This document shows positions 1 to 54,524 of a stretch of DNA of 54,524 bases, one piece after another; positions within the stretch are counted from its first letter, which is position 1; every line of letters starts with the position of its first letter. The notes below the pieces were generated by a model. The model was given only the letters and a program-made list of their open reading frames with translations, had not been told where the DNA came from and did no database searches. A program made the translations under genes and the position numbers. The DNA comes from Thermoanaerobaculia bacterium (GTDB taxonomy: Bacteria > Acidobacteriota > Thermoanaerobaculia > Gp7-AA8), in contig JBKJVD010000177.1 of assembly GCA_046590585.1 (NCBI GenBank), forward strand, positions 1 through 54,524, written 5' to 3'.

Positions 1-639
1 GTCATGGGCGACCGGATCGGCTACTTTGCGGCCGATTTCAACGCGCCCGCGTTTCCCCGGCGGCGTTACGACATCGTCTTCTTTCATCAGTCCGCGCATC
101 ACGTCGCGCGACTCGAGCCGCTCTACTCCTCGATTCTGCGCACGCTGGAGCCAGACGGGCTGCTCTACCTCGACGAGTTCGTCGGCCCGTCGCGCGATTC
201 CTGGGACGACGCTCTGCTCGAACGGCAGCGGGAAATCTACCGGAGCATTCCGCGGGAGCTGCGACTGTACGACGATCTGCCCTTTCCGGTTCAGATGGAT
301 GACCCGTCCGAAGCGGTACGCTCGGGGGAGATCGAAGAACAATTGCAGATCGGGTTCGACATCCTGCTGCGGCGCGACTATGGCGGAACGCTGCTCGCGG
401 TGGTGATGCCCGCACTCCTGCCTGAAGCGATCGACGACGCGATGGTTCAGCGGCTCATCCAGCAGGAGCGGGACCTGCTGCGGGACGGATTGAAGTCGTA
501 TTACACGATCCTCGTGGCCCGGCCTAAACCGTGGCCGGTGCGATCGCTGGCGCGAGCGCGTTACTTCGCCGAGCCGCGGATCAAGCGCTTCGTATCGAGG
601 GTCCGGAACAGGCTGTCGCGGTTATCGCTGGAAGCCTGA
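1..639 (+). CDS. Class I SAM-dependent methyltransferase, C-terminal part (5' end outside window)
   Basis: The ORF is in frame from the window edge. The translation (IVFFHQSAHHV..LEPDGLLYLDEFVGP) looks like the post-motif-II half of class I methyltransferases. No convincing start codon lies inside the window. Confidence 0.55.
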   Translation, partial: VMGDRIGYFAADFNAPAFPRRRYDIVFFHQSAHHVARLEPLYSSILRTLEPDGLLYLDEFVGPSRDSWDDALLERQREIYRSIPRELRLYDDLPFPVQMDDPSEAVRSGEIEEQLQIGFDILLRRDYGGTLLAVVMPALLPEAIDDAMVQRLIQQERDLLRDGLKSYYTILVARPKPWPVRSLARARYFAEPRIKRFVSRVRNRLSRLSLEA

Positions 640-667
640 TCTTTCGCCGCCCGCTGTCAGGCTGGCG

Positions 668-2173
668 TCACTCTTCGATTTCAACGCGAGCCAGAGGTTC
701 TATGGCCGGCCCATTGAGGACCTTTCCCTCGACATCGAACCTCGAGCCATGGCATGGGCAGTCCCACGACGCCTCGGCTGTGTTCCAGGCGACGTCGCAC
801 TTCATGTGGGTGCAGATCGGGGAGAGCGCGCAGAGCGATCCCGACTGGTCCCGATAGACGGCCAACTTCTTCCCGCCGACCTCCACGATCTTTCCCTGGC
901 CCGTCTTCACGTCATTGGTATCGGTCGTCTCGACATCGCGCCGCGTCAGGCGATCGCTGATCCACTGAACCGGGAACCCTTTGTTTTCGGCAATGAGGTC
1001 CTTCATCGCGCCGCGCAGGTGCACGCGCGTCGGATCGAACAGCGACGCCCAGCGATTCTCACGTCCCGTGATGAGATCCGCGACGATCATTCCCCCGAGC
1101 GTCCCGAACGTCATTCCCTGACCCGAGTAGCCGGTCGAAACGTAGACCGGACCGCCGCCGATGAACGGCAGGCCGTCGGCCGGCTCGATGATCTGTCCCG
1201 ACCAGCGGAAACGTTCCGTAAGAGTGCCGAACTTCTCCGTCACGTATTGAATGAGCGACTCGAAGGAACGCTCCGTGTCACTTTCCTGTCCTACCCGGTG
1301 GTCTTCCCCGCCAACGATCATGACGTGACCGGTCGCAGTCTTGTGGAAGCGAATGTAGTGATACGGATCCGCCGTATCCCAGAACAGCCCCTCGGCAAGC
1401 GGCTTCTCGACCTCGAATGCCGCGGCGTACGTTCTGTATGAGGCCGCCTTGATGTTGAGGGTGTTGAAGCCTTCGATCGGAACATTCGTCGCCATGAACA
1501 CTGCGGGCGCGCGCACGCGACCGTTCGCAGTCTGAACGACGCACGGCTCGCCAGCCTCGATTCCCGTGACCGGAGTGTCTTCGAACAGGCGCACACCCGC
1601 AGCGTTGAGGTGCCGGGCCAGGCCGGCCAGGTAGAGACCGGGATGAAACTGCGCCTGGTTTTCGTACAGGACGGCGCCGCGAGTGTCGAACGGCAGCGGA
1701 ACCGTCTCTACCCATCGAGCGCTGACTCCCGCCTTCTCGGCGCTCACAGCCTCGTTCTTCAACTCCGCAACACGATTTCGTTTCTCCGTGTAGAGATACC
1801 CCGGCAAACGCTCGAAGTTGCATTCGATCTCGAGTGATTTTACCAGGCTGGCGATCTGCTCGATGGCCGTGCGGCCCGCTTCGGCGACGAGTCGCGCAAC
1901 GCTCGCGTCGAACGTGCGGGTGAGTTCGTGATAGCGGGCGTCGATCGCTTCGGTGAGATGGGCGGTGGTGTGGCCGCTCTCGCCATGGCCGATGCGCGCA
2001 CCCTCCAGCACGACGACGCTCCTGCCTCGCTCTGCAAGGAGGACGGCGGCGGTCAGCCCGGTGATTCCCCCGCCAATGACCACGACATCGGCATCGATTT
2101 CGCCCTCGAGAGGGTCGTATCGAGGAGCGGATGCAGTGGAGAGCCAGAGCGATTCGGTGCCGGAACTGATCAC
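668..2173 (-). CDS. FAD-dependent oxidoreductase fused to a C-terminal Rieske [2Fe-2S] domain
   Basis: N-terminal dinucleotide-binding motif VVVIGGGITGLTAAVLLAERG. C-terminal Rieske motifs CTHMKC and CPCHGSRF. The track ORF runs to 2512, but that extension overlaps the divergent KGG gene start. I place the start at the GTG at 2173, just before the GxGxxG motif; this start is uncertain. Confidence 0.8.
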   Translation of the reverse strand: MISSGTESLWLSTASAPRYDPLEGEIDADVVVIGGGITGLTAAVLLAERGRSVVVLEGARIGHGESGHTTAHLTEAIDARYHELTRTFDASVARLVAEAGRTAIEQIASLVKSLEIECNFERLPGYLYTEKRNRVAELKNEAVSAEKAGVSARWVETVPLPFDTRGAVLYENQAQFHPGLYLAGLARHLNAAGVRLFEDTPVTGIEAGEPCVVQTANGRVRAPAVFMATNVPIEGFNTLNIKAASYRTYAAAFEVEKPLAEGLFWDTADPYHYIRFHKTATGHVMIVGGEDHRVGQESDTERSFESLIQYVTEKFGTLTERFRWSGQIIEPADGLPFIGGGPVYVSTGYSGQGMTFGTLGGMIVADLITGRENRWASLFDPTRVHLRGAMKDLIAENKGFPVQWISDRLTRRDVETTDTNDVKTGQGKIVEVGGKKLAVYRDQSGSLCALSPICTHMKCDVAWNTAEASWDCPCHGSRFDVEGKVLNGPAIEPLARVEIEE

Positions 2174-2244
2174 GTTTGCAGCAGAGAGCAAGAAGCGTGC
2201 GCCCTCCGTGGGGGACACTAAAAGCCTGAGTTTTAGCGGTCTAC

Positions 2245-2260
2245 TGGCACAGTTAGTGCT
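2245..2260 (+). promoter_or_regulatory. Candidate sigma-54 (-24/-12) promoter upstream of the KGG stress gene
   Basis: TGGCAC-AGTTA-GTGCT compared with the consensus TGGCAC-N5-TTGCW. The GG/GC spacing is correct and there is one mismatch in the -12 box. It lies about 80 nt upstream of the ATG at 2340. Confidence 0.35.
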
Positions 2261-2339
2261 CTTTCGAACACTGCAACAATCTCGGTCGGAAATGTAGTTA
2301 TTGCAATTGACGCATCTAACCCCAAAGGAGACCTGACCC

Positions 2340-2780
2340 ATGGCAAGCAAACGCGGTTTTGCATCGATGGACGCTGCTAAACAGCGTGAGATTGCGAGTA
2401 AAGGTGGCAGGGCGGCCCACGCGAAAGGCACCGCGCACGAGTTCACTGCGGACGAGGCGCGCGTTGCTGGTCGCAAGGGCGGCGAAGCTGTCAGCCGTGA
2501 CCGTGCACACATGTCCGCGATTGGCCGCGAAGGTGGCCACAGCCGCGGAGCACGTGCGCGTGCCGCAGCAACATCAACCAGCCCGGCACCTCTACCGACG
2601 ACTCAGGAACAGCCGTCATCGCCCCGCACCAGCACCAGCGATCGCTCTTTCACATCCCGGCCTTCGGAATCCGAGAGCCGTCCGGCGTATCACGCCGAGA
2701 GTCGTGAGCGTGGCACCAACGAACAGCGCGGAGACCGTCCGTCCGGAAACGGCTCGTTCTCCGATCGCAACGAGAACTGA
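2340..2780 (+). CDS. KGG-repeat general stress protein (YciG-like) with a low-complexity S/T/P/R-rich tail
   Basis: AAAGGAGA RBS 6 nt upstream of the ATG. Repeated motifs: GFASMD..QREIASKGGRAAH and ARVAGRKGGEA, plus a third, looser copy, IGREGGHSRG. Confidence 0.8.
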   Translation: MASKRGFASMDAAKQREIASKGGRAAHAKGTAHEFTADEARVAGRKGGEAVSRDRAHMSAIGREGGHSRGARARAAATSTSPAPLPTTQEQPSSPRTSTSDRSFTSRPSESESRPAYHAESRERGTNEQRGDRPSGNGSFSDRNEN

Positions 2781-2790
2781 TGTTTCAGCT

Positions 2791-2815
2791 GGAGCGGGCG
2801 CCTCGCGCCCGCTCC
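2791..2815. terminator. GC-rich hairpin between convergent genes (possible bidirectional terminator)
   Basis: GGAGCGGGCGC-CTC-GCGCCCGCTCC, an 11-bp perfect stem with a 3-nt loop. No clear U-tract follows on either side. Confidence 0.45.
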
Positions 2816-2825
2816 GTCCGCGGGC

Positions 2826-5771
2826 TTACTGCGGCGGCTCCATTCCCAGCCTGATCACCTCGGCCAGGTGAAGTGTGCGTCGTCCCGTGCTCTGTTCGAT
2901 CTGCTCGCGGCAACTGAAACCATTCGCGATGATGAGAGTCTCTTCATCCGCGCTGCGAACCATCGGAAGAAGGACACGCTCTCCGATCTTCATCGAAATC
3001 TCGTAGTTCTTCGCTTCGAAGCCGAACGCCCCGGCCATTCCGCAGCAGCCTGAATCGGGGTACTCCAGGTCGAGCCCAAGCTTCCGCAGCAGCGCTTCCT
3101 CGGCATCAAACTTCATCACCGCCTTGTGATGGCAGTGCGCCTGGACGAGAGCTTTACGGCCTATGCGCGGCAACTCGAACGCCGCTCCCTCACGCAGGAT
3201 GAATTCGCTGAGGGTCATCGTCGCCGCCGCCAGCTTGATCGCGCGCGGATCGGTGGGAAAAAGATTGAGCAGTTCGTCGCGGAACACCGCCACGCAGCTC
3301 GGTTCCAGGCCGATGACCGGCAGCCCTTCATCGAGCAATGGCGACATCACCTCCATGGTGTCGAGCAGCCGCGCCTTCGCCATGTCGAGAAAACCCCAGT
3401 CGTACAGCGGACGTCCGCAGCAGATTCGCTTCTTCGGGATCACCACTTCGTAGCCAGCGTGCTGCAGGACCTCTGCAGCCGCCATCGCGGTCTCCGGACG
3501 CAGATGGTTGTTGAACGTATCGGCCCACAGCACCACCCGTTTTCCTCCCGCCCTCGGCTTGAACTGCTGACGGAAGGTCTTCCGCGCGAAACGGGGCATC
3601 TGACGCTCCGGCGCGATGTGTGCGAGCTTCTTCGTGAGTGGAAGTCCCATGAAGAAGTTCGCGACGCCCGGCATGTAGCGGGCGAACCCGGCCCACCAGT
3701 AGATCCAGCCCATTGCGTATGCAGCCAGCGGGCGAAGGGCGCCCTCGTAATAGTGCGAGAGAAACTCCGCCTTGTAAGTAGCCATGTCTACAGAGGTCGG
3801 ACAGTCCCCTTTGCAACCCTTGCAGGCGAGGCAGAGATCGAGAGACTGCTTGACCGCCTCGTTCTCCCACGTCGAAGGAATCACTCCGCCGTTGAACATC
3901 TCATGGAGCAGGCGCGCACGGCCGCGCGTGGAATGTTCCTCTTCCTGCGTGACCTGAAAACTCGGGCACATCGTGCCGCCATCGAGTCGCCTGCAGCGAC
4001 CCACGCCCACACAGCGCTGCATGGCCCGGCTGATCTCGCCGTGATCCTCGAGAAACTTGAAGTGTGTCCGCGGACTCCACGGTTCGTAGTGCGCGCCGAG
4101 GCGGAGGTTTTCGTCGATCCGGTAGGGAGTCACGACCTTGCCGGGATTCATCTTCCAGTCTGGATCCCAGAGCGACTTGAAGTCCCTGAAGGCCTGCATC
4201 AGCTCAGGACCGTACATCTTGTCGAGCAGTTCGGCGCGAGCCTGGCCGTCTCCATGCTCGCCCGAGAACGAGCCGCCGTAAGACGACACCAGATCCGCTG
4301 CGGCGAAGATGAAGGAACGGAACTTCGCGATGCCTGCAGGAGTCTCCAGGTCGAAGTCCGTGCGGGTGTGCACGCAGCCCTGCCCGAAGTGCCCGTAGAA
4401 GTCGCCGCTGTAACCGTAAGAATCGAGCAGCGCCCGAAGATCGCGCAGGTAGCCGCCTAACTTTTCAGGCGCAACGGCCGCGTCCTCCCACCCTTCCCAC
4501 ATGTGCGGACGACCGGGGACGTGCGCAGTCGCGCCGAGGCCGGATTCGCGCACGGCCCAGACCATACGGGCCTCACGGGCGTTGTCGATCAGTTTCGGAG
4601 TGCAGGGACGTGTCGAGACGGTGATCGCGGCAATCATCGAGTTCGCGATCGCGTCGGCCTCCTGCTGCGTCCCGGCTCCAAACTCCACGAGAAGCCAGCC
4701 ACCTCCCGGAGGAAGGAGCGCCACACCAGCCGGATGCATCTTCTTCGCGTTCATGTCGCGAACGAGCCGGTCGTCGAACCCTTCCAGGCCGATCGGACCG
4801 AACGCCATGACTTCCGGGACCGCGTCGGCCGCATCGAAGACCGTGTCGTAGCCGATCACGACGAGCGACCGGGCCGGAGGGCTGTGAACCAGCCTCGTCT
4901 TCGCCTCCAGTATCATGACGCACGTCCCCTCGGTTCCGACCAGGGCGCGCGCGACATTGAATCCGTTCTCAGGCAGAAGTTCGTTGAGGTTGTAGCCCGA
5001 CACGCGGCGCGGGATGTTCGGAAACTCCCGGCGGATCAGGTCTGCAAACTGGTCGCGGATTCTCTTGAGCCCCGCATAGATCTCGCCGCGCCGCCCACCT
5101 CCCGCAATGATCTCTTCCAGTTCCACTTCGCTCGTCGCGCCCACCCGCATCCGGATGCCGTCGTAGGTGAGGATCTCCAGTTCCTCGATGTTGTCGACGG
5201 TCTTTCCCGCCATCACGGCGTGCACGCCGCATGAGTTGTTGCCGATCATTCCTCCGAGCGTGCACTGCGCATGCGTGGCAGGATCGGGGCCGAACGTCAG
5301 CGTGTGCCTTTCCGCTTCACGCCGCAGGTCGTCGAGCACGATCCCTGGCTCCACACGCGCGAATTCCGCCGCCGGGTTCATTTCCGTGATGTGGTTCAGG
5401 TACTTCGAACAGTCGATCACGACGGCGACGTTGCAGCACTGCCCGGCCAGGCTCGTTCCCGCTCCCCGGCCAAGGATCGGAGCGCCGTACTGACGCGCGA
5501 GCGCGACGGCTTTCACGACATCGTCGACGTTCCTGGGGATCACCACGCCGATCGGCACCTGCCGGTAGTTCGAAGCGTCCGTAGCGTAGAGGGCGCGCGA
5601 CCCATCGTCGAACCGCACCTCCCCGGAGATTTCGCGTCGCAGCGCCGCGGTGAGAGCCGCAACATCGACATTCAGCGACTGCACGCGATCGTGATGCTCC
5701 AGGTGCGGCTGCACCGGGCGGTCGTGATGCTCGAATGCAACCGGTTCGAAGCGGCGGATCTCCTGACTCAT
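2826..5771 (-). CDS. FAD-binding and (Fe-S)-binding oxidoreductase, YdiJ-like (GlcD-type FAD domain + 4Fe-4S + CCG cysteine-rich domains)
   Basis: 981-aa ORF. N-terminal PCMH-type FAD-binding region (GRGAGTSLAGQ). A central ferredoxin-like CLACKGCKGDCP motif. C-terminal CCG-type motifs (CCGRPLYD, CCGMAGAFG). Confidence 0.85.
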   Translation of the reverse strand: MSQEIRRFEPVAFEHHDRPVQPHLEHHDRVQSLNVDVAALTAALRREISGEVRFDDGSRALYATDASNYRQVPIGVVIPRNVDDVVKAVALARQYGAPILGRGAGTSLAGQCCNVAVVIDCSKYLNHITEMNPAAEFARVEPGIVLDDLRREAERHTLTFGPDPATHAQCTLGGMIGNNSCGVHAVMAGKTVDNIEELEILTYDGIRMRVGATSEVELEEIIAGGGRRGEIYAGLKRIRDQFADLIRREFPNIPRRVSGYNLNELLPENGFNVARALVGTEGTCVMILEAKTRLVHSPPARSLVVIGYDTVFDAADAVPEVMAFGPIGLEGFDDRLVRDMNAKKMHPAGVALLPPGGGWLLVEFGAGTQQEADAIANSMIAAITVSTRPCTPKLIDNAREARMVWAVRESGLGATAHVPGRPHMWEGWEDAAVAPEKLGGYLRDLRALLDSYGYSGDFYGHFGQGCVHTRTDFDLETPAGIAKFRSFIFAAADLVSSYGGSFSGEHGDGQARAELLDKMYGPELMQAFRDFKSLWDPDWKMNPGKVVTPYRIDENLRLGAHYEPWSPRTHFKFLEDHGEISRAMQRCVGVGRCRRLDGGTMCPSFQVTQEEEHSTRGRARLLHEMFNGGVIPSTWENEAVKQSLDLCLACKGCKGDCPTSVDMATYKAEFLSHYYEGALRPLAAYAMGWIYWWAGFARYMPGVANFFMGLPLTKKLAHIAPERQMPRFARKTFRQQFKPRAGGKRVVLWADTFNNHLRPETAMAAAEVLQHAGYEVVIPKKRICCGRPLYDWGFLDMAKARLLDTMEVMSPLLDEGLPVIGLEPSCVAVFRDELLNLFPTDPRAIKLAAATMTLSEFILREGAAFELPRIGRKALVQAHCHHKAVMKFDAEEALLRKLGLDLEYPDSGCCGMAGAFGFEAKNYEISMKIGERVLLPMVRSADEETLIIANGFSCREQIEQSTGRRTLHLAEVIRLGMEPPQ

Positions 5772-5789
5772 GCGGAGAGTTTACCCGTC

Positions 5790-5920
5790 GAGTGCTCGTC
5801 CCGAGTGCTGAGTGCTGAGTCCGTTCCGAGTAGTACCTCCTCCTGCGGTTCCTCGGTTCCTCGGGTTCCTCGGCGGTTCGATCATTCCTCCGCACTGCAG
5901 CACTCAGCTCAGCGCTCAGC
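5790..5920. repeat. Composite intergenic repeat: GAGTGCTGAG-type inverted arms flanking three tandem GGTTCCTCG units
   Basis: GAGTGCTGAGTGCTGAGT at 5803-5820 faces an imperfect inverted partner, CACTCAGCTCAGCGCTCAGC, at about 5901-5920. GGTTCCTCGGTTCCTCGGGTTCCTCGG lies at 5847-5873. The same unit recurs at 50041-50145 and 54360-54499. Confidence 0.7.
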
Positions 5921-6025
5921 CGAATGAGTGATACCGTTCTCCCCTCGGCAGACTGTGATGACGGGCGTTGCATCGAAGCAACTTCTCCGTCGCCCGTTCG
6001 TAACAGTCATATAGCCGGAGGTGCC

Positions 6026-6817
6026 ATGAAGCCCGGGTTCGCAATCGCTGTCGCGACCACGCTGCTGTTTGCTGCCCTCCCCGCGTCGGCGGCGCGGTCG
6101 GTGATCGTCACCTCTCAGGATCACTCCCTCCAGAGTGTGGATGACTGTTCGAGCTTTCATACCCAGAACACCACTTCGTTTGCTTCGAATGTCACGGCAC
6201 AGGAGCAGCGCGACTTCGCGGTCGTGCCCGGGAAGCCGATTCGAGTGCAGGCCACTCACGAAGGGGGCGTTTCGGTTCGTGGCTGGGATCGAAGCGACGC
6301 CCGCCTCCTCATCTGCAAGTGCGCTGCGGCCGACACTCCGCAGAAAGCCCGGCACATTCTCGATGCCGTCACGGTCGTCGTAAAGGACGGCGAGATCAGC
6401 GCCACCGGCCCTGAGATCAATGAGTCGCAGATCTGGTGGGCGCATCTCATCCTGCAGCTACCGAAGGCGGCAAAGGTCGCCATCGCCTCGAGCAACGGCG
6501 GCATCGCCGTGCGGAATGTTCACGGCGGGATCGTCGCGCGGACGACGAACGGCGGAATCTCGCTCGATCGAGTCACGGGCGCGGTCGAGGCCACGACCGA
6601 GAACGGACCGATCTCGCTCAAACTCCGGCAGAAAATCGTGCCATCCATCGTGGCCAGTACAGTCGATTCGGGAACGATCCTCTGCAGCCTGCGTCAGTGC
6701 GCGAACGGCAGCGGAGCCTGGACCGCCGACCGGAAACAACTCCACCTCGCGGGCGCCGGCGTGCCCATCCGCCTCTCCACGACCACCGCGCCAATCATCA
6801 TCGAACAGGTTCGGTGA
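6026..6817 (+). CDS. Secreted DUF4097-like beta-strand repeat protein
   Basis: GGAG RBS followed by the ATG at 6026. Signal peptide MKPGFAIAVATTLLFAALPASA. Repeated N-G-G/P-I-S/A-hydrophobic units (SSNGGIAVRNV, TTNGGISLDRV, TENGPISLKL) typical of DUF4097. Confidence 0.7.
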   Translation: MKPGFAIAVATTLLFAALPASAARSVIVTSQDHSLQSVDDCSSFHTQNTTSFASNVTAQEQRDFAVVPGKPIRVQATHEGGVSVRGWDRSDARLLICKCAAADTPQKARHILDAVTVVVKDGEISATGPEINESQIWWAHLILQLPKAAKVAIASSNGGIAVRNVHGGIVARTTNGGISLDRVTGAVEATTENGPISLKLRQKIVPSIVASTVDSGTILCSLRQCANGSGAWTADRKQLHLAGAGVPIRLSTTTAPIIIEQVR

Positions 6818-6863
6818 TTCGTGCACTCCCCTGAGGGGCACAGAAGGTGCAGCTTTTGAGCGC

Positions 6864-7670
6864 GTGAACGCAGCTGCCCTCATCGACCCTGCAGCGAAAG
6901 CTTTTTATCAGCGGGCCATGACCGGGCTCGATGCTGCGGGAGTCGAGTATCTGGTCGGCGGCGCCTACGCATTTGCGCGGTACACCGGCATCGAACGTCA
7001 CACCAAAGACTTCGACATCTTCCTCCGGCGCGGTGATGTCGCTCGCGCGCTGGGCGCGCTCCGGGAACTCGGTTACAAGACCGAAATCACCTTCGAGCAC
7101 TGGCTGGGCAAGGCGTACGGTGGCGATGACTTCATCGATCTGATCTATAGCGCCGGCAACGGACTGGCGCAGGTCGATGACCTCTGGTTCGACTACGCGG
7201 TGCCGGAGACCGTGCTCGATCTCCCGACGCGATTGATTCCCGCCGAGGAGATGATCTGGTCGAAAGGCCCGATCATGGAGCGGGAGCGCTTCGACGGCGC
7301 TGACGTTGCCCACGTCATTCGTGCCGTCGGCGAAAAGCTCGATTGGCGACGACTCATCGATCGCTTCGGACTTCATTCCCGCGTCCTCTACGCGCACCTC
7401 GTGCTGTTCGGATACATCTATCCAGCCGATCGCGCGAAGGTTCCGGCGTGGGTGATGCATGAACTCGCTGCGCTGGTGGAGCTTGAATCGGCAGCGGGCA
7501 ATGCGGACGACAGGACCTGCTATGGCACGATGCTCTCGCGCCAGCAGTACCTGAAAGACATCGACGAATTGGGCTACCGGGACGCGCGACTGAGGCCGGC
7601 GGGAATGATGTCTCCGGATCAGATCGCGGCGTGGACCGCAGGAATCGAAAAGGACGGCAGCAAAAGATGA
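6864..7670 (+). CDS. Nucleotidyltransferase-family protein (uncharacterised subfamily)
   Basis: The translation GVEYLVGGAYAFARYTGIERHTKDFDIFL has the G-x-like, D-x-D pattern of polbeta-type nucleotidyltransferases. The 5' 150 codons of the track ORF are Arg/Ser-rich junk. The start is either the GTG at 6864 or the ATG at 6918. Confidence 0.55.
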   Translation: MNAAALIDPAAKAFYQRAMTGLDAAGVEYLVGGAYAFARYTGIERHTKDFDIFLRRGDVARALGALRELGYKTEITFEHWLGKAYGGDDFIDLIYSAGNGLAQVDDLWFDYAVPETVLDLPTRLIPAEEMIWSKGPIMERERFDGADVAHVIRAVGEKLDWRRLIDRFGLHSRVLYAHLVLFGYIYPADRAKVPAWVMHELAALVELESAAGNADDRTCYGTMLSRQQYLKDIDELGYRDARLRPAGMMSPDQIAAWTAGIEKDGSKR

Positions 7671-8419
7671 AAAAACTGGTCAGAATCGCCGCAGTCGCCG
7701 ACCTCCATGTGAAGAAGACCTCGCAGGGAACGCTGCAACCCCTCTTCACCCACGCGAATGAGAATGCCGACATCCTGGTGCTGGCCGGTGATCTGACCGA
7801 CTACGGCACAGCTGAAGAGGCGCACATCCTGGCGGCCGAGCTGAAGGTAGTGAGAATTCCTGTGATCGCCGTCCTCGGCAATCACGAATTCGAATCAGGA
7901 ACGGAGGCAGATGTCACATCGATTCTCACGGATGCCGGCATCACGATTCTCGACGGAGACTCCACCGAGGTGCACGGAATTGGATTCGCGGGCGCAAAGG
8001 GCTTCGGGGGCGGCTTCGGCCGGCGGCAGCTTGGGGCGTGGGGCGAGAAGATCATCAAAGGCTTCGTTCACGAGGCGATCGAAGAAGCGTTGAAACTGGA
8101 GTCAGGGCTGGCCCGGCTTCGGACTCCGCAGAAGATCGCAATCGTCCACTACTCGCCCATCCAGGCCACGGTCGAGCCGGAACCGCCGGAGATCTTTCCC
8201 TTCCTTGGGTCGAGCCGCCTCGAAGAACCGATCGATCGGTATCGGGTCGGTATCGTTTTCCACGGTCACGCCCATCGTGGCAGCCTCGAAGGAAGGACAA
8301 AAGGGGGAGCCGTCGTCTACAACGTCGCCATGCCTCTCCTCATCGCAAGCTTCCCGGACCTTCCTCCGCTGCGCATTCTGGAAGTGCCCGTCACCATGGA
8401 AGTCCCTGCCACTCCCTGA
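7667..8419 (+). CDS. Metallophosphoesterase (calcineurin-like)
   Basis: Motifs AAVADLH, LAGDLTDYG, GNHE and GHAHRG. The ATG overlaps the upstream stop (ATGA). Confidence 0.85.
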   Translation: MKKLVRIAAVADLHVKKTSQGTLQPLFTHANENADILVLAGDLTDYGTAEEAHILAAELKVVRIPVIAVLGNHEFESGTEADVTSILTDAGITILDGDSTEVHGIGFAGAKGFGGGFGRRQLGAWGEKIIKGFVHEAIEEALKLESGLARLRTPQKIAIVHYSPIQATVEPEPPEIFPFLGSSRLEEPIDRYRVGIVFHGHAHRGSLEGRTKGGAVVYNVAMPLLIASFPDLPPLRILEVPVTMEVPATP

Positions 8420-8433
8420 TCGGGTCTGGCAGA

Positions 8434-9783
8434 ATGCCTCTCCCTATGCGGCACGACACCTTCCCGACAGAAATCACGCGCCAGCAGCTGGTCCACTGGT
8501 ATTGCGTGAACCGCGAGCGCACGCGAAAGCTGTTCGACCTGATCGAACCGGAGGCGTACTACGAGCGTCCGATTGCGCTGCGCAATCCGATCGTCTTTTA
8601 TGAGGGACACCTGCCCGCCTTCGCAGTGAACACACTCGTGAAGGGAGCGCTGAGCGCCGAAGGGGTCGACGCACAGCTCGAGGTGCTCTTCGAACGCGGC
8701 ATCGATCCGGAAGACGAAGGCGCGCTGAAGGGAGCGCCTAACTCCTGGCCCGCCCGGCCTGAAGTCCAGGCCTACGCACTCGCCGCCGATGCGTTGATTG
8801 AAGAAGCGCTGCTCCACGCTTCCCTCGAGAACGACGGTATCCCCACCCTGCGCGGTGGTGAAGCAGTCCTCACGATTCTCGAGCACGAGCTGATGCATCA
8901 GGAGACGCTGCTCTACATGCTGCACAACCTGCCGCACTCGCAGAAGCGGATCACACCTCCGCTGAACGCGCGCACGCCCCCGCAGACGAGCGGATGGCGC
9001 GGCGAAGAAATGATCGACATCGACGCGGGAAGCGCGACGCTCGGCAAGGCTCGTGATTCGACGTTCGGGTGGGACAACGAGTTCGGCGAGCTTCACGTCG
9101 AGGTCCCTGAATTTTCCATCGGACGATGGAACGTGACGAACGCCGAGTTTCACGAATTCGTCAGTGCCGGCGGCTATCAGCGTCGCGATCTCTGGTCTCC
9201 GGAAGCGTGGGGCTCGATCTCGAAGAGCGACCTCCATCACCCGCATTTCTGGGTGGAACAGGGCGGTCACTACCTCTGGCGCGGGATGTTCGAGTGGATC
9301 CGCCTGCCTGGTCGCTGGCCTGCGTGGGTCACTCACGCGGAAGCTGAGGCGTACGCCCGGTGGCGAGGAGCCAGGCTCCTGACTGAACCGGAGTACCAGC
9401 GGGCCGCTTACGGAACCCCGTCAGGCGAAGTGCGTCTGCATCCCTGGGGGAGCGGAGCGCATGGACCCCAGCACGGCTGGTTCAACTTCGCCGGCTGGGA
9501 TCCATGCGAGGTCGGGACCCACCCGGCCGGTGCGAGCGCCTGGGGCGTCGAAGATCTCGTCGGTAACGGCTGGGAGTGGACTTCGACGTTGTTCGGTCCT
9601 CTGCCCGGCTTCGAGCCGATGCCGTCCTATCCCCGGTATTCAGCCGACTTTTTCGACGAGGCGCATTACGTGCTGAAAGGAGCTTCGCCGATCACGCCGG
9701 TCGAGCTCATCCGTTCCACCTTCCGGAACTGGTTTCGCCCTCATTACCCCTACGTCTTCGCCTCGTTCCGGATCGCGCGCTAG
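8434..9783 (+). CDS. EgtB-like sulfoxide synthase (DinB-like N-domain + FGE-sulfatase/SUMF1 C-domain)
   Basis: N-terminal PIVFYEGHLPAF (DinB-type metal-binding helix). C-terminal GNGWEWTS and RGASP motifs of the FGE-sulfatase fold. The first ~130 codons of the track ORF overlap the upstream gene and are rejected. Confidence 0.75.
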   Translation: MPLPMRHDTFPTEITRQQLVHWYCVNRERTRKLFDLIEPEAYYERPIALRNPIVFYEGHLPAFAVNTLVKGALSAEGVDAQLEVLFERGIDPEDEGALKGAPNSWPARPEVQAYALAADALIEEALLHASLENDGIPTLRGGEAVLTILEHELMHQETLLYMLHNLPHSQKRITPPLNARTPPQTSGWRGEEMIDIDAGSATLGKARDSTFGWDNEFGELHVEVPEFSIGRWNVTNAEFHEFVSAGGYQRRDLWSPEAWGSISKSDLHHPHFWVEQGGHYLWRGMFEWIRLPGRWPAWVTHAEAEAYARWRGARLLTEPEYQRAAYGTPSGEVRLHPWGSGAHGPQHGWFNFAGWDPCEVGTHPAGASAWGVEDLVGNGWEWTSTLFGPLPGFEPMPSYPRYSADFFDEAHYVLKGASPITPVELIRSTFRNWFRPHYPYVFASFRIAR

Positions 9784-9890
9784 CCGCTGCGGCCGTCAGC
9801 GGAGAGGCGAGACCCGCCGGAGCACTCGTGCATCCCTCGTCCTCCATCCCTCGACCGGGTTTCCTCGAATTCGCGAAAGTGACATGATGC

Positions 9891-10517
9891 ATGACCATGG
9901 AAGCGAAAACATATAAAGCAAAGTCGTTCGATCTCAGTGGCCTCAACGGCATCTCCGACCAGACGCTCGAGATTCACTTCAAGCTCTACGAAGGCTACGT
10001 CACCAACACCAACACGCTCACCCAACGCATCGGCGAACTCGTGACTGCAGGCCTGACTCCCGAGAACACCCCGGCGTACTCCGAACTCACGCGTCGCATG
10101 GGCTTTGAGTACAACGGCATGGTTCTCCACGAGTACTACTTCGGCAACATGCGGAAGCAGGGCGGTGGCGATCCGGGCGCGAAGTTCAAGGCGGCGGTAG
10201 AGAACACCTTCCCGAGCTTCGACACCTGGCGCGCTGACTTCGTCGGCGTCGGCAAGATGCGCGGCGTGGGCTGGGCCGTCACGTACCTCGATCCAATGAC
10301 CGGCTTCGTGTCGAATCACTGGATCAACCTCCACGAGACCGGCAACGTCGCCGGGTTCGTGCCGCTGCTGGTCATGGACGTCTGGGAGCATGCCTTCCTG
10401 CTCGACTACAAGCCGGCTGAACGTCCGAAGTACATCGACGCCTTCCTCTCAAACCTCGACTGGAACGTGGTCGACACCCGCCTCGGCGCAACAAAGATCG
10501 ACGCCAGCATCCGCTGA
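9891..10517 (+). CDS. Fe/Mn-family superoxide dismutase (divergent N-terminus)
   Basis: C-terminal signature DVWEHAFLLDY followed by ..FLSNLDWNVV. The length of about 208 aa fits the family. Confidence 0.8.
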   Translation: MTMEAKTYKAKSFDLSGLNGISDQTLEIHFKLYEGYVTNTNTLTQRIGELVTAGLTPENTPAYSELTRRMGFEYNGMVLHEYYFGNMRKQGGGDPGAKFKAAVENTFPSFDTWRADFVGVGKMRGVGWAVTYLDPMTGFVSNHWINLHETGNVAGFVPLLVMDVWEHAFLLDYKPAERPKYIDAFLSNLDWNVVDTRLGATKIDASIR

Positions 10518-10540
10518 GTTAATCTCTATCGAACCATCCA

Positions 10541-10572
10541 AGCCCTTTGCGTACGCGAAGGGCTTTTTCTTT
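10541..10572 (+). terminator. Rho-independent terminator of the SOD gene
   Basis: Hairpin AGCCCTTTGC-GTAC-GCGAAGGGCT followed by TTTTCTTT. Confidence 0.75.
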
Positions 10573-10675
10573 GGCTGCGGGTTCGCCGACTTCTCAGGAA
10601 CGTCCCGTGTTTATGCCGGGCTCCGAGGGCAGCGGGCCACCGCAACCGTGCCATCGACGTAACTCGCTCGTGTCC

Positions 10676-10701
10676 CCTTCTCCCGTCGCAACGGGAGAAG
10701 G
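10676..10701. repeat. REP-like GC hairpin in a long intergenic region
   Basis: CCTTCTCCCGT-CGCA-ACGGGAGAAGG, an 11-bp perfect stem. A related CTCCCGC-TGCG-GCGGGAG(AAG) hairpin lies at 10826-10848. Confidence 0.55.
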
Positions 10702-11088
10702 TGGCCGAAGGCCGGATGAAGGCGCGCACCCAGGTCGTCCGGATGAGAGAACCACGCGGCAGACATCTTCGTATCCACGGTGGCAGGAGGATCAACAGGG
10801 TTCCCTCATCCGGCCCCTGTACCCCTCCTCCCGCTGCGGCGGGAGAAGCGGTACTTGAATGATTTCCGTCGCTTCCACCTGCGTCGGGCGCACGAGTCAG
10901 GTCGCCCGCTGGCCAGTTTCTTTACCTCAGTCGGCGCGAGCCCGGTCAACTCGCTCATCATGGTGATTGCTGGGCAGCTACGCTTTACATTGCAAAGTAC
11001 TTGGTGCAAAGTAAGCGGCGTCCGCCATCATCAAGGACGACCCGGACCCCGCGGTTCACTGCAACCTTGCTCCGGAAGGAACGTAATC

Positions 11089-12045
11089 ATGGATATGGCT
11101 TCCCCTGTCATCGAAGTTTCCGGCCTGAAGAAAACCTACAGGTCAACGGTCGGACGGACCGTCACGGCCCTCGACGGAATCGACTTCTCCGTGCGGCCGG
11201 GCGAGATGTTCGGCCTTCTCGGGCCGAACGGCGCCGGGAAAACCACCTCGGTCAAGATTCTTCTCGGGCTCACTCCCGCCACCGAAGGTCATGCTCGGAT
11301 TGAAGGACTGCCGGTCACGGATCCTGAGTCGCGTCGTCACGTCGGCTATCTGCCCGAGGGACACAAGATTCCAGGCTACCTGACGGCACGGCAGGCCATG
11401 TCGATCTTCGGGCGCATGTCGGGCATGGAGAGCGCTGCGATCCAGAGCCGGACGGCACTGCTGCTCGACCGGCTCGGCATCGGTCAGTGGGGCGATGTCC
11501 GGATCAGGAAGTTTTCCAAAGGGATGACGCAGCGCCTGGGGCTGGCCATGGCCATGATTCACGAGCCGAAGGTCCTGCTGCTCGACGAGCCGACGGACGG
11601 CGTCGATCCCGTGGGACGCCGGGAGATCCGCGACGTGCTGCGGGCCGAGGCCGATCGCGGATGCGCGGTGCTCCTCAACTCGCACCTGCTCTCGGAGATC
11701 GAACTGACCTGCGATCGCGTGGCCGTGCTGCGCGGCGGAAAGACCGCCGCCGAAGGGACCGTCGAAGAACTCACCCGCCAGACGGCTCAATACAAGATGG
11801 TGGCGAGTCCAGTCGATGATGCGCTTCTGGCGGCATTCCGTGAGTCGGGCGCCACCGCCGAGCGAGTCAACGGTCATGTCGTGATCTCCGTCGGCGACCT
11901 GGTTCACCTCAACGCCCTGATCGATACCGCTCGAACACGCGGCGCGATGTTCAGCGAGATCTCACCCGTGCGCTCCACCCTGGAAGACGTGTTCGTCGAC
12001 CTGATCAAGACCGGCGAGAGACAGCAGGTAGGAGCGCAGTCATGA
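11089..12045 (+). CDS. ABC transporter ATP-binding protein (ABC-2 type exporter)
   Basis: GGAAGGA RBS. Walker A GPNGAGKTT, signature FSKGMTQRL and Walker B LLLDEPTDG. Confidence 0.9.
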   Translation: MDMASPVIEVSGLKKTYRSTVGRTVTALDGIDFSVRPGEMFGLLGPNGAGKTTSVKILLGLTPATEGHARIEGLPVTDPESRRHVGYLPEGHKIPGYLTARQAMSIFGRMSGMESAAIQSRTALLLDRLGIGQWGDVRIRKFSKGMTQRLGLAMAMIHEPKVLLLDEPTDGVDPVGRREIRDVLRAEADRGCAVLLNSHLLSEIELTCDRVAVLRGGKTAAEGTVEELTRQTAQYKMVASPVDDALLAAFRESGATAERVNGHVVISVGDLVHLNALIDTARTRGAMFSEISPVRSTLEDVFVDLIKTGERQQVGAQS

Positions 12046-12893
12046 AGACCATCGCGGCCAACATCGAAGACGTCATGCGGGAAGCAGCAGCACGCTGGAC
12101 GCTGCTCGCCTACTTCTTTCTCTCCACGATCTTCATCATCATCTTCGCCTCGGCGATCAATCTCGACATCGTCGACGGCACGCTGGCCGGAGCAAAGTTG
12201 TTCGGGAAAGAAGTACAGATGAACGATTCGATGAGCATCGAGAAACTCGTGCTCGGCTTCGAATCGGGCTTCTCGGCAGTGCTCTATTTCCTCTGCACGT
12301 TCCTCGCGATTTTCGCGACAGCCCACCTCGTGCCTCGGATGCAGGAGAAGGGAACGATCGATCTCTATCTCTCACGTCCGGTCTCGCGCCTGTCGCTGCT
12401 GCTGTCCCGATACGTGGCAGGCCTGCTCCTCGCGGCCAGCAATGTCACGTACCTGATGGTTTCCATCTGGGCGATCGTCGTCTGGAAGACTGGCGTGGCT
12501 CATTACAAGTTCCTGCTCGCCGGCGCCATCATCATGCTGGTGATCGCGACCCTGCTCGCGTTTGCCTTCCTCGTGGGCGTGGTCACGTCCTCCACCGCTG
12601 TATCGATCATGACGAGCTACGGCCTCTTCTTCTTCTCGCTGATGCTCCTCGCCCACGACCGGATCGCGGCTGCGGTGTCGCATGACTGGCAGGCCTGGTT
12701 GATCCAGACGCTTTACTGGGTCGTGCCGAAGACGGCCGAACTCGGGCAGGCGGTCGTTGCGTTCGTCGCCGGGGACAATCTGCCCGTGAAGTTAGGCGCA
12801 GTCCTCACTCCCGCTCCGTTTCTCACCACTGCGGCCTTTGGTATCGGGTCGCTCGCACTCGCAGCATGGCTGTTTCAACGAAAGGAGTTCTGA
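12042..12893 (+). CDS. ABC-2 family transporter permease
   Basis: The start overlaps the ATPase stop. At least 6 hydrophobic segments run through the 283 aa. Confidence 0.75.
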   Translation: MKTIAANIEDVMREAAARWTLLAYFFLSTIFIIIFASAINLDIVDGTLAGAKLFGKEVQMNDSMSIEKLVLGFESGFSAVLYFLCTFLAIFATAHLVPRMQEKGTIDLYLSRPVSRLSLLLSRYVAGLLLAASNVTYLMVSIWAIVVWKTGVAHYKFLLAGAIIMLVIATLLAFAFLVGVVTSSTAVSIMTSYGLFFFSLMLLAHDRIAAAVSHDWQAWLIQTLYWVVPKTAELGQAVVAFVAGDNLPVKLGAVLTPAPFLTTAAFGIGSLALAAWLFQRKEF

Positions 12894-12897
12894 GACC

Positions 12898-13872
12898 ATG
12901 AATCCCCGCATCGCAACTGCCGCACTCGCCGCTCTCCTGACGCTTCAGGCCCCCGCACTGCTCGCCAAGAGCGGCGCGCTGGCACTGGTCCCGAACAACG
13001 CAGTCACCGTCGGAATGGTGAAGCTCAGTGAGCTGCGCACCAGCCCCCTGTCCAGCACGCTGTTCAAGCAGACCGATCACCTCGGCTCCCACGGTGATGC
13101 CGCAGATTTCATCCGGGAGACAGGACTCGATCCCTCGAAGGACATCGATACCGTGGTCGTTGCCACCGCGCCGCGCACCGCGCTGGGCACGGACGCTGAC
13201 GTTCTGGTGATCGCCGAAGGACGCTTCAACATCGACCGCCTCTCGAAGGCGATGATGTCGCACGGCGCCACGAAGAAGGCCGGTTACTTCCTCCTCGACA
13301 ACGACGGCAGTGATTCGAAGACCGCCGCCGTGGCGTTCCTGAGCAACGGAGTTGCAGTCGGCGGCAGCGAGAAAGCGGTAGTCGACGCCATCGCCGCCAA
13401 CGCCAAGGGCGACACCGGCTTCGTGCTGGCCAGTACCCTGGGGCGCGACCTGGCACGCATCGAGGCAAACGCAAGTGCCTGGCTCCTCGTCGACGTTCCA
13501 CGCGCGTCGCGCCTTGCCGGCGGCATCAACATGCCGAGCGGGCAGGGTTCTTCACCGGCGTTCACGGCCGCGATCAAGAGTCTTTCGACGGTCGGCATCT
13601 GGGGAATCGACAGTGGCGACGCACTCAAGCTCGGAGGGTTCGGCGTCTCCACCGATGGCGAAACGCTCGAACTTCTCGAAGACACGATTCGCGGAGCACT
13701 CTCCGCGATGCGTCTCGCAGTGAAGGACAAGAGTCCCGAGATGGTCTCGGTGCTGCGGCGTTTCGAAGTCTCACGCTCGAACGACACCGTGCGGGTCAAC
13801 GGTTCGATCCCTGCGGACATCCTGCGCGAACTGCAGGCGAAGAAGCCGGTCGCAAAGACCGCCACGAAGTAA
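12898..13872 (+). CDS. Secreted hypothetical protein co-transcribed with the ABC-2 exporter
   Basis: AAAGGAG RBS. Signal peptide MNPRIATAALAALLTLQAPALLA. I recognise no family. Confidence 0.6.
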   Translation: MNPRIATAALAALLTLQAPALLAKSGALALVPNNAVTVGMVKLSELRTSPLSSTLFKQTDHLGSHGDAADFIRETGLDPSKDIDTVVVATAPRTALGTDADVLVIAEGRFNIDRLSKAMMSHGATKKAGYFLLDNDGSDSKTAAVAFLSNGVAVGGSEKAVVDAIAANAKGDTGFVLASTLGRDLARIEANASAWLLVDVPRASRLAGGINMPSGQGSSPAFTAAIKSLSTVGIWGIDSGDALKLGGFGVSTDGETLELLEDTIRGALSAMRLAVKDKSPEMVSVLRRFEVSRSNDTVRVNGSIPADILRELQAKKPVAKTATK

Positions 13873-13891
13873 CTTCCACGCGAATGAAACG

Positions 13892-13923
13892 AAAGGGCCG
13901 GCGATCGCCGGCCCTTTTTGTTT
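13892..13923. terminator. Bidirectional rho-independent terminator
   Basis: AAAGGGCCGGCGATCGCCGGCCCTTTTTGTTT, a perfect GC stem flanked by an A-tract and a T-tract, between convergent genes. Confidence 0.8.
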
Positions 13924-13939
13924 GAAGCTGCAGGTCGCG

Positions 13940-14647
13940 CTAGACGAACCGACGCAGGTGTTCGCGCCACCAAGGCCAGTCATGACCGAACTGGCCTGGC
14001 CAGACCTCGAAGTGGTGGTTCACACCCTTGCTTCGCAGCAGGTTCGAAAACTCGCGGTTCTTGTCGATGAGCGAATCGTGCTCGCCCGTCGCAATCACCC
14101 ATTCGACACGTGAAAGCTTTCCGGCCCATTCGCCATCCATGTTCGGGATGTAGGCGACCGGGCAATTGAAGTAGCAGGTCTCGTCCCAGTAGCCGTCGAG
14201 GAACGAGTGGATGTCGTAGATGCCTGAGAAGCAGATGGCGCGACTGACCACGTCGGGATACTTCGCCGCGAAGTTCGCGGCGTGGTAAGCGCCGAAGCTG
14301 GCGCCGTAGACCGCGAGGTCGCCACGCTGCGCGCGGTTGAAGATGTAGGGGACCATCTCGTGACGCAGGTAAGCATCGAACTGCGCGTGCCGCGCGGCGC
14401 GCACGGCCGGATGGATACTCTTGTTGTACCAGCTCTCCTGGTCGACCGAATCGACGAGCACGAGCTGGATCTCTCCCGCGTCGACCTTGTCGGCCACCGA
14501 GTCAGCGAGTTTGAAGTCATCGTTTTCCGTGAAGCGACCGCCCGACGTCGGAAAGAGGATGACCGGCCGGCCGAACTTGCCGAACCAGAGAAACTCCATC
14601 GTGCGCCCCAGTGACGGGCTCCCCCAGCTTCCGTACTCTTTGTACAT
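13940..14647 (-). CDS. Esterase/alpha-beta hydrolase (putative esterase family, esterase D-like)
   Basis: From MYKEYGSW onward the protein shows the nucleophile elbow GASFGAY and a C-terminal GEHD..H pattern. The upstream ~400 codons of the 641-aa track ORF are antisense to the ATP-grasp gene and are rejected. Confidence 0.75.
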   Translation of the reverse strand: MYKEYGSWGSPSLGRTMEFLWFGKFGRPVILFPTSGGRFTENDDFKLADSVADKVDAGEIQLVLVDSVDQESWYNKSIHPAVRAARHAQFDAYLRHEMVPYIFNRAQRGDLAVYGASFGAYHAANFAAKYPDVVSRAICFSGIYDIHSFLDGYWDETCYFNCPVAYIPNMDGEWAGKLSRVEWVIATGEHDSLIDKNREFSNLLRSKGVNHHFEVWPGQFGHDWPWWREHLRRFV

Positions 14648-14851
14648 GCTGATCTTCCCCTGGCGATGCAACGCTTGAATCCGCGTCGATCGCGCCGCCA
14701 AAACCCTGCGTTTGAGCGGTTTCTCTCTCGTTGCCGAACGAAGGGCGATTCTATACGATGACCGGACTCCGGAGAGCAGGGTACGGTCGTGGACGGTGAG
14801 CCGTCCCGCGAGGCCCGCGACCCCGGGGCAATCCGAACCACGGGAGTTCTC

Positions 14852-15823
14852 ATGAACAAGAAGAGAATCGGTCTGCTCTTCGGGATGGAAGACACGTTTC
14901 CCTGGGCCCTGATCGAGCGCATCAACAGCCTCGGTGGCGCAACGGTGGAAGCTTCGCCCGTCGAGATGTCCTACATCAAGGACGACGGCGTCTTCCCTTA
15001 CGACCTGGTCCTCGATCGCATCAGCCACGAGATCCTCTTCTACCGCACCTATCTGAAGTGCGCGGCGGCTTCGGGGGTAAAGATCGTCAACAATCCGATC
15101 TGGTGGTCCGCGGACGACAAGTTCTTCGACAACTTCGTCGCCATCGGTGGTGGCGTGGCTGTGCCGCGCACTGTGCTGCTGCCCCACAAGGAGCATCCGC
15201 CCAACACCACGGACAAGTCGTTCCGCAACATGAAGTTCGTCGACTGGGACGAAGTCTTCGGCTACCTCGGCTTTCCGATCTTCATGAAACCGGCGTACGG
15301 CGGCGGCTGGAAGGACGTTTACAAGTGCGACAACCCGCAGGAGTTCTTCGACGCGTATGACCAGACGCGCGACCTCGTCATGATGGCGCAGGAAGCAATC
15401 GAGTTCGAGTCGTACTGGCGCTGCTACGTCCTGGGACGCAAGCGCGTGCGCATCATGGGTTACGACCCCAAGCAGCCACACCATCTGCGCTACGTCCACA
15501 ACTACGACGAGAGTGACGCGCTGATGGCCCGGATTCATCGCGACGCCCTGACTCTCTGCGAGGGCCTGGGCTACGACATGAACACGGTGGAGTTCGCCGT
15601 GCGGGATGGTGTTCCCTACGCCATCGACTTCATGAACTGCGCCCCCGATGCGGACCGCGCGTCCGTCGGCGAAGAGAACTTCGAGTGGATGGTGCAGAAC
15701 ATGGCCGAAGTCCTGATCGAGATGGTCAACGGACCGGCACGGTTCGAGCTGACAGGCACATGGCCGAAACTTCTGAAGACTGACAAGCCGATCGACAAGC
15801 CGATCGGTCCACCCGCGAAGTAG
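14852..15823 (+). CDS. ATP-grasp domain protein (RimK/glutathione-synthetase-like amidoligase)
   Basis: GGGAG RBS. The region GFPIFMKPAYGGGWKDVYKC...MMAQEAIEF...NTVEFAV has the typical ATP-grasp layout. Confidence 0.7.
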   Translation: MNKKRIGLLFGMEDTFPWALIERINSLGGATVEASPVEMSYIKDDGVFPYDLVLDRISHEILFYRTYLKCAAASGVKIVNNPIWWSADDKFFDNFVAIGGGVAVPRTVLLPHKEHPPNTTDKSFRNMKFVDWDEVFGYLGFPIFMKPAYGGGWKDVYKCDNPQEFFDAYDQTRDLVMMAQEAIEFESYWRCYVLGRKRVRIMGYDPKQPHHLRYVHNYDESDALMARIHRDALTLCEGLGYDMNTVEFAVRDGVPYAIDFMNCAPDADRASVGEENFEWMVQNMAEVLIEMVNGPARFELTGTWPKLLKTDKPIDKPIGPPAK

Positions 15824-15842
15824 CGCCAGAAAAGGGGAGTGC

Positions 15843-16952
15843 ATGCCTCTGCGTCCATCGTTCACCCTCGGGATCGAAGAAGAGTTTCAAGTCGTCGATC
15901 CGGTGACCCGCGAACTCAAGTCGCACATTCAGGAGCTGTTCAACGAGGGTGAGCGCCGGCTCAAGGAAGAGATCAAGCGCGAGATGCATGACGCGGTGAT
16001 CGAGGTCGGCACCCCGATCTGCCAGGACATCAAGCATGCTCGGCGCGAGGTCACGCGACTCCGGCGAGAGATCTGTACGCTCGTTCGCGAGGCTGACCTC
16101 CGGATCGCCGCGGCGGGAACGCACCCGATCAGCCACTGGAAGGACGTCGCCATCACGGACGCTCCGCGCTACGACAAGATCCTCTTCGACCTTCAGGTCG
16201 TCGCCCGTGGCAATCTCGTGTTCGGCCTGCACGTCCACGTCGCCATCGAGGATCTGGAGACGCGCATCCAGATCATGAACGCGGCTCGCTACTTTCTGCC
16301 GCACATCTTTGCGCTGTCGGTGAACTCGCCGTTCTGGTGCGGATCGAACACCGGCTGGAAGAGCTACCGCTCCAAGGTCTTCGAACGGTTTCCCCGAACC
16401 GGCATGCCCGACTTTTTCCGTTCGGCGAGTGAGTTCGACGAGTACGTCCAGCTGCTCATCAAGACCAACTGCATCGACAACGCGAAGAAGATCTGGTGGG
16501 ACGTCCGCCCCCATCCATTTTTTCCGACGCTCGAATACCGCATCTGCGACGTGCCGATGCGTATCGACGAAACCATCTGCTTCGCCGCACTCTTCCAGGC
16601 GGTGACCGTGAAGCTCTGGAAGCTCTACTCGCGCAACATGGGGTGGCGTCTCTACCGCCGCTCGCTGCTCAATGAGAACAAGTCGCGCGCCGCGCGCTTC
16701 GGAGCGGACGCAATGCTGGTCGACTTCGGGAGGAGCACGGAAGTTCCGTTCACGGAACTGCTCGACGAGCTGCTCGAATTCGTCGATGACGTCGTCGACG
16801 AGCTCGGGTCACGCGAGGAATGCTATTACGCTCGTGAGATCGTGAAGCATCGCACCGGCGCCGATCGCCAGCTCGCCGTCTTCGAAAAAACGAACGACCT
16901 CAAGGCGGTAGTCGACTACATCGTCGAAGAAACGGAACACGGGGTCTTCTAA
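15843..16952 (+). CDS. Carboxylate-amine ligase, GCS2 family (YbdK-like)
   Basis: The N-terminal FTLGIEEEFQVVD motif is diagnostic of the glutamate-cysteine ligase family 2. GLHVHV and WWDVRP motifs are also present. Confidence 0.85.
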   Translation: MPLRPSFTLGIEEEFQVVDPVTRELKSHIQELFNEGERRLKEEIKREMHDAVIEVGTPICQDIKHARREVTRLRREICTLVREADLRIAAAGTHPISHWKDVAITDAPRYDKILFDLQVVARGNLVFGLHVHVAIEDLETRIQIMNAARYFLPHIFALSVNSPFWCGSNTGWKSYRSKVFERFPRTGMPDFFRSASEFDEYVQLLIKTNCIDNAKKIWWDVRPHPFFPTLEYRICDVPMRIDETICFAALFQAVTVKLWKLYSRNMGWRLYRRSLLNENKSRAARFGADAMLVDFGRSTEVPFTELLDELLEFVDDVVDELGSREECYYAREIVKHRTGADRQLAVFEKTNDLKAVVDYIVEETEHGVF

Positions 16953-17058
16953 CACTGACTCAACTCGACCGGGAGCCTGGACCGCGCGCTGCATCCTGAA
17001 TGCTGCGCGCCGGGAGCGTGGCGCTCTTTCTGCTACGGAACACGTTCGGACATCACAC

Positions 17059-18069
17059 ATGATTCGTCGCGACATTCATCTGGACTACGACTTTTTCGAC
17101 TACACGCGGCTGGGAGATTCAGTCCCGGAGCCCGATCCAGGCTACATCGACGTTGCCCTGCTCGACATGAACCATTCGTGGCCCAACCTCGGCCACGACT
17201 CGATCGTCCACGCCCTCCTCGAGCTTGCCGAGGGGATGCGGGACCGCCTGGTTCCCGCAGGACTCAAGGTTCGCGTCCTCTCGTTCGATGTGCGCCGCAG
17301 GCTGCTGGTGCCCGGAGCCCATGACAGCCGGTTTGCCATGTACGTCGGAACCGGTGGTCCAGGTCATCTCGATCCCCGGCAGAACGACGGCGTCCACGAA
17401 TTCAGCCAGGGAATCGACGAATCTGCGGAATGGGAAGCGCCCCTGTTCCGCCTGTTCGACGCGATCGTAGGAGATCCGCAGCGGTCTCTCTTCGCCGTCT
17501 GCCACTCGTTCGGCCTGCTCTGCCGGTGGTCCGGGGTCGCTCGCGCCGAATTGCGCGAAGAGAAAAGTTCCGGCCTGCCCATGAACGTACTTTCCGCAGA
17601 TGGATTGAAGCATCCGTGGTTTTCGCGTTTCGCAGAGTCGCTCGCGGATCATCGCAGCTTCCGCGTGGTCGACAACCGTCTCTTCGACCTGGTCTGGGAA
17701 GGTGGTCGCGATGCCACTCCGATCTCGTTCGAGCGCGAGGGGAGCCCGGGATTGACGATGGTCGAACTGGCGCGCGACGCCGCCGACGGGATGCCGCGCG
17801 TGTTCGGCGTCAACCATCATCCCGAGATCATCGACCGCGAACACATCATGCAGGTTCTCGATGAGAAGCGGGAGCATGACGAGGTCTCAGAGACGTGGTA
17901 CCAGGAGCGCGCCGTCACGATGCGCGAACTGTTCGAAGGCGAGAACGAGCGGGAGAGCCGGCAGACATCCAGCTTCACGTTCCTCGAACCGATGCGTCAC
18001 CAGCTCGCCAGAAGCGTCTCGCAACGCATCGATGATCTCTCCCTCACGGCGCAACGTAACGGTAGATGA
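17059..18069 (+). CDS. Class I glutamine-amidotransferase-like protein
   Basis: Nucleophile elbow FAVCHSFGLL and a distal HHPE (His/Glu) pattern. Its last ~51 codons form the left copy of the direct repeat described in the findings. Confidence 0.65.
   Translation: MIRRDIHLDYDFFDYTRLGDSVPEPDPGYIDVALLDMNHSWPNLGHDSIVHALLELAEGMRDRLVPAGLKVRVLSFDVRRRLLVPGAHDSRFAMYVGTGGPGHLDPRQNDGVHEFSQGIDESAEWEAPLFRLFDAIVGDPQRSLFAVCHSFGLLCRWSGVARAELREEKSSGLPMNVLSADGLKHPWFSRFAESLADHRSFRVVDNRLFDLVWEGGRDATPISFEREGSPGLTMVELARDAADGMPRVFGVNHHPEIIDREHIMQVLDEKREHDEVSETWYQERAVTMRELFEGENERESRQTSSFTFLEPMRHQLARSVSQRIDDLSLTAQRNGR
17915..18069 (+). repeat. Direct repeat, left copy (functional 3' end of the GATase-like gene)
   Basis: Hand-aligned to 32786-32938. 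The first 33 nt are identical. A 6-nt versus 4-nt indel follows. The remaining ~116 nt carry 9 substitutions and include the stop codon. Confidence 0.9.
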
Positions 18070-18440
18070 GCGGGCGGAAGTATTCGCCAGGATCGCAACG
18101 CGCGGCTGAACGCTCAAAACCATTTGGGCCATAACGCACGAGAGTCGTCGCCCTGGTTTGTGGCGGTGCCGCACCGAGTTGAAGACCGGCGTCTAACTTG
18201 TCGTTGCAGCGAACCGAAGCCGCACGTTTAGTGGTCCCGAGTCTGTTATTATTCAGCGTGCGGCTCGGCCGCTGAACCTCGAACGATCAGTCTCCTCGAT
18301 CGCCGCGTGTTCAAAAGAGAGCGAGACTGGGAAAAGAGTTCGCACTGATTTAGACAGTCTGGTGCATTGAAGAGACCTCGGCCTCACGATCATGTACGCC
18401 GTTTTGAGTAGCGATCGGATTGCAAAAAGGACACTTGTTC

Positions 18441-21400
18441 ATGACTAACGGTGTGCGCAGAATTGGCCTTCTTCTCTGTGGTTTCGTGGGTGCAGTCTTC
18501 GCCGCCGGAACGGCGCAGGCGGACCTTCTCATTCAGCTCTCTCCCACCGAGCTCTCCCTGGCGCCCGGGCAATGTGGCAAGGTCACGATCACCTCCCAGC
18601 CGCAGCCTGGGTTCCCGGAGGGTGCGGCAAAGATTCGGTACGTGATCAACCGCATCTCGGGCGTCGATGTGATCGAGGCCAAAACAGCCGGTCCCGATTT
18701 TCCGCCTGTGGTGCTGTTGACCCCGGTGCACAACGCCGAGCCCGGGGCTCACTCCATGACCATTACCGCGCTCATCTCTGACAGCGCCGGAAATCAGATT
18801 GGCGACAAGATCTTTCCCGACGCCTTCACGATCACGATCGAGGCGCCGGCCAAGCTGCCTGAGTTCTCCTTCACGATCCCTGAATCCGTCGACGTGACGG
18901 CCGGCCAGGAGCTCGATGTACCGCTCGCATTACAGGCGGAGGGCTTCCAGGGGATGATGAACGTTCAGGCCCATCCGCCTCCGGGAATCTCCATCGATCA
19001 GCCGAGATTCACGATCAGCGCGGGCGAGGAGAAGATGATCCATGTCCGCGTCGCAGCGGATGCTCCGGAAAAAGGAACTCTGGAAGTTCAAGCGCAGACG
19101 AGTCTCGGCGGCCAGATGATTCTGAAGGTCTTCAGGGTCCAGGTCCGCGTTGCCAAAGCGGAGGCGGCTCCCGTCCCGCCAACTCCGCAGACGTCCGGAC
19201 CGGTCATCGGGTCGGGCGGCGAAGTTCGGTTCGAGCTCGACTCGACATCCGTCAATCTTCCGCCCGAAGGTGGCCAGCATCCATTGACGCTCACGATTGC
19301 CAGTGTGAACGGCTCCCATGGGACGGTGACCGTCGACACCAGTACGACCAACGCCGCGCTAAGCCTGGAGGGGAAGGACTGCACGCTTTCTCCCTACGAC
19401 TGCGTTCACGAACGGGTCGTCGAGATCGAACCGAATGGAGAAGTGAAACTGGAGTTTTTTGTCGTGGCCACGGCCCAGGTCGAAGAGATCGCCAAACAGA
19501 TGAACGGGGCCCGATCACTTCTGTTCCTGGCCAAGGCACCAGGGTTGGACACCAGGCGCCTCAGCTTCATCGTCGAGCTTCGCGCGGCCCCGACCCCTCT
19601 GAAAAAAGCGTATACGCTCTCGATCGATCCGCCGTCTCTCGAACTGGACGCGGGCGGCGAGGCCAGGACTGTCGAGATCCGCCTCACTCCCGCGGAAGGC
19701 TTCAACGAGGGAGTGGGCCTGACCTTTGACGGGTACAACACGAGTTCACCGGTTGAGTTGAAAAACTTCGGTCATGACGAGTCGATCTTTCAGGCAGGAC
19801 AATACGAGCCCAAGAAAGTGATCATTCAAGCCAGGGAAGGGGCGAAGCCAGGTCCCTTCTCCATGACCGTACGGGGTACGACGACCTACCAGGACGCACA
19901 CGAGCAGTCCTCGGTGAAACTCCCCATCACGATCAAAGAAGCGCTTGCCGCGACGCTGAAGATCGAGGCCGGAAACGCAGAGTTGTTCTATCCCGCGTGG
20001 AAGGACGTCAAGCTTCGCATCGAAGGGTCGAGAGGTTACTCGGGTCCGGTGACCGTGAAGGCTACCGAGACCGGTCCCTTCGAGGTGGTGCCGGATCGTC
20101 TTGAAGTGGCGTCGCTTCCTGCCACGGTGGATGTGCGCGTGCGCCTGCGACAGGCCGTGACGGGCAACACCGCCATCGAGTGGACCGTCTATGCTGCGAA
20201 CGAACGCCAACTCGCCGCGCAGAGGATTGCGTTCACGGCACTCGATCCGAAGCGCGGCGTGACGTTCACCGCACCCGCGGAGATGTCGATCTCTCCTGGC
20301 GAAGAAAAAAGCCTCGACATCGTGCTGCGCGGCGACACGTTCAAGGGTCCCGTCGACCTGATCCTCTCTCCCTCGAGCGCTCTAAATGTCATCGGCGCGC
20401 AAGTCGTCCGCACGGGGCCAGTCTCTGGCTCGCCTGCCCTGACGCTGCGCGTGCGAGCCAAACCAGACGCGACGATCGGCGAAGGTGGCCAGTCGCTCCG
20501 GCTGAACGTCAAGGCAATGTTTGGCAGCGACGAAGTGGAGATGGGCGAACACAGCATCCGGGTCCTGCTCGTCCCATCAGGCGGCGTCAAACCGGTCGAC
20601 TTCAACATCACGGTGAGCAAAACGCGCCTGGATTTGCTCCTTGGTACGGGCGAAAAAGTCACGGTCAACGTTCAACGCAACGGAGGTTGGGCCGGTCCGA
20701 TCGACTTCGAGATCAAGAACAACGACCACGTCACCGTCAACCCGGAAAAGTTCCGGCTGGAGGGATCTCAAAACTCGCAGGAAATCGAGATCTTCTCGCG
20801 TGTGAGCTTGTCAGAAGGTAGCGAAGACTCGCTCATCGTGACGGCCACGCCGTACGGCGGTGGCAGTGCGAAAGAGGCCTATATCGGCCTTCGGGCGTCG
20901 ACCCTCAAATTGCCCGAGTTCACCATTGCTACGACCCAGCCGAGTCTGCGCGTCCCGACCAATCGCCCGGGACGGATCACGGTGCGCGTAGCCGGCGTGA
21001 ATGGCTGGAACGGGCCGGTGACGCTCACGGTCGCCGACAAACCAGAGTGGTCCATCGTTCAGCCCGAGAGCGTCAACGTCGCGTCGCTTCCCGCGGAGGT
21101 GACCTTCGAGGTAACGCGAACACAGGATGAAGGAGACCCCTCGGATGTCGTGTTCTGGGGAACGGCCGGAACTACGGCGCAGAAGGCCCGGATACCGGTG
21201 CAGTTGATCGTTGGCGGAGGGCAACGCGGGCAACGCGGGACCGACGACGGCCCGTTCGGCGGCTTCCCCGCGCCTGAGGGTCCCCTGCTTTCGCTGCCGC
21301 AATCGCGCGCCGTCGCCGGGGACGTCAGGAGCTCCAACAGCCATGTGGAAGGGTTGGCTCAGGCAATGTCGACCCTGTCGGGCGCGGACATGCCAGCGGC

Positions 21401-22733
21401 AATCGCCATGCTTCAGTTGTATGAAGCGCTCCTTGCCGAAGGGCAGCGAATGGCGGGCATCCTGCCGGGTGACGAGGAGCGCGAGGAACTCAACGCTCAG
21501 CTCAATGCGGAAGTGCTGGCCAGTCAGATCGAAGAATATCGCCTCCATCCAGCGCAAGCGCGCTTCCAGACAGCGATGGTTGGTGGATTTCCCGGTTTCT
21601 TCCTGATCGAGTTGCGAGATTTTCAGCCATCCGATCTTGAAGACATCAAGATCGAGTTTTCGAAGCCGGTGAACTGGGCCACCGCGTCCAACAAAGTCGA
21701 GTTGCTCATTCTGCAGATGAGGTTCGCCCAGAAGGCGGACCAGCTCCAGGAAGACTGGACCGGACCGGCGCGCGAGCGTGTCGGACAACTGTCCGAGGGA
21801 ATCGACAGTCTTGCCGCGAAGCTCGACGAAATCACGCTGACGAAGAAAATGAAACTCGCTGACAAGGTGAAGTTCCTCGTCAGGCCTGTCGCAATCGCCG
21901 GAGCAATCTTCACCACCGCCGACATCGTGGCCAGATCAGTGGTCGCGTTCCTCCCCAACCAGATCAAGGAGTTCTACGCGCAGGTCGATAACCAGCATCG
22001 CGTGGAGGACGACAAAATCTTCCCGGTGATCAAGAAGGGAAAGAAGGTGCCCGTCAAGGTCTTCATCCTGACCAAGAACAAGGGAGGACGGATCGTCTCA
22101 CCGAAAGAGGTGGCCGACTTCTGCTACGGGAAGGTCACTGAGTCCCAGAAATTCAAGGACTGGTTCGACAAGAAGGCCGGGAGCGACAAAGCCGGCGGCG
22201 AAGGGATCTCGGACGCGGAACGCGAAAAAGCGAAAGACGAGATCCGCGCCGAGTTCTTGAAGAAGATCGAGAAGATTGCCGGCACCATCACCGGACTCCC
22301 TCCCATCAAGGAGTGGCTGGAATCCGGATGGGATGTAGCGTCGAAGGATCTCCCGGCAATTGAGGTCAACAGCAACCGCGTCTTGACGATGGAGAGTCTC
22401 TCGCCAGCCGTGCTCGCCGTTCGTGAAGCGCCTGGCTGCGAAGGCGAGCGATATTGCATGGAGGGTCTCGTCGAGACCAGGCCCGGCGAAACAGCGGGGT
22501 ATTTCTTCGCCTTCCGGAACAACCTCCGGAACGGTGTCCTGTCTGTCGTCCCAGGAGGACTCAAGGTCAACGTAAAGGCGGCCGTTATGGTGAAGGATCA
22601 GGAGGAAGTATCTTTCGAGCCGTGCTGGGTCCTCGACGGCATTGTTCACCGGGGCCAGATGCCACGCGACGTAAAGGGCGCAGCAGGACTTACCTTCGAC
22701 AAAGGCAAGACTTGCAGCTTAGGCCAAGGTTGA
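18441..22733 (+). CDS. Giant secreted protein A: signal peptide, about 8 Ig-like beta-sandwich repeats, and a ~500-aa C-terminal module of unknown family
   Basis: Signal peptide RRIGLLLCGFVGAVFAAGTAQA. Repeats of about 105 aa carry the recurrent motif G-(G/N)-(W/F/Y)-x-G-P-(V/I) (NGGWAGPIDF, VNGWNGPVTL, SRGYSGPVTV). The protein is collinear with the paralogue on the opposite strand. The start could also be the TTG at 18420. Confidence 0.85.
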   Translation: MTNGVRRIGLLLCGFVGAVFAAGTAQADLLIQLSPTELSLAPGQCGKVTITSQPQPGFPEGAAKIRYVINRISGVDVIEAKTAGPDFPPVVLLTPVHNAEPGAHSMTITALISDSAGNQIGDKIFPDAFTITIEAPAKLPEFSFTIPESVDVTAGQELDVPLALQAEGFQGMMNVQAHPPPGISIDQPRFTISAGEEKMIHVRVAADAPEKGTLEVQAQTSLGGQMILKVFRVQVRVAKAEAAPVPPTPQTSGPVIGSGGEVRFELDSTSVNLPPEGGQHPLTLTIASVNGSHGTVTVDTSTTNAALSLEGKDCTLSPYDCVHERVVEIEPNGEVKLEFFVVATAQVEEIAKQMNGARSLLFLAKAPGLDTRRLSFIVELRAAPTPLKKAYTLSIDPPSLELDAGGEARTVEIRLTPAEGFNEGVGLTFDGYNTSSPVELKNFGHDESIFQAGQYEPKKVIIQAREGAKPGPFSMTVRGTTTYQDAHEQSSVKLPITIKEALAATLKIEAGNAELFYPAWKDVKLRIEGSRGYSGPVTVKATETGPFEVVPDRLEVASLPATVDVRVRLRQAVTGNTAIEWTVYAANERQLAAQRIAFTALDPKRGVTFTAPAEMSISPGEEKSLDIVLRGDTFKGPVDLILSPSSALNVIGAQVVRTGPVSGSPALTLRVRAKPDATIGEGGQSLRLNVKAMFGSDEVEMGEHSIRVLLVPSGGVKPVDFNITVSKTRLDLLLGTGEKVTVNVQRNGGWAGPIDFEIKNNDHVTVNPEKFRLEGSQNSQEIEIFSRVSLSEGSEDSLIVTATPYGGGSAKEAYIGLRASTLKLPEFTIATTQPSLRVPTNRPGRITVRVAGVNGWNGPVTLTVADKPEWSIVQPESVNVASLPAEVTFEVTRTQDEGDPSDVVFWGTAGTTAQKARIPVQLIVGGGQRGQRGTDDGPFGGFPAPEGPLLSLPQSRAVAGDVRSSNSHVEGLAQAMSTLSGADMPAAIAMLQLYEALLAEGQRMAGILPGDEEREELNAQLNAEVLASQIEEYRLHPAQARFQTAMVGGFPGFFLIELRDFQPSDLEDIKIEFSKPVNWATASNKVELLILQMRFAQKADQLQEDWTGPARERVGQLSEGIDSLAAKLDEITLTKKMKLADKVKFLVRPVAIAGAIFTTADIVARSVVAFLPNQIKEFYAQVDNQHRVEDDKIFPVIKKGKKVPVKVFILTKNKGGRIVSPKEVADFCYGKVTESQKFKDWFDKKAGSDKAGGEGISDAEREKAKDEIRAEFLKKIEKIAGTITGLPPIKEWLESGWDVASKDLPAIEVNSNRVLTMESLSPAVLAVREAPGCEGERYCMEGLVETRPGETAGYFFAFRNNLRNGVLSVVPGGLKVNVKAAVMVKDQEEVSFEPCWVLDGIVHRGQMPRDVKGAAGLTFDKGKTCSLGQG

Positions 22734-22748
22734 AAACCAATTAAAGAT

Positions 22749-22778
22749 CTCGCCCCCGGGAACCTGCCCGGGGGCGAG
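22749..22778. terminator. Hairpin between the convergent giant genes (better terminator context for the minus-strand gene)
   Basis: CTCGCCCCCGGG-AACCTG-CCCGGGGGCGAG, a 12-bp perfect stem. On the minus strand it is followed by AGATCTTTAATTGGTTTTC. Confidence 0.6.
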
Positions 22779-22919
22779 GGGTCCTTCGGTCGCGCGGCCA
22801 GCCAGTGTTTCGGAAACCCGCTGCATCAGGTGCAGATTTGACGATCCGTTGAGCACGAACCGGCGGGTCGCCGATGCCGTGATCCGTCGCCGACGCCACG
22901 CCACGCGAGGAACCCGATT

Positions 22920-25900
22920 TCACGGCCGGTTCGACACGCATTCGCAGTTCTTCGTGATGATGCCGCCGCCCGCATACCCGAGAGCGATGTCGTGGACGGA
23001 CTCGTTCGGGAGTAGGCAGCGCTCTCCGACCGGCCCGAGGCTGCACGTACGCTGCGGAGGCGGCGTAACCTCGACAACGCCTTTTCGGAACAGCCCACAC
23101 TGCGGCGGCACGGTCGGATCGGACGGTTTCACACAAGGCAGGCCTTCGGTCGCTCGACCGAGAGCGATGATGAGCCACGGCTGCAGGCCATAGGAGTAGC
23201 CGGCGGTCTTACCGCTCTGCGTCGGCTTCAGACCCTCGATGTAGTAATGCCCCCTCGACCCTTCACCGAGCTTGATCAGCTCATTCGAACGATTGTTGTG
23301 CTGATTGTCATACTTCAATGACAGCACGCGCTCACTGTTGACGAGGAACGGCCCACGCTTATAGGGCTTGACGGTGATCGGCGCGTCGAGCTTCTGCAAC
23401 CATTCCCGCAGGGCGGGGATGCCGGCGATCCGCTTGTTGATCTCCTCGAGGATCAGGTCCTTCAGGAAATCCTTACTGTCGAAGCCCGGGATTCCTTCAC
23501 TCAGCGCTGCCTCATCTGCTTCCTGCTTCGCGTCGTTGCCCGGCGTCGTCACCTTGCCGACTCCCTTCTTCCTGCCGGCCACCTTGATTCGTCCCTTCAT
23601 TTTCTCCCACACAGGCTTGGCAACGAGTTCCGCGATCTGCGAGAGGCGGACGACTTCGCCACCGGTGGACCTGGCTGTCATGTAGACCTTCAAACTGGCC
23701 TGCGTTCCCTGCATGACCTGCGGGTCTGGCGCATCGGGCCGTTTCGAATAGCCGCCGACATTCGAGTACAGCTCAGCGATGCGGGACGGAATGATTCGCA
23801 ATTGCGCTTCCGACAGGATGTGAATGATGCTGATCGCTGTGGCGGTGGCGGACAGCGTCTTCACGGCCACCTGCCATTGTTTCAGAGTAATCTTGTCGAG
23901 TCCCCACGCCTCGATGCGATCGTTTGTCTCTTTCAGCACGTCGTTGACGATCGCGGTGTTGTTCGCCGCGACGGCGTTCTGGTTGGCCAGCCGCATCATG
24001 TTGACCAGAATTTCGACCGGCTCATGGCCACGCGCCAGGTCCCTCCAATCGACTTTGCCGCTCTTGATGTCGTTGTACATCTCCTTGTTCTCGGCCATGG
24101 AGCTGAAGTCCATCGCGAAGAGGAACGGGAACTGCCCGAGCGACGCGATCTGGAAGGGCGGTGGCAGATTCGCGCGGTTGCGACGCAGGCCACCGCGGAT
24201 GAAAAGCCTGACAATTTCGTCATCGAGAGCCGCCTCGGAGACGCGTGGCAACGTCGCACCGTGCAAGCCGAGGGATGCCTCCTCCTCAGGGTTGAGCGGC
24301 GTGCCGTTGTGGAGCTCGGCCAGCAGGGCGCTCTGCGCATTGGAGAACGCGATGAGCAACTCGATCTGCTCCGGATCGAGAACATCCTCGCCCGCTGCCG
24401 CGGCGGCCGCTGCCATACCGGTAAACGCCGCCGCGGCGTCGTCTGCCGCCGCCATCGACTTCGGAAAGGCGTCGACGCCGGCGAACGGTTCGCCCTGAGG
24501 CGCGGAAACAGGCTCCCGATGCTGCGCCCCGGGCCCGTCTTCGTCGCCGATCACACCGGTAGGAATCTGCGGCTCGATCCATTGTCCTTTTCTCGAATCC
24601 GCGACCACCACCATAGGGAGAGTTGCTGTCCGTGTCGCGCCGTCAGCGGCGACGGCGGTAACTCGCAGCGTTGCGTTTCCAGGCTGGTCCGCCGCAGTGA
24701 CCTCGACCGTCGGTTCGGATCCGGCCCTGAGCTCGCAGCAAGCCTGGCCCGGCCTCGGTTGGAGGAGCCGCTCGAGGCGTAAAGGAAATTCTATTGGCTG
24801 GATGCTCACTCCGCCGCCTTCGACGGTGACCGTGACCTTCAGGATTACGTCGACCGGCGATGACTTTGTGGCGCCTTGAGCCTTTGCGTAAACCGAAATG
24901 GACTTCTTTTGTCCCACGGTAATTCTGAGGGGCGGGGTGATCTTGCCGCCAAGAGCCTCTGCGAGGATCGGATCGTCGAACTCGGTCGTGCCTTCCGGCT
25001 GACGGGCGGTTTGCGGCGGAGGCGGCTGCTCGACGCTCCACTTCTGATTGCCGCCATCCCAGCACGGGCGAAGAATCACTGCGTGCGTTGGATCGCTCGC
25101 GTTGGGCTCCATGCACTTTACGAACTCGCGGCCGATGAGACGGCTCGACGAGTCGAACGTCCACGTTTCGTTCATGTTGCCGCTGTTGCTGCAGGTCCAG
25201 AGAATGATCGGCGTGTCGTCGGTTGTCTGGTTGGAGGTGAGAACGGCGCACTTGCCGCCATTCTGGATCTCGCCGTTCGGACCGAAGGTGAACGTCTGCG
25301 CCTCGACGAGCGATCCGCAGGCGGCCATCACCAGATGCGCTCCGTCGCCGTGCCCGTTGTTCTCGATGGTCAGGCAGTTTCCGTACTCGCGGTTCTTCAA
25401 CATGCCCGAGGCGGCCGGGAAGTGTCTGGCGAGTTTGGCCGTCTTGATCGCCAGCCCCACATACGCTTCTCGCGACGGGCCGCCGCCATCGGGCGACGCT
25501 TTCACCATCAGCGACGGCTCTACGCCGGCGGTCAGGGCGGCATCGCCGCGCGCGGTCACTTCGAACTCCTGCGACGCTCGTCCGGCGTCGAGGCGGAATC
25601 GATCGGGGCGGATGGTGACCTTGTCGTTCCCGCTCACTACCACATCGACGGCGCCGTTCCAGCCACTGCCCCGACGCACCGACAGCGTCACGCCCCCGCT
25701 TTGTCCGGGCAGCAGCTCCAATCGGCTCGGATCGACGGCCACCGTGAAGTCCGCCGCTCCGGCTTTGACCTCGGAACGGATATTCGTCTCGGCGATGAGA
25801 TTGCGATTGGCATGCGCGCGCACTTTGACGTTGACGTATGCGTAGTGATCGGGAGCGGCATTGGGAAGGGCCTTGACCGTGATCTCATGACTTCCCGGAA

Positions 25901-27227
25901 GATGATCGATGGCGAAGCTCTCTTCGCTGACTGTCGTCCCTCCTGCGCTTCCTTTCGCCGTTACGTCGACCGCGCCGCTCCATCCGTTTTCGCCTTTGAC
26001 GGTAATCTGTACTCGCCTCTCTTCGCCCGGTGACAGCTCGAATGCGCCGGGTTCGACGAGCACGCTCGCCGTGGCGTCGCGGTCGGCGATGTTGATCTTC
26101 AATGACGACGACGGAGAGTCGGACGCAAATGCTTCGCCTCCGGCTGCGCCCGTGATCTTCATTTCGAATTCGCCCGGCGCGGCGTCGCCTGCAGCGCGCA
26201 CTGTGATTCGCTTCGGTGCTGTGTCGGCGCTCTGAAAAACATCCTGCTCATACTCGGTTTGCCAGGGCACGCGCGGATCGTGACCTTCCCATCTCAACGC
26301 AACGCCGTTCGTGAAGTCCGCCGCGCGTGTCAGGTGTACTTCGATCGTTTTTACCTCGCCCGGTTTCAGGGTGATGTTGTCGGGCTTGATGGCGATTGAA
26401 AACCCCTTGCCCCCGGGAACCTGCGGCGGCGGTGTTGAGACTGTCGCACCAGCCAGTTTGATATTGACCGTCACAGCCTCGCCGATCGGCTGGTTCGCGC
26501 TGTTGTATGGCGTAATCGGCCAGTCGAGACCTTCCGGCGCCATCTCCGCCTTTTCATGCGCGCGAATGGTGAATTTCGCGTCGGTGTAGGAGCCATCCGG
26601 TTGTTTCTTCACCTTGATGTTGCAGAGGTCAGCGATGACGTGCGTCCCCATGACGGCGAAGCTCCAGCGAACCTCGGGGTCCTGGCAGTCGCCGTTCGTG
26701 TGCACGACGACTTGAGTCCCTTTGAAGTCCCTCGTCAACTCGATGGCCGCCGGTTCGACCGTAGCCGTGCAGGGAACTGAGGGAGCCGGTGCTGCGTCAG
26801 TGACGCTCAACCGGACGATGCCGAACATGAAATCAATGGAATTACCGGGCGTGTCCTCGAAGGAGCCCCACAGCGGGCCGCTGTAGCGCCCTGCCGGGAC
26901 GTTCGACGGGACGGTGATCGTGACCATCACCGAAGACATGGTGTTGTCGCTGCGCGTCGACGTCTGCGGCGAGTCCGTCGTGATGCCGACTTGCTGGCCG
27001 CTCGCGGAGGTGAGGTCGAGTTTGTAGACGACCGACGTGACGCCAGGGGGAGTATTGGTGTTCGTCAGTGTATTGACGGTGATGGTCTCCGCGGTGCCGG
27101 CGGCCATGGTGAAGTTGTTCGGCGTCACGGTTACATCGAACTGCGCCTGCGCCGATGCGCTGACACTCCACCCAATGCACCCCAGCATGAATGCCGCAGC
27201 GAGACACACGAAACGAGACGAGCGCAT
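22920..27227 (-). CDS. Giant secreted protein B: signal peptide, Ig-like repeats, ricin-type beta-trefoil lectin insert, and a paralogous ~490-aa C-terminal module
   Basis: AGGAGA RBS. Signal peptide MRSSRFVCLAAAFMLGCIGWSVSASAQA. Repeat motifs ENGWSGAVDV and GSGWNGAVDV. Hand alignment to protein A is collinear along the whole length. Confidence 0.85.
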   Translation of the reverse strand: MRSSRFVCLAAAFMLGCIGWSVSASAQAQFDVTVTPNNFTMAAGTAETITVNTLTNTNTPPGVTSVVYKLDLTSASGQQVGITTDSPQTSTRSDNTMSSVMVTITVPSNVPAGRYSGPLWGSFEDTPGNSIDFMFGIVRLSVTDAAPAPSVPCTATVEPAAIELTRDFKGTQVVVHTNGDCQDPEVRWSFAVMGTHVIADLCNIKVKKQPDGSYTDAKFTIRAHEKAEMAPEGLDWPITPYNSANQPIGEAVTVNIKLAGATVSTPPPQVPGGKGFSIAIKPDNITLKPGEVKTIEVHLTRAADFTNGVALRWEGHDPRVPWQTEYEQDVFQSADTAPKRITVRAAGDAAPGEFEMKITGAAGGEAFASDSPSSSLKINIADRDATASVLVEPGAFELSPGEERRVQITVKGENGWSGAVDVTAKGSAGGTTVSEESFAIDHLPGSHEITVKALPNAAPDHYAYVNVKVRAHANRNLIAETNIRSEVKAGAADFTVAVDPSRLELLPGQSGGVTLSVRRGSGWNGAVDVVVSGNDKVTIRPDRFRLDAGRASQEFEVTARGDAALTAGVEPSLMVKASPDGGGPSREAYVGLAIKTAKLARHFPAASGMLKNREYGNCLTIENNGHGDGAHLVMAACGSLVEAQTFTFGPNGEIQNGGKCAVLTSNQTTDDTPIILWTCSNSGNMNETWTFDSSSRLIGREFVKCMEPNASDPTHAVILRPCWDGGNQKWSVEQPPPPQTARQPEGTTEFDDPILAEALGGKITPPLRITVGQKKSISVYAKAQGATKSSPVDVILKVTVTVEGGGVSIQPIEFPLRLERLLQPRPGQACCELRAGSEPTVEVTAADQPGNATLRVTAVAADGATRTATLPMVVVADSRKGQWIEPQIPTGVIGDEDGPGAQHREPVSAPQGEPFAGVDAFPKSMAAADDAAAAFTGMAAAAAAAGEDVLDPEQIELLIAFSNAQSALLAELHNGTPLNPEEEASLGLHGATLPRVSEAALDDEIVRLFIRGGLRRNRANLPPPFQIASLGQFPFLFAMDFSSMAENKEMYNDIKSGKVDWRDLARGHEPVEILVNMMRLANQNAVAANNTAIVNDVLKETNDRIEAWGLDKITLKQWQVAVKTLSATATAISIIHILSEAQLRIIPSRIAELYSNVGGYSKRPDAPDPQVMQGTQASLKVYMTARSTGGEVVRLSQIAELVAKPVWEKMKGRIKVAGRKKGVGKVTTPGNDAKQEADEAALSEGIPGFDSKDFLKDLILEEINKRIAGIPALREWLQKLDAPITVKPYKRGPFLVNSERVLSLKYDNQHNNRSNELIKLGEGSRGHYYIEGLKPTQSGKTAGYSYGLQPWLIIALGRATEGLPCVKPSDPTVPPQCGLFRKGVVEVTPPPQRTCSLGPVGERCLLPNESVHDIALGYAGGGIITKNCECVSNRP
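25029..25412 (-). other. Ricin-type beta-trefoil lectin domain (CBM13-like) inside protein B
   Basis: Three subrepeats have a G-x-C-hydrophobic start and a QxW-like end: GNCLT..EAQTFTF, GGKCAV..NETWTF and FVKCME..NQKWSV. Confidence 0.75.
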
Positions 27228-27291
27228 GAACTCTCCTGAGCCCTGAATAATCTACGAAAAGAGAAAGACCAGAAGACTCAATCTGTCAGTA

Positions 27292-27305
27292 TGTTACAAG
27301 TAACA
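27292..27305. promoter_or_regulatory. Perfect palindrome TGTTAC-AA-GTAACA in the divergent B/C intergenic region (candidate operator or UAS)
   Basis: 6-bp perfect inverted half-sites with a 2-bp spacer. It lies about 90-100 bp upstream of the sigma-54-like element at 27390 and about 65 bp upstream of the gene B start codon. Confidence 0.45.
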
Positions 27306-27389
27306 CTAAACAACGAAGCGGAGCCTTTCAGGTTGAAAAGAGCGTACGTCAAAAGTGTAGAAAGAACAGGCGCGCCACTGAGCGGAAAC

Positions 27390-27404
27390 TGGCTGCCCAT
27401 TTGC
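27390..27404 (+). promoter_or_regulatory. Candidate sigma-54 (-24/-12) promoter of giant gene C
   Basis: TGGCTG-CCCAT-TTGCG compared with TGGCAC-N5-TTGCW. The GG/GC spacing is correct and both the TGGC and TTGC cores are intact. It lies about 70 nt upstream of the ATG at 27475. Confidence 0.5.
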
Positions 27405-27474
27405 GGCCGACGGCTGGCAGTGTTGAGTGTGCGCGCCTCTTGACATGAGTTATTTTTCAGGTTCAGGGGGAACG

Positions 27475-30400
27475 ATGCCGATTCAAATTCGTCGAGTGTT
27501 TTCGTGCGTGACGATGGTCCTGTTGCTGCTCTGCGCCGGCAGCGTTCACGCGCAGGGACGAGTGAAAGAAGATCGGGAAACCCCTGTTGCCATTTGGCCG
27601 GACGATCCCTCCGACAGCCGTGGGGATCGCCGCGGAAATGATCCCCAACACCTGCCCGGAGAGGACTCCACTCTTTTCCCCAGTCCCAACGCTGGAACGT
27701 TCACGCTCGAGCCGAGCAACCTCTCTGTCCAGCTCACCAAGGGGATCACCACCTCCATCAACATCCGCGTCATTCCCAGCGGAGGTTTCAGTGATCCAGT
27801 TCAGATCACGACCTCTGGCTCCATTCAGGGCGGGAACGTATCGAACAGTCCAGCCATCATTTCGCCGCCGTACGATCAGACCTCGACGATCTTACTGTCG
27901 GCGACCAACGCCACGCCTTCCGGGCAATACTCGATCAGCATTCTCGGTCAGGCCGGAACCACGACCGTCAGTACGGGACTGTTCGTCAATGTGGTGGCCG
28001 CAGGGGAAGCCACGTTCGGGTTCTCTCTTTTTCCCAACAATGTGGATGTCGTCAAGGGCAGTGGGTTTGCAACGAGCGTCGAGACGTTTACAACCGGCAG
28101 TTTCACCACGCCCATCAACTACTCGATCAGCGGTCTTCCGGCCGGGGTCACCGTAACCGGCCTGCCTCAGACCCTGCAGGCCCCCTACGCCGACATTCCC
28201 GTCGTCTTTTCAGCCACGTCGAGCGCGGTGCCCGGCACCTATACGACAACCGTAGTTACCGGAACGGCTGGCAGCCTGACCTTGACGAAACCGGTCACCA
28301 TCGTGGTGCGGGGCACGGCTGTCGGCGAATACAGCTTCCATGTCGATCCCGTGCCGATCTTCGTGACCGCGGGCGGGCGTCAACTCCTCACGCTCACAGT
28401 CACGTCGTTCGGCGGCTTCTCCGGCGTCGTTACCGTGAATCACGCCGAGTCCCATCCGTCGATCTTTGTCTTGAACAAGAACTGTCCTCTGTCAGGCGGC
28501 CCTTCGTGCCCAATCCAGAACATTCCGCTCAATGTGCCGGCCGGCGGCAGCGTTTCGGAACAAGTGCTCGTGTCCGTCACACCGACCTCGCCAGGCGGAT
28601 CGATCATATTCACGACTTCCACGCCGGGCCTTCCTGACGAGGTTTCAACCTACAGCGTGGATATCGGCGCGCAACCCCCGGGTTTCGACCTCCACGCGGA
28701 CCCTGTCAATCCGACGATTGCCCAGGGTCAAAGCCGTCAGATCACAGTCACGCTCACACGCCTCGACGGCTTCACCGGCGCGGTGCCCGTCGAAGTCACG
28801 GCGCAACCTGGATTCACCTTTGCCGAGCCTCTTCCGATTATCTTCGCTCCGGGAGAGACCTCCAAACCCCTGACGCTCCAGGTCGGCGCAAGTGTGACCC
28901 CCGCGACGAATTACACGGTCAATCTCTTCGCTAGTGTGCCGTCGATCTCCGCCTCAACGGGTGCAACCATTGTCGTGAACGTCACGCCGGCGCCGTCAGC
29001 AGGTAATTTCTTTCTGTTCCCCACTCCGGGCACCATCACGGCCCAACAGGGACAGAGCGGCACGACCACGATCAACCTCACTCGTAGTGGAGGATTCACC
29101 GGCCCCGTCACCGTGGATGCCACCATCGCCGGGGGCCCGGTTGCCGGCTCGGGCTACACCATCACGCCTGCCCTTCCCTTTACCTTCGCCGCTGGAGAGA
29201 CCACGAAGCAGGTCACGATCACTCCCGACACCACCGTCCCGGTGGGAACACACACGGTCACCTTCATGGGCACGGCCAGCGGCATCGGGACCAGGAACTG
29301 TAATGTGCTGGTCAACGTGACGGCCGCGCCGTTAGTCCCGGACTTCACATTCGCAGTCACGCCGAATCCGGTCTCCGTGACGCAGAACGCCAGCACGACC
29401 GCGACCGCCACCATCACGCGAAGCGGTGGCTTCAACGGCGACGTGAATGTCAGCGGTACGACCGGCGCACAGGGAGTGACGATCGGCTCAGTCACGATCC
29501 CCGCCGGCCAGACGACCGCAACGCTCACGATCGTCGCAACGTCCAGCGCGACGACCGGCCCCTCCACCATCAACTTCAGCGCGGCCGCGCCCAGCATCCC
29601 CAAGACTCTGACCTCCGTCATCAACCTGACGGTCGTCGCACAACAGGCTCCGGCCGACTTCACGATCAACGTCGCTCCATCAGAGATTCAGGTCAACGCG
29701 GGTGGAACCGGCCTGGTCACCATGACTCTCACCCGCCAGAATTTCACCGGCAATGTCACCGTCAATGCAACAGGCGGCGCCGGCATCACGATCACGCCCC
29801 AGACGTTCACGTTCAGCGGTACGACGACGCAGGCCTTCAACATTCTCGTAGCCCCCGACGCCCCGGCCGGACGCACGCCGATCTCGTTCACCGCGACTTC
29901 GACCGCTCTCCCTGGCGTGACCCGTTCCGCGAGCGCGGGAGTGACCGTAATTCCTGTGAGCACCGGTGCCCCGATCATCAGCTCGATCACGCCGTCCGCG
30001 CTCGTGGCTGGCGCACAGAGAGCTGTGGTCGTTCTCGCCGGTCGCAATTTCGTGGCCGGAGCGCAGATCTTCTCCAATCGAACGGACGTGGTCGTCGAGA
30101 GCGCGGAGATTCAATCCGACTCGATCGCAATCGTTGTCGTCACCGTGAATCCCTTCGCTGAAGCCGGCCCAACGACGTTCCGCCTGCGGAATCCAAACGG
30201 TCTGACCACCGCGCAGGGAGTCGAGTTGATCGTCTACGAGGAGGGTGACATCGGAGCGCCCCTCGGCGTGACCGCTGCCGCGATTCTCAGTCCTCTCGGC
30301 GGGAAGATCGTCACCAACGTGGATCGTCCCTACGCCACCGGCGTCGTCGCGACCTCGGGAACCGGCACGATCAGCGGCCGCTGGCTGTTCGACGGCGGCA

Positions 30401-32721
30401 CGTTCGACAGTTTCACGATCACCGTTTCCGCCGGTGAGCCGGCCATGGTGACCTCGCGCGTTCCGCTGCCGTCATCGCACGCCGGACCCCACCAGCTTCA
30501 ACTCGTGATCGATGTGCCGCAACAGGCGCAGTCCGCCGCCATTGCCATTCGTATGGCCATCGATAGCGCGAGCAATCTGACCATCCTCGGCCCGGTCGGC
30601 CAGAGCGGAGGCTCGGGAAACGCGGGCGACGCAATGACCCTCCGCTGGTCGATGGTCCCCGGCGCCCAGGGTTACGTCGTCGAGCTGACCCGCGAGGGAC
30701 AGCCGTTCCCGTCCCAGGTTGAAGTCGGACAGGAAGCGGAATTGCCGATCGATGCCGCCGATCTGCCCACCGGCGGCGGCCCGGTTCGTTGGCGCGTTGC
30801 ACCGATGTACTGTTGCTCGGGCAACGACTCCTATGCCGGGACGTTCTCCGATTGGAGCGACCTGCCACTCGATCGAAGCGCACGCGGGGAGCGCGAGCTG
30901 TTCGAATCGATCCGCGACACGGCCATCGCCGAGGCGATGACGCCACGACTGAAGTATCAGCTCGCCCGTCTCGCCGCGAGCGACAGTGACGAGAACTTGT
31001 TGCTCGATTCGTCCACCTACCAGCTCGCCCAGGGAACAGCGCCTGCCCGTACCGGCGCAGCAGGAACGAAATCGAGCCTGCGCTCCGACTGGTCCGTCGT
31101 TCCGATGGCCACCTCGACGTACACCCGTCACGCGACCGATCAGGATGGCTCGATCCAACTCTCGGGTCAGGGCGATCTGGGACTCCCGCCGCTTGCCAGC
31201 AAGTACACGACCGACTTCACTGGAGCGAACATTTACGGTGACGACTTCACCTTCCGGGGCAGCCGCAACTGGATTGTGAACGTCGGCAATGCCAAAGCAT
31301 CAAAGCGGGTCATAAGACCGGAGGCGACCTTTGGCTATGGTCCACCGGACTTCTTCCGCGGAGCGCAACTGGTGACTTCATCGCTGGCGCGTGGGGGTGC
31401 CCTCGGGCGCGTCTCCACCCGCTTCGGCTCCCTTGCGTATTACTCAACCTTCACCGACGCGCTCGACGGAGTCATCGGCGGCAACTTCGGGATGCAGCAG
31501 AAGCTCGATGCCGTGGCGCTCGAATTCCATGAAACGAAGAAGCTCTCGTTCAAGATCATCAGCATGCACGTCGAGGACCTTCCGCTGGCGAGCCAGAGCG
31601 CTCCGCGGGGCGAAGGACGTTCGCTCGGGTTCCTGACCTCGTACAAAGTGAGCCCGAAGCTGCAGCTCGTGGCCGAGGCTTCCCGCGGACGAGGAGAATG
31701 GACCACGCGCGACGGACTGCGCGAGCGCGAAGGGGACGCCTTCCGCATCGGAATGTCGGGCATGCGCGGAAGGACCTCGTACCGCGCCGATTTCAATCAC
31801 ACCGACAGCGACTACGCCAACCCAGGCAACCGTGGCTTCACGGCGGCGTCCATTCCGAACCGCACGGGAGGAAGCCTGAGTATCACCCGCCCCGTCGGTC
31901 GCGGCTCCGCCACCCTGGCCTTGAAACATCAGACCCAGACCCGGTCGTCCATTACCGCGGACGCTACGGGACTGAATTTGTCGTACAACCTGCAACTGAA
32001 GCCGTCCGTCAGTCTGAGTGCGACGGCGAACACGAACGTCGACTCGGCCGACGCGGACACGCAGAGGCGCCTGCCAGGGACCGATCGCCAGCAGCGCGGC
32101 GGCACAGTCACCCTGTCCGAGCGATACGGCCGTCTCAACCTCTCGCAGACTCTCGCCCATCAACGGCTGAACGACGATGTGAATCTGAGCGCGACGAACA
32201 ACGTCACCACGCTCACACTCAGCGGCGGCGGGACAATCGTGCCGAACTTCAATCTCTTCGCCACGTCGACGGTCATTCACAGTGCCGCCGCGCCGACCGT
32301 TGGCGACGGCGACAACATAACGTTCTCATTGCAGCCATCCTTCGCCATACCCCGACTCAATCTGTCGCTGCAGCCGCGCCTGTCGTACAACTTCAACGAC
32401 AATGATTTCCGCCGCACCAGCAATCGGGGCGAGCAGTACGCGGCGCTGATGCAGTGGAGTCCGGACTGGTTCAACAAGATCGGAGCGTTACAGCTCTCTT
32501 CGAACTGGAACCGCACCGAGGATGAACTGCAGGGACGCACGAACCGTTCGCTGAACCGCTCGTACGTCGGCACGTTCACGCTGAAGTGGGGCGAAGGAGT
32601 CGGTGCCGACATGTTTCGCCGCCACAAGCTGCCCGGTGAGCTGCCGGTTACCGGCCGCCAGGGTGCCAGCCAGGATCCGATCAATGGCAGAACGTCCGCG
32701 ACGGCGGGCTCCAGGAAGTAA
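27475..32721 (+). CDS. Giant outer-membrane protein C: signal peptide, at least 7 Ig-like repeats, IPT/TIG domain, further beta-sandwich domains, and a large C-terminal beta-barrel
   Basis: AGGGGGA RBS. Signal peptide VFSCVTMVLLLLCAGSVHA. Repeat motifs (SGGFSDPVQI, FGGFSGVVTV, LDGFTGAVPV, SGGFTGPVTV, SGGFNGDVNV) recur every ~105-115 aa. The C-terminal ~500 aa show alternating-hydrophobic strands. Confidence 0.85.
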   Translation: MPIQIRRVFSCVTMVLLLLCAGSVHAQGRVKEDRETPVAIWPDDPSDSRGDRRGNDPQHLPGEDSTLFPSPNAGTFTLEPSNLSVQLTKGITTSINIRVIPSGGFSDPVQITTSGSIQGGNVSNSPAIISPPYDQTSTILLSATNATPSGQYSISILGQAGTTTVSTGLFVNVVAAGEATFGFSLFPNNVDVVKGSGFATSVETFTTGSFTTPINYSISGLPAGVTVTGLPQTLQAPYADIPVVFSATSSAVPGTYTTTVVTGTAGSLTLTKPVTIVVRGTAVGEYSFHVDPVPIFVTAGGRQLLTLTVTSFGGFSGVVTVNHAESHPSIFVLNKNCPLSGGPSCPIQNIPLNVPAGGSVSEQVLVSVTPTSPGGSIIFTTSTPGLPDEVSTYSVDIGAQPPGFDLHADPVNPTIAQGQSRQITVTLTRLDGFTGAVPVEVTAQPGFTFAEPLPIIFAPGETSKPLTLQVGASVTPATNYTVNLFASVPSISASTGATIVVNVTPAPSAGNFFLFPTPGTITAQQGQSGTTTINLTRSGGFTGPVTVDATIAGGPVAGSGYTITPALPFTFAAGETTKQVTITPDTTVPVGTHTVTFMGTASGIGTRNCNVLVNVTAAPLVPDFTFAVTPNPVSVTQNASTTATATITRSGGFNGDVNVSGTTGAQGVTIGSVTIPAGQTTATLTIVATSSATTGPSTINFSAAAPSIPKTLTSVINLTVVAQQAPADFTINVAPSEIQVNAGGTGLVTMTLTRQNFTGNVTVNATGGAGITITPQTFTFSGTTTQAFNILVAPDAPAGRTPISFTATSTALPGVTRSASAGVTVIPVSTGAPIISSITPSALVAGAQRAVVVLAGRNFVAGAQIFSNRTDVVVESAEIQSDSIAIVVVTVNPFAEAGPTTFRLRNPNGLTTAQGVELIVYEEGDIGAPLGVTAAAILSPLGGKIVTNVDRPYATGVVATSGTGTISGRWLFDGGTFDSFTITVSAGEPAMVTSRVPLPSSHAGPHQLQLVIDVPQQAQSAAIAIRMAIDSASNLTILGPVGQSGGSGNAGDAMTLRWSMVPGAQGYVVELTREGQPFPSQVEVGQEAELPIDAADLPTGGGPVRWRVAPMYCCSGNDSYAGTFSDWSDLPLDRSARGERELFESIRDTAIAEAMTPRLKYQLARLAASDSDENLLLDSSTYQLAQGTAPARTGAAGTKSSLRSDWSVVPMATSTYTRHATDQDGSIQLSGQGDLGLPPLASKYTTDFTGANIYGDDFTFRGSRNWIVNVGNAKASKRVIRPEATFGYGPPDFFRGAQLVTSSLARGGALGRVSTRFGSLAYYSTFTDALDGVIGGNFGMQQKLDAVALEFHETKKLSFKIISMHVEDLPLASQSAPRGEGRSLGFLTSYKVSPKLQLVAEASRGRGEWTTRDGLREREGDAFRIGMSGMRGRTSYRADFNHTDSDYANPGNRGFTAASIPNRTGGSLSITRPVGRGSATLALKHQTQTRSSITADATGLNLSYNLQLKPSVSLSATANTNVDSADADTQRRLPGTDRQQRGGTVTLSERYGRLNLSQTLAHQRLNDDVNLSATNNVTTLTLSGGGTIVPNFNLFATSTVIHSAAAPTVGDGDNITFSLQPSFAIPRLNLSLQPRLSYNFNDNDFRRTSNRGEQYAALMQWSPDWFNKIGALQLSSNWNRTEDELQGRTNRSLNRSYVGTFTLKWGEGVGADMFRRHKLPGELPVTGRQGASQDPINGRTSATAGSRK
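29965..30237 (+). other. IPT/TIG-like domain within protein C
   Basis: PIISSITPSALVAGAQRAVVVLAGRNFVAGAQIF....TFRLRNPNGLT matches the usual IPT/TIG pattern (P-x-I-x-S-I-x-P, G-x-N-F). Confidence 0.6.
31069..32589 (+). other. Predicted outer-membrane beta-barrel region of protein C
   Basis: Many 8-12-residue amphipathic strands separated by G/N/D/S/R turns (SLSITRPVG, ATLALKHQT, GLNLSYNLQL, SVSLSATAN, TVTLSERYG, LNLSQTLAH). A beta-signal-like last strand, YVGTFTLKW, is followed by a 43-aa charged tail. Confidence 0.55.
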
Positions 32722-32785
32722 CTCGCCACAAACGTGTGCGGGACGGCCTCCATCGGCCGCCCCGCTTAGCCGTAATGCTCAGGCA

Positions 32786-32938
32786 TCACGATGCGCGAAC
32801 TGTTCGAAGGCGAGAACGCGCCAGAGCCGGCAGACATCCAGCTTCACGTTCCTCGGACCGATGCGTAACCATCTAGCCAGAAGCGTGTCGCTACGCATCG
32901 ACGATCTCTCGCTCACGGCCCAACGTAACGGTAGATGA
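32786..32938 (+). pseudogene. Direct repeat, right copy: frameshifted relic of the GATase-like gene 3' end
   Basis: It aligns to 17915-18069 with 9 substitutions plus a 2-nt net deletion. There is no upstream gene body. The first 33 nt are out of frame with the remainder relative to the intact gene. Confidence 0.85.
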
Positions 32939-32943
32939 ACGGC

Positions 32944-32968
32944 ACCTGGGCGCGCAGCGCGCCCAGGT
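32944..32968. terminator. GC hairpin directly after the relic stop codon (possibly the ancestral terminator of the GATase-like gene)
   Basis: ACCTGGGCGCG-CAG-CGCGCCCAGGT, an 11-bp stem with no U-tract. Confidence 0.4.
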
Positions 32969-33126
32969 GAATCTCACGAGATTGCCGTCAAATCACTCGA
33001 TGCCACGGCACCGCCAGGATCCCATCGGCGACCCTTGGGTTGCGCGACAGCGGGGAAAGAACACACTCGCCAGCTCCGAGAGCTTCCTCCGCGATCATCT
33101 CTACGGGGCACATCGGCCCGGGTACG

Positions 33127-33155
33127 GATAATCGTCCACGTCGTGGACGATTATC
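33127..33155. promoter_or_regulatory. 29-bp perfect palindrome upstream of yvcK
   Basis: GATAATCGTCCACG-T-CGTGGACGATTATC, 14-bp perfect arms. It lies about 60 bp upstream of the ATG at 33214. Confidence 0.4.
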
Positions 33156-33213
33156 GTTCACGCACGTAACCTGGAACTGCTCAGTCCTCGGTCCTGTCTT
33201 ACAATCCGCCGCG

Positions 33214-34254
33214 ATGCGTACAGGCGGCCTCAATATCGTGACGATCGGCGGGGGTACCGGACTCTCGACGCTTCTGCGCGGTCTCAAGCAGTACGTCGGG
33301 GCCGAGGGGGCGTGGTCGGTCGGCGATCTGGGGGCCATCGTCACGGTGACTGACGAGGGAGGGAGTTCCGGCGCGCTGCGCAAGGAGTTCGGCGTCCTTC
33401 CTCCGGGCGATATCCGCAACTGCATCGTGGCGCTCGCGGAAGAGGAGCAGCTCCTCTCGCGGCTCTTCAGCTATCGTTTCGAGACCGACTCGATCCTGAA
33501 GGGGCACTCGTTAGGCAACCTGCTACTCATGGCGCTGACGGAGATCACCGGCGGCTTCGACAATGCGATTCTCGCGGCGGGCGAGGTCCTGGCCATCCGC
33601 GGCGAGATCTATCCGTCGACGCTCTCCGACGTGCGGCTGCGCGCTACGCTGGCTGACGGCACGGAACTCGTCGGCGAAGTCGCCATCAGCGGATCCCACA
33701 TCGGCGAGCTGCCGAAGAACGAGCCCCGCCACGCCCGCATCGTTCACCTCGCGATCGACCCGCCTGACGCTGAGCCTCCCGAACTCGCCCTGCAGGCGAT
33801 CCGCGAGGCCGATCTCGTCATCATCGGTCCAGGATCGCTCTACACCTCGGTGCTCCCCAACCTGGCCATTCGCAAGATCGCAGAAACGCTGCGTAACTCG
33901 CGTTCGCTGCGCGTCTACATCTGCAACGTCATGACGCAGCCGGGCGAGACCGACGGCTATTCGGCGCAGGATCATCTCTCAGCAATCGTCGAGCATGCCG
34001 GGCTCGTCGTCGACGTGATGGTGATCAACGGACGCCGCCCGTCCGACGCGATCCTGCAGACGTACGCCGCGGAGAATCAGCATCCCGTGCAGTTCGACAT
34101 CAACGAAATTCGCGACCTCGGCGTCACGCCTTTTTTCGGCGACATCATTGCCGAAGAGAACTACGTCAGGCACGATGCGTCAGCGCTGGCGGAAACGGTA
34201 TTCAGGCTCTACGACCGGTACGGCCGCTCGGTCGAGCGGATGCGCCGCGAGTGA
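33214..34254 (+). CDS. yvcK: YvcK-family gluconeogenesis factor (UPF0052, CofD-like)
   Basis: N-terminal IVTIGGGTGLSTLLRGLK and VTVTDEGGSSGALR..PPGDIRNC motifs. Confidence 0.85.
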   Translation: MRTGGLNIVTIGGGTGLSTLLRGLKQYVGAEGAWSVGDLGAIVTVTDEGGSSGALRKEFGVLPPGDIRNCIVALAEEEQLLSRLFSYRFETDSILKGHSLGNLLLMALTEITGGFDNAILAAGEVLAIRGEIYPSTLSDVRLRATLADGTELVGEVAISGSHIGELPKNEPRHARIVHLAIDPPDAEPPELALQAIREADLVIIGPGSLYTSVLPNLAIRKIAETLRNSRSLRVYICNVMTQPGETDGYSAQDHLSAIVEHAGLVVDVMVINGRRPSDAILQTYAAENQHPVQFDINEIRDLGVTPFFGDIIAEENYVRHDASALAETVFRLYDRYGRSVERMRRE

Positions 34255-34319
34255 GAGGCCCGGTTCACAGCCTCTGAGCCTGCCGCTTGCATGGATGGGC
34301 AGCAGGACGAGAGAACGAC

Positions 34320-35717
34320 ATGCGCAATGACCTCGACGTGATCATCCTCGCGGCCGGACTCGGCACGCGAATGAAGTCAGCCACCATCAAGATCCTGCAC
34401 CGCGCCGCGGGCCGGCCGATCATCGAATACGTGCTCGATCTTGCCGCGGAACTGACCGGGCAGCTGCCGGTCATGATCGTCGGGCACCAGCGCGACGCCG
34501 TGCAGACGTCCGTCGGGAACCGGGCGCGCTTCGCCGTACAGGACCAGCAACTCGGCACGGGACACGCGGTCCTCCAGGCCGAGCAGGTCATCGATCCCGC
34601 CGCCCTTACGGGTCGAAACGTTTTGATTCTCTCGGGCGACGTACCGCTCACTCGAAGCGAGACACTCGCTGCGCTGGTCCGCGAGCATGAGCAGAGCGGC
34701 AACGCACTCACCCTCCTCACCATGCGCCTCAGTGAACCGGCCATGTACGGCCGCGTCGTTCGCGACGAACAGGGCGCCGTCTCGCGCATCGTCGAGGCGA
34801 AGGACGCCAGCGATGCGGAAAAGTTGATCGACGAGGTCAACGCCGGCATCTACATCTTCAGCGGCGATCATCTCTTCACCAATCTGAGGAAGCTCGGCAA
34901 CTCCAACTCGCAGGGGGAGTACTACCTGACTGACCTGCTGGCGATGATCCGTGAGAACGGCCATCGGATTGGTGCCCTGATCGTCGACGATCCCGTGGAA
35001 GCACTCGGTGTGAACTCACGCGCAGAACTGGCCACTGTCGAGGGCGAGATCCAGCGGCGTGTCGTGGAGAGGCTGATGAAAGAGGGCGTCACCTTCCGCA
35101 ATCCGTCCACCTGCGTCATCGACTCGACCGTGACGATCGGCGCAGACACAGTGATCTACCCGTTCGTGACGCTCGAAGGTTCGACGACCATCGGAACCGG
35201 ATGCGTGCTCGATCCCGGAGTGCATCTCGTCGACGTCACGGTCGGCAACGACGTCCACCTCAAGACGGGAACGGTGGCCGAGGATTCGGTGATCGAGAAC
35301 GAGGCCACGGTCGGCCCGTACGCACACCTGCGCCCCGGCACGCGGCTCGGGCCGCATGTCAAGATCGGAAACTTCGTCGAAACCAAGAAGGCCGTCTTCG
35401 GAGCTGGTTCGAAAGCCTCGCATCTCTCCTATATCGGAGACGCGGAGATCGGAGCCGACGTGAATATCGGAGCCGGGACCATCACCTGCAACTACGACGG
35501 CGTCAACAAGCACAAGACCATCCTCGAGGACGGTGTCTTCATCGGTTCAGACTCCCAGCTCGTCGCTCCGATCCGCATCGGACGCGGCGCCTACGTCGGC
35601 GCCGGTTCGACGGTCACGAAAGATGTCCCTGCGGATGCACTGGCGCTGAGCCGTACTCCTCAGCGAAACATCGAAGGCTGGGCCGCGAAACGGCGCGAGA
35701 CCCTGAAGAAGAAGTGA
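34320..35717 (+). CDS. glmU: Bifunctional UDP-N-acetylglucosamine diphosphorylase / glucosamine-1-phosphate N-acetyltransferase
   Basis: N-terminal LAAGLGTRMKS motif. QLGTGHAV. C-terminal left-handed beta-helix hexapeptide repeats ending with NYDG..K..T. Confidence 0.9.
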   Translation: MRNDLDVIILAAGLGTRMKSATIKILHRAAGRPIIEYVLDLAAELTGQLPVMIVGHQRDAVQTSVGNRARFAVQDQQLGTGHAVLQAEQVIDPAALTGRNVLILSGDVPLTRSETLAALVREHEQSGNALTLLTMRLSEPAMYGRVVRDEQGAVSRIVEAKDASDAEKLIDEVNAGIYIFSGDHLFTNLRKLGNSNSQGEYYLTDLLAMIRENGHRIGALIVDDPVEALGVNSRAELATVEGEIQRRVVERLMKEGVTFRNPSTCVIDSTVTIGADTVIYPFVTLEGSTTIGTGCVLDPGVHLVDVTVGNDVHLKTGTVAEDSVIENEATVGPYAHLRPGTRLGPHVKIGNFVETKKAVFGAGSKASHLSYIGDAEIGADVNIGAGTITCNYDGVNKHKTILEDGVFIGSDSQLVAPIRIGRGAYVGAGSTVTKDVPADALALSRTPQRNIEGWAAKRRETLKKK

Positions 35718-35865
35718 CGAGCTCGATTTAACGCAGCAGTCCCTGTTGCGATCGCGCGACGTTGGCTCGTGTCGCGTGATGCCACGAGAGCAGTGCGCTG
35801 TGGCGCACGACGGGCGGGGACGCCCGCCAGCCTCCGTTCATCGCCGCTGGACGGTGCGTCGCGCC

Positions 35866-37191
35866 TTACAACTTCTCCAGGTCCACGCGCATCCGGCCGA
35901 AGTCGAGCACTACGATGAAGTTCCTCAGGTAGTTCTCGCCGATGATCCCGGCCGATCGCGTCTCACCGGGAGAGGAGTACATCGGGAGCGTCTTGAACGT
36001 GCCCGCCCACTTGTCGAGCCCAATCTCCACGTTCTGCACCTTCGCTCCGCGCTTGGTCGCACCACCCAGTCCCTGCAGTGTCGCGTTGTGCATGCGGGGC
36101 GCGTAGGTATTGATCGGTAGTTTGGACAACTGCGAGTCGTTGAGGAACGTCACTTCGGATCCGGTGTCGAGTACGAATAGGAACCAGCCCTTCTTGTTGA
36201 TCGTGGTGCGGACGACTGGGCGGAAGTTGTCGAAGTAGAGATTCTGATCTGCCGCAGGTTGTCGATCGCGCGCGGTCAGTCGCGTGAACGTAGCCCTGCT
36301 GCGCCGAAAATCGAGTTCGGTGCGGAACTCCTTGAGCAGATTCGCGCCGAGGAGAAAGTCCATCCTGAACTCGCGCCGGTCGCTGACCAGAAACTTCATG
36401 TTGGAGTCGGGCATGATGGCCACCGGAACGTTGTCGATGGTGATCGCGCCAATCTCGAGCGTCTCGATCAATCCGAACTCGACCTTGATCGGCTCTCCCA
36501 GCAGGCCGTAAAACGTACCTTCAACCTTCCCCAGACGTTTGATGGCCAGCGTGTCGGCCACGCTCTTCGAGATGATCGACAGCACCGCGCCGGAATCGAT
36601 CACGGCGGAGAGGTCTTTCTTTCCGTTGATCGTGATGTCGACGCGCGGCACATCGGGGCGGCCGACGCGCATCGGCACCTCATCGCTCACGGTGCCGCGG
36701 AAGGAGTAGACCTGGACCGTGGACAGCGACGTCAGGTAGTCCATGTGCCACTGCTTGACGGCCAGGCCGTAGTCGCGCGCCGTTTCGGCCCAGTCGAGAC
36801 TGGTCGCGAAGTTGTTGGTGAGGTATTCGATCTGCGCGAGGTCCCACGCAACCGCGGCGTAGGTGTCACGCCCGGGACTCAGGTCGAGAGCCTGGCGAAG
36901 ATGCCGGCGCGCAGTGTCGTAGCGTCCTCCCGCCAGTTCGGCGGCACCGAGCGCGGCCAGGTCCTGCGCATTCTTTCGCGGACGAGCATCAATGGTTTTC
37001 GCCTGCTCGAATGCGTGGAGGAAATCTGCGCGTTCGAGCATCTGCCGGACGTCGGCGCCCCGCTCCAGGCCAGCCGGCGTCAGGAACGCTGGCCGTATCG
37101 ACACTTCGTTGTATAGCGTGCAGCCTGCAAGCAGGGCTGCGACCGCAAACGCCGCGCCGTAGAACGACTTCATCAACCACCGATCACGCAT
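35866..37191 (-). CDS. Lipoprotein with a TPR-like region and two retropepsin-like aspartic protease domains
   Basis: Lipobox LLAGC. D-T/S-G motifs VIDSGAV and VLDTGSE. The start is the ATG at 37191 or at 37173. Confidence 0.7.
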   Translation of the reverse strand: MRDRWLMKSFYGAAFAVAALLAGCTLYNEVSIRPAFLTPAGLERGADVRQMLERADFLHAFEQAKTIDARPRKNAQDLAALGAAELAGGRYDTARRHLRQALDLSPGRDTYAAVAWDLAQIEYLTNNFATSLDWAETARDYGLAVKQWHMDYLTSLSTVQVYSFRGTVSDEVPMRVGRPDVPRVDITINGKKDLSAVIDSGAVLSIISKSVADTLAIKRLGKVEGTFYGLLGEPIKVEFGLIETLEIGAITIDNVPVAIMPDSNMKFLVSDRREFRMDFLLGANLLKEFRTELDFRRSRATFTRLTARDRQPAADQNLYFDNFRPVVRTTINKKGWFLFVLDTGSEVTFLNDSQLSKLPINTYAPRMHNATLQGLGGATKRGAKVQNVEIGLDKWAGTFKTLPMYSSPGETRSAGIIGENYLRNFIVVLDFGRMRVDLEKL

Positions 37192-37304
37192 TGCGATCTC
37201 CCGAGTGCCCTCGATTCTATGAGGGCTGGTGGCAGGAACCGTCTTCGGATGCGGTTTCGGCACACGCTGGTTGTGAATCCGTGACAGCGGTGGTGCCGCT
37301 CGTC

Positions 37305-40300
37305 TCACGAGTCGAGTCTCTGAGCTCGTGCCGCCTTGCGCACCGTGATGCCGAGTTCGCGGATCTGGTAAGCGAGCGCCTGACGCGAGATCTGCAGCAT
37401 CGCCGCGGCGCGATTCTGGTTGCCGCGCGCTTCGTCGAGTGACCTCTCGATCAACTCGCGACGGAATCTCGTCATGGCGTCCTGATAAGAACCGCCGTGT
37501 GCGCGGCGTCCCTCACCAGTGCGCACGCGCACGCGTTGCGGTAGAAACTCCATCGTCAGTTCTTTCGAGTCGCCCGCCATCGCGTGCGCTGCGCGGATCG
37601 TGTTCTGCAGTTCGCGCACATTCCCCGGCCATGCGTAGAGGAGCAACGCTGCCTCGACCTCTTCGGACATCCGGCCCGGTCCCCCGCGATGCCGCGAGCG
37701 CTCGCTGTCGAGGAAGGAACCGGCCAGCTTCAGGATGTCGCTGCCCCGGTCGCGAAGTGCAGGCAGCACGATGTCGACGCCATGCACGCGATAGAAGAGG
37801 TCCTCGCGAAAGCCGCCATTCTCGACCGCTTCCTCGAGATCGCGGTTCGTGGCGCAGACGATGCGGACGTCGGCCGTTCGATTGACCGTCTCGCCGACCC
37901 GCCGGAACTCCTTCTCCTGCAGAAAGCGGAGCAGCTTGGATTGCGCTGGCAGCGGCAACTCGCCGATCTCGTCGAGGAAGAGCGTCCCGCCATCGGTCGT
38001 CTCGACCAGGCCCGGACGATCGCGATCGGCTCCCGTAAATGCGCCGCGCGCGTGACCGAACAGTTCGCTCTCGATCAGGTTCTCCGGCAGCGCCGCGCAA
38101 TTGATCGCAGTGAATGCATGGCTGCGCCGCGAGGAGTGCCGATGGATGGCTCGCGCCGCGAGTTCCTTGCCCGTCCCGGACGCGCCGAGGATGAGGACCA
38201 CCACGTCGCGGGAGGCGACGCGGTGAATGCGTTCGTAGACCTCGCGCATCACCGGAGACTCGCCGATCATTCCGTCCACAGTCGACGGCGCATCGGTCAC
38301 GACCTCAGCCTGCTCCTGCTGCTCGAGCACGCGTCGCAAGCGTCCGTTCTCGGCGCGCGTCGACATGATCGAAGCCAGCGCCTGACGAGACTCTTCAGGC
38401 CACTCTTCCGAGCCCTCGATGAAGATCAGGTCGCGTTCCGAGGTACGAATCCATCCGGCCGGGTGCACGCTGAGCGCGCGATCCAGGTCGCCTGCTGCAA
38501 GATGCGGCAGCGTCCCTTCCTGTGACCAGCGACCCAGCCGGTTTCGCGTGGCCATCCGCCAGTGCACGGGAAGCGCGGATGCGCCGAACGGAAACGGAGC
38601 CGTCGCGGCGGCGCGCAGGCAGCGAAGGTCAGTGGCGGTCCTGGCCCTCGCCGCAGTCATCTCGATTCCGAGTTCACCGGCCATCGTGGCTGCGACGTCA
38701 TCACGGCGCCACGCCAGCGCAACGCGGAAGAGGGCGAGCCGCGAAGAGCTGCTTTTCGCGGCGGCCAGCAGTCCGTCGGTAGGGTCGGTCGTCGCGCCGC
38801 GCAAGGCAATCAACTGCTCCCGCCGGCGCGTCAGTTCGCGATTCCCCGACCTTCCCGTCGATCGCATTGGTGCAGTGGTGCCGCGGACGAACTGAATCTC
38901 GTCCAGGATCATCGCGGCCGCCTCGCGAATCTGCAGGTTCAACTCGGGGACGCGTTCGACCACCTGCGCGTGCTGCTCTGCCTCTTCGAAGCGGCCCCGC
39001 GAGAAAGCGAGATGCGCTTCGAGCAACCCCAGCTCGACGAGTCCACGTGCGTCATGCCGTGTTTCGTAGATGCTCCGAAGCCGCTGGAGCCGGATCTCCG
39101 CGTGAGCCCACTGGCCGTCATCCGCCGCGAGGTAAGTCAGCGTGAACAGGATCGCTGCAGCTGCCCGGTCGCCGTGCGACTCGTCAATCTCGCTCAACGC
39201 CTGGAGTGCGGCAGAACGCGTGTCATCCCAGGCGCCGCTGGAAAAGAGAGCGAAGATCTGATCCAGAGCGGCATCGATTCTTTCCGTGACCGATCGCGCG
39301 AGCGCAAACGCGGACTGCGCATGACGGGCTGCCGACTCGAGATCACCGGTGGCCGAGGCCCGGTAGGTTTCGAGTCGTTCGCAAAGATAAGCGTCCGCCG
39401 GAAGCGGGCCACCGTCTTGATCTGTATCGTTCGCAATCAGCGCGCGCTCGTAAGTGACAAAGGCAGCCAGGCGGCGATCCTCATTCAGGCCGTTCAGCTG
39501 GAGCAGCGAGTCCGCGTAACGACCTTCGAGGCGCAGCAATTCGGCGCGCAGGAGCGATGCCGGTCCGTCGAGCTCCGACATTTCTTCCAGCTTCGCGAGT
39601 GCGCCGGCATAGTCGCCCCTGCGGCGATCGACCCGCGCCAGGATGATCTCGAGTCCGGGGCCGTCAAGCCGGCTGCTCACCCTCAATGCGTCGTCGTACC
39701 GGCCCTCATCGACCAGCGCGTGTGCGAGCTTCGAGACAAGTGGTGCGGAGAGTTGCGCGACTGGGATCGCGAGCAGCGCTTCGACCAGTTGCTGCGACGT
39801 TTCCCATTCCACGGATTCGAGAAGATCGACGGCGCGCGAATCATCTCCCGCCTCTAGATAGAGCAACGCCGAAGCGACCCCGCTCGTCATCGCTGCGGCA
39901 GTCCGGCAGAGAGCCGCACGCGATGCCGGCGGAATGTGCGCCGCGGCCGCAGCACGCGCTTGCTCGCTGGCGAACGAGATGCCCTCGTCGTCGAGGGAAG
40001 TAGTGCCGTCCACGACGAGTTCGCTCAGGTCTCCACCGAAGAAGAAGGCCTGCAGGTAGCGCGCGGCCAGTCCTCGGTCGATCCTCCGCCCGAGCAATGC
40101 GAGGGCAGCGAGCCAGGAACGACGCGGCTCGGCCAGCGCGCGACTCTCCGGAAGCGGAGGAAGCGTTCCTGTCTGGAGAAAAAGCGCGAACGCATCCGAC
40201 GCCGCGAAGCTCTCGATCCAGCGCACGGGATCGCCCTCCGCGGATGCGCGGATTCCCGCGGCCCGCAACGCGGTGATTCGAGGTGCGACAATGAAGAGTT

Positions 40301-41183
40301 GCGCGGGGGGAAGCACCTCCCCCGGATCCGGGGTCACCCACGCCGCCAGTTCCGACTTTTCGAGAATCTCCAGGACCTGACGCGAAGACGCGTCGATCGT
40401 TCCCGGATCCCGAATCACGACGACATGCTTCTTTGCAGCGAATCGGGCCAGGAGGATTTCCGCTGCAGTGGCTACCGGAACATCCGCGATCCCGAACACG
40501 GCAAGCGCAGAGAAGGGAACGACGGGTGAGGTCTGTTCGATGATGCAGGTCACCGCGCGTCCATCCATCGCGCTGCCTGCGATCAGGGCGGGCGTGACGT
40601 CATCCGCCGCCATGAAGCGACCACCGGAACGACTCCACAGTCGTTCGAGTCCAGTCGCTCCCGGCGCGAGCACGACTCCGGCTGCCGACGTCCTCATCCA
40701 GCGGAGATCCGCCGTGGCATCGCCGGTCAGCCGATCGAACACTTCTCGATACACCGACTCCGCCCGCGCCCAGGCGCGTCCGAACACTTCCAGGCGGGGA
40801 GCACCGATTCGCTCCGCGAACGATTGCACGAGCGTGAGCGCGGACTCCGGTTCTCCTCGATAGCGGGCAGCAATGCGGATGAGTCGCGCATCCGAACCAC
40901 GCCGGCGGATGACGGCCCATTCCGCCGGGTCGAACTCCCCGGCGGGGACGCCGGCAAACTGCATCAATGCGCAGTGACTTGCGAATTGCGCCACCAATGA
41001 GAGCCGTTCACGTTCGCCGCCCTGCGTCAACTCTGCAAGCGGTATGGCTTCGAGTGGCGCACCGAAGGCCGAGTCGTACCAGGGTAAGGTCGAGTGACGA
41101 AGCGTGGCGATGACCGCCGGCTCCCAGAGGAAGCCCGACGATGACACTGTCCACGCGTCGCGAACGCGCTGTTTGTTCATCAT
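37305..41183 (-). CDS. Sigma-54-dependent transcriptional activator with a ~900-aa non-canonical N-terminal region (TPR-like helical repeats)
   Basis: The C-terminal AAA+ domain has Walker A GASGTGKE, GAFTGA (RGAFTGA) and ESELFGH motifs. A Fis-type HTH is present (NQNRAAAMLQISRQALAYQIRELGI). I place the start at MMNKQ (41183) to avoid overlap with the divergent IMPase gene. Confidence 0.85.
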   Translation of the reverse strand: MMNKQRVRDAWTVSSSGFLWEPAVIATLRHSTLPWYDSAFGAPLEAIPLAELTQGGERERLSLVAQFASHCALMQFAGVPAGEFDPAEWAVIRRRGSDARLIRIAARYRGEPESALTLVQSFAERIGAPRLEVFGRAWARAESVYREVFDRLTGDATADLRWMRTSAAGVVLAPGATGLERLWSRSGGRFMAADDVTPALIAGSAMDGRAVTCIIEQTSPVVPFSALAVFGIADVPVATAAEILLARFAAKKHVVVIRDPGTIDASSRQVLEILEKSELAAWVTPDPGEVLPPAQLFIVAPRITALRAAGIRASAEGDPVRWIESFAASDAFALFLQTGTLPPLPESRALAEPRRSWLAALALLGRRIDRGLAARYLQAFFFGGDLSELVVDGTTSLDDEGISFASEQARAAAAAHIPPASRAALCRTAAAMTSGVASALLYLEAGDDSRAVDLLESVEWETSQQLVEALLAIPVAQLSAPLVSKLAHALVDEGRYDDALRVSSRLDGPGLEIILARVDRRRGDYAGALAKLEEMSELDGPASLLRAELLRLEGRYADSLLQLNGLNEDRRLAAFVTYERALIANDTDQDGGPLPADAYLCERLETYRASATGDLESAARHAQSAFALARSVTERIDAALDQIFALFSSGAWDDTRSAALQALSEIDESHGDRAAAAILFTLTYLAADDGQWAHAEIRLQRLRSIYETRHDARGLVELGLLEAHLAFSRGRFEEAEQHAQVVERVPELNLQIREAAAMILDEIQFVRGTTAPMRSTGRSGNRELTRRREQLIALRGATTDPTDGLLAAAKSSSSRLALFRVALAWRRDDVAATMAGELGIEMTAARARTATDLRCLRAAATAPFPFGASALPVHWRMATRNRLGRWSQEGTLPHLAAGDLDRALSVHPAGWIRTSERDLIFIEGSEEWPEESRQALASIMSTRAENGRLRRVLEQQEQAEVVTDAPSTVDGMIGESPVMREVYERIHRVASRDVVVLILGASGTGKELAARAIHRHSSRRSHAFTAINCAALPENLIESELFGHARGAFTGADRDRPGLVETTDGGTLFLDEIGELPLPAQSKLLRFLQEKEFRRVGETVNRTADVRIVCATNRDLEEAVENGGFREDLFYRVHGVDIVLPALRDRGSDILKLAGSFLDSERSRHRGGPGRMSEEVEAALLLYAWPGNVRELQNTIRAAHAMAGDSKELTMEFLPQRVRVRTGEGRRAHGGSYQDAMTRFRRELIERSLDEARGNQNRAAAMLQISRQALAYQIRELGITVRKAARAQRLDS

Positions 41184-41298
41184 GTTCGTGCGCGGGGAAA
41201 GTATCAGATTCGCGGGCGATCTTTCAGCCGCTTCGTTCAATCGATCTTCCAGACGCGCTGCGGACCGCCATCCGGCTCTCACATACAATCGCGGCGAA

Positions 41299-42111
41299 AT
41301 GAATGACCTCGAGGTGGCAATCGACGCAGCACGACGGGGAGCAGCGGTGCTTCTCACGTACTGGGAACAACTCGGCAAGGACGACGCAGACCTGAAATCG
41401 CGTCACGACTGGGTGTCACGCGCCGACCGCGAAAGTGAAGCCGCGATCATTGCCGCGATCCGTGAGTCTCGTCCCGACGATACCTGCCTCGGCGAAGAGA
41501 GCGGTCTGACCCGTCCCGGATCGAGCGACGACCGCAAGTGGATCATCGATCCGCTCGACGGCACATCGAACTACCTCCAGCACTTTCCCTTCTGGTCCAT
41601 CTCGATCGGTCTCCAGAAAGGAAATGAGATTGTCGCCGGCGTCGTCTATGAACCACTCCGCGACATCGTCTTTTCCGCGGAACTCGGAGGTGGCGCGTTT
41701 CGCGATGACAAACGTCTGTCCGTCTCTTCCCAGCAGGGTGTCGAGGGTGCGTTTCTGGCGACTGGCTTTCCGTTTCGTGCGCAGCAGTTCGTCTCGATGT
41801 ACTGCGATATTTTCGAGGATGTCATCCGGGTTGCGAAGGGAGTCCGGCGCGCTGGATCTGCCGCTCTCGATCTCGCCTACACCGCCGCGGGAGTCTTCGA
41901 CGGTTTCTTCGAACTTCATCTTTCGCCGTGGGATGTTGCGGCGGGATCGCTGCTCGTTCGCGAAGCGGGCGGAGTAGTCAGCGACTTCTCCGGCGGAGAG
42001 CGCTGGCTCGAACGCGGCAACATCATCGGAGCCCCGCCGGGCGTGCAGGCCCAACTCGTCGAGATCATCGGCCGCCACACCTCGGAAGACCGCCTCGATC
42101 GCAACCCGTGA
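41299..42111 (+). CDS. Inositol monophosphatase family protein (SuhB-like)
   Basis: Motifs GEE, WIIDPLDGTSNY and WDVAAG. Confidence 0.85.
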   Translation: MNDLEVAIDAARRGAAVLLTYWEQLGKDDADLKSRHDWVSRADRESEAAIIAAIRESRPDDTCLGEESGLTRPGSSDDRKWIIDPLDGTSNYLQHFPFWSISIGLQKGNEIVAGVVYEPLRDIVFSAELGGGAFRDDKRLSVSSQQGVEGAFLATGFPFRAQQFVSMYCDIFEDVIRVAKGVRRAGSAALDLAYTAAGVFDGFFELHLSPWDVAAGSLLVREAGGVVSDFSGGERWLERGNIIGAPPGVQAQLVEIIGRHTSEDRLDRNP

Positions 42112-42716
42112 TGGCCACGACCCTTCCGGCCGACTTCTATCAGCACGACACGGTGTCGGTCGCACGGGACCTGCTCGGTTGCGTCCTGTGGCGGAGGATC
42201 GACGGACTCCTCCTGGGCGCCCGCATCGTGGAAACCGAAGCCTACCTCGGCGCCAATGACGCCGCGAGTCACGCACGCGGTGGCCTGCGCTCGTCGCGCA
42301 ACGCGTCGATGTATCTTCGCGGTGGCCATGCCTACGTCTACTTCACGTACGGCATGCACTGGTGCATGAACGTCGTGACCCAGGACGAGGGAATCGCCGA
42401 GGCCGTGCTGCTGCGCGCTGCCGAACCGGTAACTGGAATCGAGGAGATGCGCGAACGGCGGGTGAAGGCGAAGCGGGATCCCGACCTGATGAGCGGTCCC
42501 GGAAAACTCTGCATGGCGCTGGGCGTCGACCGCTCCCTCGACGGTGAACGTCTCGACGGCTCCCGGCTCTACATGACGCGCCGAGACATCGACGTGCTCG
42601 AGGACGACATCGTCGTCTCTCCGCGAATCGGCATCGACAACTCAGGCGAAGCCGCACACTGGCCGCTGCGTTTTTACCTGCGTGGAAACGCGAACGTCTC
42701 CCGGCCGCGTTCATGA
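42111..42716 (+). CDS. mpg: DNA-3-methyladenine glycosylase (AAG/Mpg family)
   Basis: ARIVETEAYLG..D.ASHA and YVYFTYGMHWCMNVV motifs. The start overlaps the upstream stop. Confidence 0.85.
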   Translation: MATTLPADFYQHDTVSVARDLLGCVLWRRIDGLLLGARIVETEAYLGANDAASHARGGLRSSRNASMYLRGGHAYVYFTYGMHWCMNVVTQDEGIAEAVLLRAAEPVTGIEEMRERRVKAKRDPDLMSGPGKLCMALGVDRSLDGERLDGSRLYMTRRDIDVLEDDIVVSPRIGIDNSGEAAHWPLRFYLRGNANVSRPRS

Positions 42717-43312
42717 ACGTCGATCACTATCAGACTCCAGGCGAAGGCGTCGAGGTCCGACAGAAGATCGAACGCTCGGAGTTCCTCGCCATTGCGTTTC
42801 CGGTCACCACGGACGACGGCTTCTTCGCAGCCTTGCATCGGATCGAGAAGTTGCATTTCGACGCCACGCATCATTGCTGGGCCTTCCGGCTGTTTCACGA
42901 GGGTGAGGCCCGGCAGCGCAGTTCGGACGCCGGCGAGCCTTCCGGAAGCGCGGGAAAGCCGATCCTTGCGGCCATCGAAAACTCCCAGTTGTTCGATGTC
43001 GGGGTGGTGGTGGTGAGGTGGTACGGAGGCGTCAAACTGGGAACCGGCGGCCTGTCACGCGCCTATCGCGAGACGGCCGCTGAAGCGCTTCGCCTCGCTC
43101 GTCGCGAGGACCGGTACATCTACGAGCGGATCACGGTCGAAGTCCCATTCGAACAACTCGGCGCAATCTACCGCCTGGTCCGGCCGCCCGACATCGTGCT
43201 CGCGGGGGAGTCGTACGCTTCCACGAACGAGTTCCGGTTCGACGTTCGCCGCAGTCTGGCCGATGCCTTCACTCTGGAACTGACGGAACGCCGCTTCATC
43301 TACCGGCGTTAA
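42713..43312 (+). CDS. yigZ: IMPACT/YigZ family protein (UPF0029)
   Basis: ATHHCWAFRL and DAGEPSGSAGKPIL motifs. The start overlaps the mpg stop. Confidence 0.8.
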   Translation: MNVDHYQTPGEGVEVRQKIERSEFLAIAFPVTTDDGFFAALHRIEKLHFDATHHCWAFRLFHEGEARQRSSDAGEPSGSAGKPILAAIENSQLFDVGVVVVRWYGGVKLGTGGLSRAYRETAAEALRLARREDRYIYERITVEVPFEQLGAIYRLVRPPDIVLAGESYASTNEFRFDVRRSLADAFTLELTERRFIYRR

Positions 43313-43313
43313 C

Positions 43314-43724
43314 CTATTCTTCCGCCACGGTCGTCTTCGCGATCCGGTCACCCGTGCGGGAGCGGCCGCCAATCACGAGGATCGCTTCCACGAGATTCCA
43401 TCCCGGGACGACCAGCGGAACGTTGCGGATCACCGACCGCATGACTCCGCAGCCTTCTCCCTGTCGAGTGCGGATGCGCAGACCGAGCAGTTTCTTGCCG
43501 GGAGAACGGCCCCGGATTCCATCCCGGATCAGCATTGCGATCATGAAGATCCCGAGCGCGATCCACCACACCAGCTGAATCGATTTTCCCGACCCGCCGA
43601 CCCAGGCCATTGCGTAACTCAGGACCGACGATGGGAGGATGAGCGCCAGCGCCAGGGCCAGAGAATCGACCAGAAACGCTGCGATCCTGAGTAGAGTCGT
43701 CTGGGACGGGTCAGTCAGAGACAT
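43314..43724 (-). CDS. RDD-family membrane protein
   Basis: Three hydrophobic segments and the R-x-PG-K-x-L-GLR motif typical of the RDD domain. Confidence 0.65.
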   Translation of the reverse strand: MSLTDPSQTTLLRIAAFLVDSLALALALILPSSVLSYAMAWVGGSGKSIQLVWWIALGIFMIAMLIRDGIRGRSPGKKLLGLRIRTRQGEGCGVMRSVIRNVPLVVPGWNLVEAILVIGGRSRTGDRIAKTTVAEE

Positions 43725-43768
43725 GGATTGAAAACCTTTTCCTCGGACTTCCGTACAACCGGCTACAG

Positions 43769-44671
43769 GTGAACATCATGAACAACTCGAGACTCAAAGC
43801 CTCGCTCCTCTCGCTGGCGGTTCTGGCCACTTCATGTGGTGTGTCCGGGGAACGCTACGAGGCAAAGATCAATCGCCAGTGGCCAGCCGCTTCCGTGCAC
43901 AACCTCGAGATCGATGAAGTGAACGGCAGCGTCACCGTCGAGGCCGGGACCGGAAGCGACATCACGCTCGAAGCCCAGGTCACCTCGCGCGGCGTGGCAC
44001 CAAAGAAGAACGCCGAGAACGAAGGGTACTTCACCACCCGGCTCGACGGCGATACTCTCCGGATCGAGCGCGAGGCGGGATCGGGTCATGTCAATCTCCC
44101 GTTCTTCAAGACCGACCAGGTCACGATCAACTACACGCTGCACGTACCGGCCACGGTGACTCTCGACCTGGAAACGGTCAACGGCCGCATCTCGACTCAT
44201 GGAATCTCCGGTGCGACCGAGCTGGCCACCGTCAACGGGCCGATCGAGGTCGACAGTCCGGGCACGAGCGCGGTCAACGCCCACACCGTCAATGGCAAGG
44301 TGCGGGCGCGTTTTCTCGAATCATTTCAGGGCGCGAATCTCAAGACTGTCAATGGCGGAATCGAAGCGATGCTTCCGGCGAGCGCTTCTTTTTCCTGCGA
44401 TCTCTCTCAGGTCAACGGCGATTTCGAGGCCTCATTCCCTCTCGCGATTCACTCCAATCCGGGTAGACGTCGCGTTTCCGGCGACGTGAACGGAGGGCGA
44501 TATCAGCTGAAGATCACCACGGTGAACGGAGACGTTGAAGTCGCGCACCTCGTGCCCCCAGTGCCCCCAGTGCCTCCGGTCGCACCAACCGCTCCGGTGA
44601 CCCCGGGCGCAGCGCCATCGGCCCCACCGGCGGCGCCAGCGGTGCCGATGGCGCCCACACCAACCGTCTAA
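43769..44671 (+). CDS. DUF4097-family beta-strand repeat lipoprotein with a Pro/Ala-rich C-terminal tail
   Basis: Signal/lipobox LAVLATSCG. Repeated VNG-x-I/V units (VNGSVTV, VNGRIST, VNGPIEV, VNGKVRA, VNGGIEA, VNGDVEV). The tail is PPVPPVPPVAPTAPVTPGAAPSAPPAAPAVP. Confidence 0.75.
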   Translation: MNIMNNSRLKASLLSLAVLATSCGVSGERYEAKINRQWPAASVHNLEIDEVNGSVTVEAGTGSDITLEAQVTSRGVAPKKNAENEGYFTTRLDGDTLRIEREAGSGHVNLPFFKTDQVTINYTLHVPATVTLDLETVNGRISTHGISGATELATVNGPIEVDSPGTSAVNAHTVNGKVRARFLESFQGANLKTVNGGIEAMLPASASFSCDLSQVNGDFEASFPLAIHSNPGRRRVSGDVNGGRYQLKITTVNGDVEVAHLVPPVPPVPPVAPTAPVTPGAAPSAPPAAPAVPMAPTPTV

Positions 44672-44702
44672 CCCTTCGCGCAGGCCGCTATACTCGCGAC
44701 GC

Positions 44703-46142
44703 ATGCGGCCTGCGCGCATCTCCATCGTCATCGCTGCCGCCCTCTTCGTCGTCCTGACGCTGGCCGCCGTTGCGCCGATCCGCAGCTACGATTCCTTCTG
44801 GCACCTCGCCACGGGACGCTGGATCGTCGAGCATCGCGCCCTTCCGCTGCAGGATCCTTTCACCCTGGCCAGCGACCGGAGTGCGTGGATCAACGGGCAA
44901 TGGTTGTTTCAGGTCGTGCTCTACGCGGTTCACGAGGCCACTGGCCTGAGCGGGATTTCCTGGGCTCGCGCCTTGTTCGTCGCTCTCCTGTTTACCGTCG
45001 CGTTTTCCGCGGCTCGCCGGGGGCGTGACTGGGGACAGCCACTCCTCGTCACCGCGCTCGGATTCGCAGGAGCGGCAGTGTTTCTCGACGTGCGGCCTTC
45101 GAGTGCGGCCGCCTTCTTCGTCGTCGTCTCGATCGCACTGATCGAGCGGATCCGCGCCGCGTCGGGTCGGGACCGGAACCTTCTGGTCGCTGGATACGTG
45201 ATTCTGTCGATCGCCTGGATCAACGTGCATCCCTCAGCACTGCTGGCGCCGATTCTTGGCGCCCTGGCGTTGACTGGTCCGCTCCTCCCGTTGGCGAGCG
45301 CGGTCGCGCTGCTGGTCAATCCCTTCGGCGTGAAGGGAGTCGTGGCGCCGCTGCAGCTGATGTCGTTCGTGCAGAGCGGTGAGTTCGTCAACGCGGAGTG
45401 GCTGCCGAGCCTGCCGATCCAGTTCCCTCTGCTCTACGTGACCATCGCGCTCGGGGCCGCGCTGTTTGCCGTCGACCGCGCCAGGCGCGATCACGTCTGG
45501 CGCGCGCTGATCTTGGTGGCGCTCGCGTATCTGGCGATCCGGCACGTGCGCAACCAGCCACTTTTCTTCTGCGCGCTGCCTCTGCTTCTCGCACCGTTTC
45601 ATCGACGCGAGATCCCACGCCTCGTTCACGCCATCGTGGCAGTCGCCGCGATCGGCAGCGTGGCGCTCATGACGAAACATTCTCCAGGTGTCGATGCCTC
45701 ACGCTTCCCCGTAAACGCGACCTCCCGTCTGCTCGCATCGGGACTGCGCGGGAACGTTTACAACCCCGACCAGTTCGGAGGGTTCCTGATCTGGAGCTTC
45801 TATCCCGACCGGCGCGTCCTCACCGACGGGCGCAACGAGCTCTATCACGCCTACATCCCGGAGTATGCGGCGTCGCGGAATGACGGCAGGAAGTGGAACG
45901 CACTCCTCGACAGGTACGGCGTCGATCTGGCCGTAGATGAGTATCGTCCTCCGCTTCCCGTAGTGAATGCGTTGACAGGGGAGCGCGTAAGGATGGCTGC
46001 GTCGCTCGCTCACTTCCCGCGGACTCGCTGGGCACTCATCGCATACGACGAGGCGGGGATGATCTTCGCGAGACGCGCCGCGTTCCCGGAAGCGAAGCTG
46101 GCGCAGTGGGAAATCCTGAATGTGGTGCCGGATGCGAGGTAG
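44703..46142 (+). CDS. Polytopic integral membrane protein (family not recognised; possibly GT-C-like)
   Basis: About 10 hydrophobic segments in the first 330 aa, then a soluble C-terminal domain of about 150 aa. Confidence 0.55.
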   Translation: MRPARISIVIAAALFVVLTLAAVAPIRSYDSFWHLATGRWIVEHRALPLQDPFTLASDRSAWINGQWLFQVVLYAVHEATGLSGISWARALFVALLFTVAFSAARRGRDWGQPLLVTALGFAGAAVFLDVRPSSAAAFFVVVSIALIERIRAASGRDRNLLVAGYVILSIAWINVHPSALLAPILGALALTGPLLPLASAVALLVNPFGVKGVVAPLQLMSFVQSGEFVNAEWLPSLPIQFPLLYVTIALGAALFAVDRARRDHVWRALILVALAYLAIRHVRNQPLFFCALPLLLAPFHRREIPRLVHAIVAVAAIGSVALMTKHSPGVDASRFPVNATSRLLASGLRGNVYNPDQFGGFLIWSFYPDRRVLTDGRNELYHAYIPEYAASRNDGRKWNALLDRYGVDLAVDEYRPPLPVVNALTGERVRMAASLAHFPRTRWALIAYDEAGMIFARRAAFPEAKLAQWEILNVVPDAR

Positions 46143-46319
46143 CCCGCATTTCTCACACTCCTTCGTTGCGAGGCGGCGGAGAGTGGCTTGGATGCGAGGC
46201 GTGCGGCGGTTTCGCGACGACGGCATAGTTGACACTATGTCGAGGAGCGAAACCGTCGTGCAACGAAGCAGACAGGCCGCTATCCGGCGCCGTAGCAGAA
46301 GGAGTGTGAGAAATGCGGG
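46143..46319. repeat. 177-bp element with 22-bp perfect terminal inverted repeats and nested internal hairpins (MITE-like or structured RNA)
   Basis: CCCGCATTTCTCACACTCCTTC at 46143-46164 is the exact reverse complement of 46298-46319. Inner pairs: CGGTTTCGC/GCGAAACCG and CATAGT/ACTATG. Confidence 0.8.
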
Positions 46320-46334
46320 TTAGGGAGGCGGGGA

Positions 46335-46640
46335 TCAGTTGACGATCTGGTCGTTGATGTCGGAGGCCAGCAGTTCTTCATGGGGCCATCGATGTCGCAG
46401 GACGCGCTCGAACTGAGGCTGGATGATGCACTCGTAGCGATCTGCAAACGCGGGATGCAGTTCAAGGATCGCCTTCCGGGCGCAGGCGACCAGGCATCGC
46501 GCTTCGCGATGCGCCACCGTGGCGTCACTGCTGATCAGGTTCCGGGTCAGCTCGACGATCATCCTGATTCTGCGCTGGCGCCTGCGCTCGAAAAAAGACG
46601 AGCGCACCTCTGCAGCAGATTCCGTTTCGAATTTCGGCAT
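46335..46640 (-). CDS. Hypothetical protein
   Basis: 101-aa ORF with plausible composition. I recognise no family, and the coding status is not certain. Confidence 0.35.
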   Translation of the reverse strand: MPKFETESAAEVRSSFFERRRQRRIRMIVELTRNLISSDATVAHREARCLVACARKAILELHPAFADRYECIIQPQFERVLRHRWPHEELLASDINDQIVN

Positions 46641-46761
46641 CGTGGATTCAACGCGGGAAACGCCGCTTCCTGCACGTGCATTCCGACCCGCCGATCATTT
46701 CATCAGAGGAATTTCGGAGCGGTTTTCCCGCAACTCCACGACCACCTGCCGCCCTGAGGCG

Positions 46762-47466
46762 TCACGCGTGTTCGCGATCGCCCTCGGCCCAGATTTCTTC
46801 GGCAACCATAGGATCGACGCGGCCTTCGTAGTAACGGATGGCGGCACGACCGACGGCGCTCACCGCTGCATAGTTCAATGCACCGCCCGAGACGACACCG
46901 ACGAAAGGAATGAAGTGGGCGATCCGGTCGCGCATGAAACGCTCGCCGATCCGCTCGGCGATCACCCCGCCTTCGATCGTGGCAGCACTCAGCACCGTTG
47001 CCAGTCCCTGCTTGCCGATGCCGATGCCGGACGCGAATGCGAGGCACGAAACCGCTTCGTTGAATCGCTCCCGGCTGGAAGGTTCATGTCCGTAGATCGT
47101 CGCGATCCCAAGGACGAGTTTGAACTGTTGATAGACCAGGTAGGCGAGGTCCGCGCCGAGCGTTCCAATGGCAATGAGGCCCGCGGGCAGACCAGTCAAT
47201 GCACCCGCGGCCGCGCAGCGGATGGCCGTTCGACGGGCCAGGATTCTGGAATGAGTCGCCGGCGCAAACGAAGGTGCGTGCAGCCGGAGAGCTTCGACTT
47301 CTTTCCGGATCTTGTCCGGATCGATCTCCTCGAACAGGGAACGGAACAGTTCCTCGAGCAAATGATCCGCTCCACGCTTGATTCGCTTCGCCGTCTTCAT
47401 GGCTCTGACCCGGACGATGCTATCCGCATCAACCTTGCCATCCTGCAGTAAACGCGACAATTCCAT
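46762..47466 (-). CDS. Hypothetical membrane-associated protein (EcsC-like by eye)
   Basis: Gly/Ala-rich hydrophobic core (AAGALTGLPAGLIAIGTLGADLAYL..., GVVSGGALNYAAVSAVG). The overlapping plus-strand ORF is Arg-rich junk. Confidence 0.45.
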   Translation of the reverse strand: MELSRLLQDGKVDADSIVRVRAMKTAKRIKRGADHLLEELFRSLFEEIDPDKIRKEVEALRLHAPSFAPATHSRILARRTAIRCAAAGALTGLPAGLIAIGTLGADLAYLVYQQFKLVLGIATIYGHEPSSRERFNEAVSCLAFASGIGIGKQGLATVLSAATIEGGVIAERIGERFMRDRIAHFIPFVGVVSGGALNYAAVSAVGRAAIRYYEGRVDPMVAEEIWAEGDREHA

Positions 47467-47505
47467 GTGAACTGACCCCGATGTTCCCCGCCGCGTGATG
47501 GACCG

Positions 47506-47850
47506 TTAGTCGCTTTTGCTACCGCCGCTCGATGAACTCGTCGACGGCGTTGCTGGTGAACTGCTCGACGTGCTGCTGCTCGAACTGTCCGACGAACTGC
47601 TCCCCGTCGCAGGCGTGGACGTGGTTGCAGCCGTGCTCGACGGAGTCGTCGTCGCGGGCGCAGCACTGCTGCTCGAGGGATAGTCGGTCTTGTAGAAACC
47701 GGCGCCCTTGAACTGGATGGCCGGAGCGGAAAACAGCTTCTTCAGCGATCCGCCGCACCTGGGGCATTCCGTCACCGCGGGATCGGAGAGGTTCCGGAGC
47801 AGTTCGATCCGCTCTTTGCACCCCTCACATCGATATTCATACAGCGGCAT
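47506..47850 (-). CDS. FmdB-family zinc-ribbon protein with a Ser/Thr-rich tail
   Basis: MPLYEYRCEGC....CPRCGG...F (CxxC-CxxC signature). The tail is SSSSAAPATTTPSSTAATTSTPATGSSSSDSSSSS. Confidence 0.8.
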   Translation of the reverse strand: MPLYEYRCEGCKERIELLRNLSDPAVTECPRCGGSLKKLFSAPAIQFKGAGFYKTDYPSSSSAAPATTTPSSTAATTSTPATGSSSSDSSSSSTSSSSPATPSTSSSSGGSKSD

Positions 47851-47902
47851 CGGTCACACTCCCTCTACGTGGCGATGCAACAGCGGGGCGTCGCGAGCGA
47901 TT

Positions 47903-48508
47903 TCAGCTCTTCCAGCGACCCAGCCGCTCCTGCGAGTTTTCCTCGGCAGCGAACAGCTTTCCATCGCGGAAATAGATCCCGGCCACACCGCCTACAGCGG
48001 TGCGGTAGTACCACGCTTCCATTTCTGTTTCTCCGCGATCTCGTGCAGCGTTCCATCCCGGCAGAGGTTTGCCGAGTACCTGCGAGACCTCGCGTCGCGA
48101 CATGCCGCGCTCGAGCTGTGCGAGTTTTGCAGGAGTCACCGTCAAGTTCGCCACCGCCTGGCTCAATCCGCGCGCCGCCAGTGCGTTTGCCGGATCGTGA
48201 GCGAGGACGGCGTGATAGACGCGGATCGCTTCCTGATACCGGCCCATGGCCGACAGTTCGTCCGCGAACTCGACCTGGATGCGCCGGTAGACCTCACGGG
48301 CGCGTCCATGATCAGGATGTCGCGTAACGAATGACGACAGCGCGTCGGCGTATGCCTGCCGCGCCTCGAGGGGCGCGTTCGGCACTGAGGCGATCTGCTT
48401 CCGGCTCATCACGTCGCGCCACTCGGTCTGATGCTGAACCTCGTCGCTGGCACGACACCCGACTGTGAGAACGAGCAGACCGCTGAAAACTACTGGCCAA
48501 ATGCGCAT
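47903..48508 (-). CDS. Lipoprotein with TPR-like helices and a BamE/SmpA-OmlA-like C-terminal domain
   Basis: Lipobox LTVGC. GMSRREVSQVLGKP resembles the BamE-fold signature. Confidence 0.55.
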   Translation of the reverse strand: MRIWPVVFSGLLVLTVGCRASDEVQHQTEWRDVMSRKQIASVPNAPLEARQAYADALSSFVTRHPDHGRAREVYRRIQVEFADELSAMGRYQEAIRVYHAVLAHDPANALAARGLSQAVANLTVTPAKLAQLERGMSRREVSQVLGKPLPGWNAARDRGETEMEAWYYRTAVGGVAGIYFRDGKLFAAEENSQERLGRWKS

Positions 48509-48538
48509 CTGGACTCAAATTAGCACACCTCCTGTTCC

Positions 48539-48568
48539 TTGACAGCGTTGCAAACCGAGGTGAATAAT
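48539..48568 (+). promoter_or_regulatory. Candidate sigma-70 promoter (TTGACA-N18-AATAAT)
   Basis: A perfect -35 hexamer at 48539-48544 and a 5/6 -10 hexamer at 48563-48568. It lies about 60 nt upstream of the ATG at 48630. Confidence 0.4.
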
Positions 48569-48629
48569 CGCCAGCGCCTTGTTCTCGCCCTCTCTAAAGG
48601 CGATTCAAGTTGCAGCATCCGGAGGATTT

Positions 48630-50030
48630 ATGGCTGTGCGGGGAGAGGACGTTGCCAACTCGATTGATGCGCACGTTCGCGAGGAAGTCGACAGGATGGT
48701 CGGCGAGATGCGCTCGTCCATCGAAGACGTGCGCGTCTTCGTTGACTCGCAGCTCAAGGCTGCTCTGCAGAGCATGCAGGCGGACGTCAATGGGCTCTCG
48801 TTCCTTCCTCACCTCCGGAAATCGATTGGAGAGCTCGACGAACCATCCGATTCCGAACTTTCGGTCCCGCTCCCGGTCGCTGCTCCCGCCGCAGCCGATT
48901 CCGGAAAGCTCAAACGCGCCGTCCAGGCGATTGAACACGGCAAGTCTCAAGTCGATGTCCTCAACGCGCTCCTCGATCAGTGCCGCGAATTTGGTTCGCG
49001 CGCTGCACTGCTGATTCTACGGGGAGAGACGTTCAGTGGCTGGAAAGGCGTCGGCTTTGCTGCCCACGGCGGGAACGACGAGAACATCAAGCGCTTCAAC
49101 GCCGCACCAGGGCTGCTTCCGGAACTCGATCAGGTCCTCAGGAACGAGCACGTGGTCGTCTGGGACGGCGCGAACCTCTCCAGCCGGCTCGGCGTGGCGG
49201 GCGGAGTCAGCGCCGTTCTCATTCCGATGGTGATCAAGGACAAAGTCGCAGCGGCGATCTTCGTCGATGCCACCGAGGTTGATCGCGATAAGCTCGACAC
49301 GTCTGCATTGCAGATCCTCGTCTTCACGACCGGTCTGCTGATCGACACGCTCGCCCTCAGAAAGAAGCTTCCTTCGCCCAGTCTTTCCGATGGACCGCTG
49401 GGTGAACTCAGCGCGCCCGCATCCGTGCAGCCTGCTGCACCCCGCGCCGCACAGCCGGCACCGGCGGCTCCAACTCCGGCCGCCCCCCGGCCGCCCGCAC
49501 CTGCACCAGCACCAGCGGCTCCAATTTCCGCAGACGCGACCGTAGCGTTCAATGCCTCTCATGTTCGCGACCTCATGTCCGCATCGAAGCCGGCGTTCAA
49601 CGTTCCGTCCGCGGAAGACTTCGGAGCGTCGCAGGCACAGCCAGAGCCTCCGAAAGCAAACCCGGCACCTCCACCCTCTGCCGGCATCGGCGGCGGAGAT
49701 GACAAGGTTTCGACTCAGTACGTCCCGCCGACGGGAGTCGGAAGAGGCGCGGCATTCAACACGCCGCAGACCGAGGACGGCAAGAAGCATGATGAAGCGC
49801 GACGCTTCGCGCGACTGCTGGTTTCTGAGATCAAGCTCTACAACGAGACCAAAGTCGATCAGGGCCGGAAGAACAAAGACCTCTACGCGCGCCTCAAGGA
49901 CGACATCGACCGCAGCCGCCAGATGTACGACGACCGGATCTCCGAGGATGTTCGGAAGGCGTCGAATTACTTCTACGACGAACTGGTTCGGATCCTCGCC
50001 GACGGCCGCAACGACATCCTGGGGCTGTAG
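48630..50030 (+). CDS. Hypothetical protein: GAF-like N-region, Pro/Ala-rich linker, conserved-looking helical C-terminus
   Basis: GGAGGA RBS. The linker is PAAPRAAQPAPAAPTPAAPRPPAPAPAPAAP. The C-terminus is ARRFARLLVSEIKLYNE..YARLKDDIDRSRQMY. Confidence 0.6.
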   Translation: MAVRGEDVANSIDAHVREEVDRMVGEMRSSIEDVRVFVDSQLKAALQSMQADVNGLSFLPHLRKSIGELDEPSDSELSVPLPVAAPAAADSGKLKRAVQAIEHGKSQVDVLNALLDQCREFGSRAALLILRGETFSGWKGVGFAAHGGNDENIKRFNAAPGLLPELDQVLRNEHVVVWDGANLSSRLGVAGGVSAVLIPMVIKDKVAAAIFVDATEVDRDKLDTSALQILVFTTGLLIDTLALRKKLPSPSLSDGPLGELSAPASVQPAAPRAAQPAPAAPTPAAPRPPAPAPAPAAPISADATVAFNASHVRDLMSASKPAFNVPSAEDFGASQAQPEPPKANPAPPPSAGIGGGDDKVSTQYVPPTGVGRGAAFNTPQTEDGKKHDEARRFARLLVSEIKLYNETKVDQGRKNKDLYARLKDDIDRSRQMYDDRISEDVRKASNYFYDELVRILADGRNDILGL

Positions 50031-50035
50031 GCCAT

Positions 50036-50150
50036 CAACCGGTTCCTCGGAGTTCCTCGGTTCCTCGGGTTGAGTCACTACCGTAGGAACCGGTAGGTCC
50101 AAGTACTCCAGGAACTCCGAGGAACCCCGAGGAACCCAGGAACCCGCCTC
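50036..50150. repeat. Intergenic inverted element built from tandem GTTCCTCGG units
   Basis: GGTTCCTCGGAGTTCCTCGGTTCCTCGGG at 50041-50069 faces GGAACTCCGAGGAACCCCGAGGAACCCAGGAACC at 50111-50144, with a spacer of about 40 bp. Confidence 0.8.
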
Positions 50151-50186
50151 TGACCGCTGGCAGTCCCTTCGCAGGGGAGTCAGCGC

Positions 50187-52487
50187 GTGTTGGATGGATT
50201 GTGGCGGCGCAAGCGTGTGATTCTCGTACTGGCCCTCCTGCTGGTCGGCGGGGTGTTGTACGGCTTCCTGTTCCACTTTTATCGTCCTTCGAAACCCGAT
50301 CCCGAACAATCGGCTGAGGCTGTGGGGACGCCATCTGCGCCGCCTGATCTCGAGAAACTACGGGTGTCCTGGCTGGAAGCGATGAACGCGCTTCAGGACA
50401 ATCAGGCGGCTGAGGCAATCAGAAAGTTCGAGTCGTTCGACTTCGGATCACGTTCACTCGAAGAGTACCGGCTCTACTATCTCGCGACCAGCCATCAGCT
50501 CGATGGAGATCAGAAGGCGGCGCGCACAGACCTCGCACGACTCTGGCGCCGCAAGCCACGCCTCATCTACGCCACCGACGCCGGCTTCAACCTCGCCAGC
50601 CTCTACTCACAGGTCGCAGACTGGCGGCATGCTGCTGCAGCGCTGGAGGGAATCGCACTCAGGAGCGAGCCGCCTGTGATCGAGGGAGCGGCGCGGTGGC
50701 AGGCACTCGAAGCTCGTTTCGCGGAGGGTGACATCGCCGCGGTGTTCCAGCGGAGCCGGGAAATCGTCGTCTCGACTCCCCTGAGTCCGGACGCTGGAGA
50801 GGCTGTCGCGGTGTTCCGCGCGTTGAATGGACTGACCGAATCCGCCGCACTTCCACTCACGCCGCGCGAGCGACTCAATCGCTGCATCAGCCTTCTGCGG
50901 GACGGAAAGCCTGCCGGCGCGCTCACTGAACTCGATGCACTGTCCGGCGTGGCTCCTGCGGTGATGTCTCGCGAGGTCCAACTGCAGCGCGGCATCGCCC
51001 TCCACGCGCTACGGCGTTTCGAGGATTCCAATAAGGTGCTCGAGCCTCTGACCTCGGGGGAGTACCGGGCAGCGATTCCGGCCCTTCGCCATGCATCGCG
51101 AAACTATCGCGTCCTCGCTTCCGTCATCGATCCCACCGTAAACAAGGTGATCACAGAGAAGAAGCGGCAGGGAACCGAGAGGGTGCGGGTCGGAAAAGGA
51201 AAGAAACGGCGCACGGTCACGCGGCCGAAGATCGTCACCGTCAAGCGCACAGTCAAGCTGGTGGATCTGGCGAAGAAGCAGAAGAAGGAAAGTTACGAAC
51301 GGCTCGCCAGCGAACGGCTTCAGGATCTCCTGCTGCTTCCGGAACCGAAAGCGTTGCGCCTCGAAACACTCAACGCCCTCTTCGCCCTTGCGACCACCAA
51401 GAAACAGGATGCGTATCAGCAGACACTCGTGCGCCAGATCGTGGAACTCGACCCGCTGGCCGATCCCGCACTTCAGTATTTCTGGGACAAGGGATGGGGG
51501 GCCTGGACACGCGGCGACCTGGCCACGGCGAAAGTGAATTTCAGGTTCATTGCCGACACTTACAAAAACCCGAACGTACGACGGCAGTCGGAGTACTGGT
51601 ACGCGCGAACCATTGAACGGGCAGGCGAGAAAGCCAACGCGCTCGTAATCTACAAGCGGCTCGCGGATGCACCCTACGCGGATCTCTACGCCATCCACTC
51701 CGCATCACGCGGCGGAAAGCTCAGCGGCAATCGAACCAACCCGCTCGAGAAAAAAGGCATGGACTGGCGTGAACTGGCAGACAAGCAGATGCCGGATGAA
51801 CTCCGCCTCGCGTACGAGTTGACCGCAATCAACGACATGCGCGACGCCCGCCTCGAGATTCAGAAGAATCTCTCGCCGGACAACGTCCGTTTCGGAGAGG
51901 CGCTCCTTGCCGACCTCTACGCGAGTTCGGGAAACCGCGACCTGATGTACCGCGCCATCCGGCGTGCCTATCCGCAACTGGCGACCGTCGAGCAGGACAC
52001 GGTCCCGGCGTATTTCCTCGAGATGTACTTCCCGACCAACTATCACGACACGATCCGCAAGGAAGCCAGGAAGCGCGGCCTCGACTCCGAACTGGTCATG
52101 GCGCTGATCCTTCAGGAAAGTTACTACAACCCGCGAGCACGCTCAGCGGTCGGCGCTACGGGACTGATGCAGATCATGCCTGCCACCGGAAAGGAACTCG
52201 GAAAGAAGATCCATGGGTTCTTCTCGGTGACCCGGCTCGAAGATCCGGAAACGAACATCGAACTGGGAACGTACTACCTGAGTTCCCTGGTCCGCCTCTT
52301 CGGAAACAACCCATACCTGGCGGTGGCTTCCTACAACGCCGGTCAGGGCAACGTGGCGAAATGGAGGCGTGCCGCTCCCGGCAAGCCGATGGACGAGTTT
52401 CTCGAGTCGATTCCGTTTCCTGAGACCCGCAACTACGTGAAGCGCGTCACGATGCTGCGCTCGTCCTACGCGCGGATCGCACGCTGA
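50187..52487 (+). CDS. slt: Soluble lytic murein transglycosylase (Slt70-like: superhelical N-domain + lysozyme-like SLT domain)
   Basis: GGGGAG RBS and a GTG start. N-terminal membrane/signal segment. C-terminal motifs ILQESYYNP, GLMQIMPATG and SYNAGQGNV. Confidence 0.85.
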   Translation: MLDGLWRRKRVILVLALLLVGGVLYGFLFHFYRPSKPDPEQSAEAVGTPSAPPDLEKLRVSWLEAMNALQDNQAAEAIRKFESFDFGSRSLEEYRLYYLATSHQLDGDQKAARTDLARLWRRKPRLIYATDAGFNLASLYSQVADWRHAAAALEGIALRSEPPVIEGAARWQALEARFAEGDIAAVFQRSREIVVSTPLSPDAGEAVAVFRALNGLTESAALPLTPRERLNRCISLLRDGKPAGALTELDALSGVAPAVMSREVQLQRGIALHALRRFEDSNKVLEPLTSGEYRAAIPALRHASRNYRVLASVIDPTVNKVITEKKRQGTERVRVGKGKKRRTVTRPKIVTVKRTVKLVDLAKKQKKESYERLASERLQDLLLLPEPKALRLETLNALFALATTKKQDAYQQTLVRQIVELDPLADPALQYFWDKGWGAWTRGDLATAKVNFRFIADTYKNPNVRRQSEYWYARTIERAGEKANALVIYKRLADAPYADLYAIHSASRGGKLSGNRTNPLEKKGMDWRELADKQMPDELRLAYELTAINDMRDARLEIQKNLSPDNVRFGEALLADLYASSGNRDLMYRAIRRAYPQLATVEQDTVPAYFLEMYFPTNYHDTIRKEARKRGLDSELVMALILQESYYNPRARSAVGATGLMQIMPATGKELGKKIHGFFSVTRLEDPETNIELGTYYLSSLVRLFGNNPYLAVASYNAGQGNVAKWRRAAPGKPMDEFLESIPFPETRNYVKRVTMLRSSYARIAR

Positions 52488-52499
52488 CGAAAACGCTTC

Positions 52500-54296
52500 T
52501 CAAGGGATATAGCCGCGGATCGTGCGCACCTGCGCGTCGGGACGGCTCACTCGGACTTCGATCCCGCGATACTTCCTGTCCGCCTTGGAGTTCTGCGCGT
52601 TGTAAGTCAGCAGATACTGCGAACGCAGGTCACTTTCGAGCTGCCTGTAAGTTTCGTCCAGCTGTTTCACTCCCCGGACGAAGTACGCCACTCCGCCGGT
52701 CTCGGCCGCGAGCAGCTTCATCTTCGAGGTTCCGCTCATGTTGCTGAACCCCATGCCGATCCCGATGAAGTAGAGCGGCACGCGAGCGGCACGCGCATAG
52801 GTGAGCATCTCATCGAACGGGAGGCGGGAGGTCGTGTCTTCGCCATCCGTGATCATGATGAGTACCTTGCGGCCCTGAACATTGCGAAATCGGTAAAGGC
52901 CCGTCACGATCGCGTCGTAGAGTGACGTCCCGCCTTCGGCCTCTCCGACTGCGTCGACCTGAAGCTTGAGCGCGGCCTGGTTGCTCACGAATGGCGCGAT
53001 GCTGGTCGAGTCGAACGCGAATCCGCCGACGAACGCCCGATCTCCCGGCTTGATGATGCTGCTCAGGAATGTTGCGGCAGCTTCCCTGGCGTCTTTCATC
53101 CGCGGCTTCATGCTGCCCGAGCGGTCCATCAGGATTCCGACGGCGATCGAAAGATTCGATGCGTACTGGAACGACGAGATGACCTGAGGCTTTCCACTCT
53201 CCAGGACCGAGAACAGCTCCTTCGTCAGGCCCGGAATCGGCGCGCCCGTCTTGTCCGAGACGCTCACGGGAAGCTCGACGACATCGACGTCGATGCTCTC
53301 GCTGTAGTTGTTCCCGTTGAGGAAGAGCAGGTCCGACGCTTCGTAGTTCGTGTCGTCGACGACCGAGGCACGAATGAAATCAGCTCCTGCCAGCTTAGAC
53401 TTCGGAAGAGAGACCGCGTACGGCGGCGCCGACCATTCCTGAATCTTCTGGTCACCGGCGTAGAGCGCAACGCTCTTGATGTCCCGGACCGTCGGATTCT
53501 GGACGCTCAACTTGATGTGATTGACGCCATCCGCAGTCACCGTGCGGGTGATCTTCACCTCGAGCGGTGTCTCCCGCTCGTTCACGACGAACGCGTCGGC
53601 ATCGATGTACCGGCCGGTTCGGTCGTATCCGACCGCCCTGACCTCAACGCGCTTCGGAATGGCACCGAGATCGACCTCAGCGCGGTAGGGAGGCGAGTTG
53701 CGAACGACGATCTTCTTTCCCTCTACCCAGAATTCGACGCGTGTCACCGGCGCCTTCACATCCACCTCGATGATGAAGAGGTTCGGCGCCACGTCACGAC
53801 GCGGGTTGCGGATCTTCACCGAGCCCGCCGTCTCGGGCACGATTCCTTCGGCGACGATTCCCTCGGCGCCATCGGTCTCACGGGCCAGATACTCGACTCC
53901 CGTCTTCGCAACTTTCAGCGTGGCCAGCTTCCGGGCCACGATCACTGGACTCGAATCAGGCACGTCGATCATCAGACGCGTCTCGATCTCGAGTTGTCCT
54001 TCCGGCAGCTGCATCACGGTCTTGAAACTATCGCGCTCTTCCGGGGGCAACACGTAGCGGAACGTCTTCACCACTGTGCCGCCGCTCGACACCGAACCCT
54101 GAAGCACGAGCGGCGCACCGGGTGGAACCTCCGGCGGAACGACGACGCGAAACGTGACCCGCGTGGCGATCCCCGCAGCCGCATCGCCGAGGGGCTCGGT
54201 CGTGATGCGAATCGCGTCCGGTTGATCCTGCGCGAGAAGCGATCCACTGGCGATCAGGAAAAAGAGAACCGCGACCCACCGCAAGACAGGCGTCAT
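52500..54296 (-). CDS. Secreted VWA-domain protein
   Basis: Signal MTPVLRWVAVLFFLIASGSLLAQ. C-terminal MIDAS-type DRSGSM ... TDGEDT. The 5' 72 codons of the track ORF read through the GTTCCTCGG repeat and are rejected. Confidence 0.8.
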   Translation of the reverse strand: MTPVLRWVAVLFFLIASGSLLAQDQPDAIRITTEPLGDAAAGIATRVTFRVVVPPEVPPGAPLVLQGSVSSGGTVVKTFRYVLPPEERDSFKTVMQLPEGQLEIETRLMIDVPDSSPVIVARKLATLKVAKTGVEYLARETDGAEGIVAEGIVPETAGSVKIRNPRRDVAPNLFIIEVDVKAPVTRVEFWVEGKKIVVRNSPPYRAEVDLGAIPKRVEVRAVGYDRTGRYIDADAFVVNERETPLEVKITRTVTADGVNHIKLSVQNPTVRDIKSVALYAGDQKIQEWSAPPYAVSLPKSKLAGADFIRASVVDDTNYEASDLLFLNGNNYSESIDVDVVELPVSVSDKTGAPIPGLTKELFSVLESGKPQVISSFQYASNLSIAVGILMDRSGSMKPRMKDAREAAATFLSSIIKPGDRAFVGGFAFDSTSIAPFVSNQAALKLQVDAVGEAEGGTSLYDAIVTGLYRFRNVQGRKVLIMITDGEDTTSRLPFDEMLTYARAARVPLYFIGIGMGFSNMSGTSKMKLLAAETGGVAYFVRGVKQLDETYRQLESDLRSQYLLTYNAQNSKADRKYRGIEVRVSRPDAQVRTIRGYIP

Positions 54297-54359
54297 GGCC
54301 GGTATAAGCCAACGGGTGAACTGGAGATTTCGAGTTCCGGAAAACGTATTGTCAACGTC

Positions 54360-54499
54360 GGTTCCTCGGGGTTCCTCGGTTCCTCGGGTTCCTCGGGGGG
54401 AGTGAGTAAAAGGCGACGTTGATGAACTGCCGGAAACCTGCGGAACTCGCGAGACCCCGAGGAACCCGAGGAACCGAGGAACTCCGAGGAACTCCGAGG
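54360..54499. repeat. Third copy of the GTTCCTCGG inverted tandem-repeat element
   Basis: GGTTCCTCGGGGTTCCTCGGTTCCTCGGGTTCCTCGGG at 54360-54397 faces CCCCGAGGAACCCGAGGAACCGAGGAACTCCGAGGAACTCCGAGGG at 54455-54500. Confidence 0.8.
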
Positions 54500-54524
54500 G
54501 ACCGATTCCCATAGAATCCGGGCA

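Follow-up and report, generated by a model that had tools for sequence, protein, structure and literature searches.

A 14.7-kb insertion without a recombinase gene, bracketed by imperfect copies of an amidotransferase-fold gene end, in an uncultured member of the Thermoanaerobaculia

The window analysed here comprises 54,524 nt of the forward strand of contig JBKJVD010000177.1 (GCA_046590585.1), a metagenome-derived sequence from an uncultured member of the Acidobacteriota (Thermoanaerobaculia). Its central part holds a gene pair that encodes a carboxylate-amine ligase (GCS2) and an amidotransferase-fold protein (GAT), three giant genes (G1 to G3) and, further downstream, yvcK and glmU (Table 1). 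GCS2 and GAT stand side by side in all 83 related loci that served as the comparison set. The start of yvcK was set from homology and sequence at the ATG at 33214 and not at the TTG at 33040. A scan of GTDB genomes returned 80 loci, all of them at or below 68% identity, and the species of the window and its close relatives are not represented in that collection.

Table 1. Features around the interrupted GAT-yvcK junction, in window coordinates
Feature	Position	Strand	Basis
GCS2/YbdK-type carboxylate-amine ligase, conserved upstream partner of GAT	15843..16952	+	Pfam GCS2 3.8e-60; NCBIfam PRK13515 9.5e-156
GAT, 336 aa, predicted class I glutamine-amidotransferase / gamma-glutamyl peptidase fold	17059..18069	+	AF2 and Foldseek
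Left direct repeat, 159 nt, the GAT 3' end in its functional form	17915..18073	+	MAFFT, repeat finding, global alignment
Identical core, 32-33 nt, common to both repeats; junction of the island-free allele	17915..17947 = 32786-32818	+	
Island interior, 14,712 bp, with G1 to G3, four short spacers and no mobility genes	18074..32785	.	
G1, 1430-aa putative secreted orphan protein; ORF open from TTG at 18420	18441..22733	+	Signal-peptide-like N-terminus
G2, 1435-aa putative secreted protein, ricin-type lectin domain and Ig/fn3-like repeats	22920..27227	-	Pfam Ricin_B_lectin 6.3e-19, fn3_6, Cep192_D3
G3, 1748-aa putative secreted Thr/Ser/Gly-rich protein; ORF open from GTG at 27427	27475..32721	+	
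Right direct repeat, 157 nt, a relic GAT 3' end with a frameshift, closing with the same TAGATGA	32786..32942	+	
GC-rich hairpin immediately past the relic stop, with a 12-bp stem and a 3-nt loop	32943..32969	+	Fold z = -4.8 versus shuffles
yvcK (CofD-related), conserved downstream neighbour	33214..34254	+	Pfam CofD 1.9e-102; TIGR01826
glmU, second conserved downstream gene	34287..35717	+	TIGR01173 2.2e-173; synteny

No Pfam or NCBIfam model matches GAT, and a sequence-profile search of the PDB with its family gave no meaningful match, so that a fold search was needed. The AF2 model of GAT (pLDDT 88.8) finds its best Foldseek matches in gamma-glutamyl peptidase 1 (9k7j, E 6.5e-10) and in glutamine amidotransferases (E 1e-8 to 1e-10). 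Among 20 homologs, C148 and the stretch H253-H254-P255-E256 are invariant, and so are the C-terminal residues E295, E297, R298, S300, T303, S304, T307 and P311. Judged from this model and from the homologs, GAT combines the GATase1 fold, the cysteine nucleophile and the H-P-E motif that define the class I glutamine amidotransferase fold. A conserved and hitherto unannotated pair of a GCS2 and an amidotransferase-fold gene can thus be recognised in Thermoanaerobaculia.

The last ~51 codons of GAT fall inside the left of two imperfect direct repeats. An earlier reading made from the sequence only had described these repeats as ~154-bp copies of the GAT 3' end that share their first 33 nt, differ by a 6-versus-4-nt indel and nine substitutions, and close with the same TAGATGA. 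Alignment bears this out and lengthens the copies to 159 and 157 nt. The identical core measures 32-33 nt and is followed by a 2-nt indel (GAGCGG versus GCGC); the substitutions amount to 12, with nine between the indel block and TAGATGA and three further ones, two at the indel block and one just past the stop. Overall the copies show 7.6% divergence and are 91% identical. Their homology stops 4 nt past the stop codon, and upstream of the repeats local alignments scored no higher than shuffled sequences. A 20-nt match downstream (18084-18103 versus 33011-33029) was equalled in 15 of 500 shuffles and was left unused as marginal. For a 29-nt block taken from the unit, the window yields exactly two occurrences where chance predicts 0, and each of the 83 related loci carries the GAT 3' end only once. 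Neither of two patterns that had been named as contrary to an insertion, a dispersed multicopy unit or relatives that keep both copies, was therefore seen. A scan of JGI metagenome contigs with the 29-nt block gave 0 matches, a weak negative, as it also missed the positive control, the contig of the closest relative (L001, 86% identity), despite a match found locally.

No gene body precedes the right copy, whose translation requires a change of frame, in agreement with its earlier description as a relic. Four changes are specific to the left copy (three synonymous and one Q->E), and a 2-nt deletion and seven substitutions are specific to the right one. Because the four amino-acid changes of the relic affect positions that vary in the family alignment, only the 2-nt deletion reads as clearly inactivating. 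The two copies have 19 states in common that differ from L001, and thus both come from the same lineage. The identity of the first 32 nt next to a remainder that is ~10% diverged has a probability of about 0.03 by chance.

The GC-rich hairpin behind the relic had been noticed at 32944-32968 and taken for the ancestral terminator of the interrupted gene. Folding supports a hairpin there, one nucleotide wider at either end. It has no T-run and is consequently not called by a consensus terminator scan; scans of both junctions for consensus terminators and promoters returned nothing, the hairpin being detected by folding alone. A comparable hairpin (z = -4.4) follows the GAT stop in L003, a related locus with an empty site. 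There is none behind the left copy (z = -0.45). The structure is probably the original post-gene hairpin.

Between the repeats, the interval 18070-32785 (14,716 bp) contains three ORFs (1437, 1435 and 1764 aa), all of which have a signal-peptide-like segment at the N-terminus, and searches against Pfam and NCBIfam uphold the earlier statement that integrase, transposase and phage genes are missing. No recombinase was found with these models in the three island genes or in the 28 other ORFs of the whole 54.5-kb contig, and the island spacers, at 347, 186, 199 and 64 nt, are too short to accommodate a decayed recombinase gene. Remnants of ICEs, IMEs or phages were seen neither in the island nor on the contig. 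G1 has no homolog besides itself at E<=1e-10 among 5.8 billion clusters. G2 is a distant paralog of G1 (25-34% identity in patches), and JGI metagenome contigs scanned with G2 gave 82 pattern matches and 0 relatives. The best homolog of G3 shows 35% identity across 31% of the protein; its 90% cluster has a single member, and its homologs are found in unrelated genomic contexts. All three genes are absent from the 83 related loci, so that they are not fixed at this position across the lineage. The Ig/fn3-like and lectin-bearing giant secreted products are probably surface or matrix proteins, and we flag these very large proteins, one of them without a detectable homolog, as strain-specific surface cargo.

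The 14.7-kb block is a real insertion at the ancestral GAT-yvcK junction. About 29 of the 83 related loci have yvcK-glmU directly behind GAT, at a distance of 19-270 nt, as the sequence-only reading had anticipated for an empty site; in L003 the spacer between GAT and yvcK measures 55 nt and contains the strong hairpin. In other relatives the spot downstream of GAT holds unrelated cargo without repeats, namely PMT_2, an IS110 transposase or DUF72, and no GAT-end relic that would indicate repeated use of the GAT 3' end as a target was found in the other genomes (83 loci). Transposon-type target duplication is ruled out by the lack of a transposase, by the length of 157 nt and by the lack of terminal inverted repeats, which local alignments failed to reveal above the level of shuffles; to our knowledge 157 nt far exceeds known target duplications.

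The island itself is found in one contig only, and a near-identical island-free allele comes from another sample (SRR31159417). This allele, L002, is a Logan short-read contig of 2.2 kb assembled at k=31, in which window positions 16770-17947 are fused to 32786-33876 with exactly 14,871 bp missing. The order is GAT gene body, relic copy, hairpin and yvcK. The junction lies inside the identical core, and the frameshifted copy is retained as the gene end, so that GAT is truncated to 312 aa and its conserved C-terminal helix is lost. Elsewhere the contig differs from the window by one synonymous SNP, at 16832, which marks it as an independent genotype. Occupied and precisely deleted states are hence both present in almost identical genomes. 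That L002 represents the ancestral state was judged less likely, as a conserved enzyme would then need a pre-insertion frameshift that removes eight invariant residues. Exact-protein look-ups with GAT, G3, YvcK and GCS2 of the window, aimed at longer island-free contigs, found none of these proteins on record, and a literature search on SRR31159417 found nothing.

We favour, with moderate confidence, the explanation that this is a lineage-specific island which arose by the insertion, through a single crossover, of DNA that brought along a copy of the GAT gene end, and which now lacks an integrase while its repeats still recombine. A circular DNA with one copy of the GAT end would have entered by a Campbell-type event, and such an event would leave the repeat topology seen here. 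The left copy would now complete GAT, and the right copy would be the displaced original end, still joined to its hairpin and to yvcK and inactivated by the 2-nt deletion. The divergence of the copies may have arisen after insertion or may have come in with the inserted DNA. As no recombinase is encoded on the island, host functions acting on the repeats would be responsible for its gain and loss, either through recombination within the identical core or through an enzyme encoded elsewhere. That the repeats still recombine is suggested by the precise deletion product in the near-identical strain. Neither a circular form nor a donor of the island was seen. This kind of insertion is already known, and the case is unusual only for the lack of an own recombinase and for its orphan cargo. 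For an uncultured soil phylum, it gives a clean natural example of genes being gained and lost at a conserved junction without an island-encoded recombinase.

The closest parallel that we considered is the island of the microcin H47 system in E. coli. This 13-kb island lacks recombinase genes and is bordered by imperfect direct repeats of 148 and 144 bp; its excision takes place in stretches where the repeats are identical and does not require RecA (PMC3191183, PMC5426353). Both islands are small and have long imperfect repeats, both lack integrase and excisionase genes and would leave recombination to host functions, and in both a hybrid product is joined in a stretch of identity, represented here by one short-read contig. 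The H47 repeats, however, share 76% identity and contain four stretches of identity, whereas one dominant core at the edge characterises the more similar copies of the present island. The att sequences of H47 occur widely in E. coli and are not described as a restored gene end, whereas the unit seen here is the end of GAT and is confined to this lineage. Excision, integration and RecA independence of H47 were proven by experiment; the counterpart here is one natural island-free allele. The present case supports the idea, drawn so far mainly from the H47 island, that long imperfect repeats and host recombination suffice to mobilise or delete islands.

A rather unlikely alternative is a classical site-specific element, in which a tyrosine or serine recombinase recognised the GAT 3' end and an attP site brought the replacement gene end, the enzyme having since been lost (as in a CIME) or acting in trans from elsewhere in the genome. 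The layout of the repeat, with a core at its 5' edge and a diverged extension up to the stop, is that of a gene-restoring element, and the precise island-free allele with its junction in the core also speaks for it. CIMEs are by definition decayed ICEs or IMEs that keep attL and attR without the genes for integration and transfer (PMC5704250). As in CIMEs, the direct repeats of the present island include the target gene 3' end and genes for integration and transfer are missing; what sets it apart is the absence of any sign of descent from an ICE or IME, of a cognate ICE, IME or integrase for the site and of an accretion partner. No related element turned up in the collections. SGI1 at trmE, an integrative island that enters and restores the 3' end of a protein-coding gene (PMC8409611), resembles our case in that the end of a housekeeping-type gene is hit and duplicated, the gene stays intact and the displaced copy lies at the far end. 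Islands of this type nevertheless encode their own integrase, excisionase and mobilisation functions, of which there are none here, and their repeats are short, nearly identical and found at the same target in many genomes, which is not so at GAT. Against a site-specific element thus speak the recombinase-free island and contig with spacers too short for a decayed gene, the lack of ICE, IME or phage remnants, the lack of a second use of the GAT target among the 83 related loci and the repeat-free inserts of relatives at the same spot. Altogether, direct repeats with a core and an empty site are shared with site-specific integrative islands (GI, IME or ICE), but an element-encoded integrase (tyrosine, serine or DDE) and a recurrent target site are not. 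The earlier proposal of an island that integrated at a gene 3' end while restoring the gene hence holds for the insertion, which the empty sites establish, and is tentative in its analogy with site-specific islands.

The insertion could also have proceeded without a circle, which we regard as improbable. Linear DNA would have been caught at a staggered or resected break, with fill-in duplicating ~157 nt, or the gene end would first have been duplicated in tandem and the cargo inserted later. The two copies are mutually closest in view of their 19 shared states, as a duplication within the genome predicts, and the lack of mobility genes and the near-native composition also fit. The tandem version demands two rare events, however, and the break-capture version an unusually long stagger; we know of no bacterial precedent for a stagger duplication of this size. 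Furthermore, neither version explains the contrast between the identical first 32 nt and the diverged remainder.

Highly doubtful, too, is a more far-reaching idea, namely that the gene-end repeat is a working attachment cassette of a recombinase-free island which moves between Thermoanaerobaculia strains by host recombination only, with loss not being neutral and carriage coupled to the integrity of GCS2 and GAT. If this were true, excision would leave the frameshifted copy and strip the conserved C-terminal helix from an amidotransferase-fold enzyme, and orphan giant surface proteins would be tied to a gamma-glutamyl ligase/peptidase pair as a built-in addiction or switch.

An assembly artefact, in which a separate 14.9-kb molecule was threaded in via the core or the L002 contig follows a chimeric path across it, is scarcely credible: the window is a metagenome-derived contig, and in L002, a short-read contig, a core barely longer than k=31 makes such a path through the graph possible, but assemblers do not make imperfect repeats with an indel, a core of this length should presumably not join molecules at the larger k usual for MAG assembly, and a 14.9-kb circle of three secreted-protein genes would have no replication function. 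L002 moreover runs unbroken across the core with its own SNP, and no fragments of G1 or G3 are on record from its sample or any other among 15 billion proteins, which argues against a k-mer chimera of an island-bearing strain.

The composition of the island is only mildly atypical and close to that of the host. Its tetranucleotide distance (0.165) lies above all of 25 control chunks (0.10-0.128), a shift that may reflect the amino-acid composition of the giant proteins. Its GC content is 61.7% versus 62.6% in the host, and its synonymous codon distance is 0.039 with a control maximum of 0.044. As codon usage and GC3 lie within or near the host range, a foreign origin is not evident from composition. 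A greedy ORF call on the minus strand (13940-15865) is probably an over-extended esterase ORF that overlaps a real plus-strand gene (compare L001 and L003), and its influence on the codon statistics is negligible.

The 14.7-kb segment carrying three giant genes (G1, G2 and G3) downstream of GAT, a gene for an amidotransferase-fold protein, is an insertion. The sequence-only reading had proposed as much, and the proposal is supported by about 29 empty sites, by the island-free contig L002 and by the lack of G1, G2 and G3 homologs in all 83 related loci that were retrieved and in which the flanking genes were located. In about 29 of these 83, GAT is followed by yvcK-glmU within 19-270 nt; the spacer of the empty site L003 measures 55 nt and contains a strong hairpin. 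Eight loci hold 0.5-3 kb of other DNA without repeats at this junction, which is a recurrent variable spot (see table).

The two direct copies of the GAT 3' end that bracket the island were confirmed by alignment, repeat finding and global alignment. The last of these shows no difference over the first 32-33 nt (the core), followed by a 2-nt indel and 12 substitutions; the nine substitutions counted earlier by hand are those between the indel block and the common TAGATGA. Homology ends 4 nt past the stop codon, and none was found upstream of the copies. The window contains exactly two occurrences of a 29-nt block of the repeat unit, where chance alone would give zero, and the probability of the identical core lying at the 5' edge by chance is ~0.03. 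No gene body precedes the right copy, and translation requires a frame change for read-through, in keeping with its earlier description as a relic. A 20-nt similarity (CGCCAGGATC...) also lies 3' of both copies (18084-18103 and 33011-33029, offsets +11 and +69). It was equalled in 15 of 500 shuffles and could be the trace of a longer original duplication broken by the hairpin region, or chance.

Features of the island boundaries, the flanking genes and the cargo at the same junction in related loci
Feature	Location	Coordinates	Size or remark
YbdK/GCS2-type carboxylate-amine ligase	left flank	15843-16952	
GAT	left flank	17059-18069	336 aa
Left copy	window	17915-18073	159 nt
Right copy	window	32786-32942	157 nt
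yvcK	right flank		most likely start ATG 33214
glmU	right flank, with yvcK		
PMT_2 glycosyltransferase	L001	10986-12557	junction cargo
PMT_2 glycosyltransferase	L004	about 11000-12500	junction cargo
IS110-family transposase and aspartyl-protease/PDZ gene	L066	11149-13863	junction cargo
DUF72	L080	10813-11748	junction cargo

The closest database protein to GAT, P0001 (312 aa), comes from L002, a 2,236-bp Logan contig of run SRR31159417 in which window positions 16770-17947 are fused to 32786-33876, with exactly 14,871 bp absent. The junction falls within the core, where a crossover that depends on identity would naturally occur; L002 retains the right copy with its frameshift as well as the hairpin and yvcK. 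Outside the repeat, the sole difference from the window is a synonymous T/C SNP at 16832 in the GCS2 gene (GCT/GCC, Ala), and L002 is therefore a separate, nearly identical genotype. We consider it probable that L002 represents a real island-free allele. It could in principle be a k=31 graph path through the core, but on assembler logic an island-bearing strain should yield a two-in, two-out branch there, where contigs normally break, and no G1 or G3 fragment from any other sample was present among 15 billion proteins. The 90% clusters of G1 and G3 each contain nothing besides the window protein itself.

Occupied and deleted forms would thus constitute a natural allele pair at one junction, in which loss of the island would truncate a conserved gene. 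The last ~51 GAT codons lie inside the repeat and account for the greater part of a long C-terminal helix (295-335), modelled with confidence, in which eight residues are invariant. L002 is less likely to be the untouched ancestor, because a conserved enzyme would then already have lacked these residues.

In order to polarize the differences between the copies, L001, the closest relative, was used as outgroup. Nineteen states are common to both copies and differ from L001, so both copies stem from this lineage or one very near to it and have no distant donor. Private changes number four in the left copy (three synonymous, one Q->E), and seven substitutions plus a 2-nt deletion in the right copy. 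The copies diverge by 7.6%, as against one SNP in 2.2 kb between the flanks of the window and L002. Two timelines fit these sequence comparisons: an old insertion whose copies diverged in place, with a recent deletion giving L002, or a recent insertion of DNA whose gene end came from a related strain and had already diverged by about 7%; the 2-nt deletion in the displaced copy and then island loss in L002 would have followed. The four amino-acid changes of the relic all fall in variable alignment columns and so do not decide between the two. The right copy is probably the original gene end, marked by a strong hairpin (z = -4.8) like that after the L003 stop codon (z = -4.4), whereas no such hairpin follows the left copy (z = -0.45); the original post-gene hairpin of the sequence-only reading is upheld accordingly.

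If a circle bearing one copy of the gene end recombined with the chromosome by a single crossover, a block of DNA would come to lie between gene-end direct repeats; the enzyme could be either a site-specific recombinase or part of the recombination machinery of the host. A classical integrative element is disfavoured by several observations: the contig has neither a recombinase nor space for a decayed one, none of the other genomes among the loci examined uses the GAT-end target, no terminal inverted repeats were found, and island composition is near the host's (GC 61.7% vs 62.6%; GC3 in range; synonymous codon distance 0.039 vs a control of 0.028 +/- 0.004, maximum 0.044). Neither the island, whose four spacers measure 347, 186, 199 and 64 nt, nor the rest of the 54,524-bp NCBI contig, which the window spans in full, yielded integrase, transposase or phage genes. 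Going by the names of its homologs, the contig belongs to Thermoanaerobaculia in the phylum Acidobacteriota. The tetranucleotide distance (0.165) exceeds the controls (0.10-0.128), which may reflect the atypical amino-acid composition of the giant proteins.

By analogy, the closest described case is the E. coli H47 island, which spans 13 kb between 148/144-bp imperfect repeats, lacks recombinase genes, and excises independently of RecA and all 16 K-12 site-specific recombinases, leaving hybrid junctions within identity stretches (PMC3191183, PMC5426353). CIMEs, decayed ICE/IME elements that retain attL and attR (PMC5704250), share the anatomy of the present island, but for the latter ICE or IME descent would be conjectural. 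Islands such as SGI1 at trmE likewise insert at a gene's 3' end and rebuild it, but encode an integrase of their own (PMC8409611). The island would accordingly resemble H47-type or CIME-type elements and stand apart from integrase-bearing families. Its points of interest are the allele pair, the truncation of GAT upon loss and the orphan giant cargo.

Each of the three ORFs that make up this cargo, about 1430, 1435 and 1748 aa long, has an N-terminus resembling a signal peptide. In G2 there is a ricin-type lectin domain along with hints of Ig/fn3 similarity, and G1 is its distant paralog (25-34% identity in patches). G1 (18441-22733), a 1430-aa secreted protein, has neighbouring G2 as its sole relative; at E<=1e-10, 5.8 billion protein clusters returned only G1 itself. 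The best G3 homolog reaches 35% identity over 31% of its length, in unrelated genomic contexts. No G2 relatives were found in JGI contigs, a weak negative, as are all from the metagenome_contigs collection, which lacks some JGI contigs reachable via the protein tools: a pattern locally matching the JGI-derived L001 was not found there.

Neither Pfam nor NCBIfam has a model that GAT matches. Its AlphaFold model (pLDDT 88.8) retrieves gamma-glutamyl peptidase 1 and class I glutamine amidotransferases in Foldseek (E about 1e-9); the label 'amidotransferase-like' holds because of these matches and because C148 and the H253-H254-P255-E256 motif do not vary among 20 homologs. GAT lacks a family model even though it has more than 2,600 homologs. 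The GCS2/YbdK-type ligase and GAT adjoin in 83/83 Thermoanaerobaculia loci, and have the appearance of a gamma-glutamyl ligase/peptidase pair that is conserved but unannotated.

Two mechanically called ORFs are too long. That of yvcK, called from TTG 33040, is most likely over-extended across 33040-33213. The minus-strand 641-aa 'esterase' ORF (13940-15865) probably combines a 235-aa esterase with the antisense of a real plus-strand gene (14789-15823), as in L001 and L003. Elsewhere in the window, a ~9-nt unit (GGTTCCTCG) and its complement (CGAGGAACC) are arrayed at 5841-5873, 50041-50146 and 54358-54505, in or near intergenic DNA. These inverted arrays could fold into long hairpins and resemble a family of dispersed REP-like elements.

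Follow-up and report, generated by a model that had tools for sequence, protein, structure and literature searches.

The gene pair proposed here as new consists of a gene for a secreted protein with a conserved C-terminal domain (CTD) and a gene for a giant beta-barrel protein. The two genes are adjacent in the window (the whole analyzed stretch of 54,524 nucleotides) and in five further independent loci. In the window the CTD is encoded twice, by genes A and B, which are true, anciently diverged paralogues, and the neighbouring giant barrel, encoded by gene C, may well export or anchor both proteins.

Features of the A, B and C genes in the window (positions in nucleotides; domain boundaries in residues)
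Feature	Position	Strand	Length or layout	Basis
Gene A	18441..22733	+	1430 aa; signal peptide 1-27, 8 Ig-like repeats 28-923, Gly/Pro-rich linker 924-959, CTD 960-1430	ORF and translation, repeat HMM, public gene call of equal length
A, 8 Ig-like beta-sandwich repeats	18522..21209	+	each ~100-115 aa	repeat HMM
A, CTD, A-type subfamily	21318..22730	+	471 aa	AF2 model, hydropathy, family alignment A2
GC-rich, terminator-like hairpin	22749..22778		12 bp, 11 G-C pairs; between A and B stop codons	
Gene B	22920..27227	-	1435 aa; signal peptide 1-28, Ig 29-138, Cys-containing domain 153-260, three Ig 275-593, ricin lectin 607-733, Ig 762-875, linker 876-924, CTD 925-1435	ORF, translation, Pfam, PDB sequences, repeat HMM
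B, CTD, B-type subfamily	22923..24455	-		sequence comparison
B, predicted ricin-type beta-trefoil lectin domain	25029..25409	-	residues 607-733	Pfam and PDB sequences
Divergent B/C intergenic region	27228..27474		TGGC-N7-TTGC match at 27390-27404 (+), the sole one in the window	
Gene C	27475..32721	+	1748 aa from ATG 27475 (open frame from GTG 27427); signal peptide, 7 Ig-like repeats, conserved middle part, outer-membrane beta-barrel of ~26 strands (modelled) at the C-terminus	
C, large beta-barrel domain	31039..32616	+	residues 1205-1730 counted from 27427	AF2, Foldseek

Domain organization of the paralogues A and B

Genes A and B are convergent, with 186 bp between their stop codons, and the span, spacing and approximate lengths given for them by the first-pass annotation were confirmed. 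Gene A starts at an ATG with AAGGA upstream of it. As had been proposed, both N-termini resemble Sec signal peptides on inspection, with cleavage at ...AGTAQA/DL in A and ...SASAQA/QF in B. The further claim that neither protein has a lipobox stands, by inspection, for A, where the string LLLC fails the rule [LVI][ASTVI][GAS]C at position -1, but is not fully safe for B, because its signal peptide contains MLGC (Cys17). This string fits a permissive PROSITE-style rule only, the type-I site AQA/Q comes after it, and relatives have plain type-I signal peptides.

Similarity between the two proteins is far beyond chance and reaches past generic Ig repeats into the shared CTD, in agreement with the paralogy first proposed: BLASTP found 34% identity over 218 aa (E 3e-29) and 28% over 269 aa (E 1e-20) in the repeat region, and 26% over 345 aa (E 3e-16) in the non-repeat C-terminus. 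The earlier estimate of ~40% identity was therefore too high, the values being 26-34%. The duplication is ancient, because the CTDs are 26% identical and belong to separate subfamilies, and because A and B show no similarity at the DNA level. Before any iteration, an HMM seeded with 6 Ig-like repeats already recovered more copies (E<0.01) in all three proteins, A, B and C, which have this repeat family in common; in Pfam, the repeats of A gave only weak Cep192_D3 and cadherin-like matches.

The layout common to both proteins is looser than the first-pass annotation had it. Roughly 900 aa of repeats had been assigned to each, which is correct for A, but B combines five clear Ig-like repeats with one divergent Cys-containing domain and a lectin. 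In its strict form, G-[GNS]-W-x-G-x-[VI], the motif said to recur in the repeats is present only two times in each protein; A has an RGYSGPV variant in addition. The repeats and the CTD are homologous, yet collinearity is partial, because the ricin lectin is found in B only and the domain count differs, with fewer Ig repeats in B. This lectin matches the Pfam profile Ricin_B_lectin (PF00652) at residues 607-730 (E 6.3e-19; 68.8 bits, cutoff 29; profile positions 2-126 of 126), and in the PDB sequence search it matches CBM13-type modules and plant lectin B chains. By these matches, the domain is classified as a ricin-type beta-trefoil or CBM13-like lectin; Pfam gave no ricin lectin match in A.

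The CTD family and its barrel neighbours

The CTD has no match in Pfam, NCBIfam, PHROGs, PADLOC, PDB sequences or Foldseek, where the best-scoring structure, an S-layer protein domain, is weak (E 0.39). Scanning 1.84 billion representative proteins yielded 23 matches including A and B, and as judged by these searches the family is rare and previously undescribed. Full-length members begin with a signal peptide and end in the CTD, which a Pro/Gly-rich linker precedes; the binding modules in between vary and can be Ig-like repeats, ricin-type lectins or a small domain containing Cys. The CTD is the sole element common to all members, and the N-termini are freely exchanged; ricin-type lectin modules lie N-terminal to the larger C-terminal domain in B, P0007, P0010, P0013, P0019 and P0032, and many members carry no lectin at all. 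The nearest relatives of the B CTD are those of P0003 (54%) and P0032 (48%).

At ~470 aa, the CTD is larger than one would expect of a tag for docking or secretion alone. The AF2 model of the A CTD (pLDDT 69.5) runs from a helical bundle into a beta-rich part: the N-terminal half is helical and includes a long amphipathic hydrophobic helix (residues 1139-1170), the C-terminal half is mixed alpha/beta, and the tail is closed by Cys. Both this model and that of the C barrel are of moderate confidence (pLDDT 70-72) and were built on shallow alignments (14 and 6 sequences). The central helix of ~30 residues has Kyte-Doolittle means of 1.66 (A) and 1.60, values that only the signal peptide exceeds; this marginally transmembrane-grade hydropathy would also suit a membrane-active effector. 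A polar stripe runs along one face of the helix, with Asp and Lys/Arg conserved mid-helix. AF2 packs the helix inside the bundle, and the beta segment that follows is charged, not hydrophobic. Few polar positions of the CTD are invariant in the family alignment, a point against an enzyme, and conserved Cys pairs in its tail suggest an oxidizing, extracytoplasmic setting.

The first-pass annotation had proposed to examine the co-occurrence of A and B with gene C, and the outcome was strongly positive. With CTD and barrel genes located by HMMs built from the family alignments A2 and A3, a CTD gene adjoins a C homologue in all six loci that have both flanks (the window, L002/3, L004, L005, L006/7 and L008/9). 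The C homologue is the only conserved neighbour of CTD genes, and adjacency is kept although the barrels are 27-67% identical and gene order varies; in the most distant family member, P0018, a putative outer-membrane protein gene lies 13 bp upstream. No small immunity-like gene is conserved in these neighbourhoods. An ECF sigma factor is also found in five loci, with a Ser/Thr kinase alongside in four (neither occurs in the window). Adjacency of CTD and barrel genes might mean co-regulation only. The B-type CTDs (B, P0006 and P0032) are all paired with barrels from C's cluster. The groupings of CTDs and of barrels by similarity agree only in part, however, as L004 combines an A-type CTD with a barrel that clusters with the L006 barrel. 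Within the window, the link of A to C is weaker than that of B, because A lies 4.7 kb away from C and is convergent with B.

By sequence, gene C itself resembles no known family in either Pfam or the PDB, and the C-type barrel proteins form a second undescribed family, built of a signal peptide, an Ig-like array, a conserved middle part and the barrel. The AF2 model of its barrel (pLDDT 72.1) contains ~26 long antiparallel strands. Its best Foldseek match is MtrB (6r2q_B, E 1.3e-9, TMq 0.51), followed by SlpA, FimD/PapC, TonB-dependent transporters and LptD, with Omp85-type barrels absent from the best 50 matches. The TGGC-N7-TTGC match upstream of C is weak, since 1.5 such matches are expected in the window by chance.

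A possible export or anchoring role for the C barrel

We propose, with a confidence that falls a little short of even, that the C barrel is an export or anchoring platform, that the CTD is its docking module, and that A and B are alternative binding arrays. The two proteins would first be exported by Sec, after which the CTD would dock to the barrel or be held in or under it, in a barrel-plus-partner arrangement like that of MtrAB, LptDE or usher-adhesin complexes, and the flexible linker would let the N-terminal array project beyond the cell surface. C would then be the missing export or anchoring route, with B as its canonical partner and A as an extra paralogue, and the arrays would differ in binding specificity, B contributing a predicted glycan-binding lectin. 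Several findings favour this reading: the CTD is universal in the family while the N-termini are exchanged, the C homologue is the only conserved neighbour, and B-type CTDs pair with C-cluster barrels. Moreover, the best structural matches of the C barrel (MtrB, FimD/PapC and LptD) either enclose a partner protein or let one through, MtrB being of the enclosing kind (PMC7198977). A and B have Sec signal peptides and no known outer-membrane targeting signal in Pfam or NCBIfam. The first-pass annotation had reported no sortase, T9SS, autotransporter or RTX signature, and none was found in these databases; likewise, profile and structure searches of the kind that it had suggested placed the proteins in no known family of adhesins, S-layer proteins or toxins and turned up no known signal for secretion. 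The non-enzyme-like CTD with its Cys pairs and the lack of a conserved immunity-like gene point the same way. The partial CTD/barrel congruence, the weaker A-C link, the moderate-confidence models, the large size of the CTD, the near-transmembrane hydropathy of its helix and the chance that adjacency reflects co-regulation alone count against the platform reading.

More broadly, the CTD and C-type barrel families might constitute a new Sec-dependent pathway for outer-membrane secretion or surface display, a possibility that we place on the unlikely side. In such a pathway, a ~26-strand barrel with its own Ig array would recognize a ~470-aa CTD and export or anchor interchangeable lectin/Ig "heads"; an ECF sigma factor would usually switch it on, often with a Ser/Thr kinase, and its range would comprise soil bacteria of Acidobacteriota-like kind together with a few other lineages.

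The main rival to the C-platform reading, though unlikely, is that of lectin-targeted pore-forming toxins. Here, A and B would be cytolytic toxins whose variable lectin/Ig N-terminus binds glycans or proteins on the target-cell surface and whose CTD is the effector, for instance an alpha-helical pore-former that uses the long amphipathic helix, C serving as dedicated exporter only. Toxins that join a beta-trefoil lectin to a pore-forming domain are well established, examples being Tpp80Aa1 (PMC9784298) and SaroL-1/CEL-III (PMC9468336), and in another bacterium ECF sigma/Ser-Thr kinase pairs control anti-predator weaponry (PMC13147305). The size and complexity of the CTD, its helical bundle with the beta-rich part behind it, and the hydropathy and polar stripe of its helix are also what such an effector might show. 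However, Foldseek placed NheA and ClyA at noise level (E 1.1-1.9, TMq 0.12-0.14, rmsd >25 A), and the CTD matched nothing in Pfam or PDB sequences. The lack of a conserved immunity-like gene, the conserved charged residues mid-helix and the charged beta segment speak against a pore-former as well.

It is less likely still that A, B and C are independent adhesins or S-layer-like surface or coat proteins that are merely co-regulated, with A and B using another general route. Their common Ig-like repeat family and the S-layer domain as best, if weak, CTD match would fit this, and the sigma factors and kinases beside the loci suggest a common regulon. Yet tight adjacency persists across divergent barrels in either gene order, no SLH or other anchoring domain was found in Pfam or NCBIfam, and the conserved CTD would be left without a role. 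Of the two arrangements that the first-pass annotation had offered, alternative specificity fits the exchangeable N-terminal modules, whereas an obligate two-component system needing both paralogues together is very unlikely, because at all other loci each barrel gene is paired with one CTD gene. Two-component toxins made of paralogous subunits exist, and A and B are divergent paralogues that adjoin each other; but all six other CTD loci recovered hold a single CTD gene, the A-type and B-type subfamilies separated anciently and each occurs alone elsewhere, and the convergent A and B share no operon. Finally, it is scarcely credible that A and B sit in the inner membrane as bitopic proteins, with the CTD helix as stop-transfer anchor, the Ig/lectin array periplasmic and the last ~260 aa cytoplasmic: the helix reaches the classical hydropathy threshold of ~1.6, but it has conserved Asp and Lys/Arg and is packed in a bundle by AF2, the Cys pairs beyond it are typical of extracytoplasmic proteins, and it makes little sense biologically to keep a lectin array in the periplasm.

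Comparison with known systems

Among toxins, ClyA/Nhe/Hbl alpha-pore-formers gave noise-level Foldseek and no Pfam matches, a negative that the moderate-confidence model limits. The polarity of polymorphic toxin systems is the reverse of that seen here (variable N-terminus, conserved C-terminus), and they would call for an immunity-like neighbour, of which no conserved example is present. The beta-trefoil-lectin pore-forming toxins (Toxin_10/Tpp, CEL-III and SaroL-1) resemble B in having an N-terminal ricin-type lectin and a larger C-terminal domain, but that domain is aerolysin-like (PMC9784298, PMC9468336), whereas the CTD has no aerolysin-like match and many family members lack a lectin.

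Among export and surface systems, SusC/SusD differ in that C has no Plug or TonB_dep_Rec Pfam match, the CTD no SusD-like match, A no lipobox and B only the permissive MLGC string. Type IX cargo shares the principle of a conserved C-terminal domain on diverse cargo, but T9SS C-terminal domains are beta-sandwiches of about 80-100 aa, the CTD is ~470 aa and alpha/beta, and no Por_Secre_tail or TIGR04183 match was found in Pfam or NCBIfam at E<=1. Type V secretion is closer in logic, being Sec-dependent, with variable N-terminal "passenger" modules on a conserved C-terminal element and a dedicated gene for the barrel; the passenger-then-barrel order is also that of C itself. Nevertheless, its barrel has ~26 strands rather than 12 or 16; A, B and C have no classical autotransporter (type Va) match in Pfam or NCBIfam, with the A CTD modelled as alpha/beta; and no TPS, haemagglutination-activity, POTRA or Omp85 Pfam match points to two-partner secretion (type Vb).

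The remaining systems resemble C in barrel structure. Deinococcus SlpA, of the S-layer deinoxanthin-binding complex, is the second-best match of the C barrel (7zgx_A, E 3e-8) and a giant barrel with a long extra-membrane extension that forms a surface layer, but TMq is only 0.29, and Pfam found no SLH domain or coiled-coil stalk here. The 24-strand ushers FimD/PapC match the C barrel as well (3rfz_B, 3ohn_A and 6cd2_C; E 6e-8 to 3e-7, TMq 0.35-0.43), and Ig-like domains build the cargo in both systems; usher cargo consists of polymerizing pilins, however, while here a single long polypeptide ends in a non-Ig CTD, Pfam shows no Usher match in C, and no PapD-family chaperone Pfam occurs among the called genes in related loci. 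MtrAB and its porin-cytochrome relatives differ in sequence and partner, as C has no MtrB_PioB match (Pfam, PDB sequences) and a ~1200-aa Ig-rich N-terminal extension that MtrB lacks, and A and B have no CxxCH haem motifs. In fold, it is the 26-strand MtrB that the C barrel matches best: a very large barrel whose gene lies beside that of its Sec-exported partner MtrA, which sits in the barrel (PMC7198977).

The convergent pair A and B

The first-pass annotation described A and B as tail-to-tail secreted paralogues, and this much stands: their stop codons face each other across 186 bp, with a hairpin containing 11 G-C pairs between them (table), and pairwise BLASTP returned three significant alignments, two in the repeat region (E 3e-29, 34% over 218 aa; E 1e-20, 28% over 269 aa) and one in the non-repeat C-terminus (E 3e-16, 26% over 345 aa). 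Since the C-terminus is included, the paralogy is real and goes beyond generic Ig repeats. The identity of roughly 40% estimated by eye was too high, as the BLASTP alignments lie at 26-34%. No DNA-level similarity between A and B was found, and the split is therefore old; with no DNA repeat of more than about 30 nt in common, the genes do not look like products of a recent duplication or of gene conversion, and both options were discarded. The closest orthologues, MBI2213248.1 and MBI2213249.1, suggest that the window comes from Acidobacteriota.

By inspection, both proteins carry the Sec signal peptides that had been proposed (A, AGTAQA↓DL; B, SASAQA↓QF), and searches of Pfam and NCBIfam bore out the absence of sortase, T9SS, autotransporter and RTX signals. 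In the signal peptide of B, Cys17 lies in a permissive lipobox-like MLGC, and a canonical type-I site, AQA↓Q, comes after it; judged from its sequence, B may be lipidated. In relatives the signals are plain type-I. An HMM seeded with six Ig repeats detected extra copies in A, B and the neighbouring giant outer-membrane barrel gene C already before iteration. The collinearity of A and B had been overestimated, and the ricin-type lectin domain of B overlooked (Pfam E 6e-19, with matches to CBM13-like modules among PDB sequences).

Coordinates of features in the window, in proteins A and B (aa) and at related loci
Feature	Position	Strand	Remarks
DUF4097 'toastrack' proteins	5924-6817; 43769-44671		two proteins
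EgtB-like protein	8038-9783		DinB_2 + FGE-sulfatase; upstream of A
GCS2 glutamate-cysteine ligase	15843-16952		upstream of A
Unannotated protein	17059-18069		amidotransferase-like CHSFG and HHPE motifs; upstream of A
A, open reading frame	18420-22733	+	1437 codons
A, start codon ATG	18441	+	most likely start; 1430 aa; AAGGA lies ahead of it; public gene call equally long
Hairpin between A and B stops	22749-22778		12 bp
B, open reading frame	22920-27227	-	1435 codons
B, signal peptide	27144-27227	-	
TGGC-N7-TTGC	27390-27404	+	just upstream of C
C, open reading frame start GTG	27427	+	
C, gene	27475-32721	+	public gene call from ATG, 1748 aa; divergent from B; same Ig-repeat family
TPR and aspartyl protease protein	35866-37308	-	480 aa; TPR repeats and two retropepsin-like domains
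Sigma-54 activator	37305-41378	-	1357 aa; 4.6 kb downstream of C
VWA and bacterial Ig (Big_7) protein	52500-54512	-	670 aa; at window edge
Protein A	1-27; 28-923; 924-959; 960-1430		signal peptide; 8 Ig-like repeats; Gly/Pro/charged linker; C-terminal domain
Protein B, N-terminal part	1-28; 29-138; 153-260; 275-377, 386-484, 493-593		signal peptide; Ig; Cys-containing domain; three Ig
Protein B, C-terminal part	607-733; 762-875; 876-924; 925-1435		ricin-type lectin; Ig; linker; C-terminal domain
Small Cys module	L005:12685-13152; L008:11434-11940		also N-termini of P0009, P0015, P0016, P0017, P0022
Phage_holin_4_2-family and STAS-domain proteins	L006:9150-9954		directly upstream of the CTD gene
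Putative outer-membrane protein	L011:182-2239		685 aa; signal peptide; C-terminal ...VNLF

Among the other genes of the window, those for the EgtB-like protein, GCS2 and the protein with amidotransferase-like motifs may together be what is left of a low-molecular-weight-thiol or ergothioneine-type pathway, and the VWA/Big_7 protein is likely a surface or secreted protein.

A rare C-terminal family with exchangeable heads

The C-terminal domain common to A and B (CTD) has no match in Pfam, NCBIfam, PHROGs or PADLOC, nor among PDB sequences, whether searched as a single sequence or as a profile. When 1.84 billion representative proteins were searched exhaustively with a profile, 23 hits at E<=1e-3 came back, including A and B, and those with a source name are labelled hypothetical or by their lectin domain alone. 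A word-index homologue search found no relative with the CTD of A and recovered P0016 alone with the family profile; pattern scans of GTDB representative genomes and JGI metagenome contigs found no relative. The family alignment was too divergent for pattern derivation. Full-length members share a uniform plan of signal peptide, variable N-terminal modules, Pro/Gly-rich linker and CTD, with modules comprising Ig-like arrays, one to three ricin lectins, PapD/ASH-type Ig arrays and a small unannotated Cys domain (CxDPWV...GEC...YG..W). No full-length CTD-only member was found among the hits; the short hits have no signal peptides, appear truncated N-terminally and, where checked, lie on short contigs.

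The small Cys module, C[RG]DPWV...G.GEC[ND]...YG..W...L...V, is secreted and has no Pfam match. It is found in two settings, repeated at the N-terminus of proteins that end in the CTD, and in stand-alone secreted proteins directly downstream of CTD genes.

The AF2 model of the A CTD (14 sequences, pLDDT 69.5, pTM 0.64) predicts a helical N-half, including a hydrophobic amphipathic helix of 32 residues, followed by a mixed alpha/beta C-half. Foldseek returned nothing below E 0.1 in the PDB, with NheA and ClyA as noise only, and a best match in BFVD at E 0.04 (TMq 0.15). The CTD alignment has few invariant polar positions, and its tail is closed by a conserved Cys pair. A and B are not 'barrel-less C' proteins, given an hhalign probability <1% for the CTD profile against the middle region and barrel of C.

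Genomic linkage of CTD genes to the barrel gene C

The last ~520 aa of C are predicted to form ~26 long antiparallel strands (pLDDT 72), for which the best Foldseek match is MtrB (E 1.3e-9, TMq 0.51), with further matches to Deinococcus SlpA, the FimD and PapC ushers, TonB-dependent transporters and LptD; no sequence-level family was found for C. When the ATG is taken as its start, the signal peptide of C falls at the N-terminus.

The suggested test for co-occurrence with gene C was strongly positive: in an HMM scan of all loci, CTD and barrel genes were adjacent in 6/6 loci having both flanks, namely the window and five others. Two further loci (L001, L010) are cut by contig ends and, like that of P0018, are less informative. 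Full-length identity of the adjacent homologue to C was 63% for P0006 (L002/L003, an Acidobacteria MAG), 38% for P0032 (L006/L007), 35% for P0007 (L004), 33% for P0015 (L008/L009) and 31% for P0005 (L005). Beside the most distant CTD member, P0018 (1877 aa; L011), a different putative outer-membrane protein gene lies 13 bp upstream; its product resembles an outer-membrane barrel, has no homology to the C barrel by HMM and may be an analogous partner.

The CTDs fall into a B-type, with B, P0003 (54%), P0032 (48%) and P0006 (30%), and an A-type, with A, P0005, P0007, P0015, P0004 and P0014 (about 27-33%); A and B themselves share 26%. Among the barrels, those from the window, L002 and L006 form one cluster (47-67%), paralleling the B-type CTDs, and on these sequence relationships we take B for C's canonical partner and A for a further paralogue that diverged anciently.

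An ECF sigma factor (PF07638) is encoded in 5/6 loci, four of which also have a Ser/Thr kinase, a known regulatory pairing (PMC7826278); in the window, tblastn found no homologue of either. At L006, a 465-aa unannotated gene separates the Phage_holin_4_2/STAS pair from the sigma factor and kinase. The window's sole TGGC-N7-TTGC, a sigma-54 -24/-12-like motif, precedes C, and downstream of C there is a gene for a sigma-54 activator; Pfam matches nothing in the N-terminal ~1030 aa of this protein. Because ~1.5 such motifs are expected by chance and a stricter consensus scan gave fewer matches than shuffled controls, sigma-54 control of C is a weak idea that we keep as a lead only.

Proposed docking, rival readings and known systems

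We tentatively favor, at somewhat below an even chance, a reading in which A and B are exported or anchored by way of C, whose barrel serves as the docking site of the CTD. Both proteins would reach the periplasm via Sec; the barrel would offer a docking place, on it or inside it, for the conserved CTD; and the Ig/lectin array, with its putative binding function, would reach outward through the flexible linker. C would thus provide the export or anchoring route that A and B otherwise miss. What the data show is the homology of the proteins, their architecture and rarity, the gene linkage and the fold of the barrel; topology, binding function and the interaction itself are inferred.

The main rival, which we consider improbable, is a lectin-targeted membrane-active toxin with the CTD as effector and C as exporter. 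The CTD helix is marginally transmembrane-grade (Kyte-Doolittle 1.66 and 1.60) and lectin-pore-former fusions offer a precedent (PMC9784298, PMC9468336), but no pore-former matches the CTD by fold or by profile, and immunity genes are absent. The two-component arrangement raised in the first-pass annotation, taken as an obligate A+B system, is a minor alternative; the single CTD gene per barrel gene at each other recovered locus argues against it, yet would fit a set of alternative heads that share one type of tail. Mere co-regulation of A, B and C, and inner-membrane anchoring of A and B, are likewise minor.

If the CTD is a handle by which a dedicated giant barrel exports or displays large binding proteins, this would be an undescribed surface route in diderm bacteria, seen in a poorly studied soil phylum, and two families now annotated just 'hypothetical protein' would gain a function. 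The exchange of lectin, Ig and Cys-domain heads on a constant tail would make it a natural plug-and-play scaffold, with the adjacent ECF sigma factor, usually accompanied by a Ser/Thr kinase, as regulatory input. Should the CTD prove to be a membrane-active effector, on the other hand, its fold would be new among toxins.

No description of a system of this type was found in the full-text literature, and A, B and C lack the features that define type V, T9SS and chaperone-usher secretion as well as those of porin-cytochrome, SusCD and polymorphic-toxin systems. The two families are undescribed; that they form a genuinely new pathway of surface display or secretion we regard as possible but doubtful. 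The logic of a dedicated barrel with a Sec-exported partner is already familiar from known systems, and MtrAB, LptDE and usher-adhesin complexes serve as models for the proposed docking of the CTD on or in the C barrel.

Follow-up and report, generated by a model that had tools for sequence, protein, structure and literature searches.

The window, by which we mean the whole stretch of 54,524 nucleotides that was analysed (contig JBKJVD010000177.1 of a Thermoanaerobaculia bacterium), contains two giant genes, A on the forward strand and B on the reverse. Both open reading frames are present and convergent, with their C-terminal modules encoded back to back, as the first-pass annotation had described. 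The likely start of gene A is the ATG at 18441, in agreement with the identical database protein P0002, and the open reading frame listing gives a TTG start at 18420. In the product of gene A, a Sec signal peptide is followed by approximately 900 aa of Ig-like repeats, after which a Gly/Arg/Pro-rich linker leads into the C-terminal module. The product of gene B is identical to P0001. In it, a Sec signal peptide and Ig-like repeats precede a single ricin-B lectin (Pfam PF00652, E=6e-19, with 68.8 bits where the cut-off is 29); more Ig-like domains follow, and an Ala-rich linker connects them to the C-terminal module. The two stop codons are 186 bp apart, and the GC-rich hairpin that lies between them is likely a bidirectional terminator. 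The features of A and B are as follows.

18441 to 22733, forward strand: gene A, 1430 aa from the ATG at 18441
21309 to 22733, forward strand: C-terminal module of A, about 473 aa plus stop (hmmsearch with the family profile, alignment A2)
21855 to 21950, forward strand: conserved, small-residue-rich hydrophobic helix of A (LADKVKFLVRPVAIAGAIFTTADIVARSVVAF), running up to the invariant Pro of FLPNQIKEFY (AlphaFold)
22596 to 22733, forward strand: C-terminal tail of A, in which two Cys lie 36 and 6 residues before the C-terminus
22749 to 22778, no strand assigned: GC-rich hairpin of 12 pairs between the convergent genes, from the sequence
22920 to 27227, reverse strand: gene B, 1435 aa
22920 to 24458, reverse strand: C-terminal module of B, about 510 aa plus stop (same profile)
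22923 to 23135, reverse strand: Cys-rich tail of B, the final 71 residues of which contain six Cys
23787 to 23870, reverse strand: hydrophobic helix of B (VAVKTLSATATAISIIHILSEAQLRIIP), with a Kyte-Doolittle maximum of 1.60 at residue 1120 of B
25038 to 25409, reverse strand: ricin-type beta-trefoil lectin domain, residues 607-730 of B (Pfam PF00652)

The claim that a homologous module closes both proteins holds. In BLASTP the C-terminal parts of A and B align over 345 aa, of which 26% are identical (E=3e-16), and identity across the entire module is 27% in a MAFFT alignment. The A2 profile, built from 18 family members, puts the module, with its size of about 470 aa, at approximately 21309-22730 (A) and 22923-24458 (B), and these limits differ from the ones first proposed by about 90 nt at most. 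The landmarks that had been listed are likewise seen in A, in B and in the family alignment: an Ala/Leu-rich helix (AFLxAYxALIAEL), a hydrophobic stretch closing at the invariant Pro of FLPNxIxxFY, then (L/I)Pxx(K/R)xWL, (V/I)NSxRVL and YxIxGL...G..AGY. The Lys-rich segment placed among them is a variable insertion in the alignment and has low confidence in the structural model. The motif TCSLG does occur in both proteins, but at sites that are not positionally homologous: the terminal KTCSLGQG of A pairs with the terminal KNCECVSNRP of B, and the TCSLG of B lies about 35 residues upstream. The conserved feature at the end of the module is a terminal Cys-containing tail rather than TCSLG. Invariant or near-invariant positions in the module are occupied by Pro, Gly, Val, Ala, Glu, Tyr and one Cys.

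In 23 of 24 family members the protein closes with a Pro-rich linker and then this Cys tail. The last 90 residues contain an even number of Cys (2, 4, 6 or 8) in 22 of the 24 and three Cys in one more; the last Cys usually lies 5 residues before the C-terminus, and the preceding 380 residues contain 0-3 Cys. The even-numbered tail therefore indicates an oxidising, extracytoplasmic location.

When 1.84 billion representative proteins were searched exhaustively with a profile, only 23 relatives of the module were found, and the module lies at the extreme C-terminus of every full-length one. Their N-terminal parts differ and include Ig-like repeats, one to three ricin lectins, Cys-rich repeats or, in P0018, nine choice-of-anchor-D repeats (NF012200, E=4e-120); gene B itself has a weak choice-of-anchor-T match. 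The module is thus fused to other scaffolds, a point that the first-pass annotation had raised. Its statement that the family matches no toxin, enzyme or anchor agrees with the searches, since the module found no match in Pfam, NCBIfam, PDB sequences or Foldseek. In Pfam no family was found for the A or B module at E<=10 and none was common to the 18 members, and a profile search of the PDB gave no relevant match. The PEP-CTERM, LPXTG, T9SS CTD, GlyGly-CTERM and SLH models of NCBIfam and Pfam gave no C-terminal match in A, B or nine relatives; with no known anchor family matched, there is no confident assignment to a known non-effector domain, which had been named as evidence against an effector role. 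The module is a real C-terminal domain of about 470 residues from a very rare, unannotated protein family, and its layout, with a constant C-terminal module behind varying N-terminal parts, is that of C-terminal anchor or secretion domains.

The AlphaFold model of the module is of moderate confidence (pLDDT 71, pTM 0.66), with about 90 residues of low confidence. When 350,542 PDB chains were searched with the model in Foldseek, the best E-value was 0.2, TM-scores were below 0.15 and no toxin was among the matches; a search of BFVD gave no match. The hydrophobic stretch, first read as hairpin-like, is modelled as a single helix of 32 residues (185-216, pLDDT in the 80s-90s over most of its length) that is followed directly by a beta-strand. 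This helix is rich in Ala, Gly, Thr and Val and also contains a conserved Asp and Lys; its Kyte-Doolittle maximum in A is 1.66. In 16 of 18 members no other segment is more hydrophobic, although the values, 1.1-2.0, are only borderline.

A third giant gene, divergent from B and referred to here as the partner, lies beyond the start of gene B.

27390 to 27404, forward strand: sigma-54-type -24/-12 element TGGCTGCCCATTTGC, some 70 nt before the partner start codon
27475 to 32721, forward strand: partner gene, 1748 aa from the ATG at 27475

The partner begins with a signal peptide and about nine Ig-like repeats, and these lead into a conserved C-terminal region of about 850 aa, in which beta-sandwich domains and a helix precede a beta-rich part of about 550 aa that is rich in Gly, Ser, Thr, Asn and Arg. 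It has no hydrophobic helix (maximum Kyte-Doolittle 1.0), its composition is barrel-like, and it has strand-like dyad motifs and a conserved near-terminal strand, Y-x-G-T-F-T-L-K/R-W. Neither the partner nor its homologues matched Pfam, NCBIfam or the PDB. Judged from these sequence features, the part of about 550 aa looks like an outer-membrane barrel. The element TGGCTGCCCATTTGC is the sole exact TGGC-N7-TTGC in the window and is a consensus match only.

A module-bearing gene adjoins a partner homologue in six independent loci, namely the window, L003 (=L004, L007), L012 (=L014), L008, L009 and L015, with partners that are 31-66% identical. Both genes are on the same strand in five of the six, with gaps of about 40-190 bp, and the giant partner is the downstream gene in four. 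The linkage covers several module subtypes (B, P0006, P0008 and P0005). Each of the five linked loci other than the window has a single module-family member beside the partner as well as a conserved ECF sigma factor (55-61% identity), and L003, L009 and L015 also have a Ser/Thr kinase. No partner was found nearby in L001, L002, L005, L006 and L010, where most contigs are short, and gene A lacks one of its own. The neighbour of P0018 is OMP-like and is unrelated to the partner. Between the window and a related Acidobacteria MAG, identity is 63-65% for the partner and 51% for the Ig region of B, and only 29% for the module, a value that is odd for a docking domain and fits diversifying selection or module swapping.

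The closest analogies are with HMW1/HMW1B and HxuA/HxuB (type Vb secretion), in which a large surface protein, a Sec-dependent adhesin or binding protein, is encoded beside its outer-membrane partner, as the module protein is here beside a putative one in six loci. [quoted passage not shown] However, A and B in full length have no N-terminal TPS or haemagglutination-activity domain in Pfam, the partner has no POTRA or Omp85 signature in Pfam or NCBIfam, the conserved element is a whole C-terminal alpha/beta domain, and the partner, unlike HMW1B and HxuB, bears a long Ig-repeat ectodomain. The module and partner thus resemble two-partner secretion with a disulfide "stopper" by analogy and not as a member of that system. 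Choice-of-anchor domains owe their name to their occurrence in surface proteins with alternative anchor or sorting signals at the end (bioRxiv 10.1101/2023.03.06.531300). Proteins of this kind, with PEP-CTERM, LPXTG, T9SS or GlyGly-CTERM ends, share with the A/B family a variable Ig-like or lectin ectodomain followed by a constant C-terminal element, and P0018 joins such repeats to the module itself. Known sorting signals are 20-90 aa long and are recognised by sortases, exosortases or PorU, whereas the module is far larger, folded and of mixed alpha/beta type, and matches none of their models. The partner, for its part, recalls classical autotransporters (type Va) in its order of signal peptide, repetitive extracellular passenger, helix and C-terminal beta-rich region, but its C-terminal 585 aa have no Pfam Autotransporter match at E<=10, the beta-rich region is roughly double a 12-strand barrel, and a variable Pro-rich tail follows it. 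Module and partner lie outside any known secretion or anchor family.

The first-pass annotation had suggested an alpha-pore-forming toxin, possibly acting as a pair of paralogues. Here the lectin and Ig arms would bind a target cell and the hydrophobic helix would insert into the membrane of that cell, with A and B possibly cooperating. The conserved small-residue-rich helix, the paralogue pairs in the window and in L005, and a module that diverges faster than the remaining protein, as in an arms race, all speak for such an effector. So does the fusion of ricin-type lectins to a constant effector, which is a known toxin layout, e.g. CEL-III. The module also recalls ClyA, Hbl-Nhe and XaxAB-YaxAB in its long helices and in a hydrophobic segment near a beta element, and these toxins are encoded by adjacent paralogues in some cases. 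Nevertheless, the module matches them in neither sequence nor fold, Foldseek finds no likeness to any solved pore-forming toxin, no Pfam toxin family occurs among the 18 members, and the segment is a lone helix broken by charged residues in a module fused to 900-aa stalks. Cooperation between A and B gains nothing from their arrangement, as the genes converge on a terminator-like hairpin and so do not form an operon, and the pairing is not conserved, most other loci holding a single member. The idea of a polymorphic toxin fails on the domain order, which is the reverse of the expected one in that the C-terminal module is constant; there is also no immunity gene immediately downstream and no open reading frame in the gap between A and B. 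An effector would also leave the tight linkage to a giant surface or outer-membrane-type gene and to envelope regulators unexplained, and we regard it as improbable. A surface-attachment or assembly role is more likely, because the module gene is almost always beside a second giant, barrel-like gene.

Assembly could mean that the lectin and Ig proteins oligomerise through the module and so build a surface layer or extracellular matrix as a lattice or fibre, with the partner as a co-structural protein rather than a specific anchor or transporter. The mixed helical-bundle and beta-sandwich architecture without enzymatic residues, the Ig-like stalks on both proteins and the operonic linkage, which fits co-assembly, agree with such a role, as do weak Foldseek matches to SbsC domains (probability 0.7-0.8, over short stretches) and a match of a segment of the L009 partner to a PACE-CTERM putative S-layer protein (E=0.003). 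Yet every S-layer match is below significance, the family with its 23 clusters is very rare when compared with the abundant S-layer proteins, and the deep divergence of module subtypes in related genomes speaks against one lattice contact, so that this is unlikely, if less so than a pore-forming effector. Lectin-enzyme fusions are common and the module is large enough for an active site, which would suit an enzyme or ligand-binding effector of a new class, for example a hydrolase acting on lectin-bound polysaccharide. The alignment shows no conserved His/Asp/Ser/Cys/Lys constellation, with E133 and Y225 as the sole near-invariant polar residues, and no enzyme profile or fold was matched, which makes such an activity very improbable. 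Least probable of all is an inner-membrane anchor, in which the helix would be a stop-transfer transmembrane segment and the last 250 or so residues would be cytoplasmic. A length of about 30 residues and Kyte-Doolittle values that reach 2.0 in some members would suit it, but the basic residues N-terminal to the helix would then be periplasmic, against the positive-inside rule, the helix contains the conserved Asp and Lys, the downstream Cys tail implies an oxidising compartment, and AlphaFold packs the helix inside the domain with high confidence.

Our preferred explanation, held tentatively and at somewhat less than an even chance, is that the module is the constant C-terminal "base" of a rare Sec-exported surface family and docks variable lectin or Ig arms onto an outer-membrane partner. 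Both the module protein and the partner carry signal peptides and therefore reach the periplasm. The beta-rich C-terminal region of the partner would then insert into the outer membrane, and the alpha/beta module of A or B would dock on or in it, with the N-terminal lectin and Ig arms projecting outward. The Pro-rich linker and the putatively disulfide-bonded terminal Cys tail may serve as a stopper or latch. Control would be of the envelope type, judging from the ECF sigma factor plus Ser/Thr kinase in most loci, and in the window it may involve sigma-54.

It is conceivable, though doubtful, that module and partner together form a previously undescribed outer-membrane display or secretion pathway of Acidobacteria and a few other phyla. 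Such a pathway would combine C-terminal alpha/beta cargo recognition, a Cys-knot stopper and an Ig-repeat ectodomain on the transporter or anchor with arms that are exchangeable by recombination and with control by ECF sigma factors and Ser/Thr kinases. If this is true, cargo recognition would reside in a large C-terminal alpha/beta domain instead of an N-terminal TPS domain.

The region contains three giant genes: the convergent genes A and B, whose products share a C-terminal module of about 470 residues, and a third gene, here called the partner, which encodes Ig-like repeats followed by a barrel-like C-terminal region.

Genes A, B and the partner
18441-22733, + strand: gene A; the ATG at 18441 is the start of database protein P0002, and the ORF listing gives TTG 18420
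22749-22778: GC-rich hairpin of 12 pairs, inside the 186 bp separating convergent A and B
27227 to 22920, - strand: gene B, identical to database protein P0001
27475-32721, + strand: partner, divergent from B, with candidate start ATG 27475

Gene A probably begins at ATG 18441 rather than at TTG 18420. For the partner, ATG 27475 is preferred because a clean canonical signal peptide, MPIQIRRVFSCVTMVLLLLCAGSVHAQG, results, and the mechanical ORF start at GTG 27427 is probably too early. A Sec-type signal peptide and about 900 residues of Ig-like repeats, with weak Pfam matches (Cep192_D3, fn3_5/6, ASH), are common to A and B, and B also has a solid match to a ricin-B lectin domain at residues 607-730 (PF00652, E=6e-19). 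Lipoprotein anchoring of B was considered and rejected, as MLGC is a poor lipobox and an AxA signal-peptidase I site comes after it. At window positions 21222-21308 a Gly/Arg/Pro/Asp-rich linker, e.g. GGGQRGQRGTDDGPFGGFPAPEGP, stands before the module, with an equivalent in most Ig/lectin-type family members; it is probably disordered and may serve as a hinge or processing site.

The first-pass annotation, made by a model from the sequence alone, had recognized the C-terminal homology of A and B, and alignment bears it out (BLASTP, 26% identity over 345 residues, E=3e-16; MAFFT, 27% over the whole module). The family profile places the module at approximately 21309-22730 in A and 22923-24458 in B, near the limits first proposed. 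The landmark motifs listed for it are all present, and most are conserved across the family in an 18-member alignment (A2), with three details corrected: the hydrophobic "hairpin" is predicted to be one 32-residue helix, the Lys-rich segment is present but is a variable insertion, and TCSLG is not a common end, the two strings being at non-homologous positions.

The module was also said to belong to no known family, and the searches agree. Pfam and NCBIfam gave nothing in the module of A or B even at E<=10, no weak Pfam match recurred among the 18 aligned members, and PDB sequence searches with single sequences and with the 18-sequence profile were without a match. Only 23 proteins at E<=0.001, A and B included, came out of an exhaustive HMMER search across 1.84 billion cluster representatives. 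The exhaustive search was needed because word-index searches recovered almost nothing: A's module found no homologue and the 18-sequence profile found P0019 alone. Scans of public genome contigs and of metagenomes with the module alignment found no relatives. In every full-length relative the module sits at the extreme C-terminus and the N-terminal part varies, so that fusion to other scaffolds, raised in the first-pass annotation, is indeed seen.

N-terminal types preceding the module in database relatives
Ig-like repeats only: P0004, P0005, P0006, P0014
Ig-like repeats and three ricin lectins: P0008, P0010, P0012, P0013 (and the full-length form of P0013 in locus L015)
A ~70-aa repeat with two Cys and no annotation: P0007, P0015-P0017, P0022
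Only ricin lectins: P0019
Nine choice-of-anchor-D repeats: P0018 (NF012200, E=4e-120)

The two-Cys repeat of P0007, P0015, P0016, P0017 and P0022 follows the pattern C.DPW...GxGxxGECDxxRYGGGxWxxYxDLVxKV, has no Pfam or NCBIfam match, and is another unannotated domain able to precede the module.

The hallmarks of the module in A2 begin with a (V/L)(E/D)GL motif, AFLxAYxALIAEL and a conserved helical Glu (E133), continue with a small-residue-rich hydrophobic helix ending at an invariant Pro (FLPNxIxxFY) and a beta-meander with SPGGxIxTP, (I/V)NSxRVL, YxIxGL...G..AGY and GVVxV, and close with a Pro-rich linker and a Cys tail. The residues that are invariant or nearly so (P218, G388, G395, A398, G399, V428, E133, Y225 and C471) do not form an enzyme-like set. 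From A and B alone AlphaFold produced nothing usable (pLDDT 32); input of the 18-sequence alignment raised the mean pLDDT to 71 (pTM 0.66, 276 of 476 residues >=70) and yielded a model fit for use. In the predicted layout, N-terminal helices are followed by a stretch of low confidence (53-110) and by three long helices (131-216), the hydrophobic helix being the third. A beta-meander (220-264), four helices (267-341), a beta-domain (343-450) and the tail come next, the meander and the beta-domain both being predicted with confidence. Foldseek comparison of this model with the PDB found nothing significant (best E-value 0.2, TM-scores <0.15) and comparison with BFVD found no match; with the sequence searches also empty, no relative of the module is detectable at the level of sequence or of the whole-domain fold.

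In 16 of 18 members the hydrophobic segment is the most hydrophobic 19-residue window, with a Kyte-Doolittle value of 1.1-2.0 that is only borderline, and within it a conserved acidic residue and a conserved basic one are spaced four positions apart (AD..AK), with basic residues before the segment. The simplest reading is a buried core helix; conceivably it inserts into membranes after a conformational change. A stop-transfer anchor is unlikely because the helix is borderline and charged, basic residues precede it, and an even-numbered Cys tail lies downstream. The last 90 residues hold 2, 4, 6 or 8 Cys in 22 of 24 members and 3 in one more, the last Cys usually being 5 residues from the C-terminus, and the preceding 380 module residues hold 0-3. 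Coming after the Pro-rich linker, this pattern of residues points to a small terminal element, putatively disulfide-bonded, that would lie in an oxidising compartment. By analogy, a functional precedent exists in the HMW1/HxuA anchor, whose C-terminal disulfide loop keeps the exoprotein fixed within the pore of its TpsB transporter (PMC5422565).

B and P0006 are 51% identical in the Ig region and only 29% in the module, and their partners are 63-65% identical; by module, A groups with P0004 and P0005, and B with P0006. In locus L005 a tandem gene at 6130-7503, downstream of the family member P0010, begins with 246 residues that are 91% identical to A and then changes to ricin lectins 83% identical to those of B. 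From this mosaic gene and the uneven relations of A, B and P0006 it follows that modules and arms have been shuffled among paralogues, and that the module either diverges fast or is exchanged.

A module-bearing gene adjoins a partner homologue in six independent loci, window included.

Loci in which a module gene adjoins a partner homologue (partner identity relative to that of the window)
Window, this sequence: B and partner divergent; partner is the reference
L003 (=L004, L007), Acidobacteria MAG GCA_016184115.1: P0006, partner, ECF sigma; 63% over 1248 aa
L012 (=L014), GCA_900218215.1: module gene, partner, ECF sigma; 66%
L008, JGI: ECF sigma divergent; P0008, partner; 38%, E=1e-179
L009, farmland metagenome: kinase and ECF sigma divergent; partner, P0005; 31%, E=4e-98
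L015, 562-kb JGI contig: kinase and ECF sigma divergent; B-type protein with three lectins, partner; 41%

A related MAG is named "Acidobacteria bacterium NC_groundwater_304". The linked module genes come from different module subtypes, the ECF sigma factors of these loci are 55-61% identical to one another, and the kinases 35-45%. Loci with a partner only (L011, L013, L016, L017) end at contig edges or are very distant, and none is a clean counterexample. Together, a lectin/Ig protein with the module, the giant partner with its barrel-like region, an ECF sigma factor and a kinase make up a conserved gene module.

The partner family is rare (seven clusters) and has no Pfam, NCBIfam or PDB match. 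Gly, Ser, Thr, Asn and Arg abound in the last ~550 residues of the partner, which lack a hydrophobic helix (maximum Kyte-Doolittle 1.0) and contain dyad-repeat strands and a conserved near-terminal strand YxGTFTL(K/R)W; a predicted helix stands in front of this whole stretch. Judged from these features, the region looks like an outer-membrane barrel. By hhalign the module is not homologous to any part of the partner. Upstream of P0018, the most divergent long member, L006 encodes at 182-2239 a 685-aa outer-membrane-protein-like product ending in Phe, which was rejected as a partner homologue, BLASTP and hhalign showing no relation.

The neighbouring genes in the window are ordinary chromosomal genes of 62% GC and include an ABC transporter, an esterase, GCS2, CofD, a GlmU-like gene and a sigma-54 activator.

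Features surrounding the giant genes
8038-9783: EgtB-like protein (DinB_2 and FGE-sulfatase)
15843-16952: GCS2 glutamate-cysteine ligase
17059-18069: unannotated 336-aa ORF directly upstream of gene A
27390-27404, + strand: sigma-54-type -24/-12 element TGGCTGCCCATTTGC, ~70 nt upstream of the partner ATG
35866-37308, - strand: one protein with TPR repeats and two retropepsin-like aspartyl protease domains (PF13650, PF13975, PF00077)
37305-41378, - strand: sigma-54 activator of 1357 aa, 5 kb away

The EgtB-like protein and GCS2 may be part of a thiol/ergothioneine-type pathway that has nothing to do with the module. Exact TGGC-N7-TTGC occurs once in the window, at the sigma-54-type element, and no such element recurs upstream of module or partner genes in the other loci. 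In those loci the regulators are instead an ECF sigma factor and a Ser/Thr kinase, and tblastn found no homologue of either within the window.

The function that we infer for the module, and hold tentatively as the leading candidate, is that of a C-terminal docking or assembly domain which would fasten the variable lectin and Ig arms to an outer-membrane partner dedicated to them. It fits the constant C-terminal position, the lack of catalytic residues, the putatively extracytoplasmic Cys tail, the tight genetic linkage both to a barrel-like partner and to regulators of the envelope type, and ectodomains that carry sorting signals elsewhere, "choice-of-anchor" denoting variable ectodomains of that kind (bioRxiv 10.1101/2023.03.06.531300). 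In mode of working the proposed pair would resemble a tethered two-partner system; TPS and POTRA features were tested in the module proteins and the partner and are absent, which places them outside the two-partner family.

A self-assembling part of a surface layer or matrix is a serious rival to docking, if a rather unlikely one. Less credible is the alpha-pore-forming toxin proposed in the first-pass annotation, which would draw on the hydrophobic helix and has gained no support. An enzyme is quite improbable, with no conserved catalytic residues, and an inner-membrane anchor, for which the same borderline helix would have to serve, is hardly credible. No counterpart of the module, the partner or the gene module is described in Pfam (2025), NCBIfam (2026), PDB (2026) or the literature searched, and these two linked protein families, which have no relative in sequence or in structure, are new at the level of both family and gene module.

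Acidobacteria are abundant in soil and groundwater and, to our knowledge, almost nothing is known of how they build their cell surface and of polysaccharide attachment. Uncharacterised surface proteins in this group are unsurprising in themselves; the interest lies in the reproducible linkage of two families and in the putative terminal Cys "stopper", which together bring a new route of surface display or secretion within reach of direct tests. A docking or secretion role for the module would add a new means by which diderm bacteria display large adhesins, and would also supply a portable surface-display tag; a role as a membrane-active effector would make it a new toxin fold. In both cases a profile and clear hallmarks now serve to define the family, and the hypothesis is open to direct testing.
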